From: a virus
Length of the DNA stretch: 64,000 nucleotides
Direction: 5' to 3' (one strand)
UHGV virus genome: UHGV-0149956
Part shown: piece by piece, positions 1 through 64,000 of the stretch
Layout of the letters: each line of letters begins with the position of its first letter
How positions within the stretch are numbered: the stretch's first letter is position 1
The notes under the pieces: generated by a model
Told to the model about the DNA's origin: nothing
Seen by the model: the letters and a program-made list of their open reading frames with translations, nothing else
The model's database searches: none
Translations under genes and position numbers: made by a program

Positions 1-377
1 CAAAGGTTTACCCAACGTTAAAATTACCTGATTTACGCGGTGAGTTTATCCGTGGCTGGGATGATGGGCGAGGGATTGACTCTGGTCGCTCTATTTTAAG
101 CGAGCAAGGATATGCAACGGAGGATCATGCTCACGGATTACCGTCAAAATCAACCGTAGCAACTGACCGCTCAATTAATTTCTACTTTGACGAGGCATGG
201 GCTACTAGTGGTAATACGGGAGTTATCAGATGGGGGAACACAAGCGATGCAGGATTGCCAGCCCCTAATTATGGAACTTTTAAAACATATAAACAGTCCG
301 TAGCTAATTTAGGTACTGCTGGCTTAGAAACCCGCCCTCGTAATATTGCATTTAATTATATTGTGAGGGCGGATTAA
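1..377 (+). CDS. Tail-fibre C-terminal cassette, 5' truncated by window edge, opposite orientation to the main array
   Basis: Frame 3 translates to KVYPTLKLPDLRGEFIRGWDDGRGIDSGR...ETRPRNIAFNYIVRAD, stop TAA 375-377; shares the conserved N-proximal and C-terminal blocks of the minus-strand cassettes. Confidence 0.7.
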   Translation, partial: KVYPTLKLPDLRGEFIRGWDDGRGIDSGRSILSEQGYATEDHAHGLPSKSTVATDRSINFYFDEAWATSGNTGVIRWGNTSDAGLPAPNYGTFKTYKQSVANLGTAGLETRPRNIAFNYIVRAD

Positions 378-382
378 TTATA

Positions 383-994
383 TCAACTGGCTGTAGAAAG
401 TTGTTTTTCAGGCCAGTTGAGATCTGGTGCCGTGGTTAAATCCATCGCGTTCAGCTCGTCTATATAATCTAGCACGGAGTTAAGCTGCGTGGTTTCTGCC
501 TGCGTCAACTTCCGTCCAGCCCGTAATTTCAACTGAATCAGACTAATGGAATCCATCGCAGTATCAATCAATGACTGACGTTTTGTTTCTGCTGCCTCTA
601 CAGCTGCACTATGTTGAGCCTCAGTATCAACCACCCATTTCTCTCCATCCCATTTGTCGTATGGTGTTAGCGGGGCGATAGTGGTTGTATTTTCCGGATA
701 GTCACCCAACACCGTGATTTCTTCGGGATTCCCAGTGTCAATGCTATAGACAGTTTCGCCACGATGATCTGGCACATACTCCCATGAACTTAAATCCTCT
801 GAACGGAGAATCGCATAACCTGCTTTATGTGAGCCTGGAGCATCCAAACAAGAATTTGCCGGAATACCAACGCCAACAGCAAGATATTCAGTTGATGCAG
901 AAATATATTCCCGATTACCACCATCATAGTTATAAACGATAATGTTTCCTGCCTGTATGGCTATAAGTTCGCTATTTAATATCGCATTATCCAT
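383..994 (-). CDS. U: Tail fibre assembly chaperone (Tfa / U-like)
   Basis: 203-aa ORF immediately after the last fibre cassette; start overlaps the cassette stop by 1 nt (TAATG); composition typical of Tfa family. Confidence 0.65.
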   Translation of the reverse strand: MDNAILNSELIAIQAGNIIVYNYDGGNREYISASTEYLAVGVGIPANSCLDAPGSHKAGYAILRSEDLSSWEYVPDHRGETVYSIDTGNPEEITVLGDYPENTTTIAPLTPYDKWDGEKWVVDTEAQHSAAVEAAETKRQSLIDTAMDSISLIQLKLRAGRKLTQAETTQLNSVLDYIDELNAMDLTTAPDLNWPEKQLSTAS

Positions 995-1452
995 TATGCT
1001 GCTCTCACAATATAATTGAAGGCAATGTTACGTGGGCGGGTTTCATTCCCCCCAGATAACTCCGTTCTGTATTGACTGGTAAATTTACCATTAATCGCTC
1101 CTTGCCGGACGGCGTTATCTGTCGACAACAGACTATCCCCCCCTCTGTCATTTGGCACCAATACCGTGTTATCCCACGCGTCCCATGACCGAATATTATG
1201 ATAATGACTTCCTGTTAACCACCCCTGTATGCTTAAGATGACCCTTCCCGCATCCACACCTCGCCCATCATCCCAACCACGGATAAACTCACCGCGTAAA
1301 TCCGGTAATTTATTGGTGGGGTAGGCCTTTGCCAGTTTGGGATACATTTCAGAAGAAAATGCTGCACCATTGCATTTTAGCCAGCCCGTTGGTGGTGTTT
1401 CTAAGGGCCACGGAACGGGCACACCAACAGGCAGTGCAGAGCCTTCCCCCAA
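994..1452 (-). CDS. Tail-fibre C-terminal cassette 5 (receptor-binding tip module)
   Basis: Conserved ~70-aa block GEGSALPVGVPVPWP...LRGEFIRGWDDGRG, variable middle, conserved end RPRNIAFNYIVRAA; begins at TTG inside a crossover-like site. Confidence 0.6.
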   Translation of the reverse strand: MGEGSALPVGVPVPWPLETPPTGWLKCNGAAFSSEMYPKLAKAYPTNKLPDLRGEFIRGWDDGRGVDAGRVILSIQGWLTGSHYHNIRSWDAWDNTVLVPNDRGGDSLLSTDNAVRQGAINGKFTSQYRTELSGGNETRPRNIAFNYIVRAA

Positions 1453-1469
1453 ACCAACGTTTTTATGTG
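1444..1469 (-). other. Crossover-like site 5
   Basis: TTCCCCCAAACC-AA-CGTTTTTATGTG. Confidence 0.5.
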
Positions 1470-1966
1470 GCCCTTACAATGTAATTAAAAGCAACGTTGC
1501 GGGGGCGCATTGATATCCATGCCCCGGTAAAATTATCCTCTGCCGTCCTTTGAGTGCCTGTTATGGAGTTATCTGATGATGCTGGAACATAATCGCTATT
1601 ATCTCCTGCTTTAGGATTAGCAGGGTTTCCAACAGTTATAACAGAATCAGCAGTAGCATAAGCGATACCTACTTTGACATTAGTAGTCAGATCGACACCG
1701 TAATAATCCTGCAAAGCTGTACGAATAAATGTTGCAGTCTGACCACTTAGCAATGAACGCCCTGTATCAATCCCTCTCGAATCATCCCAACCACGGATAA
1801 ACTCACCGCGTAAATCAGGTAATTTTAACGTTGGGTAAACCTTTGCCAGATTTGGGTACTTTTCAGAAGAAAATGCTGCTCCGTTACATTTCAGCCACCC
1901 CGTTGGTGGTGTGGCGGAGGGCCATGGAACAGGTACACCAACGGGCAGCGCCGAGCCTTCCCCTAA
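1463..1966 (-). CDS. Tail-fibre C-terminal cassette 4 (in-frame module without start codon)
   Basis: Frame is open from the crossover-like site to stop at 1463; the codon corresponding to the TTG of other cassettes is TTA here, so the ORF track only shows 1463-1753. Confidence 0.55.
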   Translation of the reverse strand, partial: LGEGSALPVGVPVPWPSATPPTGWLKCNGAAFSSEKYPNLAKVYPTLKLPDLRGEFIRGWDDSRGIDTGRSLLSGQTATFIRTALQDYYGVDLTTNVKVGIAYATADSVITVGNPANPKAGDNSDYVPASSDNSITGTQRTAEDNFTGAWISMRPRNVAFNYIVRAT

Positions 1967-1983
1967 ACCAACGTTTTTATGCC
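1958..1983 (-). other. Crossover-like site 4
   Basis: TTCCCCTAAACC-AA-CGTTTTTATGCC. Confidence 0.5.
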
Positions 1984-2438
1984 GCCCTTACGATATAATT
2001 AAAGGCAATATTACGAGGACGGTTTTCATTAGCTGTTGGCACGACACGAGAGGCGTCGAATCCAAGGTCATCGGTTTTGCCTATATCAGTTGTGTTATTC
2101 GGCATTCTCGCAGATCGTGTTCCTGCATCATAAAAAGCCCCTCTGATTGCATCAAAAGACATGCCAATCCCGCCATCTGCGAACCCCTCAATATTTCTTA
2201 TTGCATCCCCCTGTGAAGATAATAATTGTCGCCCGGCATCCACACCACGTCCGTCATCCCAGCCACGAATAAATTCACCGCGTAAATCCGGCAATTTATT
2301 AGTAGGGTAAGCCTTTGCCAGATTTGGGTACTTTTCAGAAGAAAATGCTGCTCCGTTACATTTCAGCCACCCCGTTGGCGGAGTGGCTGAGGGCCACGGA
2401 ACAGGTACGCCAACAGGCAATGCTGAGCCTTCCCCCAA
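1977..2438 (-). CDS. Tail-fibre C-terminal cassette 3
   Basis: Same conserved N block and C-terminal RPRNIAFNYIVRAA with distinct variable core. Confidence 0.6.
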   Translation of the reverse strand: MGEGSALPVGVPVPWPSATPPTGWLKCNGAAFSSEKYPNLAKAYPTNKLPDLRGEFIRGWDDGRGVDAGRQLLSSQGDAIRNIEGFADGGIGMSFDAIRGAFYDAGTRSARMPNNTTDIGKTDDLGFDASRVVPTANENRPRNIAFNYIVRAA

Positions 2439-2455
2439 ACCAACGTTTTCATGCC
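2430..2455 (-). other. Crossover-like site 3
   Basis: TTCCCCCAAACC-AA-CGTTTTCATGCC. Confidence 0.5.
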
Positions 2456-2877
2456 GCCCTTACGATATAATTAAACGCAATGTTACGAGGACGAATGGTT
2501 ACATAATTAACCCCATCACCTCGTGAAGGCCCTGCAAATGAAAAACGGGAAAATCCTGGTTGGTTAGAAACAATTTGGTCATAGTTATTGATTGAATGAC
2601 CAGACCCAATGTCGAAATTACCTCCGTAATGAGAAAAACTTGTACCATCCTGCCCTGAAAGCAGGGTACGTCCCGCATCAATCCCGCGCCCATCATCCCA
2701 GCCACGGATAAATTCACCGCGTAAATCCGGTAATTTATTGGTGGGGTAGGCTTTTGCCAGTTTGGGATACATTTCAGAAGAAAATGCTGCACCATTGCAT
2801 TTTAGCCAGCCCGTTGGTGGTGTTTCTAAGGGCCACGGAACGGGCACACCAACAGGCAGTGCAGAGCCTTCCCCCAA
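2449..2877 (-). CDS. Tail-fibre C-terminal cassette 2
   Basis: Same conserved blocks, distinct variable core. Confidence 0.6.
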   Translation of the reverse strand: MGEGSALPVGVPVPWPLETPPTGWLKCNGAAFSSEMYPKLAKAYPTNKLPDLRGEFIRGWDDGRGIDAGRTLLSGQDGTSFSHYGGNFDIGSGHSINNYDQIVSNQPGFSRFSFAGPSRGDGVNYVTIRPRNIAFNYIVRAA

Positions 2878-2894
2878 ACCAACGTTTTTATGCC
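2869..2894 (-). other. Crossover-like site 2
   Basis: TTCCCCCAAACC-AA-CGTTTTTATGCC. Confidence 0.5.
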
Positions 2895-3355
2895 GCCCTT
2901 ACGATGTAATTAAATGCAATATTACGGGGGCGGGTTTCAGATGCTGTACGAACTGAGCGAGAGGCGTCGAATGTCCAGTTATAAGAGCCATAACCCTCAA
3001 TAATTTCCGTTTCCTTTAGGCCTGTAGATAATACTTGACCATGTTGACTAAATGGCCCTGAACTAAGTACATCTCTAAAAAGCTGAGTACGCCCGAAAGA
3101 ACCAACAATATTCTGAATTGCATCATTCTGTGCAGATAATAAATTACGGCCAGAGTCAATCCCCCGCCCGTCATCCCAGCCGCGAATAAATTCGCCCCGT
3201 AGATCCGGCAATTTATTAGTAGGGTAAACCTTTGCCAGATTTGGGTACTTTTCAGAAGAAAATGCTGCACCATTGCATTTCAGCCACCCCGTTGGCGGTG
3301 TGGCTGAGGGCCATGGAACAGGTACACCAACGGGCAGTGCCGAGCCTTCCCCCAA
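2888..3355 (-). CDS. Tail-fibre C-terminal cassette 1
   Basis: Same conserved blocks, distinct variable core; lies 10 nt after the stop of the main fibre gene. Confidence 0.6.
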   Translation of the reverse strand: MGEGSALPVGVPVPWPSATPPTGWLKCNGAAFSSEKYPNLAKVYPTNKLPDLRGEFIRGWDDGRGIDSGRNLLSAQNDAIQNIVGSFGRTQLFRDVLSSGPFSQHGQVLSTGLKETEIIEGYGSYNWTFDASRSVRTASETRPRNIAFNYIVRAA

Positions 3356-3372
3356 ACCAACGTTTTTATGCC
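3347..3372 (-). other. Crossover-like site 1
   Basis: TTCCCCCAAACC-AA-CGTTTTTATGCC, direct repeat of site 0 left half and core; spans stop of S and start of cassette 1. Confidence 0.5.
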
Positions 3373-5390
3373 GCCCTTACGATGTAATTAAATGCAACGT
3401 TGCGAGGGCGAGTTTCTGTACCTACATTTCCACTAATTTCACCATAACGTTTAACACTACGAGAGCTAATAGCTCGTAGTGAGGAAGGCACCTTATGACC
3501 GGGTTCGTCCGTTTTAACTATTCCCCCGTCACCGTATGTAGCTAGTATTCCTGGATTTACGCCTTCCCGTGCACTTCCTGCGGCGAGTCCGTCCCCTGTC
3601 CATAATTCCATATAGTGTGCATGGTCCAAAATTGTGTGTGGCTGCCAATTAAGCAAAGCGCGGCCAGCATCCACCCCGCGCCCATCATCCCAGCCACGGA
3701 TAAATTCACCGCGTAAATCAGGTAATTTTAACGTTGGGTAAACCTTTGCCAGATTTGGGTACTTTTCAGAAGAAAATGCTGCACCATTGCATTTCAGCCA
3801 CCCCGTTGGCGGTGTGGCTGAGGGCCATGGAATAGGTACACCAACGGGCAGCGCCGAGCCTTCCCCTAAACCAAGGTAATCAAGAACGCTCTGAATACTG
3901 GTCTTACCAAGAATGGCGCGTCCAACACTTGTCAATGCAGTTAACGCGGCACGATCAACACCTGTGAAATAAGGGAGTTTATCTGCTGCTGTAGCTAGTG
4001 CCGCTAGAGCAGTGAGCGTAGCGTCTGCCGCTTGCTTTCCATTAGCCAAATCATATGCAGCCTTGACAGCTTTCGGTGTGGCGGCCAGCACTTCAGACGT
4101 GCTGTTAGTGGCACTACTGAGCTGAGTGATGCCTTTCGCTGTCAATGAAGCTGTTGGCACACCAGTGATCTGATTCCAGGGATGTGTATGACTGGATGGT
4201 GCCTTTCCGGCTGCTAGATCGTATGCAGCTTTAACCGCTTTTGGAGTTGCAGCTAATGTTTCAGAAGTGCTGTTGGTGTCGCTACTGAGCTGAACTATCC
4301 CTTTTTGTGTCGTGGTTGCATCCTGGGCTGTATACTTCCCGTTAGCCAAATCATATGCAGCCTTGACAGCTTTCGGTGTGGCGGCCAGCACTTCGGACGT
4401 ACTGTTAGTGGCACTACTGAGCTGAGTGATGCCTTTCGCTGTCAATGAAGCTGTTGGCACACCAGTGATCTGATTCCAGGGATGTGTATGACTGGATGGT
4501 GCCTTTCCGGCTGCTAGATCGTATGCAGCTTTAACCGCTTTTGGAGTTGCAGCTAATGTTTCAGAAGTGCTGTTGGTGTCGCTACTGAGCTGAACTATCC
4601 CTTTTTGTGTCGTGGTTGCATCCTGGGCTGTATACTTCCCGTTAGCCAAATCATATGCAGCCTTGACAGCTTTCGGTGTGGCGGCCAGCACTTCGGACGT
4701 ACTGTTAGTGGCACTACTGAGCTGAACTAATCCCTTTTGCGTTGTGCTTGCATCCTGCGCCGTATATTTGCTTTTCGCCAGATCGTAGGCTTTTTTAACT
4801 GCCAGCGAACTCGCAGCAACATCACTTCTGGTACTGGTTACAGAGTCTGAAATATCAATGCCGATCGTGCGGTTGATACGCTCGGATGTATCAATCATCT
4901 CTTGAGTAATGGTAGATACGCCAGCAGGGATATTCACCGTACAAACCAGCAGTTCCCCATCACCTAACTGATATGAATCGGTATAGGTTCTGGCAACAAA
5001 TTCAGCTGCATGAATATGTGACGCGGTATTCACCTGATAGGTATCTTCTCCAAGAAGGTATCTTCCCTTCAGCACAATTGCATATTTCTTGCCTGCGTTA
5101 AGTGCAAGAGAGATATCCTTACGATGCTGAATAGTTACCTGGTAGAATTCACCAATATCCACTGACGCCGCGCCAGCGGTTTTATCTCCATCCACTGAGG
5201 TGATTAACAGGTTCATTCCACCGCCAGGCTTAGGCAAGAAACCAGCATAAAATCCCGGGTCAACAATTCCCCTGAATTTTCGGTTTAGAGCGGCTGACAG
5301 ATATGGTTCGTGGTATTGCACATCAGCCACCAGAGCCAACGACTCGGGTGATGGGTAAGTAACCGATGTAACAACTGTAACGTCATTCAT
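3366..5390 (-). CDS. S: Tail fibre protein (S-like) with ~30-aa repeats and expressed C-terminal tip
   Basis: ATG at 5390 with AAGGA 5-8 nt upstream; internal repeats TAQDA-TTQKG-VQLSS-TNSTSE-LAATPKAVKAAYDLA; C-terminal 150 aa homologous to the downstream cassettes. Confidence 0.8.
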   Translation of the reverse strand: MNDVTVVTSVTYPSPESLALVADVQYHEPYLSAALNRKFRGIVDPGFYAGFLPKPGGGMNLLITSVDGDKTAGAASVDIGEFYQVTIQHRKDISLALNAGKKYAIVLKGRYLLGEDTYQVNTASHIHAAEFVARTYTDSYQLGDGELLVCTVNIPAGVSTITQEMIDTSERINRTIGIDISDSVTSTRSDVAASSLAVKKAYDLAKSKYTAQDASTTQKGLVQLSSATNSTSEVLAATPKAVKAAYDLANGKYTAQDATTTQKGIVQLSSDTNSTSETLAATPKAVKAAYDLAAGKAPSSHTHPWNQITGVPTASLTAKGITQLSSATNSTSEVLAATPKAVKAAYDLANGKYTAQDATTTQKGIVQLSSDTNSTSETLAATPKAVKAAYDLAAGKAPSSHTHPWNQITGVPTASLTAKGITQLSSATNSTSEVLAATPKAVKAAYDLANGKQAADATLTALAALATAADKLPYFTGVDRAALTALTSVGRAILGKTSIQSVLDYLGLGEGSALPVGVPIPWPSATPPTGWLKCNGAAFSSEKYPNLAKVYPTLKLPDLRGEFIRGWDDGRGVDAGRALLNWQPHTILDHAHYMELWTGDGLAAGSAREGVNPGILATYGDGGIVKTDEPGHKVPSSLRAISSRSVKRYGEISGNVGTETRPRNVAFNYIVRAA
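3861..3886 (-). other. Crossover-like site 0 (Din/invertase-family-like 26-mer) at constant/variable junction of S
   Basis: TTCCCCTAAACC-AA-GGTAATCAAGAA; resembles hix/gix/cix sites as recalled (12-bp half sites flanking a 2-bp AA core). Confidence 0.55.
4021..4725. repeat. Near-perfect 300-bp tandem repeat (2.3 copies) inside the fibre gene
   Basis: Sequence lines starting at 4321 and 4621 are identical, and lines 4141/4441, 4201/4501, 4261/4561 are identical; period exactly 300 bp. Confidence 0.9.
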
Positions 5391-5401
5391 CAAGCATATC
5401 C

Positions 5402-5836
5402 TTATGCTGTAGTCGAGTTTATGGCCATAACTGCGGTATATGTTTTGCCCACATACAGCGAGTCTTCTTGGACACAAATAATGGCGATTGGCTTATTCTC
5501 GTTATCCAGAACAACCAGAGTGTTGAATGGGTAGTTTTTCCCTTCCTGCAACTGACTTTGATCAAGGTCCATTCGGACAGTAATTATCCCGCCTGAGTAG
5601 GTTGGGACGAGGTTGATGGTGCAAAATTGACTGGTCAGTTCTGCCAGATCGAAAGCCTTTGGCAGTTCTCCAATCTCATAAGTGCCATCTCCTTTCTTAG
5701 TAACCAGTGAACTGGTACCGAAAACGGCCTTGCTGATTAAAAATCGAGAGCCTTTGTTAATGGACGATTCAGCGCGCCGCTGATAGTAATAGTCCAACAA
5801 CTGACTCTTATAGAGGTTTGTTGAGACGTCAGACAT
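5402..5836 (-). CDS. Tail fibre-associated structural protein (R-like)
   Basis: 144-aa ORF ending 12 nt upstream of S start; operon position. Confidence 0.45.
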   Translation of the reverse strand: MSDVSTNLYKSQLLDYYYQRRAESSINKGSRFLISKAVFGTSSLVTKKGDGTYEIGELPKAFDLAELTSQFCTINLVPTYSGGIITVRMDLDQSQLQEGKNYPFNTLVVLDNENKPIAIICVQEDSLYVGKTYTAVMAINSTTA

Positions 5837-5914
5837 GATTTTCCCTAATCAATGTTGTGAAGCCTCATTGTAAGATAAGTAACTTGTCACCCCGCCCTGC
5901 GGACGGGGTGATTG

Positions 5915-6754
5915 TCACGCATCGCTATCCAACAGCAAATCATCTGCGCGGGTGCGATCAAACGTAGGCGTTGCTTTCACAATAGTGCCGCCCGGCGTTG
6001 CAGTGATCGGGGCGTTAATCGACGTAACTTCAGTAAGCGAAGTTGTATCCGAAGTTTCAAACCAGCAGAATGCTTTTTCGGTATCAGAAATCTCATTCAA
6101 AGTGATCATGTCGGCCTGTTCATTTACAACAACCGACAAATAGAGCGTAAGCCCATCAAACACTATATGCAGTGGCAGTAGAGGCTTTACGAACTGATTA
6201 AACTTTCTGAGAATTTCTTCTGTAATTGCGGACTGATCTATCGTTCCAGTAATACCCATTGTCCGGGCCAAGTCGTTTATGGGAATACTGATCATTCCTC
6301 TGGAAGTCAGAAACATCTCGCCGAATGTGCCGCCGGTGGTTTCCAGTGTGCTTTCTGGAATCAGGACCGTGCCATAGGGATGACGTTCAAAGTCCACCGG
6401 AGCATATATGGGATCCCATAAAACCGATATACCGTTAAATTCGCGATAAATTGTCTGGTTTATAGGGCGTTCAGTACCCTTAAAATGGATCTCATCAAAC
6501 CGCTGTTGTAACAACATCGGAACGGAAGATGAATTCGACGTTCTGATAGTAAAAAACTGGCCAAGTTCATTTGTCCTAGTCTCCAGATCCTCCTTGCTCA
6601 TGGAGAAAATAGACTTCCGGTTGGTAATTCGCTCCAACCATGGGTCAACAAAGGTGTCCATCATTGACTGAACCAAATCAGCCAATGATTTATAAAGTAA
6701 TGACTTTTGCTTAGCTGATGTAAGCCGGTTATTAAACCAGGAACGCTGCATCAC
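5915..6754 (-). CDS. Virion structural protein, probable baseplate component
   Basis: 279-aa ORF, ATGA overlap with upstream gene; position in baseplate/fibre operon. Confidence 0.4.
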   Translation of the reverse strand: MMQRSWFNNRLTSAKQKSLLYKSLADLVQSMMDTFVDPWLERITNRKSIFSMSKEDLETRTNELGQFFTIRTSNSSSVPMLLQQRFDEIHFKGTERPINQTIYREFNGISVLWDPIYAPVDFERHPYGTVLIPESTLETTGGTFGEMFLTSRGMISIPINDLARTMGITGTIDQSAITEEILRKFNQFVKPLLPLHIVFDGLTLYLSVVVNEQADMITLNEISDTEKAFCWFETSDTTSLTEVTSINAPITATPGGTIVKATPTFDRTRADDLLLDSDA

Positions 6755-8184
6755 TCCTCCTCATACGAAATATTAAAGGTGGAGTTTTCTGTATCCAGAT
6801 AAACGAAATCGTAAAAGCCGTTGGACTCATTCCACTCGACAAATTCCAGATAAAAGTCGCGGAAATAACCCAGCGTTTCGATAAATGCCCAAACGTCTTT
6901 TTTCTTGATTAGGATGTACTTGCCGACACGGTTCGGATCAAAGAAAGTTGAGTCACGCCCAAATTTTGTTTCCAGTGCCGACTTCAGCTCATCAGTCACG
7001 TTCTCAATGGTCAGGCTTGCCGATATCCGCCCAGTGATGGTGATCTTAAAGGGTAGTTTTCTGACCTCTTTATACGAGAATTTCTTGTTCAACTCATTCG
7101 GCACCTTCTTAAAGGCGGCCAGGATCATTTCTTCAAGCTCTGACTGGCTTTTGTTTGGATGCCATCCTGAAATAAATATCTTATTGATATTCCGAACATT
7201 ATAAGCACCATCTAATTTCTCTTGCTGGCCTTCGCCCCATGCCTTTACCCAGGACAGTCCCGGGATGTTACGCACCAGAAAATACGTATAGTCCCCGCCC
7301 CATACGACCTGATCATCATAGGCAAGGTAATATTGTGCACGGTTACGTGTGATCTCCGTTGTTTCAGCATCGGTACCTGCGGTTATAGGTGTCGTTGTCT
7401 TAACTGAAATCAAATTAGCTAAATTAGCCGCAGAATCAACAGGAGTCAGGTTTTGGCCAGCAACCAGGGTTATATCGCCGTTGGTGCACCATACCTTAAG
7501 CGTAATTGTCGAGCCTTCTGGCGGTATTTGCCCAATTAGCCCATCGCCGAATCGGACACCCAACTGTTCGGATGGTTTATAAAACTCAACGTAGACCTGG
7601 CTTTTACTACCAGCTAACCGGAACATTGTGCTGGAAGACCACTGCGTGGTCTTACCATCGGTCGTCACGAATACTTCCAGCTTATAGCAGACAGCAGTGA
7701 GAGCCTTTGATAACACGACTTCCAGAAATTCTTTGGCAGCCGTAACGGTATATGTCACCTCCTGGATTTCCAACTGTGCCACTTCTACCGTACCGGTGCC
7801 GTCAACCAACCTGCATACATCCATAGTCATGTAAGGGTACTGGTCGTCAGATATTAAAGGCATGTTTTTGGGAATTACCGCTGGGGCATCTTCACTTGTG
7901 GCGGTGATCTCAATCATCCCCGATGACGGTGTTGGCTTGGTACCAACGTAACTATTCGTTTCTGCCGCTGCCAGGATAGAGGAACGCCGCGTCGCGGTCG
8001 ATATAAAGCCTTCAGCCAGCGCCGCATCGGCATACTGAAAGCACCTGTAGACAATCTGGGTAATAAACAATGTCAGCATCGAGACAAATTGAGAGCCGAC
8101 AAACTTCGACCAGAATGAATCTTTCTCGACAAGCTCTTCAAACTCTGCACGAATACTGTCTTTAGTCGGTGTTGTTTTACTCAT
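6751..8184 (-). CDS. Virion structural protein, probable baseplate wedge
   Basis: 477-aa ORF translationally coupled on both sides. Confidence 0.4.
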   Translation of the reverse strand: MSKTTPTKDSIRAEFEELVEKDSFWSKFVGSQFVSMLTLFITQIVYRCFQYADAALAEGFISTATRRSSILAAAETNSYVGTKPTPSSGMIEITATSEDAPAVIPKNMPLISDDQYPYMTMDVCRLVDGTGTVEVAQLEIQEVTYTVTAAKEFLEVVLSKALTAVCYKLEVFVTTDGKTTQWSSSTMFRLAGSKSQVYVEFYKPSEQLGVRFGDGLIGQIPPEGSTITLKVWCTNGDITLVAGQNLTPVDSAANLANLISVKTTTPITAGTDAETTEITRNRAQYYLAYDDQVVWGGDYTYFLVRNIPGLSWVKAWGEGQQEKLDGAYNVRNINKIFISGWHPNKSQSELEEMILAAFKKVPNELNKKFSYKEVRKLPFKITITGRISASLTIENVTDELKSALETKFGRDSTFFDPNRVGKYILIKKKDVWAFIETLGYFRDFYLEFVEWNESNGFYDFVYLDTENSTFNISYEEE

Positions 8185-8540
8185 AGCACCACGTCCTGTG
8201 TGATAGTTATATCCCTGATACGAATGGATATTTTCAACTTATCAAAAGCATCTCCCTCGGCTACTGACAAGCCAGAAATCGGTATGTCAGGTAAATCTAC
8301 CGTCAGTTTTTGCAACAGCATTGCCTCAACCGCAATTTGAACATGCGACAAGTTGGTCGGTTCGTGTTTAAACAGCGGTAAAACATTGCCCCATGACGGA
8401 TCTCCGTATACCTCACCCTGATAAGTGTTTAGCCACTCATATAAACGAGCGCCCCAGGCCTCCTCCTGGGACTCATACGTTTTTACGCCGGATAACTCCA
8501 GCGTCAGCAAAGGATCAATTTCGTTATTGTTGGCCATCAA
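8181..8540 (-). CDS. Small baseplate-associated protein (W/gp25-like position)
   Basis: 119-aa ORF coupled between Sit-like gene and wedge gene. Confidence 0.35.
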   Translation of the reverse strand: MMANNNEIDPLLTLELSGVKTYESQEEAWGARLYEWLNTYQGEVYGDPSWGNVLPLFKHEPTNLSHVQIAVEAMLLQKLTVDLPDIPISGLSVAEGDAFDKLKISIRIRDITITQDVVL

Positions 8541-11500
8541 TCAACTCTCGCGTAGTCATTCATCAACGGATCATCAATTGACAGTGGTACCGTGCGCATA
8601 ACGCCCGGCTGAGGCGTGCTGACCTTTACGACAGTTCCCTGGCCTTTCGCCGAGTCTTTGGTGTGCTCTTCAATCCTGGCAAGCAATGAGGTCATCTGCG
8701 CAAACAGCCGCTTCGTTTCACCATCAAGTGAAACGGTATTATCAGCCAACTGCATTGTCGGCTTGGCACCGGAACCGCCAAGGTCACTAATAACCTGCCC
8801 GTCTATCTGCATACGACCGGTTGGTTGCTGCAAATCGTTGGCGGCAGTCGTCACCTGGGACGTGGAGGCTGGTTCAGGCGCATTATTTTTCCGCATCCCC
8901 GGCGAGTTGCGGAGTTTATCGAATAGTCCATCAATCCCCATTTGTGCGCCGAGATGGTCAAAGTAACTTGAGTTGTTGGCCACCGGACGCGCCTCTTCAA
9001 CTGGCATCGGAGTATCAACATACACATTGCCAGCTGCTGTTGCGGTCCCCTTCTCTCGTGCACGTTCTTCTAGCGTTCCCTGAACGACTTCCCGACGCAT
9101 CCCCCGGCCATTCATGAATTTGTTGACCAGATCGTTAACGCCAACAGCATTGCCGATTTTGTCGACCAGACCGCCTTTCTCAAACGGGCTATCACCAGGG
9201 GTAAACGCCAGGCCAGTATACTGATCGATAACAGCGTTATCAGGCAGTGGTCCCCTCACTCCATATTGCGCCCCACCCTGTGCTCCTGCTCCAGGTGTAT
9301 AGATTTCACCACCTAAATAGCGAGCACGATGAGTATTGACCTTGATCGCGTACTCACGGTTTTCTTTCGATAAGTCACCGGTGCCTTTTTTCCACTTATT
9401 AATAGTGCCAAACCCAGCATTATATGCAGTGATGGCCTCGTTTAAGTCTCCATTGGCTTGCTTAAGATACTTGCTCATGAGAAGAGCCGCAGCTTCTGCC
9501 GATTTCACAGGATCAAACGATTCACCTTCAGCTAAGCCAGTCTCTTCACGAGCAATCCCCGTGAACTGAAACATCCCCAGAGCACCGGTTTGGGATTTTG
9601 CATACGGATTACCACCAGATTCAGTTGCAGCAATCGCGTAAAGAGTGCCTTCTGGAAGACCGTATTTATTCTCTAGTTCGGCAAAATACGGAGCCAACTT
9701 ATCGAGATTTGCCTTACCTTCAGCGCCAAGACTTCCGACTTTTACATCTAAGTTGCCATTGTTGTAAGTATCCGCAGCTTTCTGAATGTCATTCCTGGTG
9801 CCAGTGGTATTAAGCGACGATGATGACGAGCTATTTTGACCAATAGCTTTATCAATTTTCTGCAACGCGCTATTGCCCGTTTCTACGGCATTTGCATTGA
9901 TAATCTGATTGGCAGTTTGTTTAACTGTTTTATTGCTATCTTTCGCTGTGTCCAGTGCCGCATTTATCACGCGGGTAGCAATATTACTCTGTTTGGCATC
10001 GGATTCAGTTTTAGAATCAGACGTCTCCTGGTGGCTATTAACCGGAGCTTTTAACTCCGGAGTGATTTCTTTCGCATTAGCCTCGCCGATCGGATTGGGT
10101 ATTTTTGATACAATCATTGCCGCAGGGGTATTTTTAACGGCATCAACCGCTGCATCTAATGCTTTACCAGGTAAATTTTTAACCCCATCCCAAATATTAC
10201 CAGCCGCCTCTTTAATGTGTTTCCCTGGGTTCTTAATGAAATCAATTGCACTATCAATTGCATCACTGAAAACCTGTTTCAGGTTATCAACAGTAAAGAA
10301 GTCTTTGATGGCATCCAGCTTTTCAAGCAGCTTATTAGATGTATCGCTAAACCATGCTGAAACAGCATCACCAATCTTTGCTGTGTAATCTTCGAACTTG
10401 GTAGAAATGGTGTCGCCAAGGTTAGAAATATATGTTTCTAAGTTGGTAATCCCACTATCAATGGCCTGGGCAATACTTTCCGTCGAAAATGATTGCAACA
10501 TATTGCCGATATCCTCAAATCCAAGTGATTTGAGAACCTCACCAATGGCGCTGCTAATACCAGATACCAGTCCCCCCATATCAAGAACATTGGCTAACGT
10601 ATAAGCGGCTTTTTGCTGGAATGATGGCTCTTGTCCTGATTTAAGCCCAAACGCTCGACGTTGCGCTTCTGTATCATTCCAACCGGTTACCGCATCATAA
10701 ATACCTCCAGCCACTGTGCCGACTAAGGGAATTGCGCGTAACGCCCCTTTACCAACTGCCTTTAATCCAAATTTACCTGCTGCCCGGGCAGCCAAATCTC
10801 CACCTTCATGGGCGATAGTCTTCTTGCCACCACCGCGTAGCATTCCTACAAGTTTCTTTGCCCCCAGAGCGCCAAAAGCGAGTGCTCCAGCTTTTTTCAG
10901 CATGCCACGCCCCATTAACAACGACGCGACGCCACCGGCCCCCTTCCCTAACAGGCTAAATAGTTTGGACAGCAAGCCGCCCTTCTTTTTCCCGGTGTTT
11001 TTGGCTATCTGATCAAGGGCGCTGAGAATCTTGTCATTGCCCTCTTTAATTTCGCTGGTCTGCTCCTGAAGTTCCTGAACCGTCCGTTTTTGGGTGTTAA
11101 CCTGAACGACATCGGCACTATTTTGCGATTTACGCCTAAAAAAACCTTTTCTACGGCTGTTATCGTCATTGCCACGAATCACATCGGCAATAGACTTTCT
11201 GGCGCCATTAAGCGATCCACCAACTTCTTTTGATATCCCGCCAAGCTCCTTCCCTGCTGCCCACAATGGACCAGCAACGGCATAACCTAACGCATCGACG
11301 GCACGAGTCTCTGAAGGGTTACCTATGCCTTCAGCTACTTTTGACAGTTTTTTTAATAAACCTGATTCAGCATTTAGACGCTCATCATCCTCTTTGCGCC
11401 TGGCCTTTTCAGCACGTTCAGCACGGGCATCTTCCGCTGCGGCCTTACTCCCTGACTTTCCAATAAAACGACCACGCGCATCGCGTTGGTTTTGGCTTTT

Positions 11501-11929
11501 TTGCGCACCGCCTTTTTGATCGAACATTTCGCGAGCGTGTTCGGCTGCTTCGGTCCGTTGTGCCTTTATATCCTCTGATATAGCCTTCCTGCGTCTTTTT
11601 TTACCCTTTGGTGTAGTTGATTTGGCCTGCTGTTCCTGTTGAGCAATGCCCTCCTGAACTACACGAGAAACGTCCCCTAAATTAAGCCGTTTCATTGCGT
11701 CAACAATAGGGTCTACTGATGGCGCATTGGCCACAAAGTCTGGCCGGGAATTTTCGATTGTTCGATTTAATGCCGACACACTGCGAGAGACAGGATCAAC
11801 AGTTGCAACTCGTTCCCCTTTCAAATCTTCAACAGCTTCCCGAATACCTGCAAGCTCTTCCAGCTCTTTCGCGCTGGCGGTTTCAACTGTCCTTATAACA
11901 TCGTCAATATTGGCGTTTTTTCTTTCCAT
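8537..11929 (-). CDS. sit: Injection/tape-measure-like protein with soluble lytic transglycosylase domain (Sit-like)
   Basis: 1130 aa; SLT motif AIAATESGGNPYAKSQTGALGMFQF; Lys/Ala/Gly-rich low-complexity regions. Confidence 0.7.
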   Translation of the reverse strand: MERKNANIDDVIRTVETASAKELEELAGIREAVEDLKGERVATVDPVSRSVSALNRTIENSRPDFVANAPSVDPIVDAMKRLNLGDVSRVVQEGIAQQEQQAKSTTPKGKKRRRKAISEDIKAQRTEAAEHAREMFDQKGGAQKSQNQRDARGRFIGKSGSKAAAEDARAERAEKARRKEDDERLNAESGLLKKLSKVAEGIGNPSETRAVDALGYAVAGPLWAAGKELGGISKEVGGSLNGARKSIADVIRGNDDNSRRKGFFRRKSQNSADVVQVNTQKRTVQELQEQTSEIKEGNDKILSALDQIAKNTGKKKGGLLSKLFSLLGKGAGGVASLLMGRGMLKKAGALAFGALGAKKLVGMLRGGGKKTIAHEGGDLAARAAGKFGLKAVGKGALRAIPLVGTVAGGIYDAVTGWNDTEAQRRAFGLKSGQEPSFQQKAAYTLANVLDMGGLVSGISSAIGEVLKSLGFEDIGNMLQSFSTESIAQAIDSGITNLETYISNLGDTISTKFEDYTAKIGDAVSAWFSDTSNKLLEKLDAIKDFFTVDNLKQVFSDAIDSAIDFIKNPGKHIKEAAGNIWDGVKNLPGKALDAAVDAVKNTPAAMIVSKIPNPIGEANAKEITPELKAPVNSHQETSDSKTESDAKQSNIATRVINAALDTAKDSNKTVKQTANQIINANAVETGNSALQKIDKAIGQNSSSSSSLNTTGTRNDIQKAADTYNNGNLDVKVGSLGAEGKANLDKLAPYFAELENKYGLPEGTLYAIAATESGGNPYAKSQTGALGMFQFTGIAREETGLAEGESFDPVKSAEAAALLMSKYLKQANGDLNEAITAYNAGFGTINKWKKGTGDLSKENREYAIKVNTHRARYLGGEIYTPGAGAQGGAQYGVRGPLPDNAVIDQYTGLAFTPGDSPFEKGGLVDKIGNAVGVNDLVNKFMNGRGMRREVVQGTLEERAREKGTATAAGNVYVDTPMPVEEARPVANNSSYFDHLGAQMGIDGLFDKLRNSPGMRKNNAPEPASTSQVTTAANDLQQPTGRMQIDGQVISDLGGSGAKPTMQLADNTVSLDGETKRLFAQMTSLLARIEEHTKDSAKGQGTVVKVSTPQPGVMRTVPLSIDDPLMNDYARVD

Positions 11930-12010
11930 GATCTTATCGCCTACCGTTTCGGTTTAAGTTTTTCTTCCAGTTTCTCCAACAGGAAAAACGCATAGGATTC
12001 AGTAAGCCTT

Positions 12011-12892
12011 TCAGCGTCCTGAATCGGTATACCCCCATACAAAACCAGGTTGGACACTAAGGTCTGATAGCTTTTCAATCCCCACCTGTGGAATGAAGTC
12101 GGTAGCCCGAAAGGGCACCCACAGACGGGTATACGCACCCTCTGTGGACTCCTTTGTATCCTGGTTTGGGCATTTGTGCGGCGGGAGACGAAGACGCATT
12201 TCGCCTTTATCGATGTAGCACGGTAAACCATGTTCGAGCTTTTCATGAGCCAGCCGGATGTGTGCCGCCAGCTTCATAAATTCAGTATCAATGGCCATCC
12301 GTTTGATCGTTTCATAACGACGCTCAGCCTGCTCTTCACGAGTACCGCTAACATCGTTATAAAGTTCACACTGATAAGCGAATTCCCAAAAACGCAAATC
12401 AACGATCGCTTCTTTGAATTCCGCGTCGTCTTCAGGTGGCAATGCTGCTCGGCGCATCTCCAGCATTTCCATTGCCCAACCATCAAGCGGCACGATACGC
12501 CATTGATAAGGCACGCCCTCTACAGACACCTCAATATCGTCAATGAACGGTTCCACTTCCAGGACCTGGATATCTTCAGCCAGAGCATTCATATCGCAAT
12601 CGTAATAATGCTCTTTACCGCAATGTTTACAGGTGTAGGTAAATGTCTCGATCGGTGTTTCGCGGGAGCCAGTAAATATCCACCATAACGCGGTAATCCG
12701 GTCCTGTGCCGTCCATTTCAGTGGATCATGTTTCGCAGCTTCAGCCAGCAAGGCTTTTAAATACGCTGTTGTCTGCTGTTCTTGTTCCTCCGGTGTTATC
12801 GAGTTGAAACGCATCGCATCAGCAATATTTGGCTGACGGAACTGGATTAATTCAGTTGGCCGCGATGGTAGCGGGAAAAGGGGTAAAAGCAT
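12011..12892 (-). CDS. Hypothetical virion/morphogenesis protein
   Basis: 293-aa ORF in same operon upstream of sit. Confidence 0.35.
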   Translation of the reverse strand: MLLPLFPLPSRPTELIQFRQPNIADAMRFNSITPEEQEQQTTAYLKALLAEAAKHDPLKWTAQDRITALWWIFTGSRETPIETFTYTCKHCGKEHYYDCDMNALAEDIQVLEVEPFIDDIEVSVEGVPYQWRIVPLDGWAMEMLEMRRAALPPEDDAEFKEAIVDLRFWEFAYQCELYNDVSGTREEQAERRYETIKRMAIDTEFMKLAAHIRLAHEKLEHGLPCYIDKGEMRLRLPPHKCPNQDTKESTEGAYTRLWVPFRATDFIPQVGIEKLSDLSVQPGFVWGYTDSGR

Positions 12893-12906
12893 CCTTGCTC
12901 CTTAAT

Positions 12907-13518
12907 TTAAAGCGAAAAACTAAAGCCCAGAAGGGAAGCTAAAGAACTTGAGGATTGGTTAAACGTGCTGTGCAACGCGAAGGTCATTGGGAATGACTTA
13001 AATTCCGTAACCTGATCCCGCGCATAGGTGACATCGCCGGTAGTGACCGGGAATACCGTCATCTCATTTTCCAGTTTGGTTAAACCGGAGGACAGCAACC
13101 GATAAATACGCACATTGAGCAAATATTTAGACGGTATATTCCCGGTACCGTCCGGATTGATCACCCGACTTTTTGCCGTCTTAAACCAGTCCAAAACGAG
13201 GCCATCAACGGTATCCCTGACCATCATTGTTATCTGCCCAGGCGAACGCTCCGTTGGCTGAAGGATATTCCCTCCGCCGATTTTAATCGTTTCATATTCG
13301 ATGCTGTAATCGTGGTAGGTAATGTCTTTAGCAAAGAAGTCTGCCCCCTCCAGACCATCAACTTCGACAGAGAACTGCCATCCTTGCGCGAACAGCATTT
13401 TGTTCATGATGATTGACGTCAGCTTGCCAACTTCCCGCTCACCAACGCCGGAGCCAAATAATGTCGTCGTTAATGCCGAAGATACATAAGACTTTACTGA
13501 AGCAACATTAAGCCCCAT
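12907..13518 (-). CDS. Hypothetical protein
   Basis: 203-aa ORF, tight operon spacing. Confidence 0.35.
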   Translation of the reverse strand: MGLNVASVKSYVSSALTTTLFGSGVGEREVGKLTSIIMNKMLFAQGWQFSVEVDGLEGADFFAKDITYHDYSIEYETIKIGGGNILQPTERSPGQITMMVRDTVDGLVLDWFKTAKSRVINPDGTGNIPSKYLLNVRIYRLLSSGLTKLENEMTVFPVTTGDVTYARDQVTEFKSFPMTFALHSTFNQSSSSLASLLGFSFSL

Positions 13519-13528
13519 ATCAGCCCCC

Positions 13529-14119
<591 letters not shown>

Positions 14120-14153
14120 TTAACCGATTCTACGAGTAGTCATTTGTGACAGG

Positions 14154-14630
14154 TCATTTTGCGCGCTTCAGGCAGCCATCTTCAGGTGCCGCGTTGAAAA
14201 GCTCTGCGGCCTTACGTAGCGTAAATGTTGCGATTTTTTTTCCGTCTACGTATGCATCGAATGTTTTTACTTCCATATCAGGGGTATCTGACCAAAAACC
14301 ATACCAGTAACTATCACCCACAGAGGAACCGATAGAACTTATAGGATATTCATCATCACCAACTTTCAGCGTTATTTGTTCTTTTTTAGCATCAAATGAC
14401 TCACCGCCAGGTTCTGTTTTCATGAGAGTGAGTAGTCGTGTTCCTACTTGATTGGGATCCGTATTATTAAATCCAACATCGCACTCAAATGTAAGCGTAT
14501 AATTATCTTTGCTGGAAACAGCATAAGAACGAACACCATGAGTCTCGCCGGTTGACCATTTGCTTACATTTGCCATTGATGAAAATGGAGTAAGCAAAGC
14601 AAGAATTAGAAAAAATCGTTTGATGCGCAT
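14154..14630 (-). CDS. Secreted/periplasmic protein with signal peptide
   Basis: N-terminus MRIKRFFLILALLTPFSSMA is a classic Sec signal peptide. Confidence 0.5.
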   Translation of the reverse strand: MRIKRFFLILALLTPFSSMANVSKWSTGETHGVRSYAVSSKDNYTLTFECDVGFNNTDPNQVGTRLLTLMKTEPGGESFDAKKEQITLKVGDDEYPISSIGSSVGDSYWYGFWSDTPDMEVKTFDAYVDGKKIATFTLRKAAELFNAAPEDGCLKRAK

Positions 14631-14691
14631 TAATTTATCTCCTTTGGATATTAACGATTATCAATATTTTAATTGGTTATCCATAATATAT

Positions 14692-15366
14692 TTACCATTC
14701 ATATGGTAAATTAAGCGCTTTTAAACCTTGCTGAAAGGTATTAAGTGAGCCGTTCTTTTGTTGTTCCATTTGTTCGCGTGCCGCTTTCTCATACTGCTCC
14801 ATCCGTTGGTTATACTCTTGCAATTCCTCTGGTGAGAGGTTTCCCATTGGGGAGTTTGTACCCGGCCCCCTGGCCCGCTCTTCAAGCGTACCCTGCACGT
14901 TTTGATGGCGCATTCCAGGGGCATTTCTGATTGAGTCAATGCCATTTCTTCCAACGTCTTCTTTATTAACGGCATTGCTCGCCACCAGCACACCCCAGCT
15001 AGGAATAGCAAAATCAGGAGCGGTTTCGCATGCCTTTACCATATAATCGAAAGAGCTTCGATTGATCTCGTTTGCGTCGGGATTTAACAGGCGAGAATAT
15101 TGATATTTAGCATTTTCGTTGGTTGCGACTTTATACAGTTCTTGCTGCACCATCGCTTCAGAAAGTTTAAGGCGTTTCATATCTGACAGTAACTTCTTGC
15201 GCATGGATTCGTCTTGACTGACAGCAAAGCCGTAAACGTGCCCAAGGTATTTCGTATAATCGGTACAAATCTCCTTTACGCTTGATGCTGCATTAACAGT
15301 CCCAGCCATAAATAATAACGGTAGTAATAGTTTTCTCATTATAACCTCACCTGCCTTATAACTCAT
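14692..15366 (-). CDS. Secreted protein, candidate superinfection-exclusion (Sim-like); shares a motif with Sit
   Basis: Signal peptide MRKLLLPLLFMAGTVNA (true start probably 15339); GMRHQNVQGTLEERA matches GMRREVVQGTLEERA in the Sit-like protein. Confidence 0.4.
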   Translation of the reverse strand: MSYKAGEVIMRKLLLPLLFMAGTVNAASSVKEICTDYTKYLGHVYGFAVSQDESMRKKLLSDMKRLKLSEAMVQQELYKVATNENAKYQYSRLLNPDANEINRSSFDYMVKACETAPDFAIPSWGVLVASNAVNKEDVGRNGIDSIRNAPGMRHQNVQGTLEERARGPGTNSPMGNLSPEELQEYNQRMEQYEKAAREQMEQQKNGSLNTFQQGLKALNLPYEW

Positions 15367-15435
15367 TTAGGGTACATATTTTCGCCTTTAAAAAAAAGAG
15401 GTTATTAGATCCAATTGTGTATTTATTAAGCACAC

Positions 15436-15452
15436 AATGCTCTAATAAATTT
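15436..15452 (+). promoter_or_regulatory. C1-repressor-type operator 17-mer
   Basis: AATGCTCTAATAAATTT versus recalled P1 consensus ATTGCTCTAATAAATTT. Confidence 0.65.
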
Positions 15453-15559
15453 GTATTTTTAAGTCGCGAATGCTATCTTTTCGCATCATATTGACCTTTT
15501 AATCGTTCAGGCTTATAGTTCCGCCGTCGTAGCAAATTCTGCGACCGGGTTTAGCAGCC

Positions 15560-15650
15560 TGAATGTTAGTGCGGACAACCGCAGATATCCGATATTGCGG
15601 TATTTTTGTGTCCGTAAAACCGCGTTACGCCCAAATTATGGTGGGGCGTG
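15560..15650 (+). ncRNA. Candidate c4-like antisense regulatory RNA region
   Basis: Structured segment (inverted repeats CGGACAA...TTGTGTCCG and CCGCAGATAT...ATATTGCGG) between the operator and icd, the expected place for c4 in an immI region; boundaries approximate. Confidence 0.3.
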
Positions 15651-15766
15651 ATGGGGAGGCTTCGGCCTGCTGGTTTCACTAACGCCAGTCTGCTAACCCC
15701 GTCACGTCCTGCCACCTGTTTAGCAGCGGGTAGCAGGTTGTTAAACCTGTTAGTGAGGCCGTAACT

Positions 15767-15988
15767 ATGGTTAATGCCAATCCTTGCGCACGCCAAGAAT
15801 TCATCTGGCGTTTCTATTCCTGTAAAAAACACCACTATCACTTCGTTATCGCAGCAACAGAAGACGAAGCACGCTCTCAATTGCCTGATGGCCCCTGCAT
15901 TTTTACTGCCCGTTTTTCAACTAACTCGCGCAATTCACTTAGTTACTGGAGCCTCCCCTTCTCTGCCGACGTTCAGGGGGGTTTATGA
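15767..15988 (+). CDS. icd: Icd-like small protein
   Basis: 73-aa ORF whose stop overlaps the ant start (ATGA). Confidence 0.5.
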   Translation: MVNANPCARQEFIWRFYSCKKHHYHFVIAATEDEARSQLPDGPCIFTARFSTNSRNSLSYWSLPFSADVQGGL

Positions 15989-17019
15989 AAACACCTCTCG
16001 TCACCCGTAATGAAATAGCCGAAGCGATCGCCTTGCATACAATCTGTATGCCGACACGGGAGATCCCCGGCGCAATTGCCAACTATTTCATGATAACCAG
16101 GCGTTTTTATACCCGAACAGATAAGGCTGTGATCAACAGGCTACTGATAGCCGAGATCAGGGATTATTTGATTGAACAAGGACGTCTACGTTACGCAACA
16201 GTGGCAGCAGAAATGAGAAAGGAGGCACATAGAATGACCGGTAATAATTTAAATGTTGAAAAACCAGCACCTGTTGCTTCAGCTACGCCAGCACCAGCCC
16301 TGAATGTCATCCCCAACACCGGAGACACAATCGACAGCCAAACATTGTTGAAGATGGTCAATGAGGCACGGAAATTATGTAGCGAAAAACCAGTTCGCAA
16401 CAATGATTTCATTGCCAGAGTTAAGGATGAGCTTGAAGGAGAAACCTACGAAATTTTCGTAGGTCAAAAAAACGGCGCAGAAATAGATATTATAACCATG
16501 ACCTACAAACAAGCCCTGCGAGTTGCCGCGCGCGAGTCAAAAGCGGTCCGCCGTTCGCTGATCGACAAACTGGAAGAATTACAGCAGGCAAACTCCCCTA
16601 CCCCATCGATCCCCCAAACATTACCAGAAGCCCTACGCCTGGCTGCCGAGTTGGCAGAACAGAAAATGCATCTGGAACAACAGCTGGTGGCCGCAGCACC
16701 TAAAGTCGATTTTGCCGACCGGGTATCAGTGGCTAATGGAATCCTGATCGGTAACTTTGCAAAGGTCGTTGGACTTAAGCAAAACGCCCTTTTCTCATGG
16801 TTGCGCCAGAACGGCATTCTCATGGCTTTTGGTGCGCGCAAAAACGTACCGCGCCAGCAGTACATTAACGCCGGGTATTTCACGGTGAAAGAAGTGGTGC
16901 TGGATGATGAAAATGGCTATCAGATACGGCTGACGCCACAATTAACGGGTAAAGGCCAGCAGTGGTTAACTCGCAAGCTACTTGATGCTGGTTTGTTAAA
17001 ACCAGTAGCAATAGGTTAA
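15985..17019 (+). CDS. ant1: Antirepressor (Ant-like, KilAC-type C-terminal domain)
   Basis: 344 aa; C-terminal block LPEALRLAAELAEQK...GKGQQWL shared with KilA; SD AGGGGGG before ATG. Confidence 0.6.
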   Translation: MKTPLVTRNEIAEAIALHTICMPTREIPGAIANYFMITRRFYTRTDKAVINRLLIAEIRDYLIEQGRLRYATVAAEMRKEAHRMTGNNLNVEKPAPVASATPAPALNVIPNTGDTIDSQTLLKMVNEARKLCSEKPVRNNDFIARVKDELEGETYEIFVGQKNGAEIDIITMTYKQALRVAARESKAVRRSLIDKLEELQQANSPTPSIPQTLPEALRLAAELAEQKMHLEQQLVAAAPKVDFADRVSVANGILIGNFAKVVGLKQNALFSWLRQNGILMAFGARKNVPRQQYINAGYFTVKEVVLDDENGYQIRLTPQLTGKGQQWLTRKLLDAGLLKPVAIG

Positions 17020-17097
17020 CAAAAGAAAAAAACCTGCCAGCAAACTGGCAGGTTTCTGAGCAGATCGTCCAACCCGATCTGGATCGAGTCAGAAAAA

Positions 17098-17114
17098 TTT
17101 GCTCTAATAAATTT
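17098..17114 (+). promoter_or_regulatory. C1-repressor-type operator 17-mer upstream of kilA-repL
   Basis: TTTGCTCTAATAAATTT. Confidence 0.6.
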
Positions 17115-17183
17115 CGTTTTCTAAGTGCAAAGAATCACCATTTCGAGCTGGTGATTGAAGGTTGATGCAAATTTGGAGAAAAA

Positions 17184-17984
17184 ATGCAACAAACATTCAA
17201 TGCGGATATGAATATATCAAACCTTCATCAAAATGTCGATCCTTCAACCACTCTTCCTGTTATTTGTGGTGTTGAAATTACGACCGACCGCGCTGGCCGT
17301 TACAACCTTAATGCTCTACACAGAGCGAGCGGACTCGGTGCCCATAAAGCGCCAGCTCAATGGCTAAGAACGCTGTCAGCAAAACAGCTCATCGAAGAGC
17401 TTGAAAAAGAAACTATGCAGAATTGCATAGTTTCGTTCGAAGGCCGTGGCGGCGGCACGTTTGCCCATGAATTGCTCGCTGTGGAGTACGCAGGCTGGAT
17501 TTCTCCCGCGTTTCGGCTGAAGGTAAACCAGACATTTATCGACTATCGAGCCGGAAGATTACAACCTGCTATTCCGCAGAGTCTCCCTGAAGCTCTCCGT
17601 TTGGCTGCCGACCTGGCAGAGCAAAAGCAACGGCTGGAACAAAAAATGCTTATGGATGCACCTAAAGTCGAATTCGCCGAACGCGTTGCTACCGCCAGCG
17701 GGGTTCTAATCGGCAACTATGCCAAAGTGCTCGGTCTGGGCCAAAACTATCTCTTCACCTGGTTGCGTGATAACGGAATTCTGATCGCAACCGGTGAACG
17801 CAGGAACGTCCCCAAACAAGAATACATATCCCGTGGGTATTTCACCCTTAAAGAAACCGTGATCGATACAAGCAATGGAAGCAGGATTTCTTTCACGACT
17901 CGTATAACCGGCAAAGGTCAGCAGTGGCTGATGAAGCGATTGCTTGATACTGGTGTGCTGGTACCTGTCGCGGCAACGCGCTAA
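17184..17984 (+). CDS. kilA: KilA (KilA-N domain plus Ant-like C-terminal domain)
   Basis: 266 aa; C-terminal region paralogous to the Ant-like protein; followed by repL-like gene. Confidence 0.6.
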   Translation: MQQTFNADMNISNLHQNVDPSTTLPVICGVEITTDRAGRYNLNALHRASGLGAHKAPAQWLRTLSAKQLIEELEKETMQNCIVSFEGRGGGTFAHELLAVEYAGWISPAFRLKVNQTFIDYRAGRLQPAIPQSLPEALRLAADLAEQKQRLEQKMLMDAPKVEFAERVATASGVLIGNYAKVLGLGQNYLFTWLRDNGILIATGERRNVPKQEYISRGYFTLKETVIDTSNGSRISFTTRITGKGQQWLMKRLLDTGVLVPVAATR

Positions 17985-18013
17985 CAGACGTAGTAAGAAC
18001 CACCAGCATTGTA

Positions 18014-18859
18014 ATGCTGGCTAAAGTCACTTTCCTGAGCTGTATAACGATGAGCGATTTTACTTTTTCTGGCTATGAATTGGCCTGCTTTGTAACACAC
18101 TCCGGTCTATCCCGTAGCGCCGGGCATATCCTGTCGCAATGTGCAAATCTAGCGGCAACAACCAGTGAATACTTCATTCACAAGCCTCACCGCCTGATCG
18201 CGGCAGAAACTGGTTATAGCCAATCAACCGTCGTTCGTGCATTCCGTGAAGCTGTAAACAAAGGAATTCTGTCTGTAGAGATTGTTATCGGCGATCACCG
18301 TGAACGTCGCGCTAACCTGTACCGGTTTACACCATCCTTTTTGGCCTTCGCACAACAAGCCAAAAATGCGCTGATTGAAAGCAAATTAAAGATCTCTTCA
18401 GCGGCAACCAAGGTTAAAGCTGTTCTCGCTAAGACATTGGCTTTATTTAATTTTTTATCCACACCCCCATGTCAAAATGATACCCCCTCCCCCTGTCAGG
18501 ATGACGTGGCAATAAAGAATAAGAAGTCACAAGTTAAAAAAACAAAAAGATCAGTTTCCGGCGGTGCCGGAACGACCAGACTCAAAAAATTGACTTCATG
18601 GATCGCTGAGGCAAAAGCAAAGGCTGACAATCTGCGGTTATCCAAAAAACGCGCTCAAAAACATGAGTTCAAGCAGAAAGTAGAGGCGGCAGCGCGGAAA
18701 TATGCTTACCTGAAGGACAAGCGTTCTCCTGATATTGGCGGGATATCAAACTTCGATAATCTGCCGCATTGCATGACGGTAAACGAAGCTCTTAATGCGG
18801 TTTTAGCCAAAAATAAAGATAACGAACAATGGGGTATACCGGCAGGATTCAGAGGGTGA
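18014..18859 (+). CDS. repL: Lytic replication protein (RepL-like)
   Basis: 281-aa basic protein directly downstream of kilA; operon order. Confidence 0.5.
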   Translation: MLAKVTFLSCITMSDFTFSGYELACFVTHSGLSRSAGHILSQCANLAATTSEYFIHKPHRLIAAETGYSQSTVVRAFREAVNKGILSVEIVIGDHRERRANLYRFTPSFLAFAQQAKNALIESKLKISSAATKVKAVLAKTLALFNFLSTPPCQNDTPSPCQDDVAIKNKKSQVKKTKRSVSGGAGTTRLKKLTSWIAEAKAKADNLRLSKKRAQKHEFKQKVEAAARKYAYLKDKRSPDIGGISNFDNLPHCMTVNEALNAVLAKNKDNEQWGIPAGFRG

Positions 18860-19155
18860 TAGATTGCTCTAATCTGGAGTCACCTGGCGTTTTCAGTTTG
18901 AGGTCGGAGATGCAATCTAATTTTTTACAGTTAGCGATCGCTTTTGCAGGATATGTTTGTATTGGCTTCTGTGTATACATGATCAGCCGAAAAATGCTTG
19001 TCGATATCGACCGCAAAGAACGAGCAGAGGAGATCTTAGTATGGATTTTCTTTGGCGCGGTCTGGCCATTAGGGATCATGTTTGCTGCAACATTTCTTCT
19101 GATGTGGATATTCACCCTTCCAGGTGATTTCTATAGAAAAAAAGCCAGACATTGA
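18829..19155 (+). CDS. Small membrane protein
   Basis: Two hydrophobic helices (LQLAIAFAGYVCIGFCVYMI, FGAVWPLGIMFAATFLLMWIF); true start may be internal near 18910. Confidence 0.35.
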   Translation: MGYTGRIQRVIDCSNLESPGVFSLRSEMQSNFLQLAIAFAGYVCIGFCVYMISRKMLVDIDRKERAEEILVWIFFGAVWPLGIMFAATFLLMWIFTLPGDFYRKKARH

Positions 19156-19259
19156 TACAATCGTTGCGGGTGCTTGAGGCTATCTGCTTCAGGCATTACC
19201 CGAAAAGCAGATAGAAGAAAGCCCCAGATAACATTACGCGTCCTGCAAGACGCTTAACA

Positions 19260-19335
19260 TTAATCTGAGGCCATATCTATGCTTAGCATACGTAGATTAG
19301 CCTCTTACCGACCAAAAGGTCAAGGAGAAGCAGGC
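19260..19335 (-). ncRNA. Expected sok-like antisense RNA of the hok locus (position inferred)
   Basis: Hok/Sok architecture places the antisense RNA opposite the mok leader; no promoter verified. Confidence 0.3.
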
Positions 19336-19485
19336 TATGAAGCAGCAAAAAGCGATGTTAATCGCTCTGATCGTCATCTGTTTAACCGTCATTGTGACGG
19401 CACTGGTAACGAGGAAAGACCTCTGCGAGGTACGAATCCGAACCGGCCAGACGGAGGTCACTGTCTTCACAGCCTACGAATCTGA
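19279..19485 (+). CDS. mok: Mok-like overlapping reading frame
   Basis: 68-aa ORF beginning upstream of and overlapping hok in another frame. Confidence 0.5.
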   Translation: MLSIRRLASYRPKGQGEAGYEAAKSDVNRSDRHLFNRHCDGTGNEERPLRGTNPNRPDGGHCLHSLRI

Positions 19486-19492
19486 AAGGTAA
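19337..19492 (+). CDS. hok: Hok/Gef-family type I toxin
   Basis: MKQQKAMLIALIVICLTVIVTALVTRKDLCEVRIRTGQTEVTVFTAYESER; close to the Gef/Hok sequence as recalled. Confidence 0.85.
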   Translation: MKQQKAMLIALIVICLTVIVTALVTRKDLCEVRIRTGQTEVTVFTAYESER

Positions 19493-19560
19493 GAGACCTG
19501 GCGGGGAGAGATCTCCGCCACTCTTAGTGTGTCAGGTATCCTCAATGCACCCTTTCATCT

Positions 19561-19588
19561 CCAAATAAAAAAGCTCCCGAAGGAGCTT
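19561..19588 (-). terminator. Rho-independent terminator (bidirectional hairpin)
   Basis: Stem AAGCTCC/GGAGCTT with CGAA loop; T-run on minus strand after the 169-aa gene. Confidence 0.6.
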
Positions 19589-19608
19589 TAAAATACAAGG
19601 GATGACTC

Positions 19609-20118
19609 TTAATCCCACTCAATCCAGTTGTAGACGATACGAAGTGACGGGCGCACAGCGGCAGTCACATCTTCGGTACTAAAGTCGATTGCATCACTGT
19701 AGATTTTGCAGTCCAACATTTCAATTGTTGTAGCAGCTTTTGTTACAGCGTTAACCCCGGAAGATTTGGATTCAGGGGTAGCAGCCATCGTGATATCAAC
19801 ATAGTCCTTCGCCGCAATGCGATCCTTGATGAACTGAAGAATATCGCCTTCGATAGTCTCCACGCACTGGACCTGGATTTCCCCAGAGTTTCGAATTGGT
19901 CCGTGCTGGTTGAACTTCACACCATTCGGACCATAGTCCTCCACATCCTCGCGGGTCATTTCAGGAATTTGCGACGTGCGAACCAGTACGCTGATATCTT
20001 CATGGCCTGCAAAAGTGAGCTGGAATTCAGAAGATACCAGTCGTTCGCCTTTGGCCGCGTTGGCAGTATAGCGGCCCTTAATAAATTTACGGTTTCCCTT
20101 AGTGTTATTGTGCCCCAT
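19609..20118 (-). CDS. Tail structural protein (possible tail tube)
   Basis: 169-aa ORF downstream of sheath-like gene. Confidence 0.4.
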   Translation of the reverse strand: MGHNNTKGNRKFIKGRYTANAAKGERLVSSEFQLTFAGHEDISVLVRTSQIPEMTREDVEDYGPNGVKFNQHGPIRNSGEIQVQCVETIEGDILQFIKDRIAAKDYVDITMAATPESKSSGVNAVTKAATTIEMLDCKIYSDAIDFSTEDVTAAVRPSLRIVYNWIEWD

Positions 20119-20129
20119 ATAAAATCCTT

Positions 20130-20711
20130 TTACTGGAACGCCCGAACAATATCGGAGCTGTTATATATCGAAGAACCGGTCAACTGGAGGTTGACGGTGT
20201 TTTTCAGGAAATGCCCATTGCTGTCCCTGGGCGCATCGAGATCGAAACTTATGTCCTGGATAGCGACATCAATGATGTTGATCCGGCGACCAATGTTTAG
20301 CGTCACACGCTCCGGGATTCGACCACCAATACTGGCATCTTTAAGTTCCGGGCTAATCATCGCTGACAATGCGGCGATAGCTCCTGAAACCTCCGTGAAT
20401 GGGTCAAACAAAGCGATGAAAGTTACTGGCAGCGTGAAAGTCGGCGGTGTTCCCCCCTCCCAAACCATTAAGCTGTTCCAACGGGCCACCGACGTTGTTT
20501 CAGTACCAACCTGCGCAAAACCACTGAAAGCACCAGCAACAGACCCCATGGACATACCGGTAAACGGCGCTTCCCAATTCTGGGCCATATTCATTGCTGC
20601 CCCCTGGCTGATATATCCGGTAACCTGGTACTGAGAGTTCGTTAAAGTAACTTTCAGAAATGGCGATACACCGTCAGCCTGGCTGTAAACCCCATAAGGT
20701 ATAGGTGCCAT
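20130..20711 (-). CDS. Tail structural protein
   Basis: 193-aa ORF in the same operon. Confidence 0.35.
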   Translation of the reverse strand: MAPIPYGVYSQADGVSPFLKVTLTNSQYQVTGYISQGAAMNMAQNWEAPFTGMSMGSVAGAFSGFAQVGTETTSVARWNSLMVWEGGTPPTFTLPVTFIALFDPFTEVSGAIAALSAMISPELKDASIGGRIPERVTLNIGRRINIIDVAIQDISFDLDAPRDSNGHFLKNTVNLQLTGSSIYNSSDIVRAFQ

Positions 20712-20746
20712 TCAAGTTAAAGGCCGGAGTTCTCCGGCCTCCTCCT

Positions 20747-21562
20747 TTAGCCAAGGCGCTTACGGCGCAGTTTCATTGACTTTTTGCGGGCAAGTTTTGC
20801 CGCGCCGGTCTGGGCTTTTCGACGCGCTTTTTTCAGCGCCGATTTTTGAGCCGCAGTCAGACGTTTTTTACGCAGGCGTTTACGGATGAGTTTGATCTCA
20901 CCGTTACGAACAACCTTCTTAAATGCTTCAGTCAGCATTTCATCAGAAGTGCCAGCTACAACAAACGCCGCTTCCAGTTCGTCACGGTCGTCGCTATCTA
21001 AACCAGCGATAGAGGCACCAACATCAGCTGCTGCGTCGTCGTCTTCATCGTCAGCCAGTGCTTCGATCAGGTCATCATCTACACCGCATGCTGCGAGGAA
21101 GTCAGCAACATTTGCCCATGCTTCGTTATAGGCATCGTCCTGTTCTTCTGTAACTTCGGCGTCGTCGTCATCAGAGATACCAGCGATAGCCTGAACGAAA
21201 CCATCAAGGGAGTCGAAAGTCAGATCACCGCTATCAGCCCAGGCGAAAACGGCGTCGGCCGCATCACTCAACGCATTCTGCATAGCACTTCGATTTGCAG
21301 CTTCCAGAATCATCTGGTGCGCCTGTTCGACGGTCCATTCTTTACCGTCTTTCCCTTCCAGGATTTGCTCAGGAGCCGGGGCAGATGGAACGTTATCGTT
21401 AGTCTGTGCCGCCGGTTCCGGATTATTATTAATAACCGGATCTGTTGGCGGTTCGGCGCTTGCTCGGGCAGACTCCATCAGCTGCACAGGATCAGAGTTC
21501 AAAGCGAAACGGGACAGTCCATTCCCCAAAAATGCCCCGGATTGAAAAAAGTTTTTGCTCAT
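20747..21562 (-). CDS. Acidic protein with highly basic C-terminal tail
   Basis: Asp/Glu-rich body, C-terminus KLIRKRLRKKRL...KLRRKRLG. Confidence 0.35.
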   Translation of the reverse strand: MSKNFFQSGAFLGNGLSRFALNSDPVQLMESARASAEPPTDPVINNNPEPAAQTNDNVPSAPAPEQILEGKDGKEWTVEQAHQMILEAANRSAMQNALSDAADAVFAWADSGDLTFDSLDGFVQAIAGISDDDDAEVTEEQDDAYNEAWANVADFLAACGVDDDLIEALADDEDDDAAADVGASIAGLDSDDRDELEAAFVVAGTSDEMLTEAFKKVVRNGEIKLIRKRLRKKRLTAAQKSALKKARRKAQTGAAKLARKKSMKLRRKRLG

Positions 21563-21571
21563 TGTATTCCC

Positions 21572-23161
21572 TTACTTAATAAGCAGCGGTACGCCCTGGA
21601 TACGACGGGCTACGCCAGTCGGGCAGCAGGCCCAGACTACTTCCCATTTATCGAATTCCGCCTGCGTAACTTTCAGCACATACGGTTCTGTACCGTCAGC
21701 ATCAGGATCACGAGGAGCCACCAGAGCGCCGGAGGCGACAAAGCGATCTAAAAGTTTGGTCATCCCTTTAGTCAGGCCAGCCGCAGTAATACCGTCCGGG
21801 CTATGCTTCATCTGTCGGGCTAACTGGACAAAGAAACGGCTGATTGCATTCATCAGGGATGGGACGTGCTGGAAGTGCAGATAGTTATCCTGCGTGCAGC
21901 AAGTTAAAGCATCGTCGATGATCATCTGGCCAGAGGTGCCAACAGATACTTTATTGAGACGGCCCTTGACCATTGCTTCTTCGTCCGGGGTATCTTCCGG
22001 ATACAGCGGTTGAATTGACGCACGAGCAATGACGGCACGTTCTTCACCAGCCGGTGAGTAATGCCAACCGCCGACATCAGAGTTTTTCTTGACGCCGCGA
22101 GCTTTCGCCGCATACGCCGCGCCAGACAGACCGAAGACCACACGGGATTGGGTCCATTTGTCTTTGCAGGAGAACGGGAAGTGATAGACAGCACAGCTTA
22201 CATAATCGGCACCAAGTAAACCGGTATCTTCAACAGCAGAGATCGCTTCCGTGTACGTCAATGTCGGTTTGACATCAAAGAAGCCATCAATCAGGCGATC
22301 TGCACAGATTTTACCTAATGCGGTGATAGCCGCATTGTCATAGCAGCCCAGGCCAAGAACAGCGGTGTACATGTACGGCGCATTATTCAGCACTTTAACC
22401 GCACGTAGGTACGCAGCGGTTGAGATTTTCGACTGATCACCGTTGGTACCACCAGTGAACGCCAGCGATTTTTTATTTGTTACTTTCGCCGTCGAAATCA
22501 GCTCTTCATTAACAACCGCGCGCAGATATTTAGAACGGGCTTCCAGAGCCGTAGGCAGATAACACAAGCGGCCCATGTCATCTTTCGCTTCTTCCGCCAA
22601 AGATACAGTGTGTGTCTCCAGGGTCGTTACCACGCCGAGCGAAGTCGTCTGGGTCAGTTTTAAGAGGAAGCGTTCATTACCCGCGCTATCCGCTGTTGCC
22701 GTTTCGATGGTTAACTCACGGGTAGGTGAAATACACGGATCACCATCATCAACGTAGATAGCAAAGGCTTCGCCACTATCAAGTTCAATTTCAGAACCGT
22801 ATGGCAACGCACTGTAAGCCGGTTCGCCTGATTCATCGAACATAATAATCGGGAACTTCGCATCATCCGGAACAGCACGAACAACATAACCAGACGTTTG
22901 CTGAATAGCTTCGTACACATGACGAATTGGTTCGAACTGTGAGCCGGAAGACGGCTTCAGCGGTTCGCCGAGAACATCTTCGTAATTGGACTCAGTAACC
23001 GCCAGAACAGTAAACGGCTTGCCACGCGCAAATACGCCAATACCAGCCCACAAGCTGCTATTTAATGCAACACCGGTAGATAACGTCGCATCGGCATTGA
23101 TCGGGCTAACCGCGACGCCGGATGCATTACCTAATGACTGTTGAATTGAATATTGAGACAT
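21572..23161 (-). CDS. Contractile tail sheath protein
   Basis: 529 aa; size and composition typical of myovirus sheath proteins; operon context with tube-sized genes. Confidence 0.5.
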   Translation of the reverse strand: MSQYSIQQSLGNASGVAVSPINADATLSTGVALNSSLWAGIGVFARGKPFTVLAVTESNYEDVLGEPLKPSSGSQFEPIRHVYEAIQQTSGYVVRAVPDDAKFPIIMFDESGEPAYSALPYGSEIELDSGEAFAIYVDDGDPCISPTRELTIETATADSAGNERFLLKLTQTTSLGVVTTLETHTVSLAEEAKDDMGRLCYLPTALEARSKYLRAVVNEELISTAKVTNKKSLAFTGGTNGDQSKISTAAYLRAVKVLNNAPYMYTAVLGLGCYDNAAITALGKICADRLIDGFFDVKPTLTYTEAISAVEDTGLLGADYVSCAVYHFPFSCKDKWTQSRVVFGLSGAAYAAKARGVKKNSDVGGWHYSPAGEERAVIARASIQPLYPEDTPDEEAMVKGRLNKVSVGTSGQMIIDDALTCCTQDNYLHFQHVPSLMNAISRFFVQLARQMKHSPDGITAAGLTKGMTKLLDRFVASGALVAPRDPDADGTEPYVLKVTQAEFDKWEVVWACCPTGVARRIQGVPLLIK

Positions 23162-23221
23162 AACTTTCCCTGTTATGCGCCCCGCACGGGGGCGCTATGT
23201 TAAACGGAGAACTTCCCCTGA

Positions 23222-24949
23222 TTACTCAGAGTCACCGGCATCAATCGTGTCGCCGCTTATGAAGTTAAGCCCGCCTTTTTTGGCCATTGTCAGCGTTACA
23301 CGAGTGAAGTAATCAGCGCCGTTGCGTGGGTGCATATCGTTGATAGCCGAACCCCACAGCGTGGTACGGTTGACCAGCGCCGGAGTGGTCGGATGCTGGA
23401 ACGGGATGGCCGGGACAGCATCACCAGTCACGAAGCCTGCTTTACCCGGATTTTCATCACGGACGTAGCACAGCACATCCATCGAGCTGAACTGAATGTT
23501 CTCTGTCGTTAAGTTCTTACAAATACCAGCAGGTACTTCGTACACTTTCACGTTACCGAACAGGGTACCGATGTAGTGAACATACGGAGTCTGGATATAG
23601 TCTTCGGCTGGCTGGAAGAAATCCTTCGGCAACTGTTTGAAGAAAGATGCTGCATCAGCACCAGCAAACATCCCCATCGCACCAGAAGATTTAACGCGCT
23701 CAATAATGTCGCGATATACAGTCTGGAATTTGCCACGAATGATGGTTGCCCATACATCAAAGGACTGGTTAACCGGCAGAGCGATGTCAAAGGTGTCGGT
23801 CGCAAGAGTGCGCCAGATCATGATGCGAAGACGCAGCATATCCTGTTCATGAGACAGGTATTCCTTCAGGGTGCGGAACTGTAGGGACCCCAGGTCCAGA
23901 CCAAATTCACGCTGTGCTTCATACGCCGCCTGTACCGTGTGCTCAGCCGCGATAACGAACTGACTTGGGAACAGGGTGTATTTCTTCATTTCGTGGTTGA
24001 TCAGCGGGATCAGCTCAGGAGCGGCTTCAATATTGATTTCCGTCTCAATTGCGATCTCAGTGCCTTTATCCGGCGCTTTGGAGAACGACAGGGCAATCTG
24101 ACCAATGTTGTAGTTCAGAGAGCAGGTAACAGTGATTTGCTCACCAGCAGCATTAGTAAACGAGTGAAGTAGGCTGCCGGAACCGTTATCAACAACAGAC
24201 TTAATACGGTTAACGTAGATGTTAGTGCGACCTTTTCGGATTGGTACATTCTGGCCTTCGAAGTCTTCCATCTTGAAGGTTGCGGTTTTGCTGGTGCCAT
24301 CGGAGCTTGCCACCAGCACATAGCGGCGACGTAACTGGCTGTACACACCGACGGATTGCATGTCCAGAACATCACCAGCAGCATAAGAACCAAAAGATGA
24401 ACCTGCCACGTTAAAGACTTCATAGATGTCGGACTGGTCACGCGTAACCGGAATGAAGGTACACGCATCAGCGGTAGCTGCCCCCAACTGAACAGGCAGG
24501 ATCATCGCGAGGAATAAAGGCAGACGCATAACACCGTCAGAAACGCTCATCATCTCTGCTGCGACGGATTCCAGCATCGCTTTATTAGTGGCATCCATGC
24601 TATTGCGGGTGGACTCAATCAGGCAGTTTTCCAGCGTCTGGTGGCAGGAGGCCAGAATTTCCGGACGCGGCATAGATTTATGTGCTGCGGCGTAGTCAGC
24701 CAGTGCACTTGCCCACGCTGTAGCGATTTGAGCGGTGGCATTATCAGAGATACCCGCAAAAACTGGGTCTTTACGTGCAGCTTCAAGGATAGATGCGGCA
24801 CGCGCGGCATCATCTTTAATGAATTGGTTATCAGTACCGAACTGCGCAGTGCTTGCCCAGCCAAGCACAGCTTTAGAGCGTTTTGCGATATCTGCAATAC
24901 GATTCTGGTATTCGCGTAAGTTACTCAATTTACTCTTCCTTAAACACAA
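23222..24949 (-). CDS. Major virion structural protein (possible major head protein); start probably internal
   Basis: 575-aa ORF at head of structural operon. Confidence 0.35.
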   Translation of the reverse strand: MCLRKSKLSNLREYQNRIADIAKRSKAVLGWASTAQFGTDNQFIKDDAARAASILEAARKDPVFAGISDNATAQIATAWASALADYAAAHKSMPRPEILASCHQTLENCLIESTRNSMDATNKAMLESVAAEMMSVSDGVMRLPLFLAMILPVQLGAATADACTFIPVTRDQSDIYEVFNVAGSSFGSYAAGDVLDMQSVGVYSQLRRRYVLVASSDGTSKTATFKMEDFEGQNVPIRKGRTNIYVNRIKSVVDNGSGSLLHSFTNAAGEQITVTCSLNYNIGQIALSFSKAPDKGTEIAIETEINIEAAPELIPLINHEMKKYTLFPSQFVIAAEHTVQAAYEAQREFGLDLGSLQFRTLKEYLSHEQDMLRLRIMIWRTLATDTFDIALPVNQSFDVWATIIRGKFQTVYRDIIERVKSSGAMGMFAGADAASFFKQLPKDFFQPAEDYIQTPYVHYIGTLFGNVKVYEVPAGICKNLTTENIQFSSMDVLCYVRDENPGKAGFVTGDAVPAIPFQHPTTPALVNRTTLWGSAINDMHPRNGADYFTRVTLTMAKKGGLNFISGDTIDAGDSE

Positions 24950-25065
24950 GGCACTTGTGTGAATCCCTTTTCGGAAGAGATTTTATTGAAAGTCACTTGT
25001 TGACTTTCTCGTGACAAGCAATTTTTTTATTTTTTCGGGAGGAGGGGAGGAAGGTAAAATCCAAG

Positions 25066-25148
25066 GTGAAATCGTGGCGATTTCACCTTGAAATTTTAGA
25101 GTAATTTACTTTAAAAACAGTCAGTTAATAGTGAAATTTGAATGGCGA
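25066..25148. promoter_or_regulatory. parS-like partition site
   Basis: GTGAAATCGTGGCGATTTCAC and GTGAAATTTGAATGGCGA: ATTTCAC heptamers plus TCGCCA hexamers immediately downstream of parB. Confidence 0.65.
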
Positions 25149-25152
25149 AAGT

Positions 25153-26154
25153 TTAAGGCTTCGGCTTTTTATCGAGGCTCTTTCTAAGGATATGCCCAAT
25201 CATCCTGTCGAGTTCTTCCTGTAACTCTTTTGAGAGTCGATTAAACTCATAAGAAAATGCACGGCCTTTCACGCGCTTCCTTGCAAAGCGATCCTTGTCC
25301 TCAAATTTCCATAATTCAGTAACTACGGACTTATCTTTAGAACCTTTATCCGTGAGTAGTGAGGCTTCCTTTGTTATCAAGCGCAGGATTTTATTTTTAA
25401 CTTCATCTTCGGCCATTTCTTCAATGGATAAGATGTCGTTTATTTCCGGGGATATGTTTTGAATAAGCTGATCAAACTCTAAATTCTTGTTCCCCATTTC
25501 GTCGCCAACAGCACAAAGCGTTTTGTAGTCCGAAAAGGTTAATTCCGACTGCACAGGGAAAAGGGCGACTAATTCTTCCGGAGCACTCGCTGCCTGGAGA
25601 GCACGCGTGACCTTCGCCTGAGACAGCCCTTCTTTGGCTGCAATATCCTTCTGACTCATCCCATCATTTTTCATTCGCATCAAACGCAGACCTATTTCTC
25701 GAATGCTGTGCTGCAATGCTGTCTGAACGTCTTTCGCTAAATTTTGCGCTTCCTGAACGCTGATCTCCTGGTCCGTGACTAAAACCCGCAACCCTACGTT
25801 CTCTAAGATGGCAGAAGCTCGACGCCGGGAACCATCCAAAATTTCAATTTTCCCTGTAGCCCGTCTGACACCTATTGCAGGGTAAAATTGCTGATGCTTA
25901 ATAGTGCTTCGGATACTTTTTAATGATTTTGGCGTAAGAGATGCCTGGTCACGCCCGTTGTTATGCTGATCAACAAAGGTATCGCTTTCTACCTGGTTCG
26001 GAGGTATTACCTCTTCAATAAATGTGGCCTGGCGACCAGTTGATAACTTGAATACCTGCTCGACTCGATCGCCAGAGGCTGAAGAACTATCAAATCCGCT
26101 TAATATTGAAGGATTAAGGGTTCGCCCAATTGTTGGTCTGTTTTTCTTTGACAT
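25153..26154 (-). CDS. parB: Partition protein ParB
   Basis: 333 aa; ParB-like motif GSRRRASAILENVGLRVLV and HTH region; follows parA. Confidence 0.8.
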   Translation of the reverse strand: MSKKNRPTIGRTLNPSILSGFDSSSASGDRVEQVFKLSTGRQATFIEEVIPPNQVESDTFVDQHNNGRDQASLTPKSLKSIRSTIKHQQFYPAIGVRRATGKIEILDGSRRRASAILENVGLRVLVTDQEISVQEAQNLAKDVQTALQHSIREIGLRLMRMKNDGMSQKDIAAKEGLSQAKVTRALQAASAPEELVALFPVQSELTFSDYKTLCAVGDEMGNKNLEFDQLIQNISPEINDILSIEEMAEDEVKNKILRLITKEASLLTDKGSKDKSVVTELWKFEDKDRFARKRVKGRAFSYEFNRLSKELQEELDRMIGHILRKSLDKKPKP

Positions 26155-26170
26155 GGGGGTTTCTTACTCC

Positions 26171-27367
26171 TCAGTTAGATCTGATAAATTCAATACGGTC
26201 AAAAACTGCTTTAGCAAAATCTTCCGCAGCAATTCGCGCGTTCTTCAATGCATCAGCACTACCAACATACGTTGCCGGGTTAGCTGAAATAACAGTGTCA
26301 AAAGACTCGCCGCAGCGTTCAAAACCGTCAAGGCGAGGGAGGACAACATCAAGCATATCCCCACCGAACACTTCTTTAGCCAGGCTATGGCAATACTTAT
26401 GGTCTGCCTTGTTACTCAACTTGGACATAAATCCAATGTTAGTTGCAAGCTGACACTCACAGCCTTCATCCGAAATGAGTTTCACCAACTCAGGAAGGCG
26501 GGCAACGTATTTAAGCGATGAGTGGAAATCAACCGTTGCAGGCGGCAGAGGTGTAAACAGTATATTGGCCGAGGCCAAAGCATTTTTCAGGAAGGCGTCA
26601 AGGTGAGGACCACTATCAACGAGGATAAAGTCATAATCGCTCTTCAGCTTATCAATCACATTTTCTTTCAGGACTGCATGGATGTTCTGACCCGGTAGAT
26701 GCTCATTGCACAGCTCTCTCCAATCGGATGCAATAAAGGCATCGTCAATCGACGCAGGCATAACGTCAACCCCAGGTACAACAGAAGGAACAATAAACTC
26801 CTCTAACAGCTCTTCACGGCTTACATTCTGCAACATAGCCTGTGCAGATGTTGCGTTTACGATACCAATAGAGTGTTTATGGCTTAAAAACATCGTTGCT
26901 GAAGATTGCGGATCAAGGTCAATAACCAGAATCCTTAAATCTTCCATCAGAAGATGAGGATGAGCACGCATTGCATGCGCCAGAGAAACCGTCGATACAG
27001 TTTTTGACACACCGCCTTTAAGATTGGAGATGAAAATCACATACGCTTCGCTGTAGCGATCCCGGTATTTTGGCACTCCGCGATGTTCATATATGTCAAT
27101 GATGTTCTGAATTGACATCGCATATTTCATTGAAGAGCCAGCAGGGCGTTTATCGAAAACATAACCCTTTTCTTCCATTTCACTTACGGCATAGTCAACG
27201 TTCGCACGAGTCAGTAGAGGCAATTTTGCCAGTGCCGCTTTCGCATAGACCTGGTAAAACTCGTTCGCGTGTAGCTCATCCTTTTGCAACTGTACTTGTT
27301 CAGTCAGAACATTGAGCATTCTATTTGCTCTTTGAGCAACCTTGTGAAGCTGGCTGGAATCACTCAT
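26171..27367 (-). CDS. parA: Partition ATPase ParA (type Ia, long N-terminal extension)
   Basis: 398 aa; deviant Walker A NLKGGVSKT; ILVIDLDPQ motif. Confidence 0.85.
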   Translation of the reverse strand: MSDSSQLHKVAQRANRMLNVLTEQVQLQKDELHANEFYQVYAKAALAKLPLLTRANVDYAVSEMEEKGYVFDKRPAGSSMKYAMSIQNIIDIYEHRGVPKYRDRYSEAYVIFISNLKGGVSKTVSTVSLAHAMRAHPHLLMEDLRILVIDLDPQSSATMFLSHKHSIGIVNATSAQAMLQNVSREELLEEFIVPSVVPGVDVMPASIDDAFIASDWRELCNEHLPGQNIHAVLKENVIDKLKSDYDFILVDSGPHLDAFLKNALASANILFTPLPPATVDFHSSLKYVARLPELVKLISDEGCECQLATNIGFMSKLSNKADHKYCHSLAKEVFGGDMLDVVLPRLDGFERCGESFDTVISANPATYVGSADALKNARIAAEDFAKAVFDRIEFIRSN

Positions 27368-27535
27368 CGAAAGTCATCCTTTATGCTGTATTTTTGAATT
27401 TAATTAAAAATGCTGCATAAAATAATAATGTATGCGTAGATGCTTGTACATAGCATTCTCTGCATGTTTGGTTCATTTTGCACGATTGAGAGTTACAAGG
27501 AGGGCACAAAAAAGCCCCGTTCAGGGGCATCAGTG

Positions 27536-28345
27536 TTATTTGCTAAGAGCAGCGAATAATCGTTCGAAATCGATAGTATCTATAGCACGCGTAAGCGCCG
27601 GAAGTTCAGCCTCAAAGTACCCGTGTCGATCGTAAAAGAAGGGACCGAAGAGCGAGGCATGTTGGATTCTACTTCGCCCCAGCCCGGACACACAGTTAAG
27701 CCCATTACCGGCTAAAAGGCTAAAAAACTTCTCTGGATTATCGTGGTAAAGCTGGGAATCAATGGTGGCGGTTAACTCTTCCATAGGGAAGCACACCCGC
27801 CCTGTATCCCAGGGATATTTAGTCCGAAGCATAAACATTGCTTTCAGCAATTCACATTGAGCGCGGATCGCGTCCGGTTCATAGCCAGATATGGAGACAT
27901 AAGCCACGTCCCTCATTCCTGCGTCATCTTTGAAAGTCACGATAGAAGTAACATCCAGCTCTTTTTCGAAAGAGCAAGCAGCATCTACTGGACGCTGAAG
28001 TAAATCATTCGACTTAATGCGCTCGAGAATCCCTCCCCACATATCATTTAGATATTCGATATGAGCCAAAACCTTATCAAGACACTCTCGTGTAAACCAT
28101 TCAGTATGCCCGCCACCGACGCTTTTCTCCCACGGCGCATTCCAGGGGAAAAAGGTTGCGTGTAAAGCCCGCTCAAGATTAACCATTGCCAAACGCGTAC
28201 CACGATAGACCCGTGAAAGCGCAAAATCGGGACTCACTTGTAGTCCTTTAAACCGTGCCAATGGACCACATGAAATGCCGATTTTAAAAGTATCTCCGTT
28301 CTCTGGCACCAGAACGTAGAGGTAGTGTTGTTTCTCTTCTTGCAT
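27536..28345 (-). CDS. T5orf172/GIY-YIG-like domain protein (cargo gene between iterons and parA)
   Basis: N-terminus YLYVLVPENGDTFKIGISCGPLARFKGLQ fits the T5orf172 motif. Confidence 0.4.
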   Translation of the reverse strand: MQEEKQHYLYVLVPENGDTFKIGISCGPLARFKGLQVSPDFALSRVYRGTRLAMVNLERALHATFFPWNAPWEKSVGGGHTEWFTRECLDKVLAHIEYLNDMWGGILERIKSNDLLQRPVDAACSFEKELDVTSIVTFKDDAGMRDVAYVSISGYEPDAIRAQCELLKAMFMLRTKYPWDTGRVCFPMEELTATIDSQLYHDNPEKFFSLLAGNGLNCVSGLGRSRIQHASLFGPFFYDRHGYFEAELPALTRAIDTIDFERLFAALSK

Positions 28346-28380
28346 ATCAATACCACTGCTTGATGAGAACCGCGCAAATG

Positions 28381-28518
28381 TTGACTATGCGCGAAGGTTA
28401 ATGTGAATAGTTGACTATGCGCGATGTGACTACAGTCAAAAGTTGACTGTAGTCGATTTAACTCCACCAAAGATCGACTATGTAAGATATTGTCGGGAGA
28501 AACGTTGACTATACGCGA
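28381..28518. repeat. Iteron array downstream of repA (incA-like copy-control locus)
   Basis: TTGACTATGCGCGA at 28381 and 28411, TTGACTGTAGTCGA at 28443, TTGACTATACGCGA at 28505, plus inverted GTGACTACAGTCAA. Confidence 0.7.
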
Positions 28519-28637
28519 TGAAATGCCCCTAAAAGCCATCTCAATAGCGACTTGCAGAATATTGACGCCAGCAAAAATCCACCAGCGTCAACGAATGTCG
28601 CCTATAGTCAACTTCTCGCTATCGCATATAGTCAATA

Positions 28638-29522
28638 TTATGGATTGCGCTTATGGATCTGGAAGCCGATTTTCCTGCCGTTTTTTATCTCTGAAAATTT
28701 AAGATATTCAATAGCTTCCAAATCTTTCATGGCTTTTCTGATAACGCTATTTTGCACGCTAACGGATGATTTGAGATTAAGCCTCGCTCTAAGGCGCTCA
28801 ATGCTGACAGGTGCCGGGTTGGCGGGTAGAGCCTCAAAGAATGTATACAGTACCTTGGCCGTCTCTTTGCGCCCTAGTTTATCCAGCATCTTCAGCTTCA
28901 GGATTCGCTTATAGTCAACATAGTAAAGTTCAGATAGCTGTTTCTGCGGCTGGATCTCGATAACATCAAGCTCGGTATTCAGGCTGCTATATGCCAACAA
29001 GTTGACGTTAATGTTATTGAGATGACCTTTTGCCGCCGGGAAGCGGAATTTGACAACTGTCTGCTGAATGCGTGTCAGAGAGTCATCAATACTTTTACGG
29101 AACGCCTTTGAAAGGCGCTTACGTGGATAGCCGCATCGATCGGCAAACTCGGAGAATGGCAGGGTGATTATGCCGTCATCATCAGGTGCGTAGTCAAACA
29201 ACGCGGAAGTTATGCCCACCCACACCTTAAAATCAGTATCCATATCCAGGCGTGGACCATGAATTTCAATTCCCTCATAGCCTTCCTGCTCAACAATTTT
29301 GAGGCTTGATAGTTCTTCAGTTGCGTTCGTTGTGTTTGTTGTAACTGACGATCCGCGACGTAGCGCCACATTGGTAGATTTTAAGGTTGGCACAAACACA
29401 CCTAAGCGCAACAAAGCGATGGGTTGTATAGTGCTGTTGTTATTGGGCTTCAGGCTGTGGATTTCTCCTGTATTTCCTGCAACTTCTTCAACGCTAAGGA
29501 AGCCTTTACTTTCTTCCGGCAT
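28638..29522 (-). CDS. repA: Iteron-binding replication initiator RepA (RepFIB/P1 RepA family)
   Basis: Motifs NNNSTIQPIALLRLGVFVPTLKS, ITGPRLDMDTDFKVWVGI, AKVLYTFFEALP; ATG at 29522 with GGAG 9 nt upstream. Confidence 0.8.
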   Translation of the reverse strand: MPEESKGFLSVEEVAGNTGEIHSLKPNNNSTIQPIALLRLGVFVPTLKSTNVALRRGSSVTTNTTNATEELSSLKIVEQEGYEGIEIHGPRLDMDTDFKVWVGITSALFDYAPDDDGIITLPFSEFADRCGYPRKRLSKAFRKSIDDSLTRIQQTVVKFRFPAAKGHLNNINVNLLAYSSLNTELDVIEIQPQKQLSELYYVDYKRILKLKMLDKLGRKETAKVLYTFFEALPANPAPVSIERLRARLNLKSSVSVQNSVIRKAMKDLEAIEYLKFSEIKNGRKIGFQIHKRNP

Positions 29523-29603
29523 CACGGTTTCTCCATGTGTGGCGCGGCCTGACGTCAATTTGGATGGCTGTTATCAACAGCTGTGAATATTCAGACTCTA
29601 AAA

Positions 29604-29814
29604 TCGCTTACAGTCAATGTTTCTGTCGCGTATAGTCAACAATAAATCGCGTGCAGTCAACAATAAATCGTGCACAGTCAACATAAAATCGCGTATAGTC
29701 AATGTTGATCCCATTTCAGGCCAGTAATGACGCGGCTTACAGCGATCCGGGATCTTCTTTGGATCTTCCTAGGTTCTCTTTAGGATCTGTTTATTGGATC
29801 TATGCTGTGGATAA
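29604..29814. other. Plasmid origin region: iterons, GATC cluster and DnaA box (oriR/incC-like)
   Basis: Five iterons CGCGTATAGTCAA-like at 21-22 bp spacing (29604-29701), five GATC within 29744-29800, DnaA box TGTGGATAA at 29806-29814. Confidence 0.7.
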
Positions 29815-29857
29815 GTTGAATAAACCGGCCAACAAAGCCGGTTGGAAGGAAGTCATA

Positions 29858-30250
29858 TTATTCTACGCTTTCGATAAGAAGACCATGTTCATAACATTTA
29901 AGCTCATCGCCTTCATACAGGAATTGGTATCCAACACCACCATCTTCATGGACATTAGGGAATAACTCATAACTCACTGAAGAGCAAATCACACCAATGC
30001 AGCGATCAACTCCTTCTCGTTCTTCAGTGCTGAAAAAATCCTCTTCGGTAAGAACATGAGTACATTGCTCATCAGCATAGGTCGGAAATACATGCTCAAT
30101 GCAATCCGGGTGTTTTAAACCAAGCTGATCGGCAAGCTCGAAAGCACGACGGTATTGTTCAGATCCTGGCTTGCCAACAGTGATTTGCTCAATTTTGTAG
30201 ATTGAAGTCGCTTTGTTGATAGTTTGCTTTACTGTTACTTTATCAGACAT
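29858..30250 (-). CDS. Hypothetical acidic protein
   Basis: 130-aa ORF downstream of origin; hairpin 29824-29850 after its 3' end. Confidence 0.4.
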   Translation of the reverse strand: MSDKVTVKQTINKATSIYKIEQITVGKPGSEQYRRAFELADQLGLKHPDCIEHVFPTYADEQCTHVLTEEDFFSTEEREGVDRCIGVICSSVSYELFPNVHEDGGVGYQFLYEGDELKCYEHGLLIESVE

Positions 30251-30261
30251 AAAAATCCCTT

Positions 30262-30516
30262 TTAGTTACCGCTAATAGCTCGGTTGTAATCATTAACGTT
30301 GCGATTCTTCCTGTTAATCCCCATCAGCATCGTTTCTGTATCGAGGATATACGCTGGCAGATCATCAAAATATTCACTGCTAAACTCTGGCATCCTGCAC
30401 ATAAATGCACTTTTGGGGGCAGGGTGGTTAACCTTTGTCGGCGTCGGCGTTAAATTCGCTGATCGACTCCCGGAGCAACCGCTGAGTGTCAGCAGGAATA
30501 CGCTGGCGAACATTAC
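30262..30516 (-). CDS. Outer-membrane lipoprotein, o-spanin-like (Rz1-type), overlapping frame
   Basis: Lipobox LLTLSGC followed by Pro-rich TPTPTKVNHPAPKS; start inside the upstream gene in another frame. Confidence 0.45.
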   Translation of the reverse strand, partial: VMFASVFLLTLSGCSGSRSANLTPTPTKVNHPAPKSAFMCRMPEFSSEYFDDLPAYILDTETMLMGINRKNRNVNDYNRAISGN

Positions 30517-30850
30517 CCGCCGCAACCAGTTGTTTCTGAACTTCAGCTTTTCGTTCCATTTGCCTGTCAGCATACTTGGCTTGTTCTGATTCATTTTTCA
30601 CTTCCTGGCTGTGAAAATGTTGCTCTGCTTTGTTCATCGTCTCGATGGTCTGGTTAAGATCCATTATTGACTTATCACGTTCCTTAACAGCCTGATCAAG
30701 ACTGCCAATTTTCTCCATGGCTTGCTTTAGCTGATGACGTTCCCATGCAAACCCAGCACCAACAAGTGCGCAAATCAGAACAAGAACACCAGTAGCAGCA
30801 AGTTTCTCCTTCAAAGACAAAGCTGTTTTTAACGTAGAAAAGAATGACAT
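30428..30850 (-). CDS. Membrane-anchored coiled-coil protein, i-spanin-like (Rz-type)
   Basis: N-terminal TM helix GVLVLICALVGAGFAW then charged coiled-coil; 3' end overlaps the lipoprotein gene. Confidence 0.45.
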   Translation of the reverse strand: MSFFSTLKTALSLKEKLAATGVLVLICALVGAGFAWERHQLKQAMEKIGSLDQAVKERDKSIMDLNQTIETMNKAEQHFHSQEVKNESEQAKYADRQMERKAEVQKQLVAAGNVRQRIPADTQRLLRESISEFNADADKG

Positions 30851-30889
30851 GTCTTCCTCCTGAAGAAAAATTATCAATGAAGTCCTTTG

Positions 30890-31735
30890 TTACTGTGCCG
30901 CTTTGTTTAATTCATCAAGAACAGAATCAGGAACCAAAGCGGCGACTGCGCTGGATGTGCTGGTCTTATTTGCTGATGCTTCCGCAAGCGCGGTACCGAT
31001 AGCATGGTTATAAGCAGTTATGGCTACGTTGGCGCTTTCCTTCGCTCGTTCATACTGCTGTTGTAACGCAGTTGTGGGCGCTGTTGTCTGGTTGAAAACA
31101 ACCCCAAACTGTTCAGTTGCTACTTTCAGAGATTCAATTTGCTCTTCTGTTAGTGCTGGTGGGGGAGTGGCAGTGCCGCCGCCTGAACCAGAGCCTGACG
31201 AGCTTCCTGAGCCAGTGTTAAGGGTCTGGTTAATCTCCCCCATAGCAGCGACTAAACTTGATGTATTAAGCGCGTTAACAGCGTCCTCAAGCGATTTAGT
31301 AATATTCACATCACCAATGGCAATAGAGATCGGCAGTTCTGAAACTTCTCGCTCATTAGCACGGCAGTAAACATCCCAACCAATATCGAGTTGAAGCAGC
31401 ATTGACAGATCTGCATAACCAGCCAACAGGTCCGCGTGCTTAGTTGCCAGTTCTCCAATGTTCGTTAAGCCGGTTGTGGTTGTTCTGATCGTTGAAACAT
31501 AGCTGGTAATAGTGTCGGGATAGACAATTGTATCCAGAATTAATCCGGTCAATTCTTCTGCAAGCAGTTTTGCTGTGTTAGCACTGTTTCGTGCCGATGT
31601 TATGGCACCAGGTGTTTTCATCCCACCGGCGGCGGCCAATTTTTTATATGCGGATAACTGGTAGTCTTTTTCCAGCATGATATCTCCTAACTTACCTGAA
31701 CCAGGCCGTCTCCGGACGCTACGGTAGATCCGCAT
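30890..31735 (-). CDS. Hypothetical protein with Gly/Ser linker
   Basis: 281-aa ORF with SGSGSSSGSGSGGG tract; start possibly internal. Confidence 0.35.
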   Translation of the reverse strand: MRIYRSVRRRPGSGKLGDIMLEKDYQLSAYKKLAAAGGMKTPGAITSARNSANTAKLLAEELTGLILDTIVYPDTITSYVSTIRTTTTGLTNIGELATKHADLLAGYADLSMLLQLDIGWDVYCRANEREVSELPISIAIGDVNITKSLEDAVNALNTSSLVAAMGEINQTLNTGSGSSSGSGSGGGTATPPPALTEEQIESLKVATEQFGVVFNQTTAPTTALQQQYERAKESANVAITAYNHAIGTALAEASANKTSTSSAVAALVPDSVLDELNKAAQ

Positions 31736-31971
31736 GAAACAGGGTCACCAACGCATACGATCCCTTTACCATTGACGGTAAACCATGCCCTGGTTGATAT
31801 AGCTTGCCCACCGTGCGTACTGTTTCCATCGGTATGCTGTGCATATTGCTTACCATCAACTAACACTTCTACTCCGTTGACTTTAAGTAGTGGTTCACTC
31901 TCTACAGGAGGCCTGGATGGGAATCCTCCGTGCCCCGAACAAATGCTGTCTTTTGTTGCAATACTTGCCAC
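31687..31971 (-). CDS. PAAR-like domain protein
   Basis: 94 aa, Gly/His/Cys-rich with PAAR-like spacing (SGHGG, HGG, VCVGDPVSCGSTV). Confidence 0.45.
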   Translation of the reverse strand: MASIATKDSICSGHGGFPSRPPVESEPLLKVNGVEVLVDGKQYAQHTDGNSTHGGQAISTRAWFTVNGKGIVCVGDPVSCGSTVASGDGLVQVS

Positions 31972-32052
31972 GTCATCACCAATTATTTGCTCTGATTTTC
32001 GTTATTTTAACTCAGGTTGTTTGTGGTCTAAATGGAGTTCAATTATTGCAAA

Positions 32053-32069
32053 ATTGCTCTAATAAATAT
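32053..32069 (+). promoter_or_regulatory. C1-repressor-type operator 17-mer upstream of uhr-hrdC-dmt
   Basis: ATTGCTCTAATAAATAT. Confidence 0.65.
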
Positions 32070-32140
32070 TGTTTTTTATGTCGTATTTTCGGTACCATTC
32101 AGCCATCGCCCTTCAATGGGCATTTGTTTGGAGTCGTCAG

Positions 32141-32425
32141 ATGCAGATGGAGCTAATAAGCCGCAAAGAGTTCGATAGCCGTGTAACCAGCGGTGAACTC
32201 GACAACTTGCAGGCTATCAAGGTGAAAGAAGGCTTTTGCCTCATTGGGAATCAGAGCGGAACAAATCGCGTTTTTATGCTTCGCCGTACGGATTTGAAGC
32301 CATTTGTCTGGAAGAACGAAATTGGTCCCAGCTCATACGCTCAAACGAGGGGGTGCCACAACCTGGCCTTTTTCTACAAAGACGAGCTTTCTGTGGTTGA
32401 TATTCAAGGGTTACAACATGTTTAA
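32141..32425 (+). CDS. Small protein upstream of hrdC
   Basis: ORF whose stop overlaps the hrdC start; start chosen at MQMELISRK. Confidence 0.4.
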
Positions 32426-33323
32426 GCACTGGAAAAACATTACTATTTATAAACTTTCTCGTGAGGCGGATCTGACCGACTTAGAAGATAAAAAGAAAAT
32501 GATCCTTTTCACGCCATGCGGTAGTCAGGATATGGCCAAGTTCGGTTTTGTATCTCCATTTGGTGATAATTCCGAAGTTATCGCTATGCATGGAAATGGT
32601 TTTATCCTTGTTGAAGCAAAGCGCGAAACAAAAATTCTTCCCCCGCCGGTTATCCAGCGAGCTATTCAAGAAAAAATTGAAAAACTTGAGCAAGAACAAG
32701 CGCGTAAACTGAAGAAAACAGAGAAGGACTCCCTGAAAGACGAAGTTCTGCATTCTCTTCTGCCACGGGCTTTTTCAAAGTTTTCTGTTATCCAGGCGAT
32801 CTACGACGGTTCAACTAAACGTATCTATATCAATGCCAGCGCGCGGCAGGCAGAGGATATGCTCGCGCTTATGCGTAAGTCTCTGGGTTCTCTTCCTGTT
32901 GTTCCCCTGAGTGTTGAAAATCCCATTGAATTAACGCTGACCGACTGGGTACGTGATGGTAGTGCTCCACAGGGATTTCAAATGGGGGATGCGGCAGAAC
33001 TTAAGGCAGTGCTTGAGGATGGCGGTATTGCCCGGGTGAAAAAGCAGGATTTGGGAAGCGATGAAATTTCCACACACCTGGAAGCTGGCAAGCTCGTCAC
33101 TAAGTTGGCACTCGACTGGCAGAACCGCATTAAATTTACACTGGACCATAACTTCAGCCTTACCAGCGTCAAATTTGCGGATGAATTGCTTGAGCAGAAC
33201 TCTGATATTGATAGTGAAGATGTTGCGCAGCGACTGGACGCAGATTTCTTCCTGTTGACCAGTGAAATTTCGTGCCTGGTTGATGCTCTGGTAAATGCCC
33301 TTGGTGGAGAGGCTAAGCAGTGA
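32418..33323 (+). CDS. hrdC: Recombination-associated protein RdgC homolog
   Basis: [52 protein letters not shown] closely follow E. coli RdgC as recalled; SD AAGGG. Confidence 0.85.
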
Positions 33324-35584
33324 AAGAGCTGTGCTATGGATCTGTTTGCAGTGGAATTGAAGCCGCGAGTATTGCCTGGGAACCGTTGGGTATGCGTCCG
33401 GTGTGGTTTGCTGAAATCGAGTCTTTTCCATCTGCCGTTCTTGCGCACCGCTGGCCCCATGTCGCCAACCTTGGCGACATGACAAAACTTGCCAAAAAAG
33501 TCCTGGCTGGGGAAATCGAATCCCCTGATGTGCTCGTCGGGGGAACACCTTGTCAGGCATTCAGTATCGCGGGATTACGTGGTGGGCTTGATGATGAGCG
33601 TGGCGCGCTAACTTTAAAGTATGTGGAGCTTGCAAATGCAATTGACGACAAACGGGCTGAGTCATTTCTCAAACCAGCCGTTATCGTCTGGGAAAATGTC
33701 CCAGGAGTCTTGTCTTCGGCAGATAACGCCTTCGGATGTTTCCTTGCCGGATTGGCTGGAGAAGATGTGCCATTTGAACCAGGTGATCGACCTGAATCAG
33801 GAAAAAGCAACGCGTTCTGGCGGTGGGATGGCAAAACCGGTTGCCATGTTCCAAAGTGGCCGCAGTGTGGTTGTATTTATGGACCGCAGCGAAAGGTGGC
33901 CTGGAGAATCCTTGATGCCCAATACTTCGGAGTGGCACAACGACGCCGACGCGTGTTTGTTGTCGCAAGTGCTCGAACAGACCTCGATCCCGCAACGGTA
34001 CTTTTTGAGTTCGAAGGCGTGCGCCGGAATATTGCGCCGAGCCGAAAAAAGAAGGAAATCGCTTCCGCCATTACTGCAAATGGCGCTGCAATCAGTGGCG
34101 AAAGCCTAAATCCATGCCTACACGCTGGCATGTCCCCCGGTATGAAATCGACGAAAGCCGTAAACGGTTTCAGGATGGCGGCATTTGGGGAATATATTGA
34201 CGATGAAACCGCATCGACAGTAAAGGCAAGAGACTTTAAAGATGCCACTGACCTTGCCGTTTTTAGCAGCACTGGAGCAGGTTTTTGGTCAGAAGGGCAT
34301 GGTACATTGCGGGCGCGTGAGCAAGAAAGCCATGAGCATCTTGTTACATTGGCTTTTCCTGAGCGTATGAGTGGTACACAACATGCAGCAACTAAGAATA
34401 CTTCACCATCTCTAATGGCTCAAAATCCAACTGCTGTTTGCTATGAAGTAAGAAACGAAGAAGTAGCTGTCCGCCGTCTTACCCCTGTCGAATGTGAGAG
34501 ACTTCAAGGTTTTCCTGATGGGCATACGTTGATCCCTACGGAAAAGCGTAAAAAAGTTAATTCAGATGAACTGGCATATCTGCACAATCACTATCCAGAT
34601 TTAAGCGAAGAAGAGGCCGCGATGCTTGCAGCTGACGGACCGCGTTACAAAGCGATCGGCAATAGTATGGCAATACCAGTAATGCGCTGGATTGGCGATC
34701 GGATTACTAAGGCCGTATGTCGGCAGAAAGAAGGAAGTGAAACAAAAGAGCGAAAAGTTAAACCAGCGGCAGAATTCGAACGGTCCATATTCAAATGGGC
34801 TGGTGGAAAATTTGGTGTTCTGGAACAAATCTTTCGCTATTTGCCAGAAGGGAAGCGCCTGATCGAACCTTTTGTCGGTGGCGGAGCTGTCTTCACGAAT
34901 GCCGGATACCAGGAAAATCTGCTAAATGATGTGAATGCTGACCTGATTAACTTTTACAAGACTCTGCAACGCGAGGCGCATTCACTTATCACACTGGCGC
35001 ATCGGTTTTTCCAGGACTACAACACACAGGAAGGATACCTGGCAGTACGGAATGCGTTTAACAAACAAGTCTATGATGATTTACATCGCGCAGCGGCGTT
35101 TTTGTTCCTGAACCGACATTGTTTTAACGGATTGACGCGTTACAACCAGGCCGGTGAGTTCAATGTCGGTTATGGGAAGTATAAAACTCCGTATTTCCCA
35201 TTACAGGAGATGGAAGCCTTCCTCGGTGCGGAAGGGCGTTCTGAGTTTGTATGTGGTGATTTTGCTGCGGTAATTGAAGCTGCCGGAGAAGGAGATGTCA
35301 TTTTTTGCGATCCGCCATATGAACCGCTTCCAAATACAGAGGGATTCACGAACTATTCCGGTCATGACTTTAAGTTTGAAGAGCAAAAACGCCTGGTGTC
35401 TCTGTTGACGGATGCTCATCGTCGAGGTGCAAAGGTTCTCATTACTAACAGTGGCGCGCCAAACATCAGAGAGCTTTATCATGACAGTGGCTTCAGAGTG
35501 GAACCTCTTTTTGCCAGACGTTCTGTGTCTTGTAAGGGGGACACTCGAGGTGTAGCTCATGACGTTTTGGGTATATTGCTCTAA
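33320..35584 (+). CDS. dmt: Fused DNA methyltransferase: N-terminal C5-cytosine MTase plus C-terminal Dam-like N6-adenine MTase
   Basis: 754 aa; C5 motifs [11 protein letters not shown] and VWENVPG; Dam motifs FKWAGGK and CDPPYEP. Confidence 0.85.
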
Positions 35585-35591
35585 TAAATTT
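35575..35591 (+). promoter_or_regulatory. C1-repressor-type operator 17-mer
   Basis: ATTGCTCTAATAAATTT, perfect match to recalled consensus; overlaps dmt stop. Confidence 0.7.
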
Positions 35592-35765
35592 ATTAGTGTA
35601 ATATCGCCTCAATGAATCGTGATTTATAGAGCGATTTAGCTGTTAGCCGCGACAGGCGCGGCGGTAAGCATGGCTGGGCCTAGTCCTCCCAGACAAACCA
35701 CCGAGTTGCCAGGTTGACCATGCGCCTAAGTGGCAACGCCGAAGTGCGTTACGAGCTTCCAGTTT

Positions 35766-35790
35766 GCCCATCTTCGGGTGGGCTTTTTTA
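35766..35790 (+). terminator. Rho-independent terminator
   Basis: GCCCATCTTCGGGTGGGC hairpin followed by TTTTTTA. Confidence 0.6.
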
Positions 35791-36253
35791 GGGTTTTCGT
35801 CATGGTTAGCGACTTTGCGGCGGTTTAGAACCCGACCATTAAAGTAAATGCAAACGATGATCTGATGATGGTAGCGGCCTAAGAAGCCAGACGCCACGGG
35901 GTATGAGTCGTCCCCCGTCAAAAAATCGACCGCAGAGTGTCCCCGTCTGTGTATTAGGGAACGGGGAGGCACAACAGGTAAGGGCGCTGGTGTGATTAAC
36001 CAGATGAACGAGAAGGGGCCATCTGTTGGTCAGCGTCCTTTCCTGTTGCGTCTTCTTTTCAGCGTAACAGCGGTGCTTAACAGCACTTTGGGTACAGTTC
36101 CACGAATTTACGGGTATATCCCGTCATGCTGAAGGCGCTAATCACGCTGGAAGCCAGGGTTGTGCATCCCCTGTTACCGAATTGCAGCCAGGGCGCGGTG
36201 CGCCGAAAAGCATACGGAGGTGGAAGCCCTCGCCGGAGACGTACCCGGCAAGT

Positions 36254-36329
36254 GATGGTGTAGCTCAGCGGTTAGAGCGGTTGACTGTTAATCAACGGGT
36301 CGATGGTTCAAATCCATCCACCATCGCCA
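36254..36329 (+). tRNA. tRNA-Asn (anticodon GTT)
   Basis: Cloverleaf built by hand: acceptor GATGGTG/CACCATC, D-stem GCTC/GAGC, anticodon loop CTGTTAA, T-arm GATGG-TTCAAAT-CCATC, 3' GCCA. Confidence 0.85.
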
Positions 36330-36331
36330 AT

Positions 36332-36407
36332 GCCGGTTTAGCTCAGTTGGTAGAGCGCCTGCCTTGTAAGCAGGATGTCAGCGGTTCGAGTCCGTTAATC
36401 GGCACCA
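36332..36407 (+). tRNA. tRNA-Thr (anticodon TGT)
   Basis: Acceptor GCCGGTT/AATCGGC, anticodon stem CCTGC/GCAGG with loop CTTGTAA, T-loop TTCGAGT, 3' ACCA. Confidence 0.85.
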
Positions 36408-36420
36408 GCACAACAGGTAA

Positions 36421-36484
36421 GGGTATTTTGCGACGTCGGAGATCGCCGAGCTTGGCAGAGGGTTCGAATCCCTACGAAGTACCC
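36421..36484 (+). ncRNA. Truncated tRNA-like element (acceptor, D-like and T arms, no anticodon arm) within an extended helix
   Basis: GGGTATT...AGTACCC acceptor pairing, GCGA/TCGC stem, canonical T-loop TTCGAAT; flanking CAACAGGTAAGGG / CCCTTACCGTTG extend the helix. Confidence 0.3.
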
Positions 36485-37097
36485 TTACCGTTGTGATGAA
36501 GTGCAGCTCTTTGAAGCAACCAGAAGATAAGCATCTGGCTTCACAACATAAACCGCAGGAACGACCAATAAACGGTAGTCCGTATGGAGAACACCCCGTT
36601 GAGGAAGAGGCCTGGCCGGAACCGTAACCGGCACTACAACGTTGAGAACACTGGCGTAACGGGGTCATATCCCAATCTACGAATAAATGTTGCGTTGCAG
36701 CGTGACAACCAGTGTTCTCAACATTGTGGTGAATGCACAGGCTGATGTGCCGCAACTACAGTAGTGCGCGCTTTGCGGGGCTTGCTACAACCCTGTGTCG
36801 GAGTTCAGCACCGACCATCACAGTTCGATTCTCTGGCATGAGCATAACGCTGAAATAAGTCCAGTCTGGTGCGGCCCGATCACCCGCCGTTAGCTCCACG
36901 AAACGGAGCACGTAACAGGTAAGAGCATTCTCCTGTAACGGGTTCATATCCCAATCTACAGGTCCACCAGGAATGCTCTTTCCGTTGCGGTGAATGCGGC
37001 TAAGCGCACGCGGAACAGTTAAAACAATCCTCCTTAATGGTTAAACATTCCGGCGTTAATTGTTAACTGGTTAACGTCACCGGGAGGCACTCGGCAC

Positions 37098-37114
37098 CGC
37101 AATCTAATAAATAT
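37098..37114 (+). promoter_or_regulatory. Degenerate C1-operator-like site upstream of the TerB-ban operon
   Basis: CGCAATCTAATAAATAT, 11/17 to recalled consensus with conserved CTAATAAAT core. Confidence 0.3.
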
Positions 37115-37138
37115 GTCACTTTTATTGAGGGATAACCA

Positions 37139-37573
37139 ATGTTCGGTAAATTGTTCGGCAAGAAAGTCGCTTCTGCAAAAGTAGAGCTGAAAAAAGTTGA
37201 GAATCGCGATCTGATGGAGGCCATCATCGGTGGCTGTTTGTTGGTGTCTGCCGCTGATGGTGAAATCGAAAAAGAAGAAACAGCGAAACTTGATCAGCTT
37301 GTCCGCTCTAATCCGCGTCTTAGTCATTTTGGTAACGAAATTACTGCAACAATTACCCGCTTTACCGAGCAACTGGAAGCTGGCTTCCGTGTTGGTCGCA
37401 TGAATATCCTTCGCGAAATTGAAGATATCAAAAACGATCCAAAAGAAGCGGAAGAAGTATTCGTTAACATGCTGACAATTGCAGAAGCGGACGGTGAAAT
37501 CGAGCCAGCAGAACACAAAGTACTGGAAGAAGTAGGCCGTCGTTTGGGTCTTCGTGTGGAAGATTATCTGTAA
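37139..37573 (+). CDS. TerB-like (tellurite-resistance family) protein
   Basis: 144 aa with duplicated ADGEIE-x-EE motif characteristic of TerB. Confidence 0.6.
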   Translation: MFGKLFGKKVASAKVELKKVENRDLMEAIIGGCLLVSAADGEIEKEETAKLDQLVRSNPRLSHFGNEITATITRFTEQLEAGFRVGRMNILREIEDIKNDPKEAEEVFVNMLTIAEADGEIEPAEHKVLEEVGRRLGLRVEDYL

Positions 37574-37737
37574 TGGCAAGCAAGGCACGTATCGCAATCG
37601 CCATTGGTTTTCTCTTGCTGTCCGTGCTGGTGGATTTCACCAGCACAATCCTGTCAGTTTTATCGGACGGGGCGTTGGTGGCAGTAGCTGTAACATTGGT
37701 ATGGCCGATATTAAAAACAGCTTCTAAGGATCAGTGA
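37573..37737 (+). CDS. Small hydrophobic membrane peptide (54 aa)
   Basis: MASKARIAIAIGFLLLSVLVDF...; start overlaps TerB stop (TAATG); not in ORF track because shorter than 60 aa. Confidence 0.45.
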   Translation: MASKARIAIAIGFLLLSVLVDFTSTILSVLSDGALVAVAVTLVWPILKTASKDQ

Positions 37738-37844
37738 TGGGCTTCTGGGATTTTGCTGACAAGCATCCAATTGTTCTCGTTGTCATTGCTGGCATAGTTG
37801 TAGGCGGTATTGCTGGCGTCATAGAAGCACTCAGGAAACAGTAA
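37737..37844 (+). CDS. Small hydrophobic membrane peptide (35 aa)
   Basis: MGFWDFADKHPIVLVVIAGIVVGGIAGVIEALRKQ; TGATG overlap with preceding ORF. Confidence 0.4.
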   Translation: MGFWDFADKHPIVLVVIAGIVVGGIAGVIEALRKQ

Positions 37845-37847
37845 TCC

Positions 37848-37923
37848 GGCCCTTTAGCTCAGTGGTTAGAGCTGGCGACTCATAATCGCACGGTCACCGG
37901 TTCAAGTCCGGTAGGGGCCACCA
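37848..37923 (+). tRNA. tRNA-Ile2-like (anticodon CAT; could be read as Met)
   Basis: Close to E. coli ileX as recalled: GGCCCTT acceptor, anticodon loop CTCATAA, T-arm ACCGG-TTCAAGT-CCGGT, 3' ACCA. Confidence 0.8.
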
Positions 37924-38209
37924 TATTTGGTTGTAACACGGCGTCTGGCACATGCGTCGTTAGCGGTCTGGTGACGTTAAAAGGGGGGAACCTTGCCCCT
38001 AGCTCAGGCAACGAACCAGGTAGCCGGAATGTGCAAGCCACCGTTTGTTGTTTCTCGGGTAAAGGGATTCACCATCCTGGCGATTCGGTGTGACAGCCGG
38101 GAAGAGTCCGGCGCATTAATCCTGATTTTCTGGTGATGACTCATATCGTTAGGAGTGATTTGAGTATGCCGATTATATCTGACATTCAGCACGCCTGGGT
38201 GGAGTGCTA

Positions 38210-51484: not shown

Positions 51485-51500
51485 TTGCTCTAATAAATCT
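51484..51500 (+). promoter_or_regulatory. C1-repressor-type operator 17-mer
   Basis: ATTGCTCTAATAAATCT, 16/17. Confidence 0.6.
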
Positions 51501-51678
51501 TGATTTTTAAAACAGAGAAAGTGAAAATAAAAACATGCCGCAAGGCGCGGCATGTATCCAATCAATCACAGGAGCTGAAAATATGAACACGGCATTCAAA
51601 ATCATTATGGCCGCGATCTATTTCTGGCTGTTCTCTATCACTTTTGGCGGCATTGTCGCGCATGGGTAAGGGGGATGC

Positions 51679-52407
51679 ATGAAAGGCGAAGTGAAAGAGC
51701 GCGGCATGATTTTCAACGATGAGATGGTCCGGGCCATCATCGAAGGAAGGAAAACGCAGACGCGGCGGATAATGAAAAATCAGCCTGCGGAAGTTGGTCC
51801 AGAAGCACCAGTGATGGTTAGAAAAATTGGTGCAGGTTTTCAGTGGTACGGGGCTGATGGTGTAAGCAGTGTCTTCAATTGCCCCTTTGGTATCGTCGGC
51901 GATCGAATTTGGGTTCGTGAAACATGGGCGATATTAGGCAATGAGGATGGTTGTAGTGTGGACTGGAACGACAACCTTTGTCGTGGTGATGAGAAGAACG
52001 CAGCAAGGATTTATCGGGCCAGTTGTGAGCAAAAGCCTGGTGATTACGGCTTATGGTCGATACCCGATGATGCCGACTGGAAACCTCACACTGTGAATGA
52101 AAAGTTTGATGGTGGGTGGCGTCCATCAATTCACATGCCGCGATGGGCATCACGCATTCTGTTGGAAATTACCAACGTGCGCGTTGAGCGGTTGAACGAT
52201 ATCAGCGAATGCGATGCAGGGGCTGAGGGCGTTCCGCCTGCTGGAAGTTTGCTTCCTGATTACCCGGAAACATTCCTTACTCCCAAGGGGGATTTCGCAA
52301 TGGCCAAGGTTGCGTTCCAGCGTCTGTGGGAATCCATCTATGGTGAAGAAAGCTGGAACGCTAATCCCTGGGTATGGGTAATTGAGTTTAAGCGCATTCA
52401 GGAATAA
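51679..52407 (+). CDS. Hypothetical protein
   Basis: 242-aa ORF, first gene after operator; conserved-looking N-terminus MIFNDEMVRAIIEGRKTQTRR. Confidence 0.4.
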   Translation: MKGEVKERGMIFNDEMVRAIIEGRKTQTRRIMKNQPAEVGPEAPVMVRKIGAGFQWYGADGVSSVFNCPFGIVGDRIWVRETWAILGNEDGCSVDWNDNLCRGDEKNAARIYRASCEQKPGDYGLWSIPDDADWKPHTVNEKFDGGWRPSIHMPRWASRILLEITNVRVERLNDISECDAGAEGVPPAGSLLPDYPETFLTPKGDFAMAKVAFQRLWESIYGEESWNANPWVWVIEFKRIQE

Positions 52408-52410
52408 ACC

Positions 52411-52596
52411 GTGAGTATGCATCAAGTCGTCAGCTTTTCAGGTGACGGGATTGCCAGAATGTATGCCGACAGCGACTACAGAAATTTGTATCAGGCGATG
52501 GTGCAGGCCAAGCGGTTTGATACTGGTTCGTGTTCCGAATCATGTGAAATCTGGGGTGACCAATTGGAGTTGAAATTCGAAGAGGTAGTGGCATGA
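52411..52596 (+). CDS. Small hypothetical protein
   Basis: 61-aa ORF, 4-nt spacing from neighbours. Confidence 0.3.
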   Translation: MSMHQVVSFSGDGIARMYADSDYRNLYQAMVQAKRFDTGSCSESCEIWGDQLELKFEEVVA

Positions 52597-52796
52597 CAAT
52601 CGTAAAAACCCATACCGGTACCGTGATCACCAAAGATGGCCCGCAGGTAAAAAAACTGCACCAAACAGAGCGGATGTGGGTCGTTGGCAAAAACGAGTTT
52701 TACCACAAAGAAACTGGACGCCGCCATTTTGCAGAAAATACGCGCCGCCGACTGCTGTTAGACACCATCAAGCCTATCGAGGTGAAGCATGTTTAA
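52593..52796 (+). CDS. Small hypothetical protein
   Basis: 67-aa ORF with ATGA coupling. Confidence 0.3.
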   Translation: MTIVKTHTGTVITKDGPQVKKLHQTERMWVVGKNEFYHKETGRRHFAENTRRRLLLDTIKPIEVKHV

Positions 52797-53028
52797 ACAG
52801 AACGAAAAAGCTATCGCTCAAATTGCTGATTATATCCCGCGTGCGTGCCGGGGTATGCAGTTGCAGGAAGCCAAAGCGCGCCTGGAGAAAAAAATTGCGC
52901 TCTATATTGATGACGGCTGTGATGCCGCCGTTCTTAACGAGGCGTTCGCACCAGCTCTTAACAGTCATACTCGGGAGTCCTTTCTTTCGTGCATCGCAGC
53001 GCAACTCCACCAAGGAGGCATCCAGTGA
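52789..53028 (+). CDS. Small hypothetical protein
   Basis: 79-aa ORF; ends with HQGGIQ followed by AAGGAGG-N-GTG junction. Confidence 0.3.
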   Translation: MFKQNEKAIAQIADYIPRACRGMQLQEAKARLEKKIALYIDDGCDAAVLNEAFAPALNSHTRESFLSCIAAQLHQGGIQ

Positions 53029-53669
53029 GTAACCGTTTTTACATGATGTGCTTGCGTGAAACTGTGGGTAATAACGCCTCATTCCATTGCCATAACGGCA
53101 ATGGTTACAGTTCTGATATCGATCGCGCTCATGTTTACACGCTGGAAGAAGCCCAAAAAGCCTGGAATTGTGGGCGAGATATCGATCAGCCTGTTTGTGC
53201 CGATAGTGTGGATGCAATTGCTGTGTGGCACGTTGATTGCCAGTACATCCCTACAGAAAGCCTGATTGAGTCAGATTGCACTGCGTATGTGGCCTACAAA
53301 AAAGGTAGCTGGAACGGCAACGATGTTTACTGGCTTCAACACGGTGGATTGCCAACAGATGATTTCAGTAAAGCGACCATCTTTAGCGTCGCCAACAAAA
53401 ACGAACCAGGAATAGTTTGGTTGCCATTTCCCATTGCTGATGCAGCAAAGCGCCGGACGTTCAATATCAATAACTTTAACCGCAGAACAATGGTTCAGGG
53501 CGCAGGTTTGGTCATGCCTGACTGGTTGAAAGAGCAGAACAGAAGAAAGAAGTCGCGAAGCGGGAAGGTGCGTTGGAATTGTCCGCATTGCGGAAAAATC
53601 ACCTGGCAGTACAGCCCATATGATTTTGAAGGCTGTAGTGATTACAACTGTGAAGGATGGCGAGAATGA
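53025..53669 (+). CDS. Cys-rich hypothetical protein (zinc-ribbon-like C-terminus)
   Basis: GTG start with AAGGAGG SD; C-terminus CPHCGKITWQ...CSDYNCEGW. Confidence 0.35.
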   Translation: MSNRFYMMCLRETVGNNASFHCHNGNGYSSDIDRAHVYTLEEAQKAWNCGRDIDQPVCADSVDAIAVWHVDCQYIPTESLIESDCTAYVAYKKGSWNGNDVYWLQHGGLPTDDFSKATIFSVANKNEPGIVWLPFPIADAAKRRTFNINNFNRRTMVQGAGLVMPDWLKEQNRRKKSRSGKVRWNCPHCGKITWQYSPYDFEGCSDYNCEGWRE

Positions 53670-54349
53670 CAATTGACTATCAGGTACTGCGCGAGGCGGC
53701 GGAACAGGCAACGCAAGATGAATGGGTAGCATATATTTTGCCGGGGCAAAACGGCACTTATCCTGCGCATACGTCTGAGGGTAGGCATTGCGGATACTTT
53801 ATTGACTGGCCTGGCATTGATGGACAGAGAAACGCTGGTGCCAATGCCCGTTATATCGCGGCTATCCCACCCAAAGTTGTGCTGGCTCTACTGGATGAAA
53901 TTAAGCGCCTGGAGGACACAAATATTGATGCTATGTGTCGAATTGCAGAGCTTGAGACTAATCTCGCGGCGCTGGTGGCGGAGAATGTGGGGCTAAAGGC
54001 GATATGTGATGACCGTCGCAGGTTCATCATGAATGGGGTGCAGATGGGTTATATCAAGGTGCCAGCAGCGGAAACAGATCCAGACCTTGAGACAATTCGC
54101 ATTGCTATATCACCACAAAAGCCCATTCCAGCCACTGATGCTTTCCTGTCTGAAGTGCGGGCGCAGGGGGTGGATGCTGCTATAGAAGCTGCAAAAAATC
54201 TGGTGGTCCAAGAATATGAGTATAAGGATTTCAAAGCGGCGCAGAGTGATTGCTGTATGCACCCTGGTTCAGACCTGGTAGGGAAGGTTGAAATGACTGA
54301 GTGGTTAGTTGACTTTGCTGCCCAGCTTCGCAAAGGAGGCAACCAGTGA
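53666..54349 (+). CDS. Ead/Ea22-like protein (paralog 1)
   Basis: N-terminus IDYQVLREAAEQ and VVLALLDEIKRLED shared with next gene. Confidence 0.4.
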   Translation: MTIDYQVLREAAEQATQDEWVAYILPGQNGTYPAHTSEGRHCGYFIDWPGIDGQRNAGANARYIAAIPPKVVLALLDEIKRLEDTNIDAMCRIAELETNLAALVAENVGLKAICDDRRRFIMNGVQMGYIKVPAAETDPDLETIRIAISPQKPIPATDAFLSEVRAQGVDAAIEAAKNLVVQEYEYKDFKAAQSDCCMHPGSDLVGKVEMTEWLVDFAAQLRKGGNQ

Positions 54350-54942
54350 GCGAAATTAATTACCAGGCACTGCGTGAGGCAGCACAGAACGCGAAAGATT
54401 TAGGTGAGATTAAGAATTACAAGCGAGGTGAGCAAGCTGTTGCCGAATTTGAGTCCTTAATAACGCCACGCATTGTGCTGGCGCTTCTGGATGAACGGGA
54501 AAGAAACCAGCAATACATCAAACGTCGCGACCAGGAGAACGAGGATATTGCGCTAACGGTAGGGAAACTGTTAATCGAAAACGGTCAGCTTGTTGCCGAT
54601 ACGCTACGCCACTTAGCTGATAACGAAATCGACTCTGATTATTTTGCTATCACCTCAACGAATGAGAACGGTACTGAAATTGATCATGAGATGGCTATTA
54701 CCGATTACGCACTGCAAGCTGCCGGAACTGTAGACGAATTGGTTGCAGCGCTGGAATCCGCAGAGAAGCGCATAGCAGAACTGTCTGCTAGCCACAGCAA
54801 ATTGCGCGACACAATGGCTGGCATCCACAACACAATCCGAATGGATGGCGGATATACGCCACTGACAGCAATCCTTAACGCTGCTAAACGCGCATATGAA
54901 GAATCAGCAAGCGCAGCTGGCATTCGCATCAAAGGAGAGTGA
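54346..54942 (+). CDS. Ead/Ea22-like protein (paralog 2)
   Basis: INYQALREAAQN and IVLALLDERERN; GTG start after AAGGAGG. Confidence 0.4.
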   Translation: MSEINYQALREAAQNAKDLGEIKNYKRGEQAVAEFESLITPRIVLALLDERERNQQYIKRRDQENEDIALTVGKLLIENGQLVADTLRHLADNEIDSDYFAITSTNENGTEIDHEMAITDYALQAAGTVDELVAALESAEKRIAELSASHSKLRDTMAGIHNTIRMDGGYTPLTAILNAAKRAYEESASAAGIRIKGE

Positions 54943-54943
54943 T

Positions 54944-55459
54944 ATGGCGTTAACACACCGCGAACTCTGTCAGATTGCGTACAAGTTCCTTAAGCGCAAC
55001 GGGTTCAAGGTTTGTTTTCATGACCGCTTTATAGCTGTAACCAGTACCGGAGAACAGCCAGATGCTATGGGATTCAGAAATTCAGCATCATGCCTGATAG
55101 AGGCGAAATGTTCTCGTGCTGACTTGTTGGCAGATAGAAAAAAGCGTTTTCGTAAAAATCCGTCTCTTGGAATGGGAGACTGGCGATTCTTTATTAGTGA
55201 GCCGGGAATTATTTCAATTGAGGATTTACCACCTGGCTGGGGATTACTTCACGTTGTTAACGGAAGAGTACGGAAAGTACATGGGTGGCCCAAGGGTAAT
55301 TGCTGTTGGGGTAATCCTGACGATAAGCCATTTACTGGAAATAAGCAGGTTGAATGCGATTACATGTTATCTGCATTAAGGCGCATGGAGTTGAGAGGGC
55401 ACCTTAATGAAATATATGACGGTGTAATTGTTAATAAGAAAGAAGGAAACGCGGCATGA
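54944..55459 (+). CDS. Hypothetical protein
   Basis: ORF with start at MALTHREL immediately after upstream stop. Confidence 0.3.
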   Translation: MALTHRELCQIAYKFLKRNGFKVCFHDRFIAVTSTGEQPDAMGFRNSASCLIEAKCSRADLLADRKKRFRKNPSLGMGDWRFFISEPGIISIEDLPPGWGLLHVVNGRVRKVHGWPKGNCCWGNPDDKPFTGNKQVECDYMLSALRRMELRGHLNEIYDGVIVNKKEGNAA

Positions 55460-55842
55460 TCACTATTACCAAAGAGCGACTGCTGACAATCAAGCAGTGG
55501 CGCGAAACATACGGACCGGGTAGCAACGTTGTACTGCCAGCAGAAGAAGCGGAAGAACTGGCACGAATTGCTCTGGCATCGCTGGAAGCAAAACCAATAG
55601 GTGCATTCCACATTGCAGAACAGCAAGTTGACGGCACAAGTGACTACATCAAGGATGGGGAGTGGCCTATTGATAATGGAATTATTGAGGTCTACGCCGC
55701 TCCCCCCGTTCCAGTAGTACCGGAAGAAAAACCAATGCCTAATCCTCTTAGCATGTACGCGGTTGATGCTGTTGCCGCTATTGCAGAGGTAAGAGGCTGG
55801 AATGCCTGCCGCGCGGCTATGCTTCATGGGAAAGGAAAGTGA
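55456..55842 (+). CDS. Hypothetical protein with ALASLEA motif
   Basis: 128 aa; ARIALASLEAKP shared with the 423-aa protein. Confidence 0.35.
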   Translation: MITITKERLLTIKQWRETYGPGSNVVLPAEEAEELARIALASLEAKPIGAFHIAEQQVDGTSDYIKDGEWPIDNGIIEVYAAPPVPVVPEEKPMPNPLSMYAVDAVAAIAEVRGWNACRAAMLHGKGK

Positions 55843-55843
55843 T

Positions 55844-56065
55844 ATGGCTAACTCATTACTTGAAACCTGCAACAACTGGCAGATTCAGAGGGCGGAGATT
55901 TTATCTCGCAATCCAGATATGGCAATGACAATTGATAATCTGGACACGCTAATTGAACGGACCGTGCGTTCTGCAATTGATATAGCACATCGAGTGGATT
56001 GGGATTTCAGAGAAGCGGAGCGGCTTGCTAAAGAGCAGGAGAAAGCAGCGGGTAAAGGAGACTGA
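55844..56065 (+). CDS. Small hypothetical protein
   Basis: Start at MANSLLETC after upstream stop. Confidence 0.3.
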   Translation: MANSLLETCNNWQIQRAEILSRNPDMAMTIDNLDTLIERTVRSAIDIAHRVDWDFREAERLAKEQEKAAGKGD

Positions 56066-56066
56066 T

Positions 56067-56264
56067 ATGGATAAAAACACCACTGCTTACTGGAATCTGT
56101 CACTTGATACCGAATGCCCAAAATGCGGTCACAATTTCGATCTGCTTTGTGATCCAGATTTCTGGGAATTTTCTGGAGCAAAACAGGCATGTGAAGAAAT
56201 AAAAGGTTACGAAACATGCTGTCCAGAATGTAACCATGAATTTAAAACAGATTTTGTGTATTGA
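56067..56264 (+). CDS. Small zinc-ribbon protein
   Basis: CPKCGH...CCPECNH two CxxC pairs. Confidence 0.35.
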   Translation: MDKNTTAYWNLSLDTECPKCGHNFDLLCDPDFWEFSGAKQACEEIKGYETCCPECNHEFKTDFVY

Positions 56265-56274
56265 GGCATAACGA

Positions 56275-57546
56275 ATGACCACTTTTACTAAAGAACAATT
56301 AATAGAGATGATTAAGCGCAATATAACGATTATGGATCGTTATCCTGATTTAGTAACTGCACAAATGGATCTGGAAGTATACAAAATTGCGCTGGCATCA
56401 CTGGAAGCAGAACCAGTTGCTTATATTTTCAAACATCCGGCCGGGAAATTATTCTGGGCTTTAACGGATGAAAGCAATAAAGAGCAAGCGGACGTTATTC
56501 CTGTTTATGCTGCCGCGCCTGCGTCGGTTGTGCCGGATAATGCATCAGAGCCTCTTGCTTATGCTTACAAAGAGCTTACGCCTGAGATTATGCGCAACCA
56601 TTTAGCTGTATTCGAGCGATATGGAATAGCCCCAAACGATAGCTCTACCACAATTCAGGCACTGCGAATCGCGCTGGATGGTATAGAGCGGAGCGACGCC
56701 ATGCTTCAGTCCGGAAACTTTCGGAAAAACAAGAATTCGTCAACCAATAATTTTCGGGAAATCGCGGAAACGTCAACCAACTATCCGGTAATTCCTAGTG
56801 AGGTGTTGTCCGCAATCCTGAAGGTTGCCAAGATTCGTGCCGATTTCGATGATTTTGACGGTGACAGGCGAGGTATCGATGATTGTCTGGATGAGGCTGA
56901 GCAAGAGCTTATCGTTACCATTAACAAATATGCCAGTCAGTTGGCAGCAGAACCGATAGCGACTAATGACGTTCGAGAGCAAACAGCCGTTCCGCCAGTT
57001 CCGGTAATACAGGCTGATGTCGCGCAGGCAATTGAAAAACTCAAACGGAAATTAGTGGAATGCAATCGCTATAACTACTGCGCAGATGCAGTTAAAGGCG
57101 TTGAGGATGCCTGCCGTGCTGTTAGCTATAGCCATGCCGACAATCAACCAGCATCTGGCAACCAGGCAGCCGAATCCAATCGCGGTAATGAGTGGACCGG
57201 CAATCCTGATATTGATAACGCCATCATCATGCTCGATCGCATAGATACGCTGGAAAGTTGCGATGATGACCGTATTGAGGCTGTTAAGGCTGTTTTGCGT
57301 AGACTAGCTGGCAACTCTCCGGTAACTCCGGATGGTTGGATAAGCTGTAGTGAGCGAATGCCGGATACCAAAACAGCCGTTCTTGTTGCCGTGGAGTTTG
57401 ACAGGAAAGGTGACTGGCGAATGAAATGGGCTACTTACATCCCGGGGCATCCTGACGCTAATGATGGGTGGATAATTCCTGGTGCGTCGTGGAAACCGTC
57501 ACACTGGATGCCGCTACCAGAACCGCCGCAGGAGGTGAATCAATGA
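56275..57546 (+). CDS. Hypothetical protein with C-terminal DUF551-like domain
   Basis: C-terminus DGWISCSERMPD...GWIIPGASWKPSHWMPLPEPP typical of the prophage DUF551 pattern. Confidence 0.4.
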   Translation: MTTFTKEQLIEMIKRNITIMDRYPDLVTAQMDLEVYKIALASLEAEPVAYIFKHPAGKLFWALTDESNKEQADVIPVYAAAPASVVPDNASEPLAYAYKELTPEIMRNHLAVFERYGIAPNDSSTTIQALRIALDGIERSDAMLQSGNFRKNKNSSTNNFREIAETSTNYPVIPSEVLSAILKVAKIRADFDDFDGDRRGIDDCLDEAEQELIVTINKYASQLAAEPIATNDVREQTAVPPVPVIQADVAQAIEKLKRKLVECNRYNYCADAVKGVEDACRAVSYSHADNQPASGNQAAESNRGNEWTGNPDIDNAIIMLDRIDTLESCDDDRIEAVKAVLRRLAGNSPVTPDGWISCSERMPDTKTAVLVAVEFDRKGDWRMKWATYIPGHPDANDGWIIPGASWKPSHWMPLPEPPQEVNQ

Positions 57547-57610
57547 GCTGGCCTGAAGCATTCACCACGGTAGGAATTGTGATGGCGGCAGCACTGGGTT
57601 TGTATTCAAT

Positions 57611-57862
57611 TTGTCGCTGGTGGTAACGATGGGAAAAATAACTTTTGTAGTCGAATTTGAGGATGGTAAAGAGCCACCTGTTAGCGCCAATCTTGATGTT
57701 GCTGGTGGCAGGCTTGTTTCGGTTCTATTTGGTGACTACCGAGATGATTTCTTCCAACCAGAAGAAGTTGATGTGGTGCGAGAGGCATTAAACGAGTTAA
57801 GTGTTGATAACGATGATGCTCATGCGGAAATCATCCAAAAAATGGAGCTGCTAACTCACTAA
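57611..57862 (+). CDS. Small hypothetical protein
   Basis: 83-aa ORF. Confidence 0.3.
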   Translation: MSLVVTMGKITFVVEFEDGKEPPVSANLDVAGGRLVSVLFGDYRDDFFQPEEVDVVREALNELSVDNDDAHAEIIQKMELLTH

Positions 57863-57910
57863 ATTATCAATTATGGTGCTATCACCTACGACACCGAGAG
57901 AAAATTTATA

Positions 57911-58333
57911 ATGTCAAAAGTAAATGTTTTGATTTTTCAGCAATTGTTGGCTTTGGTTTTACTGCCGGAGTGCAGATTTATATTACGTGGGAAAAAATCA
58001 TCAACTACGCATGGAGTTGTTTTATTAAGTGAGGTAAGTATGTGGAGAGGTAATAGTCATGGCAAAAGCCAGATGATACTTACCGAATATCAGCTCGACC
58101 ACAAAACCAATAAATCACGTTCAGTATATTTGCTTCGCCACAATAGCCGCGTAAGGAATACCGTACTGGAGCAAAATCTGACCGTTGAAATGGATAATTA
58201 CGGGGGCTTCAAGCCAACAATATCGCTTGATGATTTTCCTCGTGGTTTAAGCGAAAGAGAAGCAATGCTGAAATTAGCAGAATGGCTACAAAGATTAAGC
58301 ATTGCTATTGAAGATAACTGGTCTGAACCTTAA
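57911..58333 (+). CDS. Hypothetical protein
   Basis: 140-aa ORF. Confidence 0.3.
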   Translation: MSKVNVLIFQQLLALVLLPECRFILRGKKSSTTHGVVLLSEVSMWRGNSHGKSQMILTEYQLDHKTNKSRSVYLLRHNSRVRNTVLEQNLTVEMDNYGGFKPTISLDDFPRGLSEREAMLKLAEWLQRLSIAIEDNWSEP

Positions 58334-58339
58334 ATTAAT

Positions 58340-58714
58340 ATGATGACACTAAAACATTTTCTTGACCGCCCATTATGGGCGGCAGCCGCAGGCTATGACT
58401 TTAATTATATGGATTGCATGTCTTATACTGCCAATGCATACGACCATTCGTTCAGCCTGCTGTTTAATTCTTTAAGAATATTGCCGGAAACAGAAGTTGG
58501 AGAGCTTCATTTATGGATATTGGGCTTTATCGCGGCTGTCGTTGGTATTGCTGTATGGCCTTTTATTTTCTGGCTGGTGGCTGTTGTAGTGTGGTTTAAG
58601 TGCAAGACATACCGGAGAAAGTATTTCTTAGGTGATGGAATGACTGATATTGCCAAAATGAACATTGAAAAATGGACTAAGGAATGTGAAAAGAAATGGC
58701 GCAAAAAGAAATGA
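58340..58714 (+). CDS. Membrane protein
   Basis: Hydrophobic helices LWILGFIAAVVGIAVWPFIFWLVAVVVWF. Confidence 0.35.
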   Translation: MMTLKHFLDRPLWAAAAGYDFNYMDCMSYTANAYDHSFSLLFNSLRILPETEVGELHLWILGFIAAVVGIAVWPFIFWLVAVVVWFKCKTYRRKYFLGDGMTDIAKMNIEKWTKECEKKWRKKK

Positions 58715-59634
58715 CCAGAATCACTGAAGAGCGTATATCAGAGATTATTTCCCGTATCGAAATGTATGGTCACGGTGCTGGATATACGGCAGATGAAGTA
58801 TTGGCACTTGCCCAAATGGCTTTGGCGGCTTGCAAAGATGATAAAAAAATGAAGCTTATCGACTTGTTAGTGAAGGAGCTGCCTAAGTGCGGCGGGTGGC
58901 CTGATGGAATGAGTTATTGTTACCTACCCAGTGTCAATTTAATGGCACCATGCGCGACTTTTGCTTTTGGCTCAGACCACAAAAAAGACACTTTCTTTGG
59001 GCGCAATTTTTGTTGTGAGATTGAGCTTCCAATTGGTGACCTTGATAGCGATGAATACCAGTCAGTTGTCACTCGCGAACAATACGAATCAGCTCTCATA
59101 GCGTCGCAGAAAGTCGAGTTCAATGGTGATGAACCTGAAAGTAAGACTTACAGGTTGGATTTTGGGCAATGGCTGGAACAGCAACGCGGAAAGATCGATG
59201 TGGACTGTGGTTGTGTGTCCACTGAAACATTCATGCACTGGCTGCGGGTAGCTTACGAGGCTGGCAACTATCCGGATATTCCGGATAGTTCGGTGTCAGC
59301 GCCAGGAAAGGGCGTCACCGGTGGACGTATCCGCATTAAGCCGCATGTTTATCGCGAACTGGTTAACCGTCTCCACGATACAGCGATCAAGTGTGCTGGC
59401 ACCCAGCAATTACGAGAAAGAATTAGCCGTGTTTTGGGCGACGTTATTACGCCAGATCATCATAAACAAGCCGAGAAAAGTGGCTTGGAAAGGTGTCACC
59501 TTGAGGCGGCATTAAACATTAAGCCGGGGCATACGCTTGGCATTATTGATGCACTATTGGTTCATAAGATGGCCAGGGCTTTATTGCCGCTGGTGGCTGA
59601 AAAGCATGAGGCGGACCATGCCAACGAAAGCTGA
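58696..59634 (+). CDS. Hypothetical protein
   Basis: 312-aa ORF. Confidence 0.3.
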   Translation: MAQKEMTRITEERISEIISRIEMYGHGAGYTADEVLALAQMALAACKDDKKMKLIDLLVKELPKCGGWPDGMSYCYLPSVNLMAPCATFAFGSDHKKDTFFGRNFCCEIELPIGDLDSDEYQSVVTREQYESALIASQKVEFNGDEPESKTYRLDFGQWLEQQRGKIDVDCGCVSTETFMHWLRVAYEAGNYPDIPDSSVSAPGKGVTGGRIRIKPHVYRELVNRLHDTAIKCAGTQQLRERISRVLGDVITPDHHKQAEKSGLERCHLEAALNIKPGHTLGIIDALLVHKMARALLPLVAEKHEADHANES

Positions 59635-59902
59635 GTTACAGGCGCGCATAGAGATTCTTGAAAAAGAGAATGCGAGTCTAAAAGGAATGCTGGCGCGGGC
59701 GGAAAGGGAATTATCAGGCAAATTATTGCCAGAAGAGCTGCCACCAGCAGATATACCTGATCGAGTGTCCTGGTGGATGAAGTATTTCCGTGCACCGTGG
59801 GAGGCGTTTTGGTGCTACGACCATCGCAGATGGTGTGATGAGCTTGATAGCAGTTTCCCCTATTTTGCGGAAGGGAACTCTTGCCCTGAATGTAGGAGTT
59901 AA
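59618..59902 (+). CDS. Coiled-coil zinc-ribbon protein (tandem paralog 1)
   Basis: C-terminus PWEAFWCYDHRRWCDELDSSFPYFAEGNSCPECRS. Confidence 0.4.
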   Translation: MPTKAELQARIEILEKENASLKGMLARAERELSGKLLPEELPPADIPDRVSWWMKYFRAPWEAFWCYDHRRWCDELDSSFPYFAEGNSCPECRS

Positions 59903-60207
59903 TGATGACCGGCGAGCTTTATTTTAAAATGGCACGGGAGCGGCGTGTGCATCTGGATCGGATATTTCATCTCCAGAAGAGAGTAGAAGAACTGGAACGT
60001 CGTCTGAACTGTTATCCTGTTGATATGGTGTCTGCAATACCGCCGATTCCAATAGAAATGCAGATCCGCCTATGGATGGAAGAATATGGAATGCCGTGGG
60101 AGATATTTTTCTGCTTCGACCATAAACAGTGGGTAGATGAGCTGGATAATAGTTTCCCATATTTCACAGAGAACACATGCCCAGTATGCAGGAAGAACGG
60201 AATATGA
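59902..60207 (+). CDS. Coiled-coil zinc-ribbon protein (tandem paralog 2)
   Basis: C-terminus PWEIFFCFDHKQWVDELDNSFPYFTENTCPVCRK. Confidence 0.4.
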   Translation: MMTGELYFKMARERRVHLDRIFHLQKRVEELERRLNCYPVDMVSAIPPIPIEMQIRLWMEEYGMPWEIFFCFDHKQWVDELDNSFPYFTENTCPVCRKNGI

Positions 60208-60728
60208 CAAAATTTGGAAAGCTGGAAGCTCATTTGCTAACTCGTAACTACCGCCATGATATACACCCATATAGACAGTGGATCGATGAAAGCGAAGGAG
60301 TAGTTACATTCCCTCTATACAGGTTTGATGGGATGTTGGCTGGGTATCAGACATATAGACCAGGTGCTCATAAGCAGCATAGCAATCCGAAGATGGCCCG
60401 GTATTTCACGCGATCACACGGCAGACAGTTACTTTGGGGAACCTATCTTCCTTTAAAAGATGGCCCAATATGGATAACTGAGTCTATTTTTAAGAGCGCA
60501 GCTGTACACAACGCGGGCGGCAATTCGTGGGCGCTGTTAGGTTCGACTTTCTCCGCAGGATTACGCCGTCAACTTGCGATGCTGCCGTATGACTTTCGTG
60601 TAATAGGTGACAATGATGCGGCTGGTGAATTACTTGTGAAGTCTTTCGGAAAAGGTTTTGTGGCCCCGGATCTTGACGAGCTACAACCACATGAAGTGTC
60701 TCATTTGATTTTTAGCCATAGCCAATAA
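60204..60728 (+). CDS. Hypothetical protein
   Basis: Start at MTKFGKLE overlapping upstream stop (ATGA). Confidence 0.3.
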   Translation: MTKFGKLEAHLLTRNYRHDIHPYRQWIDESEGVVTFPLYRFDGMLAGYQTYRPGAHKQHSNPKMARYFTRSHGRQLLWGTYLPLKDGPIWITESIFKSAAVHNAGGNSWALLGSTFSAGLRRQLAMLPYDFRVIGDNDAAGELLVKSFGKGFVAPDLDELQPHEVSHLIFSHSQ

Positions 60729-60742
60729 GCATCTCTCCCCTT

Positions 60743-60775
60743 TGAGGCCACAACTAGTGGCCTTAAACAATTTGT
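60743..60775 (+). terminator. Rho-independent terminator
   Basis: GGCCAC-aacta-GTGGCC hairpin followed by T-rich run. Confidence 0.55.
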
Positions 60776-60850
60776 TTTCTACGTTTTCTTATTTGAGAAA
60801 ATCACGTTGTTGGCAGCTCATAGGCTCGTTGTTATACATGGCTGTATAGA

Positions 60851-61207
60851 TTATGAGCGTAAATTATTAGCGGATTTTAAGCCATATTCACCGTTGTAGA
60901 AATTACTCATGTTCCATTCATTGGGAAGCTCTTTTCTGTCCAATGTATAGTGGCGCACGATATAACGATCTTCATCTTCTTCGATGGACAGGCGGACATA
61001 GCCAATGTGGATCACCGATACGGGCGGTGTTCGTATTGCATAGATGTCGCGGAGATATACCGGTAGCTCGACAAATGCATCAGGTGCATCTGTGATGCTC
61101 GTTTTTTCACAGTATTCATATAACGCATCGTTGATATCGTTAAGAGATTCATGATCGTATATTTCCAGGTAATTACCGCGATCGCGATGGTACTCGATTT
61201 TAGCCAT
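60851..61207 (-). CDS. Hypothetical protein
   Basis: 118-aa ORF adjacent to the 194-aa gene. Confidence 0.35.
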   Translation of the reverse strand: MAKIEYHRDRGNYLEIYDHESLNDINDALYEYCEKTSITDAPDAFVELPVYLRDIYAIRTPPVSVIHIGYVRLSIEEDEDRYIVRHYTLDRKELPNEWNMSNFYNGEYGLKSANNLRS

Positions 61208-61792
61208 TCAAAATCCCCTGTTATCGTTTTGCATTTCTCTAATCCGGTTCAGAACTACTTCATGCTGGGCTTGGATAGCGGCTTTTTCGTTTTCAAGTCG
61301 GGCAATAGACATCTCTAATTCTTTGCTGTACCAGGCGAGTTGGGCCAGGTTCATCCGGTTGTGGTCGAGAGTTGGAGACACTTCGACGCGATCCCTTTCT
61401 TCCTGCTTTAATGAGAAGAGATTCATCTCATCCCTAGAGGAAAATTCAGCAACAATTTCTTGTTGATGATCCGGTCGCTGCGGCATCCTCGCCAGTATAA
61501 ATGGCGGTTCTTTTGAAAACATGAATGTCGGTTCAGACCGTGTTTTTACCCAGCTTGCCTGCTGTCTTTCGGCAAGTTCACAGGCTTCATCATAGTTATC
61601 TGCCAAACAAAGCACGGATGGACGGTCCCACGCCCCACCATTCAGACAATAAACTACAATTTTCCCGTCAGGTTGTGTAACCCCATATGGATGGTCCCAC
61701 CAGGCGTCCAGCTGAGCTTTAGAGCGTTTCTCGTTAGGAGTGCAGTCAAAATTTTTGGGCAATACAGGAGCGAGAGGAATGCGATTAGGCAT
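61208..61792 (-). CDS. Hypothetical protein, divergent from humD (possibly SOS-regulated)
   Basis: 194-aa ORF; C-terminal coiled-coil; shares the control region containing a LexA box. Confidence 0.35.
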   Translation of the reverse strand: MPNRIPLAPVLPKNFDCTPNEKRSKAQLDAWWDHPYGVTQPDGKIVVYCLNGGAWDRPSVLCLADNYDEACELAERQQASWVKTRSEPTFMFSKEPPFILARMPQRPDHQQEIVAEFSSRDEMNLFSLKQEERDRVEVSPTLDHNRMNLAQLAWYSKELEMSIARLENEKAAIQAQHEVVLNRIREMQNDNRGF

Positions 61793-61927
61793 AGCTAATT
61801 CCTTATTAACTGATTGGCAACGAGGTTACGCTGATCCGTTGGTGATGAATAGTAGCAAAGAGCACAAAATCATCAGCGGTGGTTGATGTACGTAACGCGT
61901 TTGCACCAAAGGTGTCTCTTTAATGTA

Positions 61928-61947
61928 TACTGTATAAATGAACAGTA
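61928..61947. promoter_or_regulatory. LexA (SOS) box
   Basis: TACTGTATAAATGAACAGTA matches CTGT-N8-ACAG, 20 nt upstream of humD ATG. Confidence 0.85.
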
Positions 61948-61966
61948 TTATTGAGGTGAAAACGCT

Positions 61967-62356
61967 ATGGGCTTCCCTTCTCCTGCGGCGGATTATGTTG
62001 AAAGCCGAATTTCTCTTGATCAGCAACTAATCAGGCATCCATCAGCAACCTACTTCATGCGGGCAGCTGATAGCCATCACCGTGAGGGAATATTGCAGGG
62101 TGCTTTGCTGGTGGTTGATTCCTCGCTTACTCCGGTTGATGGTTCTCTGCTTGTGTGCGCTATGGAGGGTGAATATCGCATAAAGAGATACAGGAAGTAT
62201 CCGCGCCAGCACCTGGAGGATTTAAGCACCGGGAAGAAAGAGGCGTTACCAGTAGATGACGATGGATACACGGGCAGTAATGCTGTTTTTGGTGTGATCA
62301 CTCATGTCATCAATGATGCCCGAAGTGGGGAATTTGATGATTGTCCGGTTATTTAA
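61967..62356 (+). CDS. humD: UmuD'-like protein (HumD)
   Basis: 129 aa, LexA/UmuD C-terminal peptidase-fold family without the N-terminal cleavage arm; SOS box upstream. Confidence 0.75.
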   Translation: MGFPSPAADYVESRISLDQQLIRHPSATYFMRAADSHHREGILQGALLVVDSSLTPVDGSLLVCAMEGEYRIKRYRKYPRQHLEDLSTGKKEALPVDDDGYTGSNAVFGVITHVINDARSGEFDDCPVI

Positions 62357-62391
62357 GCTGCAAAGTGCTGGTGCTTTATGCCTGTGAAGTT

Positions 62392-62420
62392 TATAATTGT
62401 GTACACATAACGAGTACACG
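62392..62420 (+). promoter_or_regulatory. phd-doc promoter -10 and palindromic operator
   Basis: TATAAT at 62392-62397 followed by GTGTACAC-ataacga-GTACAC repeats. Confidence 0.55.
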
Positions 62421-62428
62421 AGGTGTTT

Positions 62429-62650
62429 ATGCAATCCATTAACTTCCGTACCGCGCGTGGCAACCTTTCTGAAGTGCTCAACAATGTTGAAGCCGGGGAA
62501 GAGGTTGAAATCACCCGCAGAGGCCGTGAGCCAGCAGTAATTGTCAGCAAGGCTACTTTCGAAGCCTACAAAAAAGCGGCGCTGGATGCTGAATTTGCAT
62601 CCCTGTTTGACACCCTGGACTCCACCAACAAGGAACTGGTTAACCGATAA
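62429..62650 (+). CDS. phd: Antitoxin Phd
   Basis: [39 protein letters not shown], Phd/YefM fold; AGGTG SD. Confidence 0.9.
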
Positions 62651-63030
62651 TGAGGCATATATCACCGGAAGAACTTATTGCGCTTCATGATGCGAATATA
62701 AGCCGCTACGGCGGCCTGCCGGGAATGTCAGATCCGGGTAGGGCAGAGGCCATTATCGGGAGAGTTCAGGCCAGAGTTGCCTACGAAGAGATCACCGACC
62801 TTTTCGAAGTCTCCGCCACCTACCTGGTGGCTACAGCGAGAGGGCATATATTCAATGATGCCAATAAGCGTACCGCGCTAAACAGTGCGCTGCTATTTCT
62901 ACGCCGTAACGGGGTGCAGGTATTTGATTCACCTGAACTGGCAGACCTTACTGTAGGCGCTGCGACTGGCGAGATATCTGTATCTTCTGTCGCCGACACG
63001 TTACGTAGATTGTATGGTTCTGCGGAGTAG
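62650..63030 (+). CDS. doc: Toxin Doc (Fic-fold kinase)
   Basis: 126 aa with Fic-like motif [12 protein letters not shown]; start overlaps phd stop. Confidence 0.9.
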
Positions 63031-63214
63031 ATTAATGGCACGCAAATACAACAAATTGTCCCGTGAAGCGTTAAAGATGCTTCTTGATGGCGTGAGTCGC
63101 CGCAAGGTAAAGCAATACCTGGTTGGTAAGCAAATTGGAGTCAGGACCGCTATTGCTGTGTTATGCCGTCAGGAAATGGTTGTGCTTAAACAGAGAATGC
63201 CGGGCAGCAGATAA
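63014..63214 (+). CDS. Small hypothetical protein
   Basis: 66-aa ORF overlapping doc 3' end. Confidence 0.3.
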
Positions 63215-63241
63215 AGCCCAATCAGTGATGAAAGGTGTGAT

Positions 63242-64000
63242 GTGAAAGCCGTAATTACTCCCTTTGTACAAAAAGAGCTTGGCGTCGCCACATTCAAAGT
63301 GGATCAGGAAGTCAGAAAGCTGGTGGAGGCTGGCCGTAAATTTATTATGGAGCCGGTGCCGCGTGAGTTAATCGAGCACATGGAAGACGGCCTCGTTGTT
63401 ACCGAGCAAACCATGGCAACAAATGAGGCGTTGCAGCCGTTTTTTAACAGCGATGAACTGTTTCGCCGTATTGGTGGAATTGACTCGCTGGTGGCGTGGT
63501 TGCGCAGGAAAGAGGGGCAATGCCAGGCCGCAGATCGTAGCTGGTGTGACAACCATATTGTCCACGCAGAACGAGACAATAGCGCGGTGTTGTTGTGCTG
63601 GCATCACGATAACCATTACCGGATGCGTGGTTTTAATGAGCTGAAAGAAACGCTGCACAATAATCGCGTTAACTGGATACTGGATGTCGCCCGTCAGGAA
63701 ATGGGCCTTTCAAATAGCCATGATTTAAGTATTCAGGAGCTGTGCTGGTGGGCTTTCATGCGCAACATGATGCACCTGATGCCGGAAGAAGTCTGCCGCA
63801 TATCAATAAATAAGATGAAGGCTACTCCGCAGGATAGCGGACCTCTGAAAGAGGCGGATATTCGCCCGTATGACGATCGCGCTACAGCATATGTTCAGAT
63901 GATGGAAGAACGCGCCGCGCCGATGCGTGCAAAAGTATGCCCTGTGGATGTTGACTCCGACCCAGGTATGGCGCATTTCAAAATACCAAAACTTCAATCG
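63242..64000 (+). CDS. Hypothetical protein, 3' truncated by window edge
   Basis: Open frame from GTG 63242 to window end, at least 252 codons; not in ORF track because no stop in window. Confidence 0.45.

What the first reader, a model, noticed from the sequence alone, without database searches (positions are those of the whole stretch)
14154..15366. Secreted proteins next to the immunity region, one sharing a motif with the injection transglycosylase
Two adjacent genes encode proteins with classic signal peptides. The 224-aa one contains NAPGMRHQNVQGTLEERARGPG, closely matching a segment of the Sit-like protein downstream of its SLT domain (GRGMRREVVQGTLEERAREKG) and a second copy (NSPGMRKNNAPEP). 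A periplasmic protein carrying a piece of the injected virion protein is a plausible decoy-type superinfection exclusion factor (Sim-like) that blocks incoming DNA injection.
Basis: partly seen in the sequence, partly recalled or inferred. Interest (0 to 1): 0.7.

Follow-up and report, generated by a model that had tools for sequence, protein, structure and literature searches.

The report
Periplasmic protein copying tape-measure motif
In a P1-like phage-plasmid, the slot that holds phage P1's superinfection-exclusion genes carries two secreted proteins, and one of them holds a conserved copy of a short segment of the phage's own injected tail tape-measure protein, which makes it a testable candidate for blocking entry of rival phages by mimicry.

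Summary
Window 14154-15366 (- strand) encodes two signal-peptide proteins in a P1-like phage-plasmid. They lie between pmgC and the c4/icd/ant immunity region, exactly where P1 carries simABC.

The upstream protein is 215 aa from its likely start (224 aa as an ORF). It is the full-length form of P1 simA: P1's 52-aa SimA is a 5' remnant, 146/147 nt identical until homology stops. It has a confidently folded helical N-domain with no structural relative, then a disordered linker. The linker carries about 30 aa homologous to a conserved island of the tape-measure/transglycosylase Sit (BLASTP E=1e-7; Sit-family profile E=8e-8; shuffle p about 3e-6).

A profile search of 1.84 billion proteins found the motif only in Sit-like and SimA-like proteins. 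The identity is kept despite different codons, and it persists in a lineage whose N-domain is only 33-39% identical.

The downstream 158-aa protein belongs to the YfjT/YkfB family and is co-conserved with SimA-like across at least four genera.

A Sit-directed periplasmic exclusion function is plausible but untested. P1's known determinant, SimC, is absent here. Many family members keep only the core NxxGMRxQ, which also marks the boundary to swapped C-terminal tails. Moderately interesting, and experimentally tractable.

The parts
14692..15339 (-). SimA-like gene, the full-length form of P1 simA. 215 aa from the likely start; the ORF extends to an upstream ATG at 15366, giving 224 aa.
   Evidence: ORF list. 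99% identical to Ro157c2YLVW gp35. Full-length match to phrog_3933, E=5e-137. Its first 50 aa are 94% identical to P1 SimA.
15289..15339 (-). Predicted Sec signal peptide MRKLLLPLLFMAGTVNA, with cleavage expected after VNA.
   Evidence: Read directly from the sequence; hydropathy. The equivalent N-terminus is conserved in all homologs.
14950..15282 (-). Conserved all-helical N-domain (aa 20-130 of the 215-aa form), with two invariant Cys (C25, C104) and invariant YLGH and IPSW.
14836..14925 (-). Sit-like motif NAPGMRHQNVQGTLEERARGPGTNSPMGNL, in a linker predicted to be disordered.
   Evidence: for homology and statistics. pLDDT below 50. N, M, R invariant and G, Q nearly invariant across the family.
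14695..14835 (-). Variable C-terminal tail (type A): a helix followed by the conserved end LNLPYEW.
   Evidence: Helix 170-196. Other lineages carry different tails here: 2-Cys modules, or truncation just after the motif.
14154..14630 (-). YfjT/YkfB-family secreted protein (158 aa, signal peptide, 2 Cys), co-conserved with SimA-like.
   Evidence: phrog_3429, E=1e-80. Orthologs carry PF27224 YfjT. 24% identical to E. coli K-12 YfjT, E=3.5e-11. PGAP names it 'YfjT/YkfB family phage-associated protein'. AAGGAG lies upstream of the ATG.
8537..11929 (-). sit: tape-measure protein with an SLT lytic transglycosylase domain (1130 aa).
   Evidence: Annotation of the P1 record. Described as the essential tape-measure protein in PMC10695390 and PMC12810830.
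9023..9112 (-). Sit motif copy 1 (aa 940-969), NGRGMRREVVQGTLEERAREKGTATAAGNV. A conserved island between the SLT domain and the conserved C-terminal domain.
   Evidence: G, M, R, V, G, R, A, G are invariant among Sit homologs.
8882..8908 (-). Sit motif copy 2, core only (NSPGMRKNN), inside an insertion of about 45 aa found in E. coli-type Sit.
15436..15452 (+). C1 operator Oc4-like 17-mer AATGCTCTAATAAATTT. It lies a few bases from the position of P1's predicted PsimA promoter (about 15404-15430, - strand).
   Evidence: Alignment to P1, combined with the P1 record annotation. The promoter is only a prediction in that record.
15634..15719 (+). c4 antisense RNA of the immI immunity region (context).
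   Evidence: Rfam RF01695, 70 bits.

Best explanation
The two genes form a prophage-encoded periplasmic module in the superinfection-exclusion (sim) slot of a P1-like phage-plasmid. They are probably transcribed from their own promoter, outside the late tail operon. The first protein, SimA-like, is exported. It consists of a folded helical domain, a flexible linker, and a variable tail. The linker displays a copy of a short linear motif otherwise found only in the C-terminal part of the tape-measure/transglycosylase Sit. Sit is the protein an infecting P1-type phage ejects into the periplasm ahead of its DNA. The most likely function is interference with the Sit-dependent step of genome delivery by incoming P1-like phages. 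SimA-like would either compete for whatever the Sit motif binds (a host envelope factor, another Sit chain, or the SLT domain), or use the motif to dock onto the incoming Sit assembly. The YfjT-like protein is an obligate-looking partner whose role is unknown. What is shown: location, export signals, homology and exclusivity of the motif, purifying selection on it, modular tails, and co-conservation of the pair. What is inferred: expression in the lysogen, any contact with Sit, and the exclusion phenotype itself.
For: The module sits in the same slot as P1 simABC and P7 upf50.0/50.5, between pmgC and Oc4/c4. The gene is the intact form of simA: 146/147 nt are identical up to about codon 47, then P1 switches to simB-simC. 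Both proteins carry signal peptides, and the cassette lies upstream of the position of late promoter LPsit and has lower G+C (0.36-0.44, against 0.47-0.51 in most flanking windows), as expected for an accessory cassette. The motif homology is significant by four methods. A profile search of 1.84e9 proteins returned 11 hits: Sit-like tape-measure proteins, SimA-like proteins and short fragments of them, plus one borderline repeat protein (P0048, E=2e-4) that I take to be a chance match. Identical residues mostly use different codons (13 of 18 in the window; 11 of 20 in a diverged cognate pair), so selection acts on the peptide. In a lineage whose N-domain is only 33-39% identical, the motif block is 17/24 identical, and the protein ends 13 aa after it. 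E. coli alleles truncated right after the motif remain intact ORFs in at least 11 contigs. Some states are shared within a lineage: GTLEERAR in both proteins of E. coli elements, and GSMA[DE]RA in both proteins of contig IMGVR_UViG_2871745582_000001. The motif is predicted disordered in both proteins, as expected for a short linear binding motif. The SimA-like and YfjT-like pair is conserved in elements from E. coli, Klebsiella, Cronobacter and Salmonella. Exclusion proteins that bind tape-measure proteins are documented for T4 Imm and HK97 gp15 (bioRxiv 10.64898/2026.03.06.709160). The P1 sim locus confers superinfection exclusion (Kliem and Dreiseikelmann 1989, as cited in PMC9177967 and PMC8546580).
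Against: No phenotype is known for this protein. In P1 the protein annotated with the superimmunity function is SimC, and no SimC homolog is present here. Occupying the slot is not a function: P7 carries unrelated genes there. Many SimA-like proteins (Klebsiella, Cronobacter, several Salmonella) keep only NxxGMRxQ and then switch to unrelated 2-Cys tails. Either 8 residues suffice, or the core has another role, such as a cleavage site or a recombination junction. The first V of VVQG, invariant in Sit, is N/K/Q in all SimA-like proteins that carry the extended motif, apart from the diverged lineage, which has A. The covariation is only anecdotal: the Salmonella pairs L061 and L062 differ in the extended part. 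No partner was identified, there are no PADLOC, Pfam or NCBIfam hits, and the fold has no relatives. Expression in the lysogen rests on a merely predicted promoter in the P1 record. My own scan found no strong - strand promoter there.
Confidence: 0.42

Rival explanations
1. The helical N-domain is the active part, for example an inhibitor of Sit's lytic transglycosylase domain in the manner of T4 Spackle against gp5 lysozyme. The motif then only tethers or targets it. This is still exclusion, but by enzyme inhibition rather than by a decoy.
For: The N-domain is the best-folded part and is strongly conserved, with two invariant Cys suited to a periplasmic disulfide. In Sit the motif lies only about 60 aa downstream of the SLT domain. 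From my own knowledge, T4 Sp is likewise a small helical periplasmic protein.
Confidence: 0.15
2. The shared core NxxGMRxQ is a processing site or a module junction. It would be a site cut by a periplasmic protease, or simply the conserved joint at which recombination swaps C-terminal tails. The protein would then deliver variable C-terminal peptides for a lysogenic-conversion role in the envelope that has nothing to do with Sit.
For: In two deeply diverged lineages, homology between family members breaks exactly after GMR[HQ]Q, and different tails follow. The tails are modular: one or two 2-Cys modules, a helix ending in LNLPYEW, or nothing. Conserved short motifs demarcate the variable ends in polymorphic toxin systems (established knowledge, by analogy only).
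Against: This does not explain why the same core plus about 20 further residues is conserved in the tape-measure protein and nowhere else among 1.84e9 proteins. Nor does it explain why alleles ending right after the extended motif persist. The downstream YfjT-like type does not track the tail type as an immunity gene would. None of the tails resembles anything else encoded in the window.
Confidence: 0.2
3. The motif is a passive relic. A piece of sit was captured by an accessory gene long ago, and the two genes are ordinary lysogenic-conversion 'morons' of unknown envelope function.
For: The slot is a known hypervariable, low-G+C region of P1-like phage-plasmids (PMC9603915). Both families are annotated only as hypothetical. 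YfjT relatives occur in cryptic prophages with no link to P1.
Against: A relic would decay. Instead the motif is the most conserved block of the protein in a lineage with 33-39% overall identity. Its identical residues are encoded by different codons. The core residues are invariant in all members.
Confidence: 0.1

Closest known systems
P1 sim locus (simA-simB-simC), superimmunity / superinfection exclusion
   Same: Identical genomic slot between pmgC and Oc4/c4, with an identical 5' end (promoter region, ribosome-binding site, signal peptide and about 47 codons of simA). All products are signal-peptide proteins. The locus is non-essential for lytic growth in P1 (PMC10695390).
   Different: simB and simC are absent here. 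The window instead has the intact simA-type gene plus a YfjT-family gene. P1's SimA is only a 52-aa remnant. The Sim phenotype has been attributed to the sim gene product (SimC in the record annotation), not to SimA. SimB and SimC show no similarity to Sit or to any other protein encoded in the window.
T4 Imm and HK97 gp15, exclusion proteins that bind the tape-measure protein
   Same: They are proposed to act at the same step, blocking tape-measure-mediated genome translocation after adsorption (bioRxiv 10.64898/2026.03.06.709160).
   Different: Both are inner-membrane proteins that bind the tape-measure protein. SimA-like has no membrane segment apart from its signal peptide. It would work, if at all, by carrying a copy of a tape-measure segment. 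There is no sequence or fold relationship.
T4 Spackle (Sp), periplasmic inhibitor of the tail lysozyme gp5
   Same: A small, secreted, helical phage-encoded protein that could meet the incoming tail's cell-wall-degrading enzyme in the periplasm. Comparison from my own knowledge.
   Different: No detectable fold or sequence similarity. Spackle is not known to carry a piece of its target.
E. coli K-12 YfjT / YkfB (PF27224), for the 158-aa protein
   Same: Homologous (24% identity, E=3.5e-11), with a signal peptide and prophage-borne. PGAP uses this family name for the P1-like copy.
   Different: In K-12, YfjT follows the lipoprotein YfjS, which is unrelated to SimA-like. No function is known for any member: the literature search found only incidental mentions of the name.

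Membership tests
SimA family (phrog_3933; 'simA domain protein' in NCBI/UniRef names) | Full-length match to the family profile, and N-terminus shared with P1 SimA | tested here: met
   phrog_3933 E=5e-137 over 1-215. 94% identity to P1 SimA over 50 aa and 146/147 nt. Homologs are named 'simA domain protein'.
P1 Sim exclusion system (SimC-dependent) | Presence of a SimC homolog, the product annotated as conferring superimmunity | tested here: not met
   No SimC or SimB similarity anywhere in the window. A SimC-like gene occurs with a SimA-like gene only in another element, L036.
P1 Sim exclusion system (SimC-dependent) | Location between pmgC and the C1 operator Oc4/c4, with exported products | tested here: met
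   Signal peptides.
P1 Sim exclusion system (SimC-dependent) | Blocks superinfecting P1 after adsorption | not testable with these tools
   Needs plating, adsorption and DNA-entry assays.
Tape-measure-binding inner-membrane exclusion proteins (T4 Imm, HK97 gp15) | Integral inner-membrane topology | tested here: not met
   The only hydrophobic stretch is the cleavable signal peptide. The remainder is a soluble helical domain plus a disordered linker.
Tape-measure-binding inner-membrane exclusion proteins (T4 Imm, HK97 gp15) | Physical binding to the tape-measure protein | not testable with these tools
   No complex prediction was available. Pull-down or AlphaFold-Multimer is needed.
Lytic transglycosylase (SLT, PF01464) / Sit family | SLT catalytic domain | tested here: not met
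   No SLT hit in Pfam. The match to the Sit profile is confined to positions 929-972, downstream of the SLT domain.
PTP-like phytase (PF14566) | Score at or above the gathering threshold, and a Cys-x5-Arg catalytic loop | tested here: not met
   26.5 bits against a cut-off of 27. Neither of the two Cys (25, 104) is followed by x5-R.
YfjT/YkfB family (PF27224), 158-aa protein | Homology to YfjT, and the family tag on orthologs | tested here: met
   E=3.5e-11 to K-12 YfjT. PF27224 on orthologs that are 53-66% identical. PGAP name. The local Pfam copy lacks this model.
Known anti-phage defence systems (PADLOC-DB) | Match to any defence-system protein model | tested here: not met
   No hits for either protein at E<=0.1.

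The most novel reading that the evidence does not exclude
SimA-like is a molecular mimic of the tape-measure protein. It would be a soluble periplasmic protein that displays a selected copy of the tape-measure protein's own short linear motif. By doing so it would either titrate the motif's partner or co-assemble with incoming Sit as a poison subunit, blocking genome delivery of P1-type phages. Its swappable C-terminal tails, and the motif duplications seen in some Sit proteins, would be traces of an arms race. That would make mimicry of an ejected virion protein a new principle of superinfection exclusion, and it would pinpoint a functional site in an otherwise unresolved tape-measure protein.
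Probability: 0.28. Interest if true: 0.75.

Novelty: new variant of a known kind. Interest (0 to 1): 0.55.

Why it matters
How contractile-tailed phages move DNA across the periplasm and inner membrane is poorly understood, and Sit was not resolved in the P1 cryo-EM work (PMC12810830). A 30-residue island of Sit is conserved across very diverged P1-like phages and is also copied into an exported prophage protein. This flags a specific, mutable site that probably makes a functional contact during entry.

If the exported protein does exclude phages, it would add mimicry of the tape-measure protein to the known exclusion strategies. It would also explain one of the most common alleles of the P1 'sim' hypervariable region: 79 of the 304 complete E. 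coli genomes that match any part of the cassette region carry the full cassette. Finally, it bears on the spread of P1-like phage-plasmids, which carry resistance genes (PMC9603915).

Independently of function, the analysis corrects an annotation. P1 simA is a truncated remnant, not a gene in its own right.

Tried and rejected
1. Function from families. Pfam, NCBIfam and PADLOC gave nothing usable. The near-threshold PTP-like phytase hit was rejected because there is no catalytic loop.

3. Placing the motif on a Sit structure. The AlphaFold2 model of Sit aa 740-1130 resolves only the SLT domain.

4. Recent DNA duplication or gene conversion. Rejected: there is no nucleotide similarity and the codons differ.

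5. Mimicry by other parts or other cassettes. The C-terminal tails of all SimA-like types, together with SimB, SimC, the P7 upf proteins and the other slot genes, show no similarity to anything else encoded in the window. The one exception is a YfjT paralog.

6. Toxin-immunity logic, meaning a variable tail with a cognate downstream gene. Rejected because YfjT type 1 accompanies four different tail types.

7. Strict covariation between the SimA-like motif and the second Sit copy. Rejected: elements with a window-type SimA-like carry either Sit allele.

8. A link between K-12 YfjS and SimA-like. None was found.

9. The P1 genome paper (PMC523184) is not held, so statements about the original sim experiments rest on citations in other papers and on the GenBank annotation.

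10. The homolog search with the Sit C-terminus returned mostly partial proteins.

Full report
**What the window is.** The region 13000-17000 is 96.5% identical over its full length to Escherichia phage vB_EcoM-Ro157c2YLVW and matches P1, P7 and other Punavirus genomes in its flanks. The 1.3 kb holding the two genes is 100% identical to a 94.8-kb plasmid of E. coli AVS0973. The element is therefore a P1-like phage-plasmid. Reading leftwards on the - strand, the gene order is: the two genes of the finding, then pmgC, tub, pmgB and sit. To the right on the + strand lie the C1 operator Oc4, the c4 antisense RNA (Rfam, 70 bits), icd, ant1/2, kilA and repL.

**The observation.** Both ORFs exist at the stated coordinates. 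The upstream one most likely starts at 15339, giving 215 aa, rather than at 15366. The 15339 start has a Shine-Dalgarno-like GGTGAGG, matches the homologs, and is the start annotated in Ro157c2YLVW. Both proteins begin with a basic residue or two, a hydrophobic core and an AxA-type site, and each has exactly two cysteines. The similarity to Sit is real:
- BLASTP gives 22/47 identities including a ten-residue identical run, E=1e-7.
- In a six-frame search of the whole window, Sit is the only non-self hit, E=3.4e-6.
- Two thousand shuffles never exceed a Smith-Waterman score of 70, against the observed 93.
- The segment independently hits the PHROG profile of the Sit family at the corresponding positions, E=8e-8.
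- The weaker second copy in Sit (RNSPGMRKNN) is also there.

**The slot and the identity of the gene.** In P1 the same interval holds simA, simB and simC. In P7 it holds two unrelated exported proteins. The literature lists simABC as one of eight hypervariable, low-G+C regions of P1-like phage-plasmids (PMC9603915), and G+C also dips here. The new point is that P1 SimA (52 aa) is 94% identical to the first 50 residues of the window protein. At the DNA level the two are 146/147 identical from just upstream of the start to about codon 47. Homology then ends abruptly, P1 reaches a stop four codons later, and simB begins. P1 simA is thus the 5' stump left when a simB-simC cassette replaced the rest of this gene and its downstream neighbour. 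Other elements show other replacements:
- A SimA-like gene cut just after the motif, followed by a YfjT paralog and a 394-aa protein (L024 type).
- A full SimA-like gene followed by a SimC-like gene (L036).
- The SimA-like plus YfjT-like pair in elements from Klebsiella, Cronobacter, Salmonella and K. aerogenes.
Among 5,426 complete E. coli genomes, 304 match some part of the query and 79 carry the whole two-gene cassette, almost always on plasmids.

**Anatomy of the SimA-like family.** Homologs occur only on contigs of about 90-104 kb typical of P1-like elements. The family has three parts:
- A constant N-domain that AlphaFold2 models as an all-helical bundle, with pLDDT of 89-96 over most of its length. 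It has invariant C25, C104, YLGH and IPSW.
- An invariant core N-x-x-G-M-R-x-Q.
- A variable tail.
In the window type and several others, the tail begins with the extended Sit-like segment (V-Q/E-G-T/S-L/M-x-E-R-A-R/Y-G-x-G-T...). In others it switches immediately after GMRxQ to one or two 35-residue modules bracketed by cysteines, or it simply ends. The N-domain has no detectable relative by sequence profile or by fold. The motif region is predicted disordered.

**The motif in Sit.** Sit is the essential tape-measure protein of P1 and carries an SLT transglycosylase domain. It could not be resolved in the P1 cryo-EM structures (PMC10695390, PMC12810830). Across diverged Sit proteins the motif forms a conserved island between the SLT domain and the conserved C-terminal domain and is flanked by variable sequence. 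G, M, R, V, G, R, A, G are invariant. E. coli-type Sit has an insertion of about 45 residues with a second, core-only copy, in two allelic forms. A very diverged 1,367-aa Sit-like protein also has two copies. AlphaFold2 leaves the region unstructured.

**Exclusivity and selection.** A 47-column profile of the motif, searched with HMMER against 1.84 billion representative proteins, returned eleven hits. Ten are Sit-like tape-measure proteins, SimA-like proteins or fragments of them. The eleventh is a borderline repeat protein (E=2e-4) that looks like a chance match. The resemblance is not due to recent copying. There is no nucleotide-level alignment, and 13 of the 18 identical residues in the window pair use different codons.

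The search uncovered a lineage in which the SimA-like N-domain is only 33-39% identical to the others. Even so, the motif block is 17/24 identical and the protein ends 13 residues after it. Its cognate Sit lies on the same 94-kb contig. Both proteins in that lineage read GSMA(D/E)RA where both proteins of E. coli elements read GTLEERA. This hints at co-evolution, but other pairs (Salmonella L061, K. aerogenes L062) do not agree in the extended part. I treat the covariation as suggestive only.

**Mechanism.** SimA-like is exported, whereas tails assemble in the cytoplasm. The two proteins can therefore meet only in the periplasm, when an infecting phage ejects Sit. That point, the location in the exclusion slot, the selection on the motif, the survival of 'N-domain plus motif' alleles, and the precedent of exclusion proteins that bind tape-measure proteins (T4 Imm, HK97 gp15; bioRxiv 10.64898/2026.03.06.709160) together make interference with Sit-dependent genome delivery the best-supported reading. 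I put it at about 0.4. It covers two versions: competition for the motif's partner, or docking onto incoming Sit.

Three rivals remain:
- The N-domain inhibits the SLT domain, and the motif serves only as a tether.
- The core is a processing site or recombination junction for variable tails, with a function unrelated to Sit.
- The motif is a relic. Its conservation pattern argues against this.

Weaknesses of the favoured reading are that no phenotype exists, SimC is absent, many members keep only the eight-residue core, no partner is known, and expression in lysogens rests on a promoter that is only predicted in the P1 record.

**The 158-aa protein.** It belongs to the YfjT/YkfB family. No member has a known function, and the literature search found only incidental mentions of the name. 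Its tight co-conservation with SimA-like across genera suggests the two act together. Its type does not track the SimA-like tail type.

**Verdict.** I rate it a new variant of a known kind (periplasmic superinfection exclusion aimed at the tape-measure step) and moderately interesting because it is directly testable.

Noticed in passing
window 15223-15366 compared with P1 (L002 4432-4590): P1's annotated simA gene is a truncated 5' remnant of the full-length gene present in this window. Homology is 146/147 nt and then stops, with a stop codon four codons later and simB starting immediately after.
   Followed up: yes
window 14102-14112 and 14126-14136: A perfect 11-bp inverted repeat (CTCGTAGAATC / GATTCTACGAG, 13-nt loop) lies just upstream of the pmgC start codon. 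It overlaps the position where P1 annotates the late promoter LPsit. It could be a promoter element, a 5'-UTR hairpin, or a terminator for the upstream cassette.
   Followed up: no
window about 14849-14852 (run of four C on the - strand); alternative ORF 14721..15011 (-): Several database variants of the protein (205 aa: P0002, P0004, P0005, P0007, P0008, P0017) are frameshifted, several of them after GPGTNS at this C-run, and read into the alternative frame. These could be assembly errors or a real truncating or phase-type variant.
   Followed up: partly
window 8879-9020 (Sit aa about 970-1017) and related loci: E. coli-type Sit carries an insertion of about 45 aa, absent from Klebsiella and Salmonella Sit. 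The insertion contains the second core motif and exists in two alleles (RNSPGMRKNNAPEP and INARGMRSNNSPQP). A very diverged Sit-like protein (P0047) also has two motif copies.
   Followed up: partly
Sit SLT domain, window about 9305-9697; proteins P0031, P0034, P0040: Some Sit proteins carry a clearly different subtype of the SLT domain joined to the same post-SLT region. This implies domain swapping within the tape-measure gene.
   Followed up: no
window 14695-14715 (C-terminus LNLPYEW): The extreme C-terminus LNLPYEW is conserved in a homolog that is 58% identical (P0013) and is echoed as LNLPFKLY in a very diverged lineage (P0052). It resembles aromatic C-terminal tails recognised by periplasmic PDZ proteases or the Bam machinery. 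This is untested.
   Followed up: no
window 14692-15339, N-domain aa 34-118: A Pfam PTP-like phytase hit falls just below threshold (26.5 against 27 bits), and a precomputed PF14566 tag appears on the E. coli homologs. There is no Cys-x5-Arg loop, so the hit is probably spurious.
   Followed up: partly
L024 11074-12258; L063 10571-11452; L061 10768-11121: Other alleles of the slot carry further uncharacterised genes: a 394-aa protein, a 123-aa secreted protein with a 161-aa membrane protein, and a 117-aa membrane protein. None resembles any other protein encoded in the window.
   Followed up: partly
window 1977-3355 (-): Three adjacent paralogous ORFs of about 140-155 aa produced repeated weak hits in a search unrelated to them. 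They may be tail-fibre assembly genes of an invertible segment.
   Followed up: no

Follow-up and report, generated by a model that had tools for sequence, protein, structure and literature searches.

A hok/mok/sok type I toxin-antitoxin locus of the prophage hokD/hokW subgroup in a variable slot of a P1-like phage-plasmid

The hok/sok (parB) locus of plasmid R1 is the founding post-segregational killing system, and killing has been proven for R1. Sok is an antisense RNA, and in R1 it is the 5' tail of Sok that starts the pairing with its target. Hok proteins are also encoded in prophages. HokW, found in the Stx2 prophage Sp5 and in phage 933W, is toxic and is neutralised by the 71-nt sokW RNA in a manner that depends partly on RNase III and Hfq (PMC8621323). 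After treatment of Sp5 with mitomycin C, sokW vanishes and HokW precedes the endolysin; phage yield is halved when hokW-sokW is missing, and the toxin-antitoxin system was thus shown to aid phage release (PMC8621323). Another prophage member, HokD (RelF) from the Qin prophage of E. coli K-12, is a previously characterised homolog that was reported to be toxic on overexpression and was used as a control in a survey of Hok proteins (bioRxiv 10.1101/2025.08.07.668861). According to the introduction of that survey, the native chromosomal hok loci of this clade show neither post-segregational killing nor a response to rifampicin (bioRxiv 10.1101/2025.08.07.668861).

How does the locus described here compare with these systems? 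The window that was analysed comprises 64,000 nucleotides of the virus genome UHGV-0149956. On its plus strand, a gene at 19337-19492 encodes a 51-aa protein, MKQQKAMLIALIVICLTVIVTALVTRKDLCEVRIRTGQTEVTVFTAYESER, with a hydrophobic run at residues 6-25. The assignment of this gene as hok draws on the list of open reading frames, on protein identity, and on profile matches to Pfam PF01848 HOK_GEF (E 2.4e-22; 78.7 bits, cut-off 22) and, over the full length, to phrog_251 'MokW-like host killing' (E 4.9e-32). The scores of the NCBIfam Hok HMMs lie below their curated cut-offs (49.5 vs 73); beside the strong matches to Pfam and PHROG, they were not taken to be informative. A Shine-Dalgarno (SD) sequence, AAGGAG, is located at 19322-19327, upstream of the ATG at 19337. 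Overlapping hok is the 68-codon mok reading frame (19279-19485, plus strand), which is also in the list of open reading frames; its SD sequence is GAGG at 19267-19270 and its ATG lies at 19279, the position that corresponds to the annotated mok or mokW start in the Rac and 933W records. As the mok start lies 58 nt upstream of that of hok, the two frames are out of register, and mok stops 7 nt ahead of the hok stop codon. The profile search of the translated reading frames found no Pfam family for mok, as is expected for an overlapping leader frame, and this was not counted against it. The SD sequences and start codons of mok and hok form the canonical arrangement.

When the whole window was scanned with Rfam models, the 'sok' family RF01794 matched 19168-19342 on the plus strand with 114.9 bits (gathering score 59; E 2e-25), covering the full model from 1 to 157. 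Its sense-strand orientation and its end point at the hok AUG indicate that this match corresponds to the leader of hok, in which the Sok target lies, and not to Sok itself. The Pfam, PHROG and Rfam scores place the features of the locus far beyond chance, and there can be hardly any doubt that it is a type I toxin-antitoxin locus of the hok/mok/sok kind, belonging to the prophage hokD/hokW subgroup. An earlier note on this DNA had recognised a hok/mok type I toxin locus, and the Pfam and Rfam matches together with the mok frame bear it out. The note had assigned it to 19250-19600, however, and these limits are wrong, since the true unit extends from 19134 to 19552. The span given earlier omits the hok promoter, the tac element, the 5' leader, and the 3' half of Sok, and instead takes in a bidirectional terminator on the bplB side that is part of the P1 backbone.

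A consensus scan predicts the hok promoter at 19134-19161 on the plus strand, with a -35 box TAGAAA, a 16-nt spacer, and a TG-extended -10 box TACAAT that aligns with TAGAAT of lambdoid hok loci. Transcription would start at about 19168, 7 nt past the -10 box, where the Rfam model also starts. From this predicted start, the body of the full-length hok mRNA would extend over 19168-19552, to the end of the fbi (fold-back inhibition) element; homology to the phage hokW/hokD-type loci covers exactly 19156-19552. The tac element GGGUGCUUGAGG occupies the 5' end of the mRNA (19168-19179) and pairs with the fbi element CCUCAAUGCACCC at 19540-19552, forming 12 bp with one bulge. Among the four lambdoid homologs in the alignment, three (Rac442, Tritos, and 640R1) have a stem-loop with a T-run after fbi, which is absent from the window. 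Because this native hok terminator is missing, the hairpin at 19570-19589 probably also ends hok transcription, and the 3' end of the hok mRNA is probably located there. This hairpin is part of the P1 backbone at the end of bplB; the terminator scan called it on the minus strand, and its U-tract on the plus strand is poor.

The minimum free energy (MFE) fold of the hok mRNA (19168-19556) has -153.6 kcal/mol and a z-score of -7.2, and it contains the long-range pairing of tac with fbi. Once fbi and the 3' end are deleted, tac changes its partner to the local sequence 19187-19201. The R1 hok mRNA undergoes the same kind of refolding, triggered by processing. An open mok start was absent from the MFE fold of the 3'-truncated mRNA, a level of detail at which MFE folding is unreliable; thus, the attempt to obtain the R1 'active' conformation from the truncated fold reproduced the switch of the tac partner and not the exposure of the mok start. 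Five homologs (the window and four phage loci) were used to examine the conservation of the fold. The fold derived from the window is retained in 95.6% of cells, compared with about 40% when the partners are slid, and compensatory changes are present at three pairs. In helix 1, the pairing of tac with fbi, 12 of 12 pairs are invariant and only the bulged base varies. The evidence for tac/fbi pairing is therefore conservation and not covariation, as these pairs never vary; with five sequences at 88% identity, the evidence for the fold as a whole is supportive but is not strong covariation.

The Sok antisense RNA is predicted on the minus strand from 19287 to about 19213. It would be about 75 nt long, with a 5' tail that is single-stranded, followed by a long hairpin and a U-tract, and it is complementary to the SD sequence and start codon of mok; its fold has -36.4 kcal/mol (z -6.2). 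When the annotation of phage 933W is projected onto the window, the 71-nt sokW falls exactly on 19217-19287, and the starts of mokW and hokW fall on 19279 and 19337. In a comparison of the window with four aligned phage homologs, the Sok hairpin is identical at 55-56 of 60 positions (92-93%), while the 5' tail is among the least conserved segments, with 9-13 of 15 positions identical. The putative sok promoter runs from 19323 to 19294 on the minus strand and consists of a -35 box TTGACC (19323..19318), an 18-nt spacer, and a -10 box TAATCT (19299..19294). It was located by visual inspection and by comparison with the aligned Rac and 933W loci; the consensus promoter scan did not call it, its score being below the threshold, and the -10 box matches the consensus at only 3 of 6 positions. 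The promoter region is identical at 36 of 36 positions in the Rac442 locus, and its place is presumably equivalent to that of the R1 sok promoter.

The closest described relative is hokW-sokW, which is 88% identical in DNA to the window over 19156-19552 and whose toxin is identical to the Hok of the window at 47 of 51 residues. The leader structure, the tac/fbi pairing, and the position of Sok are the same in both. In 933W, however, a 1-nt difference puts mokW in frame with hokW, whereas the mok frame of the window is out of frame, as in R1. The two loci also differ at the Sok 5' tail and mok start region, where 10 of 15 positions are identical, and in the promoter -35 box and the sequence upstream of it; moreover, the 933W locus resides in an integrated lambdoid prophage and that of the window in a plasmid prophage. 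HokD is still closer in protein sequence (48 of 51 residues), but hokD of K-12 matches only 19323-19552 of the window and is devoid of the promoter, leader, mok start, and sok, while the plasmid-borne copy is complete. The situation is different in wild E. coli, where chromosomal hokD-type copies match 19156-19552 at 87-91%; such full-length relatives include the region encoding Sok. Relatives of the hokD type are present in 4,739 of 5,426 complete E. coli genomes (87%), mostly on the chromosome and at a median of 2 places per genome. The R1 system has the same layout (hok, an out-of-frame mok, and an antisense Sok over the mok start), the same tac/fbi logic, and the same Pfam family, but is distant in sequence. 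HokW, which is nearly identical to the Hok of the window, has 44% identity with R1 Hok (PMC8621323), and the Sok hairpin of the window is longer than that of R1 by 16 nt in the Rfam alignment.

No sequence or structure element of the system is missing from the window, and all are conserved. By analogy with R1 hok/sok and Sp5 hokW-sokW, the locus is probably an intact and active toxin-antitoxin cassette in which hok is regulated by Sok, as in these two systems. A weak constitutive promoter (19134-19161) would yield a stable hok mRNA, in which tac (19168-79) would be locked to fbi (19540-52), such that the message is neither translated nor bound by Sok. Slow trimming of the 3' end would strip off fbi and allow the 5' region to refold, and mok, and through it hok, would become translatable. 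As long as the element is kept, the short-lived Sok (19287 to about 19213) would cover the SD sequence and start codon of mok, and the duplex would be degraded. When the supply of Sok ends, Hok would be made, and this single-pass membrane peptide would damage the inner membrane. From the likeness to the described systems, we infer that both RNAs are transcribed, that Hok is toxic, and what its biological role might be; that the hok locus is an 'addiction module', as the earlier note put it, is likewise something that we infer.

Where in the phage genome is this cassette located? It lies between repL (18014-18859), identified by its identity to annotated P1, and bplB (19609-20118, minus strand). 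The locus is thus positioned beside the lytic replicon, as the earlier note had described. Both flanks, repL on one side and bplB-pmgG-gp21 on the other, are 96-99% identical to annotated P1 and P7. Breakpoints were defined by pairwise blastn against P1, P7, SJ46, RCS47, and 673R5. The homology to P1 and P7 ends at 18873 and restarts at 19567, just ahead of the bidirectional bplB terminator, and the variable segment of 693 bp in between (18874-19566) carries orf81 and hok/mok/sok in place of the 1.8 kb rlfA-rlfB-pmgF region of P1 and P7. The left break falls inside the C1 operator Op55/Orlf (18863-18879), of which the first 11 of 17 bases are left. Control of the slot by this operator after repL was considered; a consensus search allowing up to 3 mismatches did not recover it.

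In the whole P1 genome (NC_005856), there is no Rfam sok match, tblastn finds no Hok-like reading frame (E 0.82 for the best hit), and the 693-bp segment has no counterpart by blastn; the same scan of the P1 genome found the C4 RNA, the c4-a1b1 targets, and the three tRNAs that are also found in the window. The site between repL and bplB in P7 (AF503408) contains no hok/sok sequence, and rlfA-rlfB-pmgF is present there. The comparison with P1 and P7 by BLAST, with breaks at 18873 and 19567 and rlfA-rlfB-pmgF in between, therefore agrees with the view that the Hok locus is not part of the P1 backbone.

The 693-bp segment is a mosaic of two parts, orf81 and the hok module, and homology of the latter to lambdoid and Stx-phage hok loci spans exactly 19156-19552 at 88-91%. 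Immediately upstream, orf81 (18910-19155, plus strand) encodes a small protein for which two hydrophobic segments are predicted (residues 8-26 and 54-70). The protein belongs to phrog_3772 (E 1e-53), a family of unknown function, and is named hypothetical protein WP_029401368.1 by PGAP; a match to Pfam B12D was below threshold (18.4 bits vs 21.5) and was dismissed as a coincidental similarity of hydrophobic stretches. The gene adjoins the toxin-antitoxin system and has no part in its mechanism.

A second and unrelated toxin-antitoxin system of the same element, also pointed out in the earlier note, is the type II addiction operon phd-doc at 62429-63030, with phd at 62429-62650 (NCBIfam TIGR01552, E 5.4e-13) and doc at 62650-63030 (TIGR01550, E 4.3e-39), both on the plus strand. 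Its presumed purpose, stabilisation of the plasmid prophage, is the same as that of hok/sok, but its mechanism is unrelated, with a protein antitoxin and a toxin of the Fic family. Furthermore, phd-doc is among the conserved core genes of P1-like elements (PMC9603915); the slot occupied by hok/sok is variable, and hok/sok is one of its alleles.

The slot itself has been described before. In a comparison of 77 P1-like phage-plasmids, rlfA-rlfB-pmgF is one of eight highly variable regions, named region 5 (PMC9603915). The hok slot lies in this published region, and other members carry alternative alleles there. To count the alleles, PLSDB records with at least 80% coverage were collected, using bplB-pmgG as the probe for the backbone. 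This probe found 673 records; the 693-bp hok segment was found in 255 (about 38%), the RCS47-type allele in 125 (about 19%), and the rlfAB-pmgF allele of P1 and P7 in 99 (about 15%), the shares assuming that the allele records fall within the 673 backbone records. Among the three alleles that were probed in the slot, the one with hok ranks first. It occurs in full in 230 of 5,426 complete E. coli genomes and at 99-100% identity in hundreds of mostly non-mobilizable plasmids of ~90-100 kb, a near-invariance that is consistent with selection or with hitch-hiking on a low-copy replicon. One carrier, pNT1F10-94k (NZ_CP075461), matches the window at 100% over both the 693-bp segment and the bplB-pmgG probe. 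The term cargo, used in the earlier note, is thus appropriate in relation to reference P1 and P7, but as cargo the locus is not out of the ordinary: neither of the other alleles probed is as common, it sits in a published variable region, and it is already annotated.

The toxin of the window is named hokD by PGAP (WP_001313475.1), and one phage record uses MokW. In the literature searched, an explicit description of hok in P1-like or IncY phage-plasmids was not found, the mentions concerning IncF, IncI2, and IncK plasmids, and the terms 'phage-plasmid' and 'phage P1' are absent from the text of the Hok survey (bioRxiv 10.1101/2025.08.07.668861). Since no dedicated paper was found, the statement that the locus is already known refers to database annotation and knowledge of the family. 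In this sense it is known: the family, the subgroup, and the variable slot have been described and the annotation is public, and the finding is correct but ordinary.

The alleles of 673R5, RCS47, and SJ46 have their sequence in common with the window as far as 19299-19302, where the sok -10 box has its upstream edge. Past this point, a minus-strand gene of phrog_7522, a family of unknown function, replaces the hok reading frame. The three alleles retain the hok leader together with a Sok-like hairpin and U-tract, which folds well and in which base changes preserve the stem. The feature names of SJ46 (NC_031129) include 'Lom outer membrane protein', possibly for the gene in its allele, but neither Pfam nor NCBIfam gives a match for this gene, and the label was set aside in favour of phrog_7522. 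The orphan Sok-like hairpin in these alleles may be either an expressed Sok or a mere terminator. A partial hok leader can be understood only as what is left of a once complete module, and the toxin-less alleles of 673R5, RCS47, and SJ46 are therefore probably descended from the complete hok allele.

Which role might the cassette play in its host element? Of the possible roles, plasmid addiction, in which the cassette would act together with phd-doc to stabilise the low-copy plasmid prophage, appears to be the most likely. This proposal is tentative and is rated only about even, because the tested members of the clade point elsewhere and because the chromosomal relatives of Sok could buffer the killing; the full-length chromosomal loci include the region encoding Sok, and in the four aligned phage homologs the Sok hairpin is identical at 55-56 of 60 positions. 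If the buffering were large, the locus might be a selfish or neutral passenger, intact but of no measurable benefit, that is hard to lose or is hitch-hiking, its killing largely offset by Sok of the chromosomal hokD type. The abundance of relatives in E. coli (4,739 of 5,426 complete genomes, with a median of 2 places in each) and the 92-93% conservation of the Sok hairpin in the comparison with the four phage homologs agree with such a passenger, as do the inactivity reported for chromosomal hok loci in post-segregational killing (bioRxiv 10.1101/2025.08.07.668861) and a slot that tolerates at least three other alleles, some of them with the toxin half deleted. However, neither of the other two alleles probed is as frequent as this one (255 records, with 673 for the backbone), which is also nearly invariant; its regulatory elements are all preserved with compensatory changes present, and the divergence of the Sok 5' tail (9-13 of 15 positions identical) would limit cross-neutralisation. 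A passenger seems unlikely. Much the same probability is given to a function in phage release, in which induction would cause Sok to drop and Hok to be made, with early membrane damage improving the release of phage. Read-through from the kilA-repL operon, itself controlled by C1, could be the trigger; it would enter hok on the same strand and meet the sok promoter head-on. A C1 operator at 17098-17114 lies upstream of kilA; kilA, repL, orf81, and hok share the plus strand, and the gap between repL and hok holds only a weak 5-bp hairpin (19112-19127). The kinship with hokW-sokW (88% of the DNA and 47 of 51 residues) is the other argument, as in Sp5 the loss of sokW after mitomycin C, the production of HokW before the endolysin, and the halved yield without the locus have all been reported (PMC8621323). 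On the other hand, the effect in Sp5 is a modest two-fold one from a single study, the read-through is deduced from the absence of a strong terminator, the annotation of P1 includes its own holins, antiholin, and endolysin, and the reference phages P1 and P7 lyse well without hok.

Prophage variable regions often house defence cargo, and this speaks for a further possibility, abortive infection. A virulent phage would shut down host transcription, Sok would decay, and Hok would kill the cell before the invader matures, so that sister lysogens are protected. The classical observations that R1 hok/sok excludes T4, as summarised in PMC13047441, would fit, but a re-test from 2026 with two strains and two vectors found that hok/Sok gave no protection against T4 (PMC13047441). 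Moreover, hok is not enriched beside defence systems (bioRxiv 10.1101/2025.08.07.668861), and the locus shows no departure from the plain hok/sok design. Abortive infection is the least probable of these roles, and plasmid addiction remains the preferred one.

A more far-reaching proposal joins the toxin-less alleles to the lysis-lysogeny decision. In place of a response to plasmid loss, or in addition to it, the hokD-type cassette would be wired to the switch by read-through of the de-repressed C1-controlled operon through orf81 and speed up lysis, and the widespread toxin-less alleles would serve as anti-addiction modules. This combination is improbable. If it were true, the read-through would add hok transcript and oppose the sok promoter, and Hok would be released at induction, as HokW is in Sp5; the toxin-less alleles, with their hok leader, Sok body, sok -10 box, and phrog_7522 gene, would let a plasmid displace an incompatible hok-positive one while the host is spared.

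As a discovery, the locus carries small weight: the system is a textbook one, and public records of hundreds of P1-like plasmids already annotate the exact allele as hokD or MokW. The toxin-less sok remnants, a possible cross-talk with the hokD-type loci on most E. coli chromosomes, and a possible link with induction are points of modest scope. The classical rlfAB-pmgF allele of P1 and P7 is a minority state of the slot. A substantial fraction of these elements (255 records against 673) probably carries two independent toxin-antitoxin modules, hok/sok and phd-doc. P1-like phage-plasmids spread ESBL and other resistance genes, and the locus bears on both the annotation and the persistence of these elements.

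The stretch is a P1-like phage-plasmid that is collinear with P1. It matches the P1 reference in having a C4 antisense RNA, the a1/b1 targets of this RNA, and three tRNA genes (window 15513-15719, 36254-36404, and 37848-37920), and nine C1-operator-like sites are found across the window, compared to 0.3 expected by chance. Homology to P1 breaks within the C1 operator Op55/Orlf, at window 18863-18879. The window reads ATTGCTCTAATCTGGAG at this position while the P1 operator is ATTGCTCTAATTATAAC, of which nothing past the first 11 bases is retained. Beyond the break lies orf81 (18910-19155, plus strand), which is placed between repL and hok and encodes a small protein (phrog_3772, labelled as of unknown function) in which two segments are hydrophobic. 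The C-terminal half of orf81 accompanies the hok leader in three other P1-like elements, RCS47, SJ46, and 673R5.

How might hok, the toxin gene of the hok/mok/sok module, be affected by transcription from its neighbours? A C1 operator is located at 17098-17114, and kilA, repL, orf81, and hok share a common orientation (17098-19168). The sole hairpin ahead of hok is weak, with a stem of 5 bp (19112-19127). Transcription of the lytic operon could extend as far as hok, where it would collide with the sok promoter. At the other end of the module, a stem-loop followed by a T-run is present 3' of fbi, the fold-back element of the hok mRNA, in the lambdoid hok loci Rac442, Tritos, and 640R1, but is absent from the window (19553-19592). 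The joint between the module and the P1 backbone is found 14 bp past fbi, just ahead of a bidirectional terminator (19570-19589) that ends bplB. This terminator has a poor U-tract on the plus strand, and thus the 3' end of the hok mRNA is uncertain in the window allele.

The relationship of mok to hok differs between loci. In phage 933W (L008:516-728, aligned to window 19279-19492), mokW as annotated shares the reading frame of hokW and gives rise to an N-terminally extended Hok, owing to a 1-nt difference near the hok Shine-Dalgarno sequence. By contrast, mok is out of frame with hok in both the window and the Rac442 locus, as it is in R1.

RNA editing may be needed for full toxicity of the window Hok. 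The context of the editing site is UACG, and the window hok has these four bases at Tyr47: the codon UAC and the G after it (19475-19478). In hokB, A-to-I editing by TadA reportedly turns a tyrosine into cysteine, and HokC, HokD, and HokE gain their second cysteine by similar recoding (bioRxiv 10.1101/2025.08.07.668861).

Toxin-less remnants of the locus are present in 673R5 (L006:2030-2420), RCS47 (L005:3218-3610), and SJ46 (L004:2655-3045), all equivalent to window 19040-19302. These alleles retain the hok leader, the whole Sok body, the hairpin with its U-tract, and the sok -10 box; from 19299-19302 onward, a minus-strand phrog_7522 gene (labelled as of unknown function) is found instead of the hok ORF. 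The orphan Sok hairpin has a strong predicted fold (z of -4 to -6), and the orphan Sok could be an anti-addiction element or merely a terminator.

When hokD/hokW-type homologs are compared, the Sok hairpin and U-tract are identical at 55-56 of 60 positions. The Sok 5' tail, which covers the mok start region (window 19273-19287), shows some of the lowest conservation within the locus, with 9-13 of 15 positions identical; this may reflect diversification of the specificity of Sok for its target, limiting cross-talk. Relatives of the hokD type occur in 4,739 of 5,426 complete E. coli genomes (87%; e.g., L013:1501-1890), where they are mostly chromosomal and found at a median of two places per genome. 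Cross-neutralisation between plasmid and chromosomal Sok is therefore a realistic complication for a role of the locus in addiction.

What the first reader, a model, noticed from the sequence alone, without database searches (positions are those of the whole stretch)
27536..28345. Cargo gene with T5orf172/GIY-YIG-like motif inserted between the replicon and the partition operon
In the backbone arrangement I recall, the downstream iteron array is followed closely by parA. Here a 269-aa ORF with an N-terminal YLYVL...FKIGIS motif occupies about 1 kb between them. A nuclease-like gene in a plasmid-maintenance hotspot could be an anti-phage or anti-plasmid function, or a selfish homing-type gene.
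Basis: inference. Interest (0 to 1): 0.6.

Follow-up and report, generated by a model that had tools for sequence, protein, structure and literature searches.

The report
Nuclease gene riding a plasmid replicon
The ORF is a real, intact nuclease-family (T5orf172/GIY-YIG) gene, but it is a fixed part of the commonest natural replication cassette of P1-like phage-plasmids rather than a stray cargo insert, and it is probably a site-specific nuclease used in conflicts between related replicons, though its function has never been tested.

Summary
Window 28345..27536 (-) encodes a 269-aa protein between the downstream iterons of repA and the parA promoter. Pfam T5orf172 scores 26.9 bits against a cutoff of 20. 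The fold matches SLX1 and phage T5orf172 proteins.

The "inserted cargo" reading is only partly right.
- The window is a P1-like phage-plasmid with the p0111-type replicon.
- Relative to P1, a single 2,250-bp block (27470-29719) is replaced: origin iterons, repA, downstream iterons and this gene.
- The gene is on about 400 PLSDB plasmids and in 412 of 5,426 complete E. coli genomes.
- Billions of proteins yielded only three divergent relatives (27-44% identity). All sit at the same repA-parA junction of other P1-like elements, one beside an IncY-like RepA.
- Nuclease-motif residues are invariant. pN/pS is 0.26, against 0.00-0.07 for the neighbouring genes, and broken alleles exist.
- No defence-system hit.

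Best reading (confidence 0.42): a replicon-linked endonuclease resembling homing endonucleases or ICP1 Odn, acting on rival P1-type replicons. Its activity and target are untested. It is a new member of a known kind; interest is moderate.

The parts
27536..28345 (-). 269-aa ORF encoding a T5orf172/GIY-YIG family protein. The stop codon is at 27536-27538.
   Evidence: Pfam PF10544, 26.9 bits against GA 20; PHROG 2876, full length; RefSeq WP_001154687.1, 'GIY-YIG nuclease family protein'.
28031..28333 (-). N-terminal nuclease-type domain, aa about 5-105. Motifs: YLYVL, FKIGIS, R31, E58/H62, TEWF (E82).
27962..28030 (-). Linker, aa about 106-128. Confidence is low for aa 115-127.
   Evidence: pLDDT is below 50 for residues 115-127.
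27539..27961 (-). C-terminal domain, aa about 129-269. It is a sequence orphan, acidic (pI about 5.1), with a predicted winged-helix-containing alpha/beta fold.
27506..27528 (-). Intrinsic-terminator-like hairpin (GCCCC-TGAAC-GGGGC followed by TTTTTTG). It starts 8 nt after the stop codon and lies about 60 bp upstream of the Ppar -35.
   Evidence: An equivalent hairpin follows the L005 orthologue.
28376..28518 (+). Five incA-like iterons (core GTTGACTATGCGCGA, about 31-bp spacing), inverted relative to the origin iterons. The last one ends about 34 bp upstream of the ORF's ATG.
   Evidence: families D5/D6; the last iteron is likewise the final element before the start codon in L003, L004 and L005.
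28596..28636 (+). Two iterons in origin orientation immediately after the repA stop codon.
   Evidence: family D2.
28638..29522 (-). repA, p0111-type Rep3-family initiator, 294 aa. It is 42% identical to P1 RepA.
29601..29710 (+). Five origin (incC-like) iterons at 21-22-bp spacing.
   Evidence: families D1/D3.
27470..29719 (.). The block replaced relative to phage P1: 2,250 bp here against 1,491 bp in P1. It comprises the origin iterons, repA, the downstream iterons, the nuclease gene and its terminator. The flanks are 99.4% (par side) and 94.6% (oriR DnaA/GATC side) identical to P1.
   Evidence: the L003/L004 pair shows the same kind of block (L003 6831-9019 against L004 5656-7944).
27368..27469 (-). 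Ppar promoter and ParA operator region, homologous to P1.
   Evidence: P1 annotation; coordinates mapped; TGTACA-17-TATTAT at 27450..27422.
25153..27367 (-). parA (27367..26171) and parB (26154..25153). Both are 100% identical in protein to P1 ParA and ParB.

Best explanation
The ORF encodes a two-domain protein. The N-terminal domain is a T5orf172 (GIY-YIG superfamily) nuclease domain. After a flexible linker comes a fast-evolving C-terminal targeting domain with a winged-helix fold resembling Rep WH1.

The gene is a built-in component of the replicon cassette of P1-like phage-plasmids (origin iterons, repA, incA-like iterons, nuclease gene). It is inherited and recombined together with that cassette.

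The most likely function is that of a site-specific endonuclease of the homing-endonuclease or ICP1-Odn kind. When two related P1-type elements meet in one cell, it would cut the rival's DNA in or near its replicon. The rival would then be eliminated, or its replicon cassette would be converted to the nuclease-carrying one by recombinational repair. Its own cassette would be immune because its sequence differs.

Expression is probably low and coupled to repA, through read-through across the iterons.

Shown here: gene, domain family, fold, cassette linkage, distribution and the pattern of selection. Inferred: nuclease activity, the target, and the homing or exclusion outcome.
For: Nuclease domain
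- Pfam T5orf172 scores above its gathering cutoff.
- It also matches phage T5orf172 homing-endonuclease-type proteins, including ICP1 ORF88 (= Gp88/Odn, per PMC8263062).
- Motif residues, including the Arg and Glu that are catalytic in Odn (PMC8263062), are invariant in orthologues down to 25-27% identity.

Cassette linkage
- Relative to P1, the block 27470-29719 is replaced as one piece, with the gene at its par-side end.
- L003 and L004 have near-identical backbones (gp23 99%, ParA 100%, ParB 98%) but differ in RepA (40%) and in this gene (29%). Their swapped block has the same limits.
- All four family types found among 5.8 billion and 1.84 billion proteins lie between repA/iterons and parA of P1-like elements.
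- No homologue accompanies Rep3/RepFIB replicons outside P1-like plasmids in PLSDB.

Presence/absence polymorphism
- P1 (IncY) lacks the gene and carries no remnant of it.
- An IncY-like element, L004 (RepA 83% identical to P1 RepA), has one.

Evolutionary signature of a conflict or selfish gene
- Between the window and L003, this protein is 44% identical while RepA is 84% and ParA 89%.
- The C-domain diverges fastest: 32% identity to L003, falling to almost none against L004 and L005.
- pN/pS is 0.26, against 0.02, 0.00 and 0.07 for repA, parA and parB.
- Nonsense, frameshift and chimeric alleles occur.

Precedents and relatives
- T5orf172 genes mark the boundaries of genetic exchange between phages, and Odn-type nucleases fuse T5orf172 to an initiator DNA-binding domain (PMC10448857; PMC8263062).
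- A close N-domain relative, P0017, carries a Pfam Rep3_N WH1 domain (29.9 bits against GA 22.4).
- The best non-nuclease structural matches of the C-domain are Rep WH1 domains, found by two methods.
Against: - No nuclease activity, target or phenotype is known. No paper in the library discusses the gene.
- The C-domain has no detectable sequence similarity to any RepA (hhalign probability 0.2%) or to any Pfam family.
- The whole protein, and especially the C-domain, is acidic (pI 5.4 and 5.1 in all four types), whereas RepA has pI 9.3-9.5. That is unusual for a sequence-specific DNA binder and fits protein binding better.
- The position at the block's edge is partly forced. Recombination is expected in the conserved Ppar and oriR flanks whatever lies between them, so the position is not independent evidence that the nuclease drives exchange.
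- The gene is essentially fixed in p0111-type elements, so no empty p0111 site was found to serve as a homing target.
- The alleles used for pN/pS were chosen for amino-acid divergence, which inflates the ratio for this gene.
Confidence: 0.42

Rival explanations
1. A RepA-associated accessory factor. The acidic, WH1-like C-domain does not read DNA. Instead it docks onto a RepA protein, its own or a rival's, through the WH1 dimerisation surface. The protein would then modulate initiation, handcuffing or copy number, or be carried to iterons by RepA. The T5orf172 domain would act as a nickase or merely as a DNA-contact module.
For: - The C-domain is acidic in all four orthologue types, while RepA is strongly basic.
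- The best structural matches are Rep WH1 domains, including dimeric forms (RepE dimer 2z9o, pPS10 RepA dimeric N-domain 1hkq).
- The gene always abuts the incA-like iterons and lacks a consensus promoter of its own, which suggests co-expression with repA.
- It co-varies with RepA type in the L003/L004 swap.
- T5orf172 proteins can be domesticated as non-cutting regulators (CapR) or as nickases (NixI) (PMC10448857; titles).
Against: - P1 and about 360 E. coli IncY plasmids replicate and are maintained without any such gene.
- Alleles with premature stops persist on otherwise intact plasmids, so it is not a required replication factor.
- It evolves about ten times less constrained than repA.
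- L004 and L005 nuclease proteins resemble each other (39%; N-domain 60%) although their RepAs are as different as any pair (42%).
- The WH1 resemblance itself is tentative.
Confidence: 0.2
2. A purely selfish or decaying free-standing homing endonuclease gene. It hitch-hiked to fixation with the successful p0111 cassette and now has little or no activity or benefit.
For: - Constraint is relaxed relative to the neighbouring genes.
- Recurrent nonsense, frameshift and chimeric alleles occur.
- The gene is absent from P1 at no apparent cost.
- The ribosome-binding sites look weak by eye (sequences), and no consensus promoter was found.
Against: - pN/pS of 0.26 still indicates purifying selection in both domains.
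- Motif residues are invariant across orthologues at 25-27% identity, and the slot is occupied in four deeply diverged lineages. That argues for long-term function.
Confidence: 0.2
3. An anti-phage defence (abortive-infection type) nuclease that the prophage-plasmid carries to protect its host.
For: - Phage-plasmids often carry defence genes (abstract of bioRxiv 10.1101/2024.06.18.599647).
- Nucleases are common defence effectors (general knowledge).
- The gene evolves fast.
Against: - No hit to any of 5,027 PADLOC models.
- It is a single gene with no partner sensor.
- The family is confined to one slot of one plasmid family, rather than moving between defence islands.
- It is tightly linked to the replicon cassette.
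Confidence: 0.08

Closest known systems
Free-standing T5orf172 (GIY-YIG superfamily) homing-endonuclease-type genes of phages (Barth, Dunham & Seed 2023, PMC10448857)
   Same: - The same nuclease domain family by Pfam and by fold.
- Two-part architecture: a nuclease domain plus a variable second domain.
- It sits next to an essential module and at the edge of a recombined block.
- Presence/absence polymorphism among close relatives, and occasional inactivated alleles.
   Different: - It lacks the CapR, DUF723 or DUF4397 zinc-finger DNA-binding domains found in 87% of those genes (PMC10448857). The C-domain here is an acidic sequence orphan.
- It resides in the plasmid-maintenance region of a temperate phage-plasmid rather than among lytic-phage genes.
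- It is fixed in its lineage, and no empty target allele is known.
ICP1 Odn (Gp88), the origin-directed nuclease, and related coliphage T5orf172+RepA_N proteins (PMC8263062; PMC10448857)
   Same: - A T5orf172 nuclease domain that retains the catalytic-type Arg and Glu. ICP1 ORF88 (= Gp88/Odn, per PMC8263062) is among the structural hits.
- A second domain whose best structural matches are replication-initiator winged-helix domains.
- An association with an iteron replicon, and modular co-variation with the initiator type.
   Different: - Odn's binding domain is 42% identical to its target's RepA_N. Here no sequence similarity to any RepA is detectable.
- The domain order is reversed: the nuclease is N-terminal here.
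- The similarity is to Rep3 WH1, not RepA_N, and is only tentative.
- The gene is encoded beside its own replicon rather than in a predator of the replicon.
- The C-domain is acidic.
Canonical P1 IncY replicon (oriR/incC - repA - incA - parAB)
   Same: - The same overall organisation and the same flanks. ParA and ParB are 100% identical, and the Ppar and oriR DnaA/GATC regions are conserved.
- RepA is a homologue (42% identity), with upstream iterons and inverted downstream iterons.
   Different: P1 has about 190 bp of non-coding DNA where this element has the 810-bp nuclease gene and its terminator. No remnant of the gene is present in P1.
PHROG 2876 / RefSeq 'GIY-YIG nuclease family protein' (e.g. 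WP_001154687.1; RCS47 gp090; JL22 'gp57')
   Same: It is a full-length member: E 1.4e-194 over 269 of 269 positions, and 97.8-100% identity to the copies in phages SJ46, RCS47 and JL22 and in P1-like plasmids.
   Different: None. This is the same gene. The family has no assigned function, and the JL22 paper calls it an unknown protein.

Membership tests
T5orf172 domain family (Pfam PF10544, GIY-YIG clan) | Match to the family HMM above the curated gathering score | tested here: met
   26.9 bits against a cutoff of 20, aa 8-85. The three orthologues score 25.1-27.8 bits.
T5orf172 domain family (Pfam PF10544, GIY-YIG clan) | GIY-YIG-type alpha/beta fold | tested here: met
T5orf172 domain family (Pfam PF10544, GIY-YIG clan) | Conserved motif residues: Tyr strand, K-I-G strand, Arg, and the metal-binding Glu in the EWF motif | tested here: met
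   Y8, Y10, K21, G23, R31, E58, H62 and E82-W83-F84 are invariant in four orthologues at 25-44% identity. Equating them with catalytic residues is by motif position, which is inference.
T5orf172 domain family (Pfam PF10544, GIY-YIG clan) | Endonuclease activity | not testable with these tools
   This needs purified protein and DNA substrates.
Free-standing homing endonuclease gene (HEG) | A nuclease domain joined to a sequence-specific DNA-binding domain | tested here: inconclusive
   A linker and a winged-helix-containing C-domain are predicted. However, that domain is acidic (pI about 5.1) and has no recognised DNA-binding family hit.
Free-standing homing endonuclease gene (HEG) | Presence/absence polymorphism at one locus among otherwise similar genomes | tested here: met
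   P1 lacks the gene and has no remnant. The window, L003, L004 and L005 carry it at the same junction.
Free-standing homing endonuclease gene (HEG) | Cuts the HEG-less allele near the insertion point, with the host allele immune, followed by co-conversion of flanking markers | not testable with these tools
   The only indirect pattern is that the gene lies at the edge of the swapped replicon block in two independent comparisons. That position is partly forced by the conserved flanks.
Odn-type origin-directed nuclease (T5orf172 + initiator DNA-binding domain) | The second domain is homologous in sequence to a replication initiator's DNA-binding domain | tested here: not met
   hhalign of the C-domain profile against five P1-family RepAs gave probability 0.2%. 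Against the Rep3_N-bearing P0017 cluster it gave probability 0.06%. There is no Pfam hit even at E 10.
Odn-type origin-directed nuclease (T5orf172 + initiator DNA-binding domain) | The second domain has an initiator-like winged-helix fold | tested here: inconclusive
Odn-type origin-directed nuclease (T5orf172 + initiator DNA-binding domain) | Iteron-dependent cleavage of a rival origin | not testable with these tools
   This needs nuclease assays on IncY, p0111 and other P1-type origins.
Known anti-phage defence systems (PADLOC-DB v2) | Match to a defence-protein model | tested here: not met
   0 families at E up to 1.
p0111-type replicon cassette of P1-like phage-plasmids | Constant co-occurrence and adjacency with p0111 repA and its iterons | tested here: met
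   391 PLSDB records cover at least 80% of the repA+gene query, and 391 cover at least 80% of the gene query. The order is identical in all loci examined. The JL22 paper also reports repA' and 'gp57' replacing repA together.

The most novel reading that the evidence does not exclude
The gene is a replicon-linked weapon of plasmid incompatibility. Its nuclease is steered by a Rep-WH1 mimic domain, either directly onto the iterons of competing P1-type replicons or indirectly by heterodimerising with the rival's RepA. Cutting there destroys the rival or converts its replicon cassette. This would explain why the p0111 cassette with the nuclease has spread to rival the canonical IncY cassette in natural P1-like elements that share the same partition and immunity systems.
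Probability: 0.2. Interest if true: 0.75.

Novelty: new member of a known kind. Interest (0 to 1): 0.45.

Why it matters
P1-like phage-plasmids are widespread carriers of resistance genes such as mcr-1 and blaCTX-M. Their two replicon types, IncY and p0111, are used for typing. This analysis shows that the p0111 cassette always carries an uncharacterised nuclease-family gene, present in about 7.6% of complete E. coli genomes. The slot between incA and par is also occupied by divergent alleles in other P1-like lineages.

If the protein cuts rival replicons, it would be a plasmid-encoded counterpart of the phage Odn and homing-endonuclease systems. It would also offer a concrete mechanism for replicon replacement and exclusion among co-infecting phage-plasmids. 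That is directly testable with P1 genetics.

If it is only a hitch-hiking selfish gene, the finding is ordinary. It would still correct the idea that the gene is variable cargo.

Tried and rejected
- Defence-system membership: PADLOC and NCBIfam gave nothing.
- A remnant of the gene in P1's incA-Ppar spacer: blastx with lenient settings found only noise. P1 is therefore not a simple deletion derivative.
- Sequence similarity of the C-domain to RepA, to the C-domains of 100 other T5orf172 proteins, to the Rep3_N-bearing P0017 cluster (a 7.9-bit local match is not significant), to Pfam and to PDB sequences. All were negative.
- The first AF2 run, with an alignment of only three sequences (two of them 99% identical), gave pLDDT 50 and was discarded. 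The afdb50 fold library was unavailable.
- A search for more divergent alleles in PLSDB using P0009 and P0011 returned only cross-hits to the window-type N-domain.
- The context of broader N-domain relatives is mobile elements in general, not replicons specifically: P0012 in a phage, P0015 on a mobilisable plasmid, P0018 on a short contig.
- No consensus sigma-70 promoter of the gene's own was found in any of the four loci. Its transcription source remains inferred.
- Literature searches for T5orf172 or GIY-YIG together with P1-like or phage-plasmid terms found no paper on this gene.

Full report
**1. The observation**

The window encodes a 269-aa ORF on the minus strand from the ATG at 28345 to the stop codon at 27536-27538. 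On that strand the order of features is as follows.

| Feature | Coordinates |
|---|---|
| upfA | 30250..29858 |
| Five origin iterons | 29601-29710 |
| repA | 29522..28638 |
| Two iterons, same orientation | 28596-28636 |
| Five iterons, inverted, about 31-bp spacing | 28376-28518 |
| The ORF | 28345..27536 |
| G+C hairpin with T-run | 27528..27514 |
| par promoter | about 27422-27451 |
| parA | 27367..26171 |
| parB | 26154..25153 |

In phage P1 the last incA iteron and Ppar are separated by about 190 bp of non-coding DNA. The description is therefore accurate.

The ORF is a real gene:
- It matches PHROG 2876 end to end (E 1.4e-194).
- RefSeq annotates it.
- It is conserved in 12 phage records and about 400 plasmids.
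- It has syntenic orthologues at 27-44% identity.
- Its pN/pS is well below 1.

**2. What the element is**

The window is a P1-like phage-plasmid of the SJ46/RCS47/JL22 group (99% identity over 25000-29700). blastn against P1 shows 99.4% identity up to window 27469, and 94.6% identity again from 29720 onward. Between those points, a 2,250-bp block replaces 1,491 bp of P1.

The left limit lies just beyond the Ppar -35. The right limit lies inside oriR, between the incC iterons and the GATC/DnaA part (P1 annotation).

The replaced block is thus exactly the specificity part of the replicon plus the extra gene. It holds the origin iterons, RepA (42% identical to P1 RepA) and the downstream iterons.

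The JL22 paper describes the same replacement. [quoted passage not shown]

**3. Distribution**

- The repA+gene query is covered at 80% or more in 391 PLSDB records. The gene alone is covered at 80% or more in 391 of the 401 records with a hit, all at 90% identity or higher.
- In complete E. coli genomes the gene is present in 412 of 5,426, almost always on plasmids.
- The P1 IncY replicon is present in 359 of 5,426.
- Published surveys also find p0111 at least as common as IncY among P1-like elements, at 63 against 52 of 119 (PMC10879196).

The gene is therefore not variable cargo. It is a constant feature of the commonest natural P1-type replicon cassette.

**4. The family**

A word-indexed search of 5.8 billion proteins and an exhaustive HMMER search of 1.84 billion representatives found only three other full-length types.

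| Protein | Identity to window protein |
|---|---|
| P0004 | 44% |
| P0009 | 27% |
| P0011 | 25-28% (MAFFT; global alignment) |

All three lie between repA with its iterons and parA of other P1-like elements (L003, L004, L005). In each locus the last iteron is the final recognisable element before the start codon.

L003 and L004 have almost identical backbones: gp23 99%, ParA 100% and ParB 98% identical. They differ in RepA (40%) and in this protein (29%). Their divergent block (L003 6831-9019, L004 5656-7944) has the same limits as the block separating the window from P1.

L004's RepA is 83% identical to P1 RepA, so even an IncY-like cassette can carry such a gene. P1 itself has no remnant of one.

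No homologue, not even of the N-domain, accompanies Rep3/RepFIB replicons outside P1-like plasmids in PLSDB.

**5. The protein: N-terminal domain**

Residues 8-85 match Pfam T5orf172 above the gathering score, as do the three orthologues.

An AF2 model built from the four-type alignment has mean pLDDT 71.9. An earlier alignment of three sequences, two of them 99% identical, gave pLDDT 50 and was discarded.

Y8, Y10, K21, G23, R31, E58, H62 and E82-W83-F84 are invariant across the four types. The Arg and Glu are the residues retained in Odn, where E180A abolishes cleavage (PMC8263062).

**6. The protein: C-terminal domain**

After a low-confidence linker (aa 115-127) comes a domain spanning aa about 129-269. 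It has no sequence relatives beyond the four syntenic proteins, and no hit in Pfam or among PDB sequences.

Its predicted secondary structure contains a canonical winged-helix core: H157-173, E183-187, H188-194, H198-211, E215-220, E227-231.

Many other winged-helix proteins follow. Foldseek independently puts 6h24_A first (E 0.04, probability 0.82). RctB, a series of RepE54 entries and pPS10 RepA come next, but nothing reaches E 1e-3.

I treat the Rep-WH1-like fold as tentative. A close N-domain relative, P0017, does carry a Pfam-detectable Rep3_N WH1 domain (29.9 bits against a cutoff of 22.4). It is followed by a Rep3_C ORF. Fusion of this T5orf172 clade with initiator domains therefore does occur.

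Two facts count against a simple Odn-like reading:
- Profile comparison of the C-domain with five P1-family RepAs is negative (probability 0.2%).
- The C-domain is acidic in all four types (pI about 5.1, net charge -4 to -8), whereas the RepAs have pI 9.3-9.5. Acidic C-domains are not rare among relatives, at 27 of 90. The two relatives with recognisable DNA-binding domains are basic.

**7. Selection**

Between the window and L003, RepA is 84% identical and ParA 89%, but this protein is only 44% identical (N-domain 63%, C-domain 32%).

pN/pS was computed among six close alleles.

| Gene | pN/pS |
|---|---|
| This gene | 0.26 (N-domain 0.24, C-domain 0.27) |
| repA | 0.02 |
| parA | 0.00 |
| parB | 0.07 |

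The alleles were picked for amino-acid divergence, so the contrast is somewhat inflated.

Disrupted copies exist:
- L009 has two premature stops.
- Database clusters P0003 and P0008 are the two halves of a frameshifted gene.
- P0005 and P0007 are chimeras.

The gene is functional but dispensable, and it evolves like a conflict or selfish gene.

**8. Expression**

No consensus sigma-70 promoter lies between repA and the ATG in any of the four loci. By eye the ribosome-binding sites look weak (sequences).

The window gene and the L005 gene are each followed by an intrinsic-terminator-like hairpin ahead of Ppar.

I infer low expression, by read-through from the RepA-autoregulated promoter or from weak promoters within the iteron array, and insulation from the par operon.

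**9. Interpretation**

The identity (a T5orf172/GIY-YIG-family gene) and the anatomy (a component of the replicon cassette) are well supported.

The closest precedents are the free-standing T5orf172 genes. They sit beside essential genes and at the boundaries of exchanged blocks in phages. Some have been domesticated as origin-directed nucleases by fusion to initiator DNA-binding domains (PMC10448857; PMC8263062).

The best-supported mechanism is therefore a site-specific endonuclease acting on related P1-type elements that lack the same cassette. The outcome would be exclusion of the rival or homing-like conversion of its replicon. Confidence is about 0.42.

Such rivals are otherwise near-identical in par, for example ParA and ParB are 100% identical between this element and P1. 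Partition incompatibility and direct competition would follow from that shared par system, but this step is inference and was not tested here.

A caveat applies to the position of the gene at the block edge. Recombination is expected in the conserved flanks regardless of what lies between them, so that position is partly forced.

The rival readings are:
- a RepA-binding accessory or mimic protein, favoured by the acidic WH1-like domain (0.20);
- a merely selfish or decaying homing gene (0.20);
- anti-phage defence, with no PADLOC hit (0.08).

**10. Novelty and verdict**

The gene is annotated generically in RefSeq and belongs to a PHROG of unknown function. No paper in the searched library discusses it.

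As far as I could find, the following have not been described:
- the gene's strict linkage to the replicon cassette;
- its confinement to the repA-parA slot of P1-like elements;
- its pattern of divergence;
- the possible Rep-WH1-like domain.

It is best filed as a new member of a known kind (T5orf172 homing or Odn-type nuclease genes) with an unusual home. Interest is moderate at 0.45. It is common, uncharacterised and readily testable, but its function has not been shown.

Noticed in passing
L013:104-1771: A close N-domain relative (P0017, 338 aa) fuses T5orf172 to a Pfam Rep3_N WH1 domain. It is followed directly by a 191-aa ORF with Rep3_C, on a 2-kb metagenomic contig. This could be a T5orf172-tagged Rep3 initiator, or an Odn-like nuclease with both winged-helix domains that is split or frameshifted.
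   Followed up: partly
L018:2130-3329 (MF510496.1, pMCR_SCKP-LL83): An IS1294 (IS91-family) element is inserted between the nuclease gene's terminator and the par promoter of an mcr-1 P1-like plasmid from Klebsiella. L009 also carries an IS91-family transposase just upstream of repA.
   Followed up: no
L009:2601-3410 (NZ_CP062896.1): This allele of the nuclease gene has two premature stop codons (L93*, W103*) on an otherwise intact p0111-type plasmid. Database clusters P0003 and P0008 (frameshift halves) and P0005 and P0007 (chimeras) show further disrupted alleles.
   Followed up: partly
window 28555-28590: A roughly 30-bp imperfect palindrome (TTGACGCCAG-CAAAAATCCA-CCAGCGTCAA) lies between the two iterons that follow repA and the five inverted iterons. 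Its arms resemble the TTGAC half of the iteron. Only one arm is recognisable in L003.
   Followed up: no
window 28903-28919: An iteron-like copy (ATTCGCTTATAGTCAAC, 82% identical to the reference iteron) lies inside the repA coding sequence.
   Followed up: no
L001, L007-L011, L018 (PLSDB typing lines): MOB-suite, as reported by PLSDB, types these p0111-type P1-like plasmids as 'IncHI1B'. This conflicts with the p0111 type that PMC9603915 assigns to this repA in JL22, and I take it to be a mislabel. RAST-style phage records call the same RepA 'RepFIB'.
   Followed up: no
L006 (NZ_JBWGHW010000004.1) and L005: Replicon and partition modules assort independently. An IncY repA sits next to a ParA/ParB pair of 401/321 aa with no nuclease gene (L006). 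A third RepA type, with a nuclease gene, sits next to a pair of the same sizes (L005). By recall these sizes correspond to the P7 type; this was not compared with P7 here.
   Followed up: partly
window 23222-24949: The P1 major capsid gene 23 is 100% identical in protein to P1, so the phage backbone is essentially canonical P1 outside the swapped cassette. Seven of the 421 matches to the nuclease gene in E. coli are chromosomal, which suggests integrated P1-like elements.
   Followed up: no

Follow-up and report, generated by a model that had tools for sequence, protein, structure and literature searches.

P1-like phage-plasmids of E. coli and Salmonella are vehicles of ESBL and other cargo genes, and their IncY and p0111 replicon types therefore already serve as typing markers. 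In the IncY replicon of P1 and P7, whose RepA initiators are 100% identical to each other, a unit of about 1,590 bp combines the initiator gene with two arrays of a 19-bp iteron, GATGTGTGCTGGAGGGAAA. Five origin iterons (incC copies 10-14) are set 21-22 bp apart, and nine copies lie downstream of the gene, namely incA copies 1-6, at a spacing of about 31 bp, and incA copies 7-9. The oriR core holds five annotated Dam sites in heptamers and tandem DnaA boxes at its outer end. The RepFIB and IncFIB(K) replicons of pO157 and Klebsiella share this layout, with a DnaA box, exactly five GATC sites, iterons at 21-22 bp, rep and downstream iterons. Both P1 oriR and the RepFIB-type REPI replicon are reportedly dependent on methylation. 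Among P1-like elements, JL22 has a repA' gene (p0111) and an unknown gene in place of repA (IncY), and 24 of 55 are of the p0111 type (PMC9603915). The RepA of SJ46 shares 42% identity with that of P1 (PMC5241659). In the literature we found no description of the p0111 iterons and no experiments on the particular replicon studied here, and the searchable papers gave no account of its GATC core or exact junctions.

The window analysed, 64,000 nucleotides of the virus genome UHGV-0149956, very probably contains a p0111-type low-copy plasmid replicon of a P1-like phage-plasmid. Its RepA is 100% identical to those of the phages RCS47 and phi456 and 99.7% identical to those of the phages SJ46 and JL22. 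Over 1.6 kb, the replicon DNA of these four elements is 97.7-99.9% identical to that of the window; in each it sits in the same slot on a P1 backbone, with parA on one side and upfA on the other, and is accompanied by the same T5orf172 gene. This is the same replicon, with nothing of substance different. Compared with RCS47, the window has three substitutions in iterons, all at degenerate RYRYR positions, and none in a GATC or DnaA box. The assignment to p0111, a type name used in papers based on PlasmidFinder, was made via JL22, typed as p0111 in PMC9603915. Judged by its sequence, the replicon belongs with the iteron replicons of the P1-RepA/RepFIB family. It has a homologous initiator, in-phase direct iterons just ahead of the rep gene, a second array downstream of it, and a DnaA box with a GATC cluster beyond the origin iterons. 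An earlier note, made from the letters of the window, had already made out a complete iteron replicon, and these elements bear it out.

The initiator gene repA (28638-29522, minus strand) encodes 294 amino acids from an ATG preceded by GGAG, the same open reading frame being called by RefSeq. The protein belongs to the Rep_3 family (WH1-WH2); it passes the Pfam cutoff for Rep3_C (27.1 bits against 21.1), falls just under the gathering threshold for Rep3_N (21.8 bits against 22.4) and matches the profile phrog_775 with an E value of 3e-134. A sequence search of the PDB with RepA returned matches at chance level only. Identity to P1/P7 RepA is 42.3% over 272 amino acids (E 9e-71), and the RepFIB and IncFIB(K) initiators are slightly closer, at 47-49%. 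A relative outside the P1 backbone, the RepA of the D6-like plasmid pNCYU-26-73-5 (CP042620.1), is 85% identical. Within and beside the iterons, a consensus scan and reading of the minus strand by eye revealed no convincing -10 element of a sigma-70 promoter for repA. Autorepression of repA is a candidate only, as a promoter placed inside the iterons in the P1 style was not found.

Across the 64 kb, the iteron pattern TTGACTRYRYRCGA has 11 matches with at most one mismatch, all of them confined to 28381-29702; 0.52 were expected by chance, and 11 were reached in none of 100 shuffles. With weaker sites included, the locus holds 13 candidate iterons of all grades. The origin array (29604-29702, minus strand) consists of five iterons starting at 29604, 29626, 29647, 29668 and 29689, spaced 22, 21, 21 and 21 bp apart, exactly as had been noted from the letters. 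On the other side of the gene, the direct part of the downstream array (28381-28518, plus strand) has iterons at 28381, 28411, 28443, 28474 and 28505, with spacings of 30, 32, 31 and 31 bp; the site at 28443 carries three mismatches, and that at 28474, TCGACTATGTAAGA, is degenerate. The inverted part (28598-28635, minus strand), with iterons at 28598-28611 and 28622-28635, abuts the repA stop codon. The four to five downstream iterons reported before are thus present on the plus strand (four and a degenerate one), and two on the minus strand had been missed, which brings the array to six or seven sites in two orientations. A further iteron-like 14-mer lies within the repA coding sequence (28905-28918, minus strand).

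The designation of the two arrays as incC-like and incA-like agrees with P1 in number, spacing and orientation. The origin array corresponds to incC copies 10-14, the direct block to incA copies 1-6 and the inverted block to incA copies 7-9, the total downstream being nine in P1 and six or seven here. The iteron itself, TTGACTATACGCGA, is unrelated to the P1 19-mer, in line with the difference stated in the earlier note. Closer in sequence is the IncFIB(K) iteron ATGTCTACTGTATGCGAT, which agrees with ATGTTGACTATATGCGAT of the window in 15 of 18 positions. The RepFIB and IncFIB(K) replicons nevertheless have another iteron specificity and are carried by conjugative or large F-type plasmids with no phage backbone. 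Membership of the RepFIB incompatibility group finds no match in the window, where RepA is 47% identical and the pO157 repeats, for example ACTACAGCTTATAT, differ.

The replicon is part of a longer swapped cassette of 2,345 bp (27470-29814) that stands in for the incA-repA-incC-origin core of P1 between the par promoter and upfA. In a segment-wise alignment, P1 homology runs at 98.3% as far as 27469 and picks up again, at 96.1%, from 29815, so that both flanks are about 96-98% identical to phage P1 DNA. The extent of the swapped unit had been taken as the replicon; this part stands, and a T5orf172/GIY-YIG-family gene, extra with respect to P1, belongs to the unit as well. This passenger gene (27536-28345, minus strand, 269 amino acids) sits at the cassette's left edge, and a terminator-like hairpin with a T-run (27514-27528, minus strand) is found directly past it. 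The protein scores 26.9 bits against PF10544 (cutoff 20) and matches phrog_2876, a family of unknown function. The gene was found in 401 plasmids and 12 phages, at least 90% identical in all of them and always with the cassette. An independent mobility or defence role for the gene was considered and rejected, as homologues at E≤1e-5 occur only with the cassette and neither PADLOC nor NCBIfam gave a match.

The position of the T5orf172 gene at the cassette edge and its strict co-distribution with the cassette raise the idea of a homing-type nuclease, which would cut the IncY locus of a co-resident P1-like element and convert it to the p0111 cassette. The GIY-YIG-clan domain of the protein suits such a role, as do the highly conserved P1 flanks, which would favour recombination. 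If true, this would explain both the near-identical flanks and the roughly equal frequency of the two replicon types. We consider it very improbable, since nuclease activity and target are purely hypothetical, linkage after a single acquisition accounts equally well for the co-distribution, and the related replicon of the D6-like plasmid does without the gene.

The outer part of the origin contains the five GATC sites and the DnaA box that had been pointed out from the sequence. The GATC sites, at 29744, 29751, 29762, 29784 and 29797, span exactly 57 bp (29744-29800) and form the densest cluster in the window; four of them lie in GGATCT heptamers, and a sixth GATC is found at 29707. Two null models put the probability of finding at least five GATC in a 57-bp stretch somewhere in the 64 kb at about 0.005-0.009. 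The cluster can be proposed as a putative unwinding core under the control of Dam and SeqA. A perfect DnaA box, TTATCCACA (29806-29814, minus strand), one of only two in the window, marks the outer end of both the origin and the cassette, and a variant with one mismatch, TTATCAACA (29571-29579, plus strand), lies in the gap that separates the start of repA from the origin iterons. The palindrome GCTGTTGATAACAGC (29567-29581) was examined as a RepE-style dimer operator and dropped, not being conserved in the D6-like relative. The five GATC sites align with the Dam sites, likewise five, that are annotated in P1/P7 oriR, and the outer DnaA box aligns with the tandem boxes. P1 differs in having two such boxes where the window has one, and the fourth GATC of the window occupies another heptamer slot. 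As a smaller possibility, selection may hold the number of GATC sites at exactly five across the P1, p0111, RepFIB and IncFIB(K) cores despite the shifting of sites between heptamer slots.

The replicon of pNCYU-26-73-5 keeps every one of these elements, even though its DNA is only 76% identical to that of the window. Its iterons follow the same plan of five and four plus two, the 14-mer within repA recurs identically at the corresponding position, and there is only one outer DnaA box. In its D6-like genome the replicon lies between tub and pmgB, where D6 has another Rep_3 gene, orf42, and it differs further by a perfect inner DnaA box, TTATCCACA, in the interval from the origin iterons to the start of repA. 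This relative bears directly on whether the origin could be a hybrid, with imported iterons and repA joined to a GATC/DnaA core left over from a resident P1 oriR. The idea was first suggested by BLAST, in which P1/P7 homology reaches left as far as 29718-29720, a little beyond the last iteron, and the alignment of the core with the Dam sites and DnaA boxes of P1 would fit it. It was rejected on segment-wise identities, and we regard it as very improbable. The core (29703-29814) is only 71.8% identical to P1/P7, yet 96.1% identity begins immediately to its right. In the D6-like plasmid, the core is 89.4% identical within non-P1 flanks, and the DnaA box is precisely where that homology ends. Two further traits, a lone DnaA box and a displaced fourth GATC, unite the window with the D6-like relative and are not found in P1. 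Because the core is closer to the D6-like plasmid (89.4%) than to P1 (71.8%), and P1-level identity (96.1%) starts only at 29815, the cluster of GATC sites and the DnaA box next to it are taken, on sequence identity, to have arrived with the cassette, the whole origin being incoming.

Control of replication in the P1 manner is the likely mechanism of the p0111 replicon, by homology with P1 and RepFIB, because P1, RepFIB and IncFIB(K) have the same layout. RepA monomers would bind the five in-phase origin iterons, and host DnaA would bind the outer DnaA box, possibly with the weaker inner one as well. The adjacent core of GATC heptamers would then be opened for helicase loading, only if fully methylated by Dam, and after firing SeqA would sequester the hemimethylated core. 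The six or seven downstream iterons would titrate RepA and handcuff the origin, which would keep the copy number near one per chromosome. Methylation-coupled initiation at this origin, proposed before, is plausible by the same homology.

An additional link had been drawn between replication control and a Dam-like methyltransferase gene of the element itself. The gene is indeed there: dmt (33320-35584, plus strand) is intact, encodes 754 amino acids, the length of the P1 protein, and lies 3.5 kb from the replicon in a stretch 97.3% identical to P1. Methylation of the origin GATC sites by the element's own Dmt could provide independence from host Dam or set the timing of initiation, and the P1 annotation does give GATC as the Dmt target. 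The link itself did not hold up, and such a role of Dmt is most unlikely. A C1 repressor operator (32053-32069, plus strand, one mismatch to the consensus) precedes the uhr-hrdC-dmt operon, as in P1, where the annotation has the operator at the equivalent place, Odmt, control dmt. Under P1 biology, dmt should therefore be repressed in the plasmid prophage. The five-GATC core is also present in the RepFIB of pO157 and in the IncFIB(K) of a Klebsiella plasmid, neither of them a P1-like element. Moreover, dam hosts reportedly cannot maintain P1 plasmids although P1 carries dmt.

That the locus is no mosaic at all, only the canonical IncY replicon of P1/P7, is suggested by its P1 layout and its P1 neighbours (ParA 99.7% and ParB 100% identical to P1, upfA to dmt about 97% at the DNA level) and is refuted by the alignments, with RepA at 42.3%, unrelated iterons and no P1/P7 megablast match across 28300-29711. 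This comparison had been named in the earlier note as the one that could overturn its proposal of a replicon replacement on a P1-like backbone, and the mosaic stands. Its novelty does not: the p0111 replicon on a P1 backbone is common and already known, the swap having been published as p0111 versus IncY (PMC9603915, PMC5241659).

Replicon type determines plasmid incompatibility. Because its iterons and its RepA both differ from those of P1, the p0111 replicon should be compatible with the replication control of IncY (P1/P7). Replication-based exclusion by IncY P1/P7 plasmids should not affect a P1-like prophage that carries the p0111 module. Since P1 par is retained, partition-based conflict with these plasmids should persist. 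What is added here is descriptive: a map that places the iterons, GATC core and DnaA boxes and gives the exact cassette junctions, the arrival of the whole origin with the cassette, and the swap of a related module into a D6-like phage-plasmid too. None of this changes the current understanding.

Among 5,426 complete genomes of E. coli, 402 contained the cassette, for the most part on plasmids of roughly 90-130 kb, and it was also present in 374 PLSDB plasmids; a scan of genome contigs for the replicon gave one identical locus only. A tblastn search of PLSDB with RepA identified no donor plasmid for the cassette. Matches of at least 80% identity were almost all P1-like, those below 60% were of the RepFIB type, and none fell between 60 and 80%; the one record examined in the 80-90% band was D6-like. 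Names given to this replicon vary: MOB-suite labels an identical one 'IncHI1B', and several GenBank records call the gene 'RepFIB replication protein A', which is a family-level label only.

The iteron replicon at 27470-29814 is real, complete and well formed, and it belongs to a type already described, the p0111 module of P1-like phage-plasmids. With up to one mismatch, the iteron TTGACTRYRYRCGA has 11 copies across the 64-kb window, every one within 28381-29702, against 0.52 expected by chance and with none of 100 shuffles as high. Five origin iterons on the minus strand (29604, 29626, 29647, 29668 and 29689; spacing 22/21/21/21 bp) lie directly upstream of a 294-aa ORF, the initiator gene repA. 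On its other side, direct iterons on the plus strand at 28381, 28411, 28443 (3 mismatches), 28474 (degenerate) and 28505 are spaced by 30/32/31/31 bp, and two inverted ones on the minus strand (28598 and 28622) adjoin the repA stop codon. An iteron-like 14-mer, TTGACTATAAGCGA, is also present within the repA coding sequence (28905-28918, minus strand).

Five GATC sites (29744, 29751, 29762, 29784 and 29797) are clustered within 29744-29800 beside a perfect DnaA box, TTATCCACA, at 29806-29814 on the minus strand. This cluster is the densest in the window, with a probability of about 0.005-0.009 for one like it anywhere in 64 kb. Our reading of 27800-30400, together with repeat searches, matched the earlier description of the region almost to the base, including the five upstream iterons at 21-22 bp and the five GATC sites within 57 bp next to a DnaA box. 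Of the four to five iterons announced for the other side, four good ones and a degenerate one were seen; the two inverted copies had been missed. A one-mismatch DnaA box, TTATCAACA (29571-29579), lies between the iterons and the repA start, inside a palindrome, GCTGTTGATAACAGC (29567-29581), that also contains the iteron-like half TGTTGA. The same interval of the D6-like plasmid pNCYU-26-73-5 (CP042620.1) has a perfect TTATCCACA and lacks the palindrome.

The repA ORF (28638-29522, minus strand) encodes Rep_3 initiator domains, with Pfam Rep3_C above threshold and Rep3_N just under it, and its product matches phrog_775 (E 3e-134); NCBIfam and PDB sequence searches returned nothing informative. 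It is 42.3% identical over 272 residues (E 9e-71) to the RepA proteins of P1 and P7, which are identical to each other, 47% to RepFIB of pO157, 48.6% to that of Klebsiella IncFIB(K) and 85% to RepA of the D6-like plasmid. A consensus scan and inspection of the minus strand by eye, within and next to the iterons, found no convincing repA promoter.

The surroundings are those of P1. Positions 20155-27469, covering gene 23, parS, parB, parA and the par promoter, are 98.3% identical to P1 (the parB and parA products 100% and 99.7% at the amino acid level), and positions ~29720-37013, from upfA to dmt, are 97.3% identical; between 27469 and ~29720, P1 DNA homology is absent. A right junction at 29720, by which a foreign RepA and its iterons would have been grafted onto a P1 origin core, is rejected on the basis of segment-wise identities. 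The segment with the GATC cluster and DnaA box (29703-29814) is only 71.8% identical to P1/P7 against 89.4% to pNCYU-26-73-5, while 29815-30300 is 96.1% identical to P1/P7 and unrelated to that plasmid. These values set the cassette at 27470-29814 (2,345 bp), with the entire origin imported as part of it. Its core resembles P1 oriR through homology at the family level.

The P1/P7 annotation lists five incC iterons 21-22 bp apart on the repA strand, nine incA iterons (six in one direction at ~31 bp, three inverted beside the repA stop), five Dam sites and DnaA boxes: the plan is shared with the window, whereas the iteron sequences differ. In the alignment, the single DnaA box of the window lies opposite two tandem boxes in P1. 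The fourth Dam site of P1, GGGATCT, is replaced by GGTTCTC, and GGACCTG of P1 reads GGATCTG in the window; one GATC has thus moved to the neighbouring heptamer slot and the total is still five. Exactly five GATC sites are found in the origin cores of P1 (L004, 8832-8886), this replicon, pO157 RepFIB (L007, 1204-1253) and IncFIB(K) (L008, 1253-1306). In pO157 RepFIB, TTATCCACA is followed by its five sites 11-13 bp apart; IncFIB(K) has a near-consensus DnaA box, iterons at 21-22 bp resembling those of the window at 15/18 positions, and downstream iterons too.

With DNA just 76% identical, the D6-like plasmid retains the five origin iterons (22/21/21/21 bp), a downstream set of four direct and two inverted ones, five GATC sites with the shifted one, and the single DnaA box. 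The intragenic 14-mer is also retained, identically (L005, 4330-4343), and could be an additional RepA site or mere coding conservation. The p0111-related replicon of this plasmid sits between tub and pmgB, a slot occupied in phage D6 by a different Rep_3 gene, orf42 (L011, 1342-2097); phage-plasmids of a second lineage have therefore swapped replicon modules as well. Compared with the P1-like phage RCS47, the window shows no substitution in any GATC or in the DnaA box at 29806-29814, and three in the iterons, all at degenerate RYRYR positions.

By homology with P1 oriR/incA and RepFIB, four steps likely apply to this replicon. RepA monomers would fill the five phased origin iterons, and DnaA would bind the outer box, a single box being reportedly enough in P1 according to Abeles et al. 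in 1990. Melting of the GATC-heptamer core would require its full methylation by host Dam, the hemimethylated core being sequestered by SeqA; methylation dependence is said to have been described for P1 oriR by Abeles and Austin in 1987 and Abeles et al. in 1993, and for the RepFIB-type REPI replicon by Gammie and Crosa in 1991. The downstream iterons would titrate RepA and handcuff the origin.

The earlier note also suggested that replication control may be tied to the element's own methyltransferase gene dmt, which is intact (33320-35584). This link is unsupported. A C1 operator with 1 mismatch to the consensus (32053-32069) lies upstream of uhr-hrdC-dmt, where the P1 annotation places Odmt, which controls dmt; dmt is accordingly expected to be silent in the plasmid state. 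As the five-GATC core also occurs in RepFIB of pO157 and on the Klebsiella IncFIB(K) plasmid, neither of them P1-like, any methylation coupling would be to host Dam. The P1 C1-operator consensus ATTGCTCTAATAAATTT, with up to 3 mismatches, has nine matches in the window (15436, 17098, 32053, 35575, 35586, 45719, 49343, 49392 and 51484) against 0.3 by chance, which fits an intact P1-type immunity circuit.

A 269-aa T5orf172/GIY-YIG-clan ORF (27536-28345, minus strand) lies in the cassette as well, followed by a terminator-like hairpin (27514-27528). By tblastn this ORF occurs only with the cassette: 401 plasmids and 12 phages carry it, with 90% identity or more in every case. The D6-like relative lacks it, and neither PADLOC (defence systems) nor NCBIfam gave a match. 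The gene may be a passenger; a homing role, the sole mildly novel reading left, is unlikely.

Replicon replacement on a P1-like backbone, as the earlier note proposed, is right, given the P1 flanks and an initiator and iterons that are not those of canonical P1. It was also already published: SJ46 and RCS47 share the same RepA, just 42% identical to that of P1 (PMC5241659, 2017), and in JL22 repA (IncY) has given way to repA' (p0111) together with gp57, an unknown gene, 31 of 55 P1-like phage-plasmids being IncY and 24 p0111 (PMC9603915, 2022). Both genes serve as screening targets in a 2025 preprint. Among the papers searched, none names both p0111 and iterons, and the fine anatomy, which follows directly from homology, may be unpublished. 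According to PMC5241659, ParA/ParB of RCS47 match those of P7 exactly and are far from those of P1. Those of RCS47 (L003, 854-3068) and the window (25153-27367) are P1-type (99.7% and 100%), with ParA just 58% identical to that of P7, which contradicts that sentence. Elsewhere, P1 homology is interrupted at 37013-37604 (~590 bp), where a 187-aa ORF (37034-37597, minus strand) lies where P1 has its tciA region, among the variable regions listed in PMC9603915.

A 1.6-kb region of the replicon is 97.7-100% identical in phi456, RCS47, SJ46, JL22 and further phages and is found, at no less than 80% length coverage, in 374 PLSDB plasmids; the cassette, at coverage of at least 80%, is present in 402 of 5,426 complete E. 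coli genomes. Eight of 477 cassette matches in these genomes are chromosomal, one of them 100% identical (H219, NZ_CP093011.1, 4393179-4395523); they may reflect the integration of P1-like elements or joins made in assembly. Annotation of the p0111 replicon is inconsistent: the plasmid NZ_CP069684.1, whose replicon is identical, is typed 'IncHI1B' by PLSDB/MOB-suite, and several GenBank records name p0111 repA 'RepFIB replication protein A' or 'replication helicase'.

Follow-up and report, generated by a model that had tools for sequence, protein, structure and literature searches.

The overlapping ppfA/mlp genes of a P1-like phage-plasmid: a probable two-component spanin, apparently remotely related to P2 LysB/LysC

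Among the two-component spanins, a class first defined by Summer 2007 and delineated here by the criteria of Kongari 2018 (PMC6139136), the overlapped architecture is the commonest (228 of 528 systems), and the overlapped o-spanin genes are usually missed by gene callers, which is a recognised annotation bias. The biology of these proteins has been established for lambda Rz/Rz1 (PMC9025707, which cites Berry 2008 and Rajaure 2015). For phage P1, the supplementary spanin table of Kongari 2018 (PMC6139136) lists gp064 (PpfA) and gp063 (Mlp) as an overlapped ('ovl') i-spanin/o-spanin pair that makes up family 'P1', with zero periplasmic cysteines in the i-spanin and one in the o-spanin; the identification of the P1 pair as spanins is credited to Summer 2007 (as cited in PMC9025707). 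According to Bednarek 2022 (PMC9025707), ppfA and mlp partially overlap and belong to an operon that is unlinked to lyz and lydAB, and such a placement away from the lysis genes is called atypical there. The o-spanin and i-spanin labels are swapped in the same paper; by sequence and by the Kongari 2018 table, PpfA is the membrane-anchored protein and Mlp is the lipoprotein. The P1 reference annotation (NC_005856) is noncommittal, with ppfA described as 'possible periplasmic function' and mlp as 'membrane lipoprotein precursor', and gives the gene order parA, incA, repA, oriR, upfA, mlp, ppfA, upfB, upfC, followed by the divergent, C1-controlled dmt operon. A literature search for a later experimental test of the spanin function of P1 ppfA/mlp found none.

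The pair described here is located in UHGV virus genome UHGV-0149956, which was analysed as a single stretch of 64,000 nucleotides (hereafter, the window). The whole window is collinear with P1 (OP279344, coordinates 32590 to 83180) except for a few replaced blocks, and the region around the pair (29800-31800) shows 95.8-98.8% DNA identity to P1, P7, SJ46, RCS47, JL22 and vB_EcoM-Ro157c2YLVW. The encoded PpfA is identical to P1 PpfA at 139 of 140 positions, and the encoded Mlp to P1 Mlp at 110 of 110. Judged by its sequence, the window is a P1-like phage-plasmid, and both sequence and gene neighbourhood identify the pair as the orthologues of P1 ppfA and mlp (SpaninDB family 'P1'). The literature and a curated spanin table already include the pair, the overlap of its two genes and its separation from the other lysis genes of P1, so that ppfA/mlp carry little weight as a discovery. 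The practical value of the present comparison is in the confirmation that the often un-annotated mlp is a real, selected gene, and in the assignment of the P1 pair to the remote relatives of P2 LysB/LysC instead of those of lambda Rz/Rz1.

The longest open reading frame for ppfA (30877..30428) begins with a TTG; within it, the ATG at 30850 (stop at 30428), which serves as the annotated start in P1, has an AGGAGG Shine-Dalgarno sequence 5 nt in front of it (Table 1). Residues 17-35 of PpfA form the sole hydrophobic stretch of the protein (Kyte-Doolittle 19-residue maximum 2.35) and are preceded by Lys8, Lys14 and Lys16, an arrangement that suggests one transmembrane segment near the N-terminus and type II topology, as is characteristic of i-spanins. 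The other 104 residues are abundant in E, Q, A and K and include zero cysteines, so that an i-spanin dimer linked by disulfide in the manner of lambda Rz is impossible. The AlphaFold2 model of PpfA, built from a 16-sequence alignment, contains helices at 13-110 and 120-137 separated by a break at 111-119 (mean pLDDT 71.6). The heptad a/d contrast is 0.78, a value matched by 1.6% of shuffles in what is a crude test, and resembles those of lambda Rz and P2 LysB. With moderate confidence, the periplasmic domain of PpfA is predicted to be largely alpha-helical or coiled-coil, with a break, which again is typical of i-spanins.

The mlp gene runs from an ATG at 30594 to a stop at 30262, in the +1 frame relative to ppfA, and continues for 166 nt past the ppfA end; it overlaps ppfA in the gene position that characterises o-spanins. 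Its AGGAAG Shine-Dalgarno sequence sits 6 nt before the ATG, and the same site reads AGGAGG in the relatives from Cronobacter, Klebsiella and Salmonella. Both open reading frames are on the minus strand and share 167 nt. The first-pass annotation had described an overlapping-frame pair with a membrane protein starting at about 30850 and a lipoprotein with the lipobox LSGC, and all these features are present; the lipobox cysteine is residue 40 of Mlp. The residue at +2 is Ser, followed by Gly, and there is no Asp at +2, so that the lipobox and the sorting signal both appear to be those of an outer-membrane o-spanin. LipoP places the cleavage of Mlp at position 39 (Kongari 2018, PMC6139136). The mature part of 71 residues has one further cysteine besides that of the lipobox and 6 prolines (8.5%), 4 of the 6 within the first 25 residues; the mature part had been called Pro-rich, and this description holds for its N-terminal end but not overall, given the 24% proline of Rz1. 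The signal peptide is long, with 39 residues of which 27 form a basic n-region (30513-30594), and P1 Mlp has been flagged for a 'Too long signal sequence' (Kongari 2018, PMC6139136). A second in-frame Met is found 12-16 residues before the lipid-bearing cysteine (M28 here, M25 in relatives), and the distal ATG with its Shine-Dalgarno sequence is conserved in all relatives examined. The AlphaFold2 model of Mlp is of low confidence (pLDDT 57.6) and was left out of the evidence.

Table 1. Features of the ppfA/mlp locus and its surroundings (positions are those of the window, except for the relatives, which are given by locus).
Feature	Position	Strand	Basis
upfC, spike-tip protein of PAAR type, at the head of the same-strand string	31687..31971	-	PAAR matches, P1 annotation, cryo-EM
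upfB, baseplate 'tripod' protein in P1, directly upstream neighbour	30890..31735	-	P1 annotation, cryo-EM
ppfA Shine-Dalgarno AGGAGG	30856..30861	-	sequence reading; AGGAGG kept in relatives
ppfA, i-spanin candidate, 140 aa	30428..30850	-	ORF, start site, P1 identity, phrog_89, AF2 helices
Predicted PpfA transmembrane segment LAATGVLVLICALVGAGFA, codons 17-35	30746..30802	-	Kyte-Doolittle and AF2
mlp Shine-Dalgarno AGGAAG, within ppfA codons Q-E-V	30601..30606	-	sequence reading
Dual-coding overlap, 167 nt	30428..30594	-	PpfA C-terminal 55 codons with Mlp signal peptide and first mature residues
mlp, candidate o-spanin; precursor of 110 aa, mature lipoprotein of 71 aa	30262..30594	-	ORF, P1 identity, PHROG, hhalign
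Mlp lipobox L-S-G-C, Cys40	30475..30486	-	sequence; variants LSAC, LNAC, LNGC in relatives
upfA, last gene of the string, begins 11 nt after mlp stop	29858..30250	-	P1 annotation
Terminator-like hairpin just past upfA	29829..29845	-	consensus scan; site total not above chance
Plasmid origin iterons, 21-bp spacing	29599..29706	.	oriR/incC in P1 annotation
Post-mlp region in relatives	L007 5600-5959, L010 5600-5953, L008 5424-5977		

The overlapping frame was compared with P1-like plasmids of Cronobacter, Klebsiella aerogenes and Salmonella, the PpfA proteins of which are about 60% identical to that of the window, and with a 94-kb viral contig with 31% PpfA identity. All these relatives share the +1-frame overlapped arrangement of ppfA and mlp: in each, the +1 frame is open for 109-123 codons, with a start codon at the equivalent site after AGGAGG, a lipobox (LSAC, LNAC or LNGC), the second cysteine and the C-terminal motif FMC.MP...DDLP.YI.D....L..INRKN.NVN.YNR. 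Loss of the lipoprotein frame in relatives had been named beforehand as an outcome that would refute the spanin reading, and the opposite was found, the frame being kept down to 31% PpfA identity. In the part of the locus that belongs to mlp only, differences affect 20-29 of the 56 third positions of mlp codons compared with 16-17 of the 110 first and second positions (Fisher p = 2e-3 to 6.5e-7). Divergence in the 167-nt overlap (22-25%) is lower than in the part specific to ppfA (39-40%), as expected under dual coding, and in the most distant relative the identity of Mlp (51%) exceeds that of PpfA (31%). The conservation of the frame, the lipobox and the start, together with the codon-position bias, shows that the lipoprotein frame is a real gene under selection, and both ppfA and mlp evolve under clear purifying selection across the elements of Escherichia, Salmonella, Cronobacter and Klebsiella and the relative at 31% identity.

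By HMMER, the PpfA family proper is essentially confined to P1-like elements. An exhaustive search of 1.84 billion representative proteins produced only 37 PpfA matches, 3 of them both remote and full-length. One of the remote matches (P0102) is again encoded in a P1-like contig, with unchanged synteny, and loci of another (P0107), sought in viral and metagenome contigs, were not found there. A tblastn search of 50,697 phage records is in agreement, with the pair detected only in P1-like phages and in Cronobacter phage JK004, so that no homologue could be placed in a canonical lysis cassette in that way. A scan of genome contigs yielded three loci only, all near-identical. The mlp gene is usually omitted or shortened by gene callers, and its database entries are few.

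Database proteins of 193-195 aa (P0002, P0031, P0038, P0046, P0055 and P0066) consist of the PpfA N-terminus running in-frame into the Mlp C-terminus, with five junctions, after K85, Q97, V104, R125 and K138. Three of these junctions were compared by eye with the overlap in the window (30428-30594), and a single-base deletion accounts for each. The fusion proteins are probably products of pseudogenes or of assembly errors; the clusters of intact PpfA (834 and 274 members) far exceed the fusion clusters.

The two same-strand genes upstream of the pair code for virion parts. In the 2026 cryo-EM study of P1 (PMC12810830), UpfC is a PAAR-type spike tip and UpfB is a trimeric 'tripod' bound to UpfC; neither PpfA nor Mlp is reported in this virion structure. 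The true start of upfB may be internal, at MLEKDYQ. The gene that follows mlp differs by lineage, being upfA here and in P1, and a gene of the Phage_gp49_66 family (PF13876) in the Cronobacter and Salmonella relatives; in the Klebsiella aerogenes relative, there is no called gene after mlp. The first-pass annotation had put the pair next to the plasmid origin, and indeed only upfA separates mlp from the iterons (29599-29706), with repA at 28638-29558. It had also put the pair away from other lysis genes, which is correct, but the pair is not isolated: it follows upfC and upfB. The same annotation had advised looking for a holin and an endolysin elsewhere in the element: a search of the window for P1 lyz, lydA, lydB and lydC, and for the open reading frames downstream of lyz (the lydD/lydE site), revealed no homologue. 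In P1, the lyz and lyd genes are about 32-43 kb from ppfA/mlp, outside the region covered by the window. Location in a holin-endolysin cassette, which is usual but not obligatory for spanins, is not seen for ppfA/mlp.

The only intergenic room for a promoter of the upfC-upfB-ppfA-mlp-upfA string is 31972-32100, and the C1 operator that belongs to the divergent dmt promoter (~32053-32070) lies in the same interval. There are also two leftward-facing sigma-70-like sites in it, both weak (32032-32004 and 32010-31982); neither the sigma-70 scan nor the terminator scan gave more sites than expected by chance. When a late-promoter motif was derived from LPlyz, plausible sites appeared elsewhere in the window and none near the gene string, a weak negative given how crude the motif is, and the P1 annotation shows no Lpa-type late promoter upstream of the upfC-upfA string.

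The partition and replication module with parB, parA, repA and the iterons (25000-29806) is 99% identical to those of SJ46, RCS47, JL22 and phi456 ('RepFIB' type), and megablast of this module against P1 gave no match. From 29806, which is 52 nt from the upfA stop, the sequence is homologous to P1 again, and this places the boundary of a replicon swap beside the spanin gene string. A sok antitoxin RNA (19168-19342, plus strand; Rfam RF01794, 114.9 bits), which implies a hok/sok module, lies within a block (18873-19567) without a match in the P1 reference, roughly at the P1 rlfA/rlfB site. The P1 isolate used for mapping lacks an accessory block of ~10 kb (52300-62250), in which genes for two Ead/Ea22-like proteins and a DUF551 protein are found; this block is mosaic in relation to P7, SJ46 and lambdoid/Stx phages. 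The regions 15513-15719 and 36254-37923 comprise the C4 antisense RNA with its a1/b1 targets (immI region) and three tRNA genes (Asn-GTT, Thr-TGT and Met-CAT) that match those annotated in P1.

Profile searches link the pair to known spanin families. PpfA matches phrog_89 'Rz-like spanin' with an E-value of 1.2e-25, and P2 LysB matches the same family at 5.8e-61; Mlp matches phrog_30284 (3e-57) and phrog_456 (8e-5), and P2 LysC matches phrog_456 (1.7e-31) and the Mlp family phrog_30284 (5e-4). When the Mlp alignment was compared with P2 LysC by hhalign, a match with 91.6% probability (E = 8e-7) was obtained over 61 columns; in it, the second Mlp cysteine is paired with a cysteine of LysC, and the lipobox cysteine columns are offset by one. 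The direct hhalign profile comparison of PpfA with LysB gave no significance, and the NCBIfam LysB model TIGR03495 scored 19 bits on PpfA, far below its cut-off of 92.75. In Pfam (E = 0.01), there was no spanin family for either PpfA or Mlp, with two sub-threshold matches of coiled-coil type only. Of the spanin profile search that had been suggested as a check, the PHROG part is positive, Pfam yields no spanin family and the NCBIfam LysB model falls far short. Given the shared PHROGs and the Mlp-LysC match, and yet the score far below the LysB cut-off and the lack of significance in the direct PpfA-LysB comparison, the pair appears to be a remote relative of LysB/LysC and not an equivalog.

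Taken together, the two genes in the window are ppfA and mlp as carried by a P1-like phage-plasmid, and it is highly probable that they form a two-component spanin. The support comes from the layout of the genes, the signals for membrane insertion and lipidation, the identity with P1, the remote homology to LysB/LysC and the purifying selection in two frames; the overlapped-spanin interpretation of the first-pass annotation is in accord with the P1 gp064/gp063 'ovl' entry of Kongari 2018 (PMC6139136). Under this interpretation, PpfA would be held in the inner membrane by its N-terminal helix, with the N-terminus in the cytoplasm and a helical rod of ~100 residues extending into the periplasm, and Mlp, once exported and lipidated at Cys40, would be sorted to the outer membrane and reside in its inner leaflet. 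Through their periplasmic parts, the two proteins would then bind each other to form a bridge threaded through the peptidoglycan. Once the holin LydA has triggered and the SAR-endolysin Lyz has digested the wall, the bridges would be free to cluster and change shape, and, by drawing the membranes together, could bring about their fusion or rupture, so that the last barrier to phage release would be gone. Complex formation, dependence on the endolysin and membrane fusion are proposed for PpfA/Mlp by analogy with lambda Rz/Rz1.

Some observations fit poorly with a plain lysis function. In a CRISPRi knock-down study, ppfA (EOP 1.3 and 1.2) and mlp (EOP 0.24 and 0.19) were scored as non-essential, on plates with 5 mM Ca and 5 mM Mg, and lambda Rz was essential in the same study. 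Given the CRISPRi, promoter and signal-peptide oddities, an additional role, or a role with different timing, has a small probability. It can also be imagined, as an unlikely variant, that the P1-type pair is not timed as a late lysis function but is made early or constitutively and regulated after translation. This could be suggested by the C1 operator beside the only room for a promoter in combination with the missing late-promoter motif, and likewise by the tail-tip genes that precede the pair, the adjoining plasmid origin, the unusually long, conserved, basic signal peptide of Mlp with its second in-frame start closer to the lipobox, and the non-essentiality of the knock-downs even with Ca and Mg present. 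If so, long and short forms of Mlp, or a second role in the envelope of the lysogen, would be possible. Much the same evidence, namely the location of the pair, with the plasmid replicon next to it and two baseplate-tip genes ahead of it, the prediction of sigma-70-type promoters only, with the C1 operator close by and no late-promoter motif, and the dispensability for plaque formation, could be explained by an envelope-spanning pair that serves some purpose besides lysis, such as superinfection exclusion, lysogenic conversion or an accessory function to UpfC/UpfB. This, too, is improbable: the +1 overlap, the transmembrane segment and the lipobox are the defining signature of spanins, in their commonest class (228 of 528), the remote homologues LysB and LysC of P2 are members of a holin-endolysin cassette, and both PpfA and Mlp are unreported in the P1 virion structure (PMC12810830).

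The dispensability of the pair in the presence of Ca and Mg, along with the 193-195-aa PpfA::Mlp frameshift fusions that are found in databases with five different junctions, would also be compatible with a decaying or redundant spanin of the LysB/LysC type in a phage that disrupts the outer membrane in another way. Such decay is quite improbable in view of the clear purifying selection on both frames, including in the relative at 31% identity, and of clusters of intact PpfA (834 and 274 members) that are much larger than those of the fusions. That ppfA is the sole gene, with the lipoprotein ORF open by chance, has next to no probability. The frequent omission or shortening of mlp by gene callers and the paucity of database entries might be cited in its favour, but under-calling of overlapped o-spanin genes is a recognised annotation bias, and chance is refuted by the conservation data: the ORF length, start codon, Shine-Dalgarno sequence, lipobox and second cysteine are all retained, the codon-position bias reaches p values down to 6.5e-7, and the identity of Mlp to the most distant relative stays at 51% where that of PpfA drops to 31%. 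A two-component spanin encoded by ppfA and mlp is the explanation favoured here.

As such, the pair can be compared with three known systems. With lambda Rz/Rz1, to which the first-pass annotation had likened it, the pair shares the architecture, that is, a type II inner-membrane helical protein and an outer-membrane lipoprotein encoded in its +1 frame, and Rz1, like Mlp, is a lipoprotein with one further cysteine. The likeness does not extend to sequence homology, which was rejected (hhalign probability 1.8%; the lambda proteins belong to phrog_13 and phrog_3198), and BLASTP against Rz/Rz1 detected only a resemblance in the signal peptide and the Pro stretch. Furthermore, Rz1 is wholly embedded and, when mature, has 41 aa with 24% Pro, in contrast to the 71 aa and 8.5% Pro of Mlp; Rz has cysteines beyond the membrane segment whereas PpfA has none; and Rz/Rz1 closes the S-R-Rz lysis cassette whereas the P1-type pair is not in a cassette. 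P2 LysB/LysC appear to be the nearest characterised relatives, sharing phrog_89 and phrog_456 with PpfA/Mlp and likewise forming an overlapped pair in which the lipoprotein gene extends past the inner-membrane gene, with products comparable in size to PpfA and Mlp (LysB 141 aa, LysC 96 aa). Unlike PpfA, LysB has periplasmic cysteines, and lysB/lysC directly follow the holin Y, endolysin K and lysA genes, in contrast to the P1-type pair, which is unlinked to lysis genes. P1 itself has the same genes with the same overlap and the same neighbours, in the order upfC-upfB-ppfA-mlp-upfA beside the plasmid origin, and differs from the window in the replicon next to them, the rep/par module of the window being of the SJ46/RCS47/JL22 type and not that of P1.

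Follow-up and report, generated by a model that had tools for sequence, protein, structure and literature searches.

The 94-aa open reading frame at positions 31687..31971 (minus strand) of the 64,000-nucleotide stretch analysed here (hereafter, the window) is almost certainly upfC of a P1-like myophage, encoding a PAAR-like cone that would be orthologous in role to T4 gp5.4 and would sit on the gp5 spike of the tail. This spike-tip identity is correct, but it has already been described and structurally solved for P1. The 4-kb stretch surrounding the gene is 97-99% identical to P1-type phages (P1, P7, RCS47, and vB_EcoM-Ro157c2YLVW), and UpfC itself is identical to P1 UpfC at 93 of its 94 residues, the sole difference being a conservative substitution (S86 here, A86 in P1). 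The top match in the PDB was chain 9vyi_A (molecule name "UpfC", 94 aa, E = 1.7e-60), again 93/94 identical. Moreover, gene order, GTG start, and neighbours are all equal to those of P1 UpfC (P1_gp066; 9vyi chain A), with upfB downstream and uhr-hrdC-dmt divergent upstream, as in both NC_005856 and RCS47. Judged by this near-identity and shared neighbourhood, the window is a P1-like phage (Punavirus), i.e., a variant of P1, and the open reading frame is upfC (P1_gp066), encoding the same protein. The P1 reference record already carries a depositors' note of 31% identity to T4 ORF 5.4, while the product is named "PAAR motif of membran proteins" in RefSeq for P1 and "UpfC (PAAR motif)" in RCS47.

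From the letters of the window alone, the first-pass annotation had proposed a Gly/His/Cys-rich, PAAR-like protein at this position, and the reading frame is indeed real: it runs on the minus strand from its GTG start, 4 nt behind a Shine-Dalgarno-like GGTGA sequence, to a TAG stop at 31687-31689, and is the sole PAAR-like open reading frame, in single copy, within the window. As to composition, UpfC is Gly-rich (14/94, alongside 13 Val and 11 Ser), but "His/Cys-rich" was an overstatement for a protein with three residues of each (His at 14, 46, and 53; Cys at 11, 73, and 80). Four of these six His and Cys residues align with the metal ligands of T4 gp5.4.

Gene order around the tip gene

The upfC gene heads a short co-directional leftward run of late functions, upfC-upfB-ppfA/mlp-upfA, which is bounded by oriR/repA on one side and by the divergent Odmt/Pdmt region on the other. 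Directly behind it lies upfB (30890..31678, minus strand; PHROG_1559), whose product of 262 aa is all-helical and has been described as a trimeric "tripod" attached to the tip of the spike; at its revised ATG start (31678), the gene begins 8 nt past the upfC stop, and its ribosome-binding site, AGGAG, overlaps the stop codon of upfC. There follow (i) ppfA (30428..30850, minus strand), an Rz-like inner-membrane spanin gene (PHROG_89 "Rz-like spanin," 1.2e-25; P1 annotation), (ii) mlp (30262..30594, minus strand), which overlaps ppfA and encodes an Rz1-like lipoprotein, the outer-membrane spanin (PHROG_30284 "Rz-like spanin," 6.5e-79; membrane lipoprotein precursor in the P1 annotation), and (iii) upfA (29858..30250, minus strand), the final gene of the run, of unknown function (PHROG_1453; P1 annotation). 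The tip gene had been described as lying between plasmid-maintenance and recombination genes; this stands insofar as repA/parAB are found to its left and hrdC (an RdgC homologue) and dmt to its right, but its immediate downstream neighbours, upfB and ppfA/mlp, are not plasmid genes.

To place this layout in context, genomic surroundings of ever more distant UpfB members were inspected, with homologues of the window proteins located by tblastn. In the reference arrangement of P1 and the window, gene 5 and upfC are 8.9 kb apart, the interval holding uhr-hrdC-dmt, tRNAs, tci, ban, and dbn on the opposite strand, and the closely spaced upfC-upfB pair is followed by the spanin genes, upfA, oriR-repA-incA-parAB-parS, and gene 23. 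In a Salmonella locus (L006) and a Citrobacter plasmid (L014), both with a UpfC of 67% identity, the interval between gene 5 and upfC measures 4.2 kb and contains uhr, hrdC, dam, and small genes on the same strand; upfB is adjacent, after which come ppfA/mlp and then 23-22-21-pmgG-bplB, such that the whole run is co-directional and plasmid genes are absent between upfB and gene 23. In L006, upfB begins 3 nt past the upfC stop. A megablast of this lineage against the phage collection returned nothing, and it was present only as Citrobacter plasmids in PLSDB.

Among the more divergent loci, L017 (UpfC 49% identical) has upfC a mere 4 nt after gene 5, with 2.6 kb of cargo, including a methyltransferase gene, between upfC and upfB, and a capsid gene beyond. 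In L019 (36%), one gene of 260 aa (~1 kb) separates gene 5 from upfC, upfB is adjacent, and capsid and sheath genes follow. Gene 5 falls outside the covered region in the three remaining loci: in L015 (41%), five cargo genes stand between upfC and upfB, with capsid and sheath genes next; in L016 (53%), upfB is adjacent and is followed by a single coiled-coil, spanin-like gene; and in L020 (66%), upfB is again adjacent, followed by spanin genes and a plasmid replicon. Adjacency of upfC and upfB was thus seen in L006, L008, L016, L019, and L020. Among the cargo between the tip gene and upfB in L015 (1047-1550) and L017 (3781-5007) are genes for a RyR-domain protein and for N6/N4 DNA methyltransferases. 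Given that P1 itself carries dmt between gene 5 and upfC, methyltransferase genes would appear to be recurrent passengers at this place.

This synteny is most simply read as descending from an ancestral series of structural genes, 6-5-tip-upfB-(spanins)-23-22-21, to which cargo was added on either side of the tip gene, with P1 having also gained a plasmid maintenance module. The layout in P1 would thus be that of a single series of structural genes interrupted by cargo and plasmid modules: the distance between upfC and gene 5 would stem from the cargo modules (uhr-hrdC-dmt ... ban-dbn) placed between the spike and tip genes, and the plasmid replicon module would have entered between the spanin genes and gene 23.

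The same layout could be taken for that of an "orphan" or "exchangeable" spike cap, as the first-pass annotation had it; i.e., a free-standing cassette swapped between phages, altering penetration specificity, with such exchange explaining its odd location. In keeping with this, 8.9 kb separate upfC from gene 5, the tip gene has cargo modules on one side and plasmid modules on the other, and the segments flanking it vary between lineages. Neither word finds support in the data, however. Far from being an orphan, upfC heads a late run, and its distance from gene 5 in relatives is from 4 nt to 4.2 kb, versus 8.9 kb here. As for exchange, UpfC homologues measure 94 aa wherever the full gene has been called (the tblastn match in L017 spanning the same length), with a cargo or extension domain in no lineage; the strand of upfC and its order relative to gene 5, upfB, and gene 23 are constant in the relatives examined; and the window holds one copy. 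Moreover, UpfC has diverged in parallel with gp5, gp23, and UpfB from the same elements, or less than they have (in L006, 67% identity for UpfC versus 57% for gp23, 50% for gp5, and 43% for UpfB), which fits vertical co-inheritance. With no sign of tip exchange in these data, we reject the swapped-cassette account, which we regard as very unlikely.

PAAR family tests, metal site, and place on the virion

That the protein is PAAR-like was borne out well beyond chance. PHROG_281 ("PAAR motif") was matched at E = 2e-30 across UpfC residues 1-93, and the next matches in the PDB after P1 UpfC were T4-type gp5.4 tips (9f4b_BA, 5iv5_ZA [8.6e-8], and 4ku0_D), along with the Vibrio cholerae PAAR protein (4jiv_D, E = 3.7e-4). 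A profile built from three P1-like sequences only led to the same matches (gp5.4 tips and 4jiv_D). The HMM search that had been proposed as a check gave a match to Pfam PAAR_motif (PF05488; E = 8.5e-6) restricted to residues 51-91, at 26.4 bits and so just under the gathering score of 27; a 0.6-bit miss on such a short repeat model reflects a curation threshold and is no biological property of UpfC.

In an alignment of UpfC, two divergent P1-like homologues, and T4 gp5.4, residues H14, H46, H53, and C80 are invariant. These are the putative ligands of a three-His, one-Cys metal site which, on this alignment, appears to have been kept. In T4, the gp5.4 apex has three His and one Cys arranged around iron, and the H14A substitution abolishes spike binding (PMC12407873). 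The two tips are alike in further respects, with T4 gp5.4 (4KU0, 5IV5) being ~95 aa in length, 30% identical to UpfC, equipped with the same three-His, one-Cys ligands, a monomer capping the trimeric gp5 β-helix, and dispensable for plaques; gp5.4/UpfC is also the only pair of T4 and P1 tail proteins detected by BLAST (PMC12407873). Differences lie in the surroundings. The T4 5.4 gene belongs to the baseplate cluster and follows gene 5 at a distance of 1.1 kb, whereas 8.9 kb and an inverted early-gene block intervene in the window; T4 gp5 has a lysozyme domain, whereas P1 gp5 does not; and T4 is without a UpfB-like tripod, which has been reported for P1 (PMC12810830).

The spike gene to which the first-pass annotation had assigned the cap, at 40895..41527 (minus strand), is that of P1 gp5 (PDB 9vzk_q "Gp5," 8e-136; PHROG_430; Pfam Phage_base_V), the trimeric central spike and binding partner of UpfC. 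It adjoins gene 6 (41520..42536, minus strand; P1 map), which encodes the trimeric baseplate hub that carries the spike (PMC12810830). The gp5 protein of the window comprises an OB fold and a β-helix, with no lysozyme domain, and a search near the C-terminus of its translation found no HxH motif. Such a motif is borne near the C-terminus by spikes that need no separate tip (PMC12407873). In P2 gpV and phi92 gp138, a sharp metal-stabilised spike point is likewise formed, but the tip is fused within the spike chain and iron is bound by three HxH motifs (PMC12407873), whereas P1-type gp5 has no HxH and is paired with a separate monomeric tip. UpfC, with its 94 aa, has the dimensions of such a small single-domain cone.

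Capping of this spike, as had been suggested, is supported by homology, by the kept metal ligands, and by published P1 cryo-EM containing the 93/94-identical chain. In a 3.2 Å map, a UpfC monomer was modelled on the gp5 trimer (PMC12810830); in a second P1 cryo-EM study, UpfC on gp5 was an AlphaFold model superimposed without refinement (bioRxiv 10.1101/2025.07.21.665459). Gonzales et al. (2022) had earlier obtained an HHpred match between UpfC and the T4 gp5.4 tip, yet LC-MS/MS of P1 virions failed to reveal the protein (PMC9024508), a plausible reason being its single copy per virion. Absence from virions had been named beforehand as grounds for dropping the spike-tip assignment; while the proteomic nondetection is on record, UpfC has been resolved by cryo-EM.

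The reported tripod comprises three UpfB trimers anchored to the tip, its medium-resolution density having been fitted with AlphaFold3 models (PMC12810830). Our AlphaFold2 model of UpfB is all-helical (mean pLDDT 83.5), with a disordered Gly/Ser linker at ~158-169. A fold search with this model against the PDB returned only non-specific helical bundles (best E = 0.01, TM ~0.2), and no Pfam or NCBIfam family was matched. The family is small: a set of 1.84 billion proteins contains 88 representatives of it at the 50% identity level. The central Gly/Ser-rich linker, GSGSSSGSGSGGG (residues ~155-172), varies in length among E. coli homologues that are otherwise 90-96% identical.

PAAR proteins also cap the trimeric VgrG/gp5-type β-helix of the type VI secretion system (T6SS; PMC12407873), and UpfC shares the conical PAAR-repeat fold family of V. 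cholerae VCA0105 (4JIV; the E = 3.7e-4 match given above). The window protein could hence be pictured as a bacterial T6SS PAAR protein or effector adaptor, carried as prophage cargo (a "moron") and capping a host VgrG, not a phage spike. PHROG_281 is in fact placed in the category "moron, auxiliary metabolic gene and host takeover," upfC does lie among non-structural genes, and there is a weak match to the NCBIfam T6SS_PAAR_dom equivalog (NF033420; E = 4.5e-9). That match, however, scores 36.3 bits against a cut-off of 124, UpfC has neither an N- nor a C-terminal extension that might accommodate an effector, its nearest solved relatives are phage tips, and upfC co-occurs with gene 5, upfB, and 23-22-21 in all relatives examined. 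By these comparisons, UpfC is related to T6SS PAAR proteins yet is not one of them. With cryo-EM placing UpfC on the P1 spike (PMC12810830), as part of a virion and not of a secretion system, the T6SS alternative is refuted in practice and is left with a minimal likelihood. Scarcely credible at all is a phospholipase or membrane protein, as suggested by GenBank labels of T4-like homologues and of PDB 9f4b ("phospholipase," "PAAR motif of membran proteins"), for no lipase family was matched in Pfam or NCBIfam and the proteins so labelled are gp5.4 orthologues of 94-97 aa with the structure of a spike tip, i.e., the labels are propagated annotation errors.

Transcription of the upfC-upfB pair

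The annotated P1 promoters LP23, LPsit, and LP26 yielded a late-promoter consensus, AACAARTGACTW-N4-TANAAT; scanning the window with it gave 7 matches versus 0.62 expected and recovered LPsit (14127), LP23 (24980), and LP26 (45676), with no consensus match upstream of upfC. The best late-promoter-like site 5' of the gene (32025..32004) departs from the consensus at 4 positions, of which three fall within the TGACT core, and ranks among the 11 best of ~128,000 positions scanned. It shares its -10 element, TAAAAT, with a candidate σ70-like promoter for upfC-upfB (TTTAGA-17-TAAAAT; 32004..32032, minus strand), which agrees with the consensus at 9 of 12 positions, a score not above shuffle expectation. 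Nearby, in the divergent upfC/uhr intergenic region, maps the annotated P1 operator for the C1 repressor, Odmt (Op68), ATTGCTCTAATAAATAT (32053..32069, plus strand).

Further along the run, after the stop of upfB and ahead of the ppfA start, a late-promoter-like site, AACAAAGGACTTCATTGATAAT (30870..30891, minus strand), shows 2 mismatches to the P1 consensus and is unannotated in P1; it could be a late promoter for the spanin genes ppfA/mlp. At the equivalent place in L008 (6776-6797) there is a weaker match, with 3 mismatches. Other matches in the window with 2-3 mismatches are located at 5867-5888 (minus), 43971-43992 (minus), and 55635-55656 (plus).

In L008, an intact late-promoter -22 core, ACAAATGACT, is present upstream of upfC. 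Directly before this core (L008 5600-5680) is a C1-operator-like sequence, TTTGCTCTAACAGATGA, agreeing at ~12 of 17 positions with the operator consensus; the tip gene of this relative might accordingly be subject both to the repressor and to late control. The start of upfC in the Salmonella/Citrobacter lineage is oddly arranged: a GC-rich, terminator-like hairpin with a T-run (cccacaga...tctgtgggcttttttATG; L006 5680-5715) abuts the start codon, so that a Shine-Dalgarno sequence could not be accommodated.

One speculative scenario, to which we give a rather low likelihood, is that the P1 upfC-upfB pair has lost an Lpa-type late promoter of the kind still displayed by L008 and is transcribed instead from the σ70-like promoter next to Odmt, so that its expression would be uncoupled from tail morphogenesis. 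Linked to this, upfC and upfB together would be a conserved cassette dedicated to the tip in P1-like elements, flanked or split by the two cargo-insertion sites of that group.

Proposed role of the tip and consequences for annotation

We propose that a single UpfC monomer folds around a buried metal held by His14, His46, His53, and Cys80, and that it would dock by pseudo-threefold symmetry onto the blunt β-helix end of trimeric gp5. UpfC would be expressed together with the next gene product, UpfB, of which three all-helical trimers would be seated on the tip as the reported tripod. The cone would sharpen the membrane-piercing needle of the tail, which sheath contraction would then drive through the outer membrane. 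With certain host envelopes, UpfC may in this manner aid penetration and raise fitness, as does gp5.4 for T4 on hosts with truncated LPS; there, gp5.4 is dispensable for assembly but is needed for fitness and for infecting truncated-LPS hosts (PMC12407873). Since no phenotype has been found upon loss of UpfC in P1, we infer this functional benefit from T4. Deletion of upfC in P1 left plaque formation unaffected (Gonzales et al. 2022; PMC9024508), and a genome-wide CRISPRi screen of P1 scored both upfC and upfB as non-essential (PMC10695390); neither the UpfC tip nor the UpfB tripod is needed for plaques. Virion position and plaque dispensability, as given here for the UpfC of the window, are carried over from published work on P1 UpfC, to which it is 99% identical.

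The suspicion that the gene had been missed in relatives holds for some of them. An intact upfC lies without a feature in the DNA of MH160767.1 (L010 1501-1782) and OP279344.1 (L003, between 21679 and 22142), and is likewise intact but uncalled at 5713-5997 in L005 and L007. Elsewhere the name is at fault, with many T4-type homologues, as well as PDB 9f4b chain BA, labelled "phospholipase."

A separate correction concerns upfB, for which RefSeq uses a start equivalent to 31735, giving a protein of 281 aa whose gene overlaps upfC by 49 nt. This start is probably 19 codons too far upstream, because the 262-aa form fits PHROG_1559 end to end (a full-length match, 1-263) and agrees with the starts of aligned homologues: complete UpfB homologues are 236-265 aa in length, and all 17 that were aligned start with ML at the revised Met, 12 of them with MLEKDYQL. 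The shorter form is already in use in two other records.

The main result carries little weight by itself, as publications on P1 already cover the identity of UpfC, its place on the virion, and its dispensability, and the window is a 97-99% identical variant of that phage. Its practical use is that it exposes missing or mislabelled upfC genes in several public P1-type records, together with the likely wrong RefSeq start of upfB. Ultimately, it also offers a simple comparative account of why the tip gene looks misplaced in P1, namely that modules would have been inserted into an ancestral 6-5-tip-upfB-23-22-21 run.
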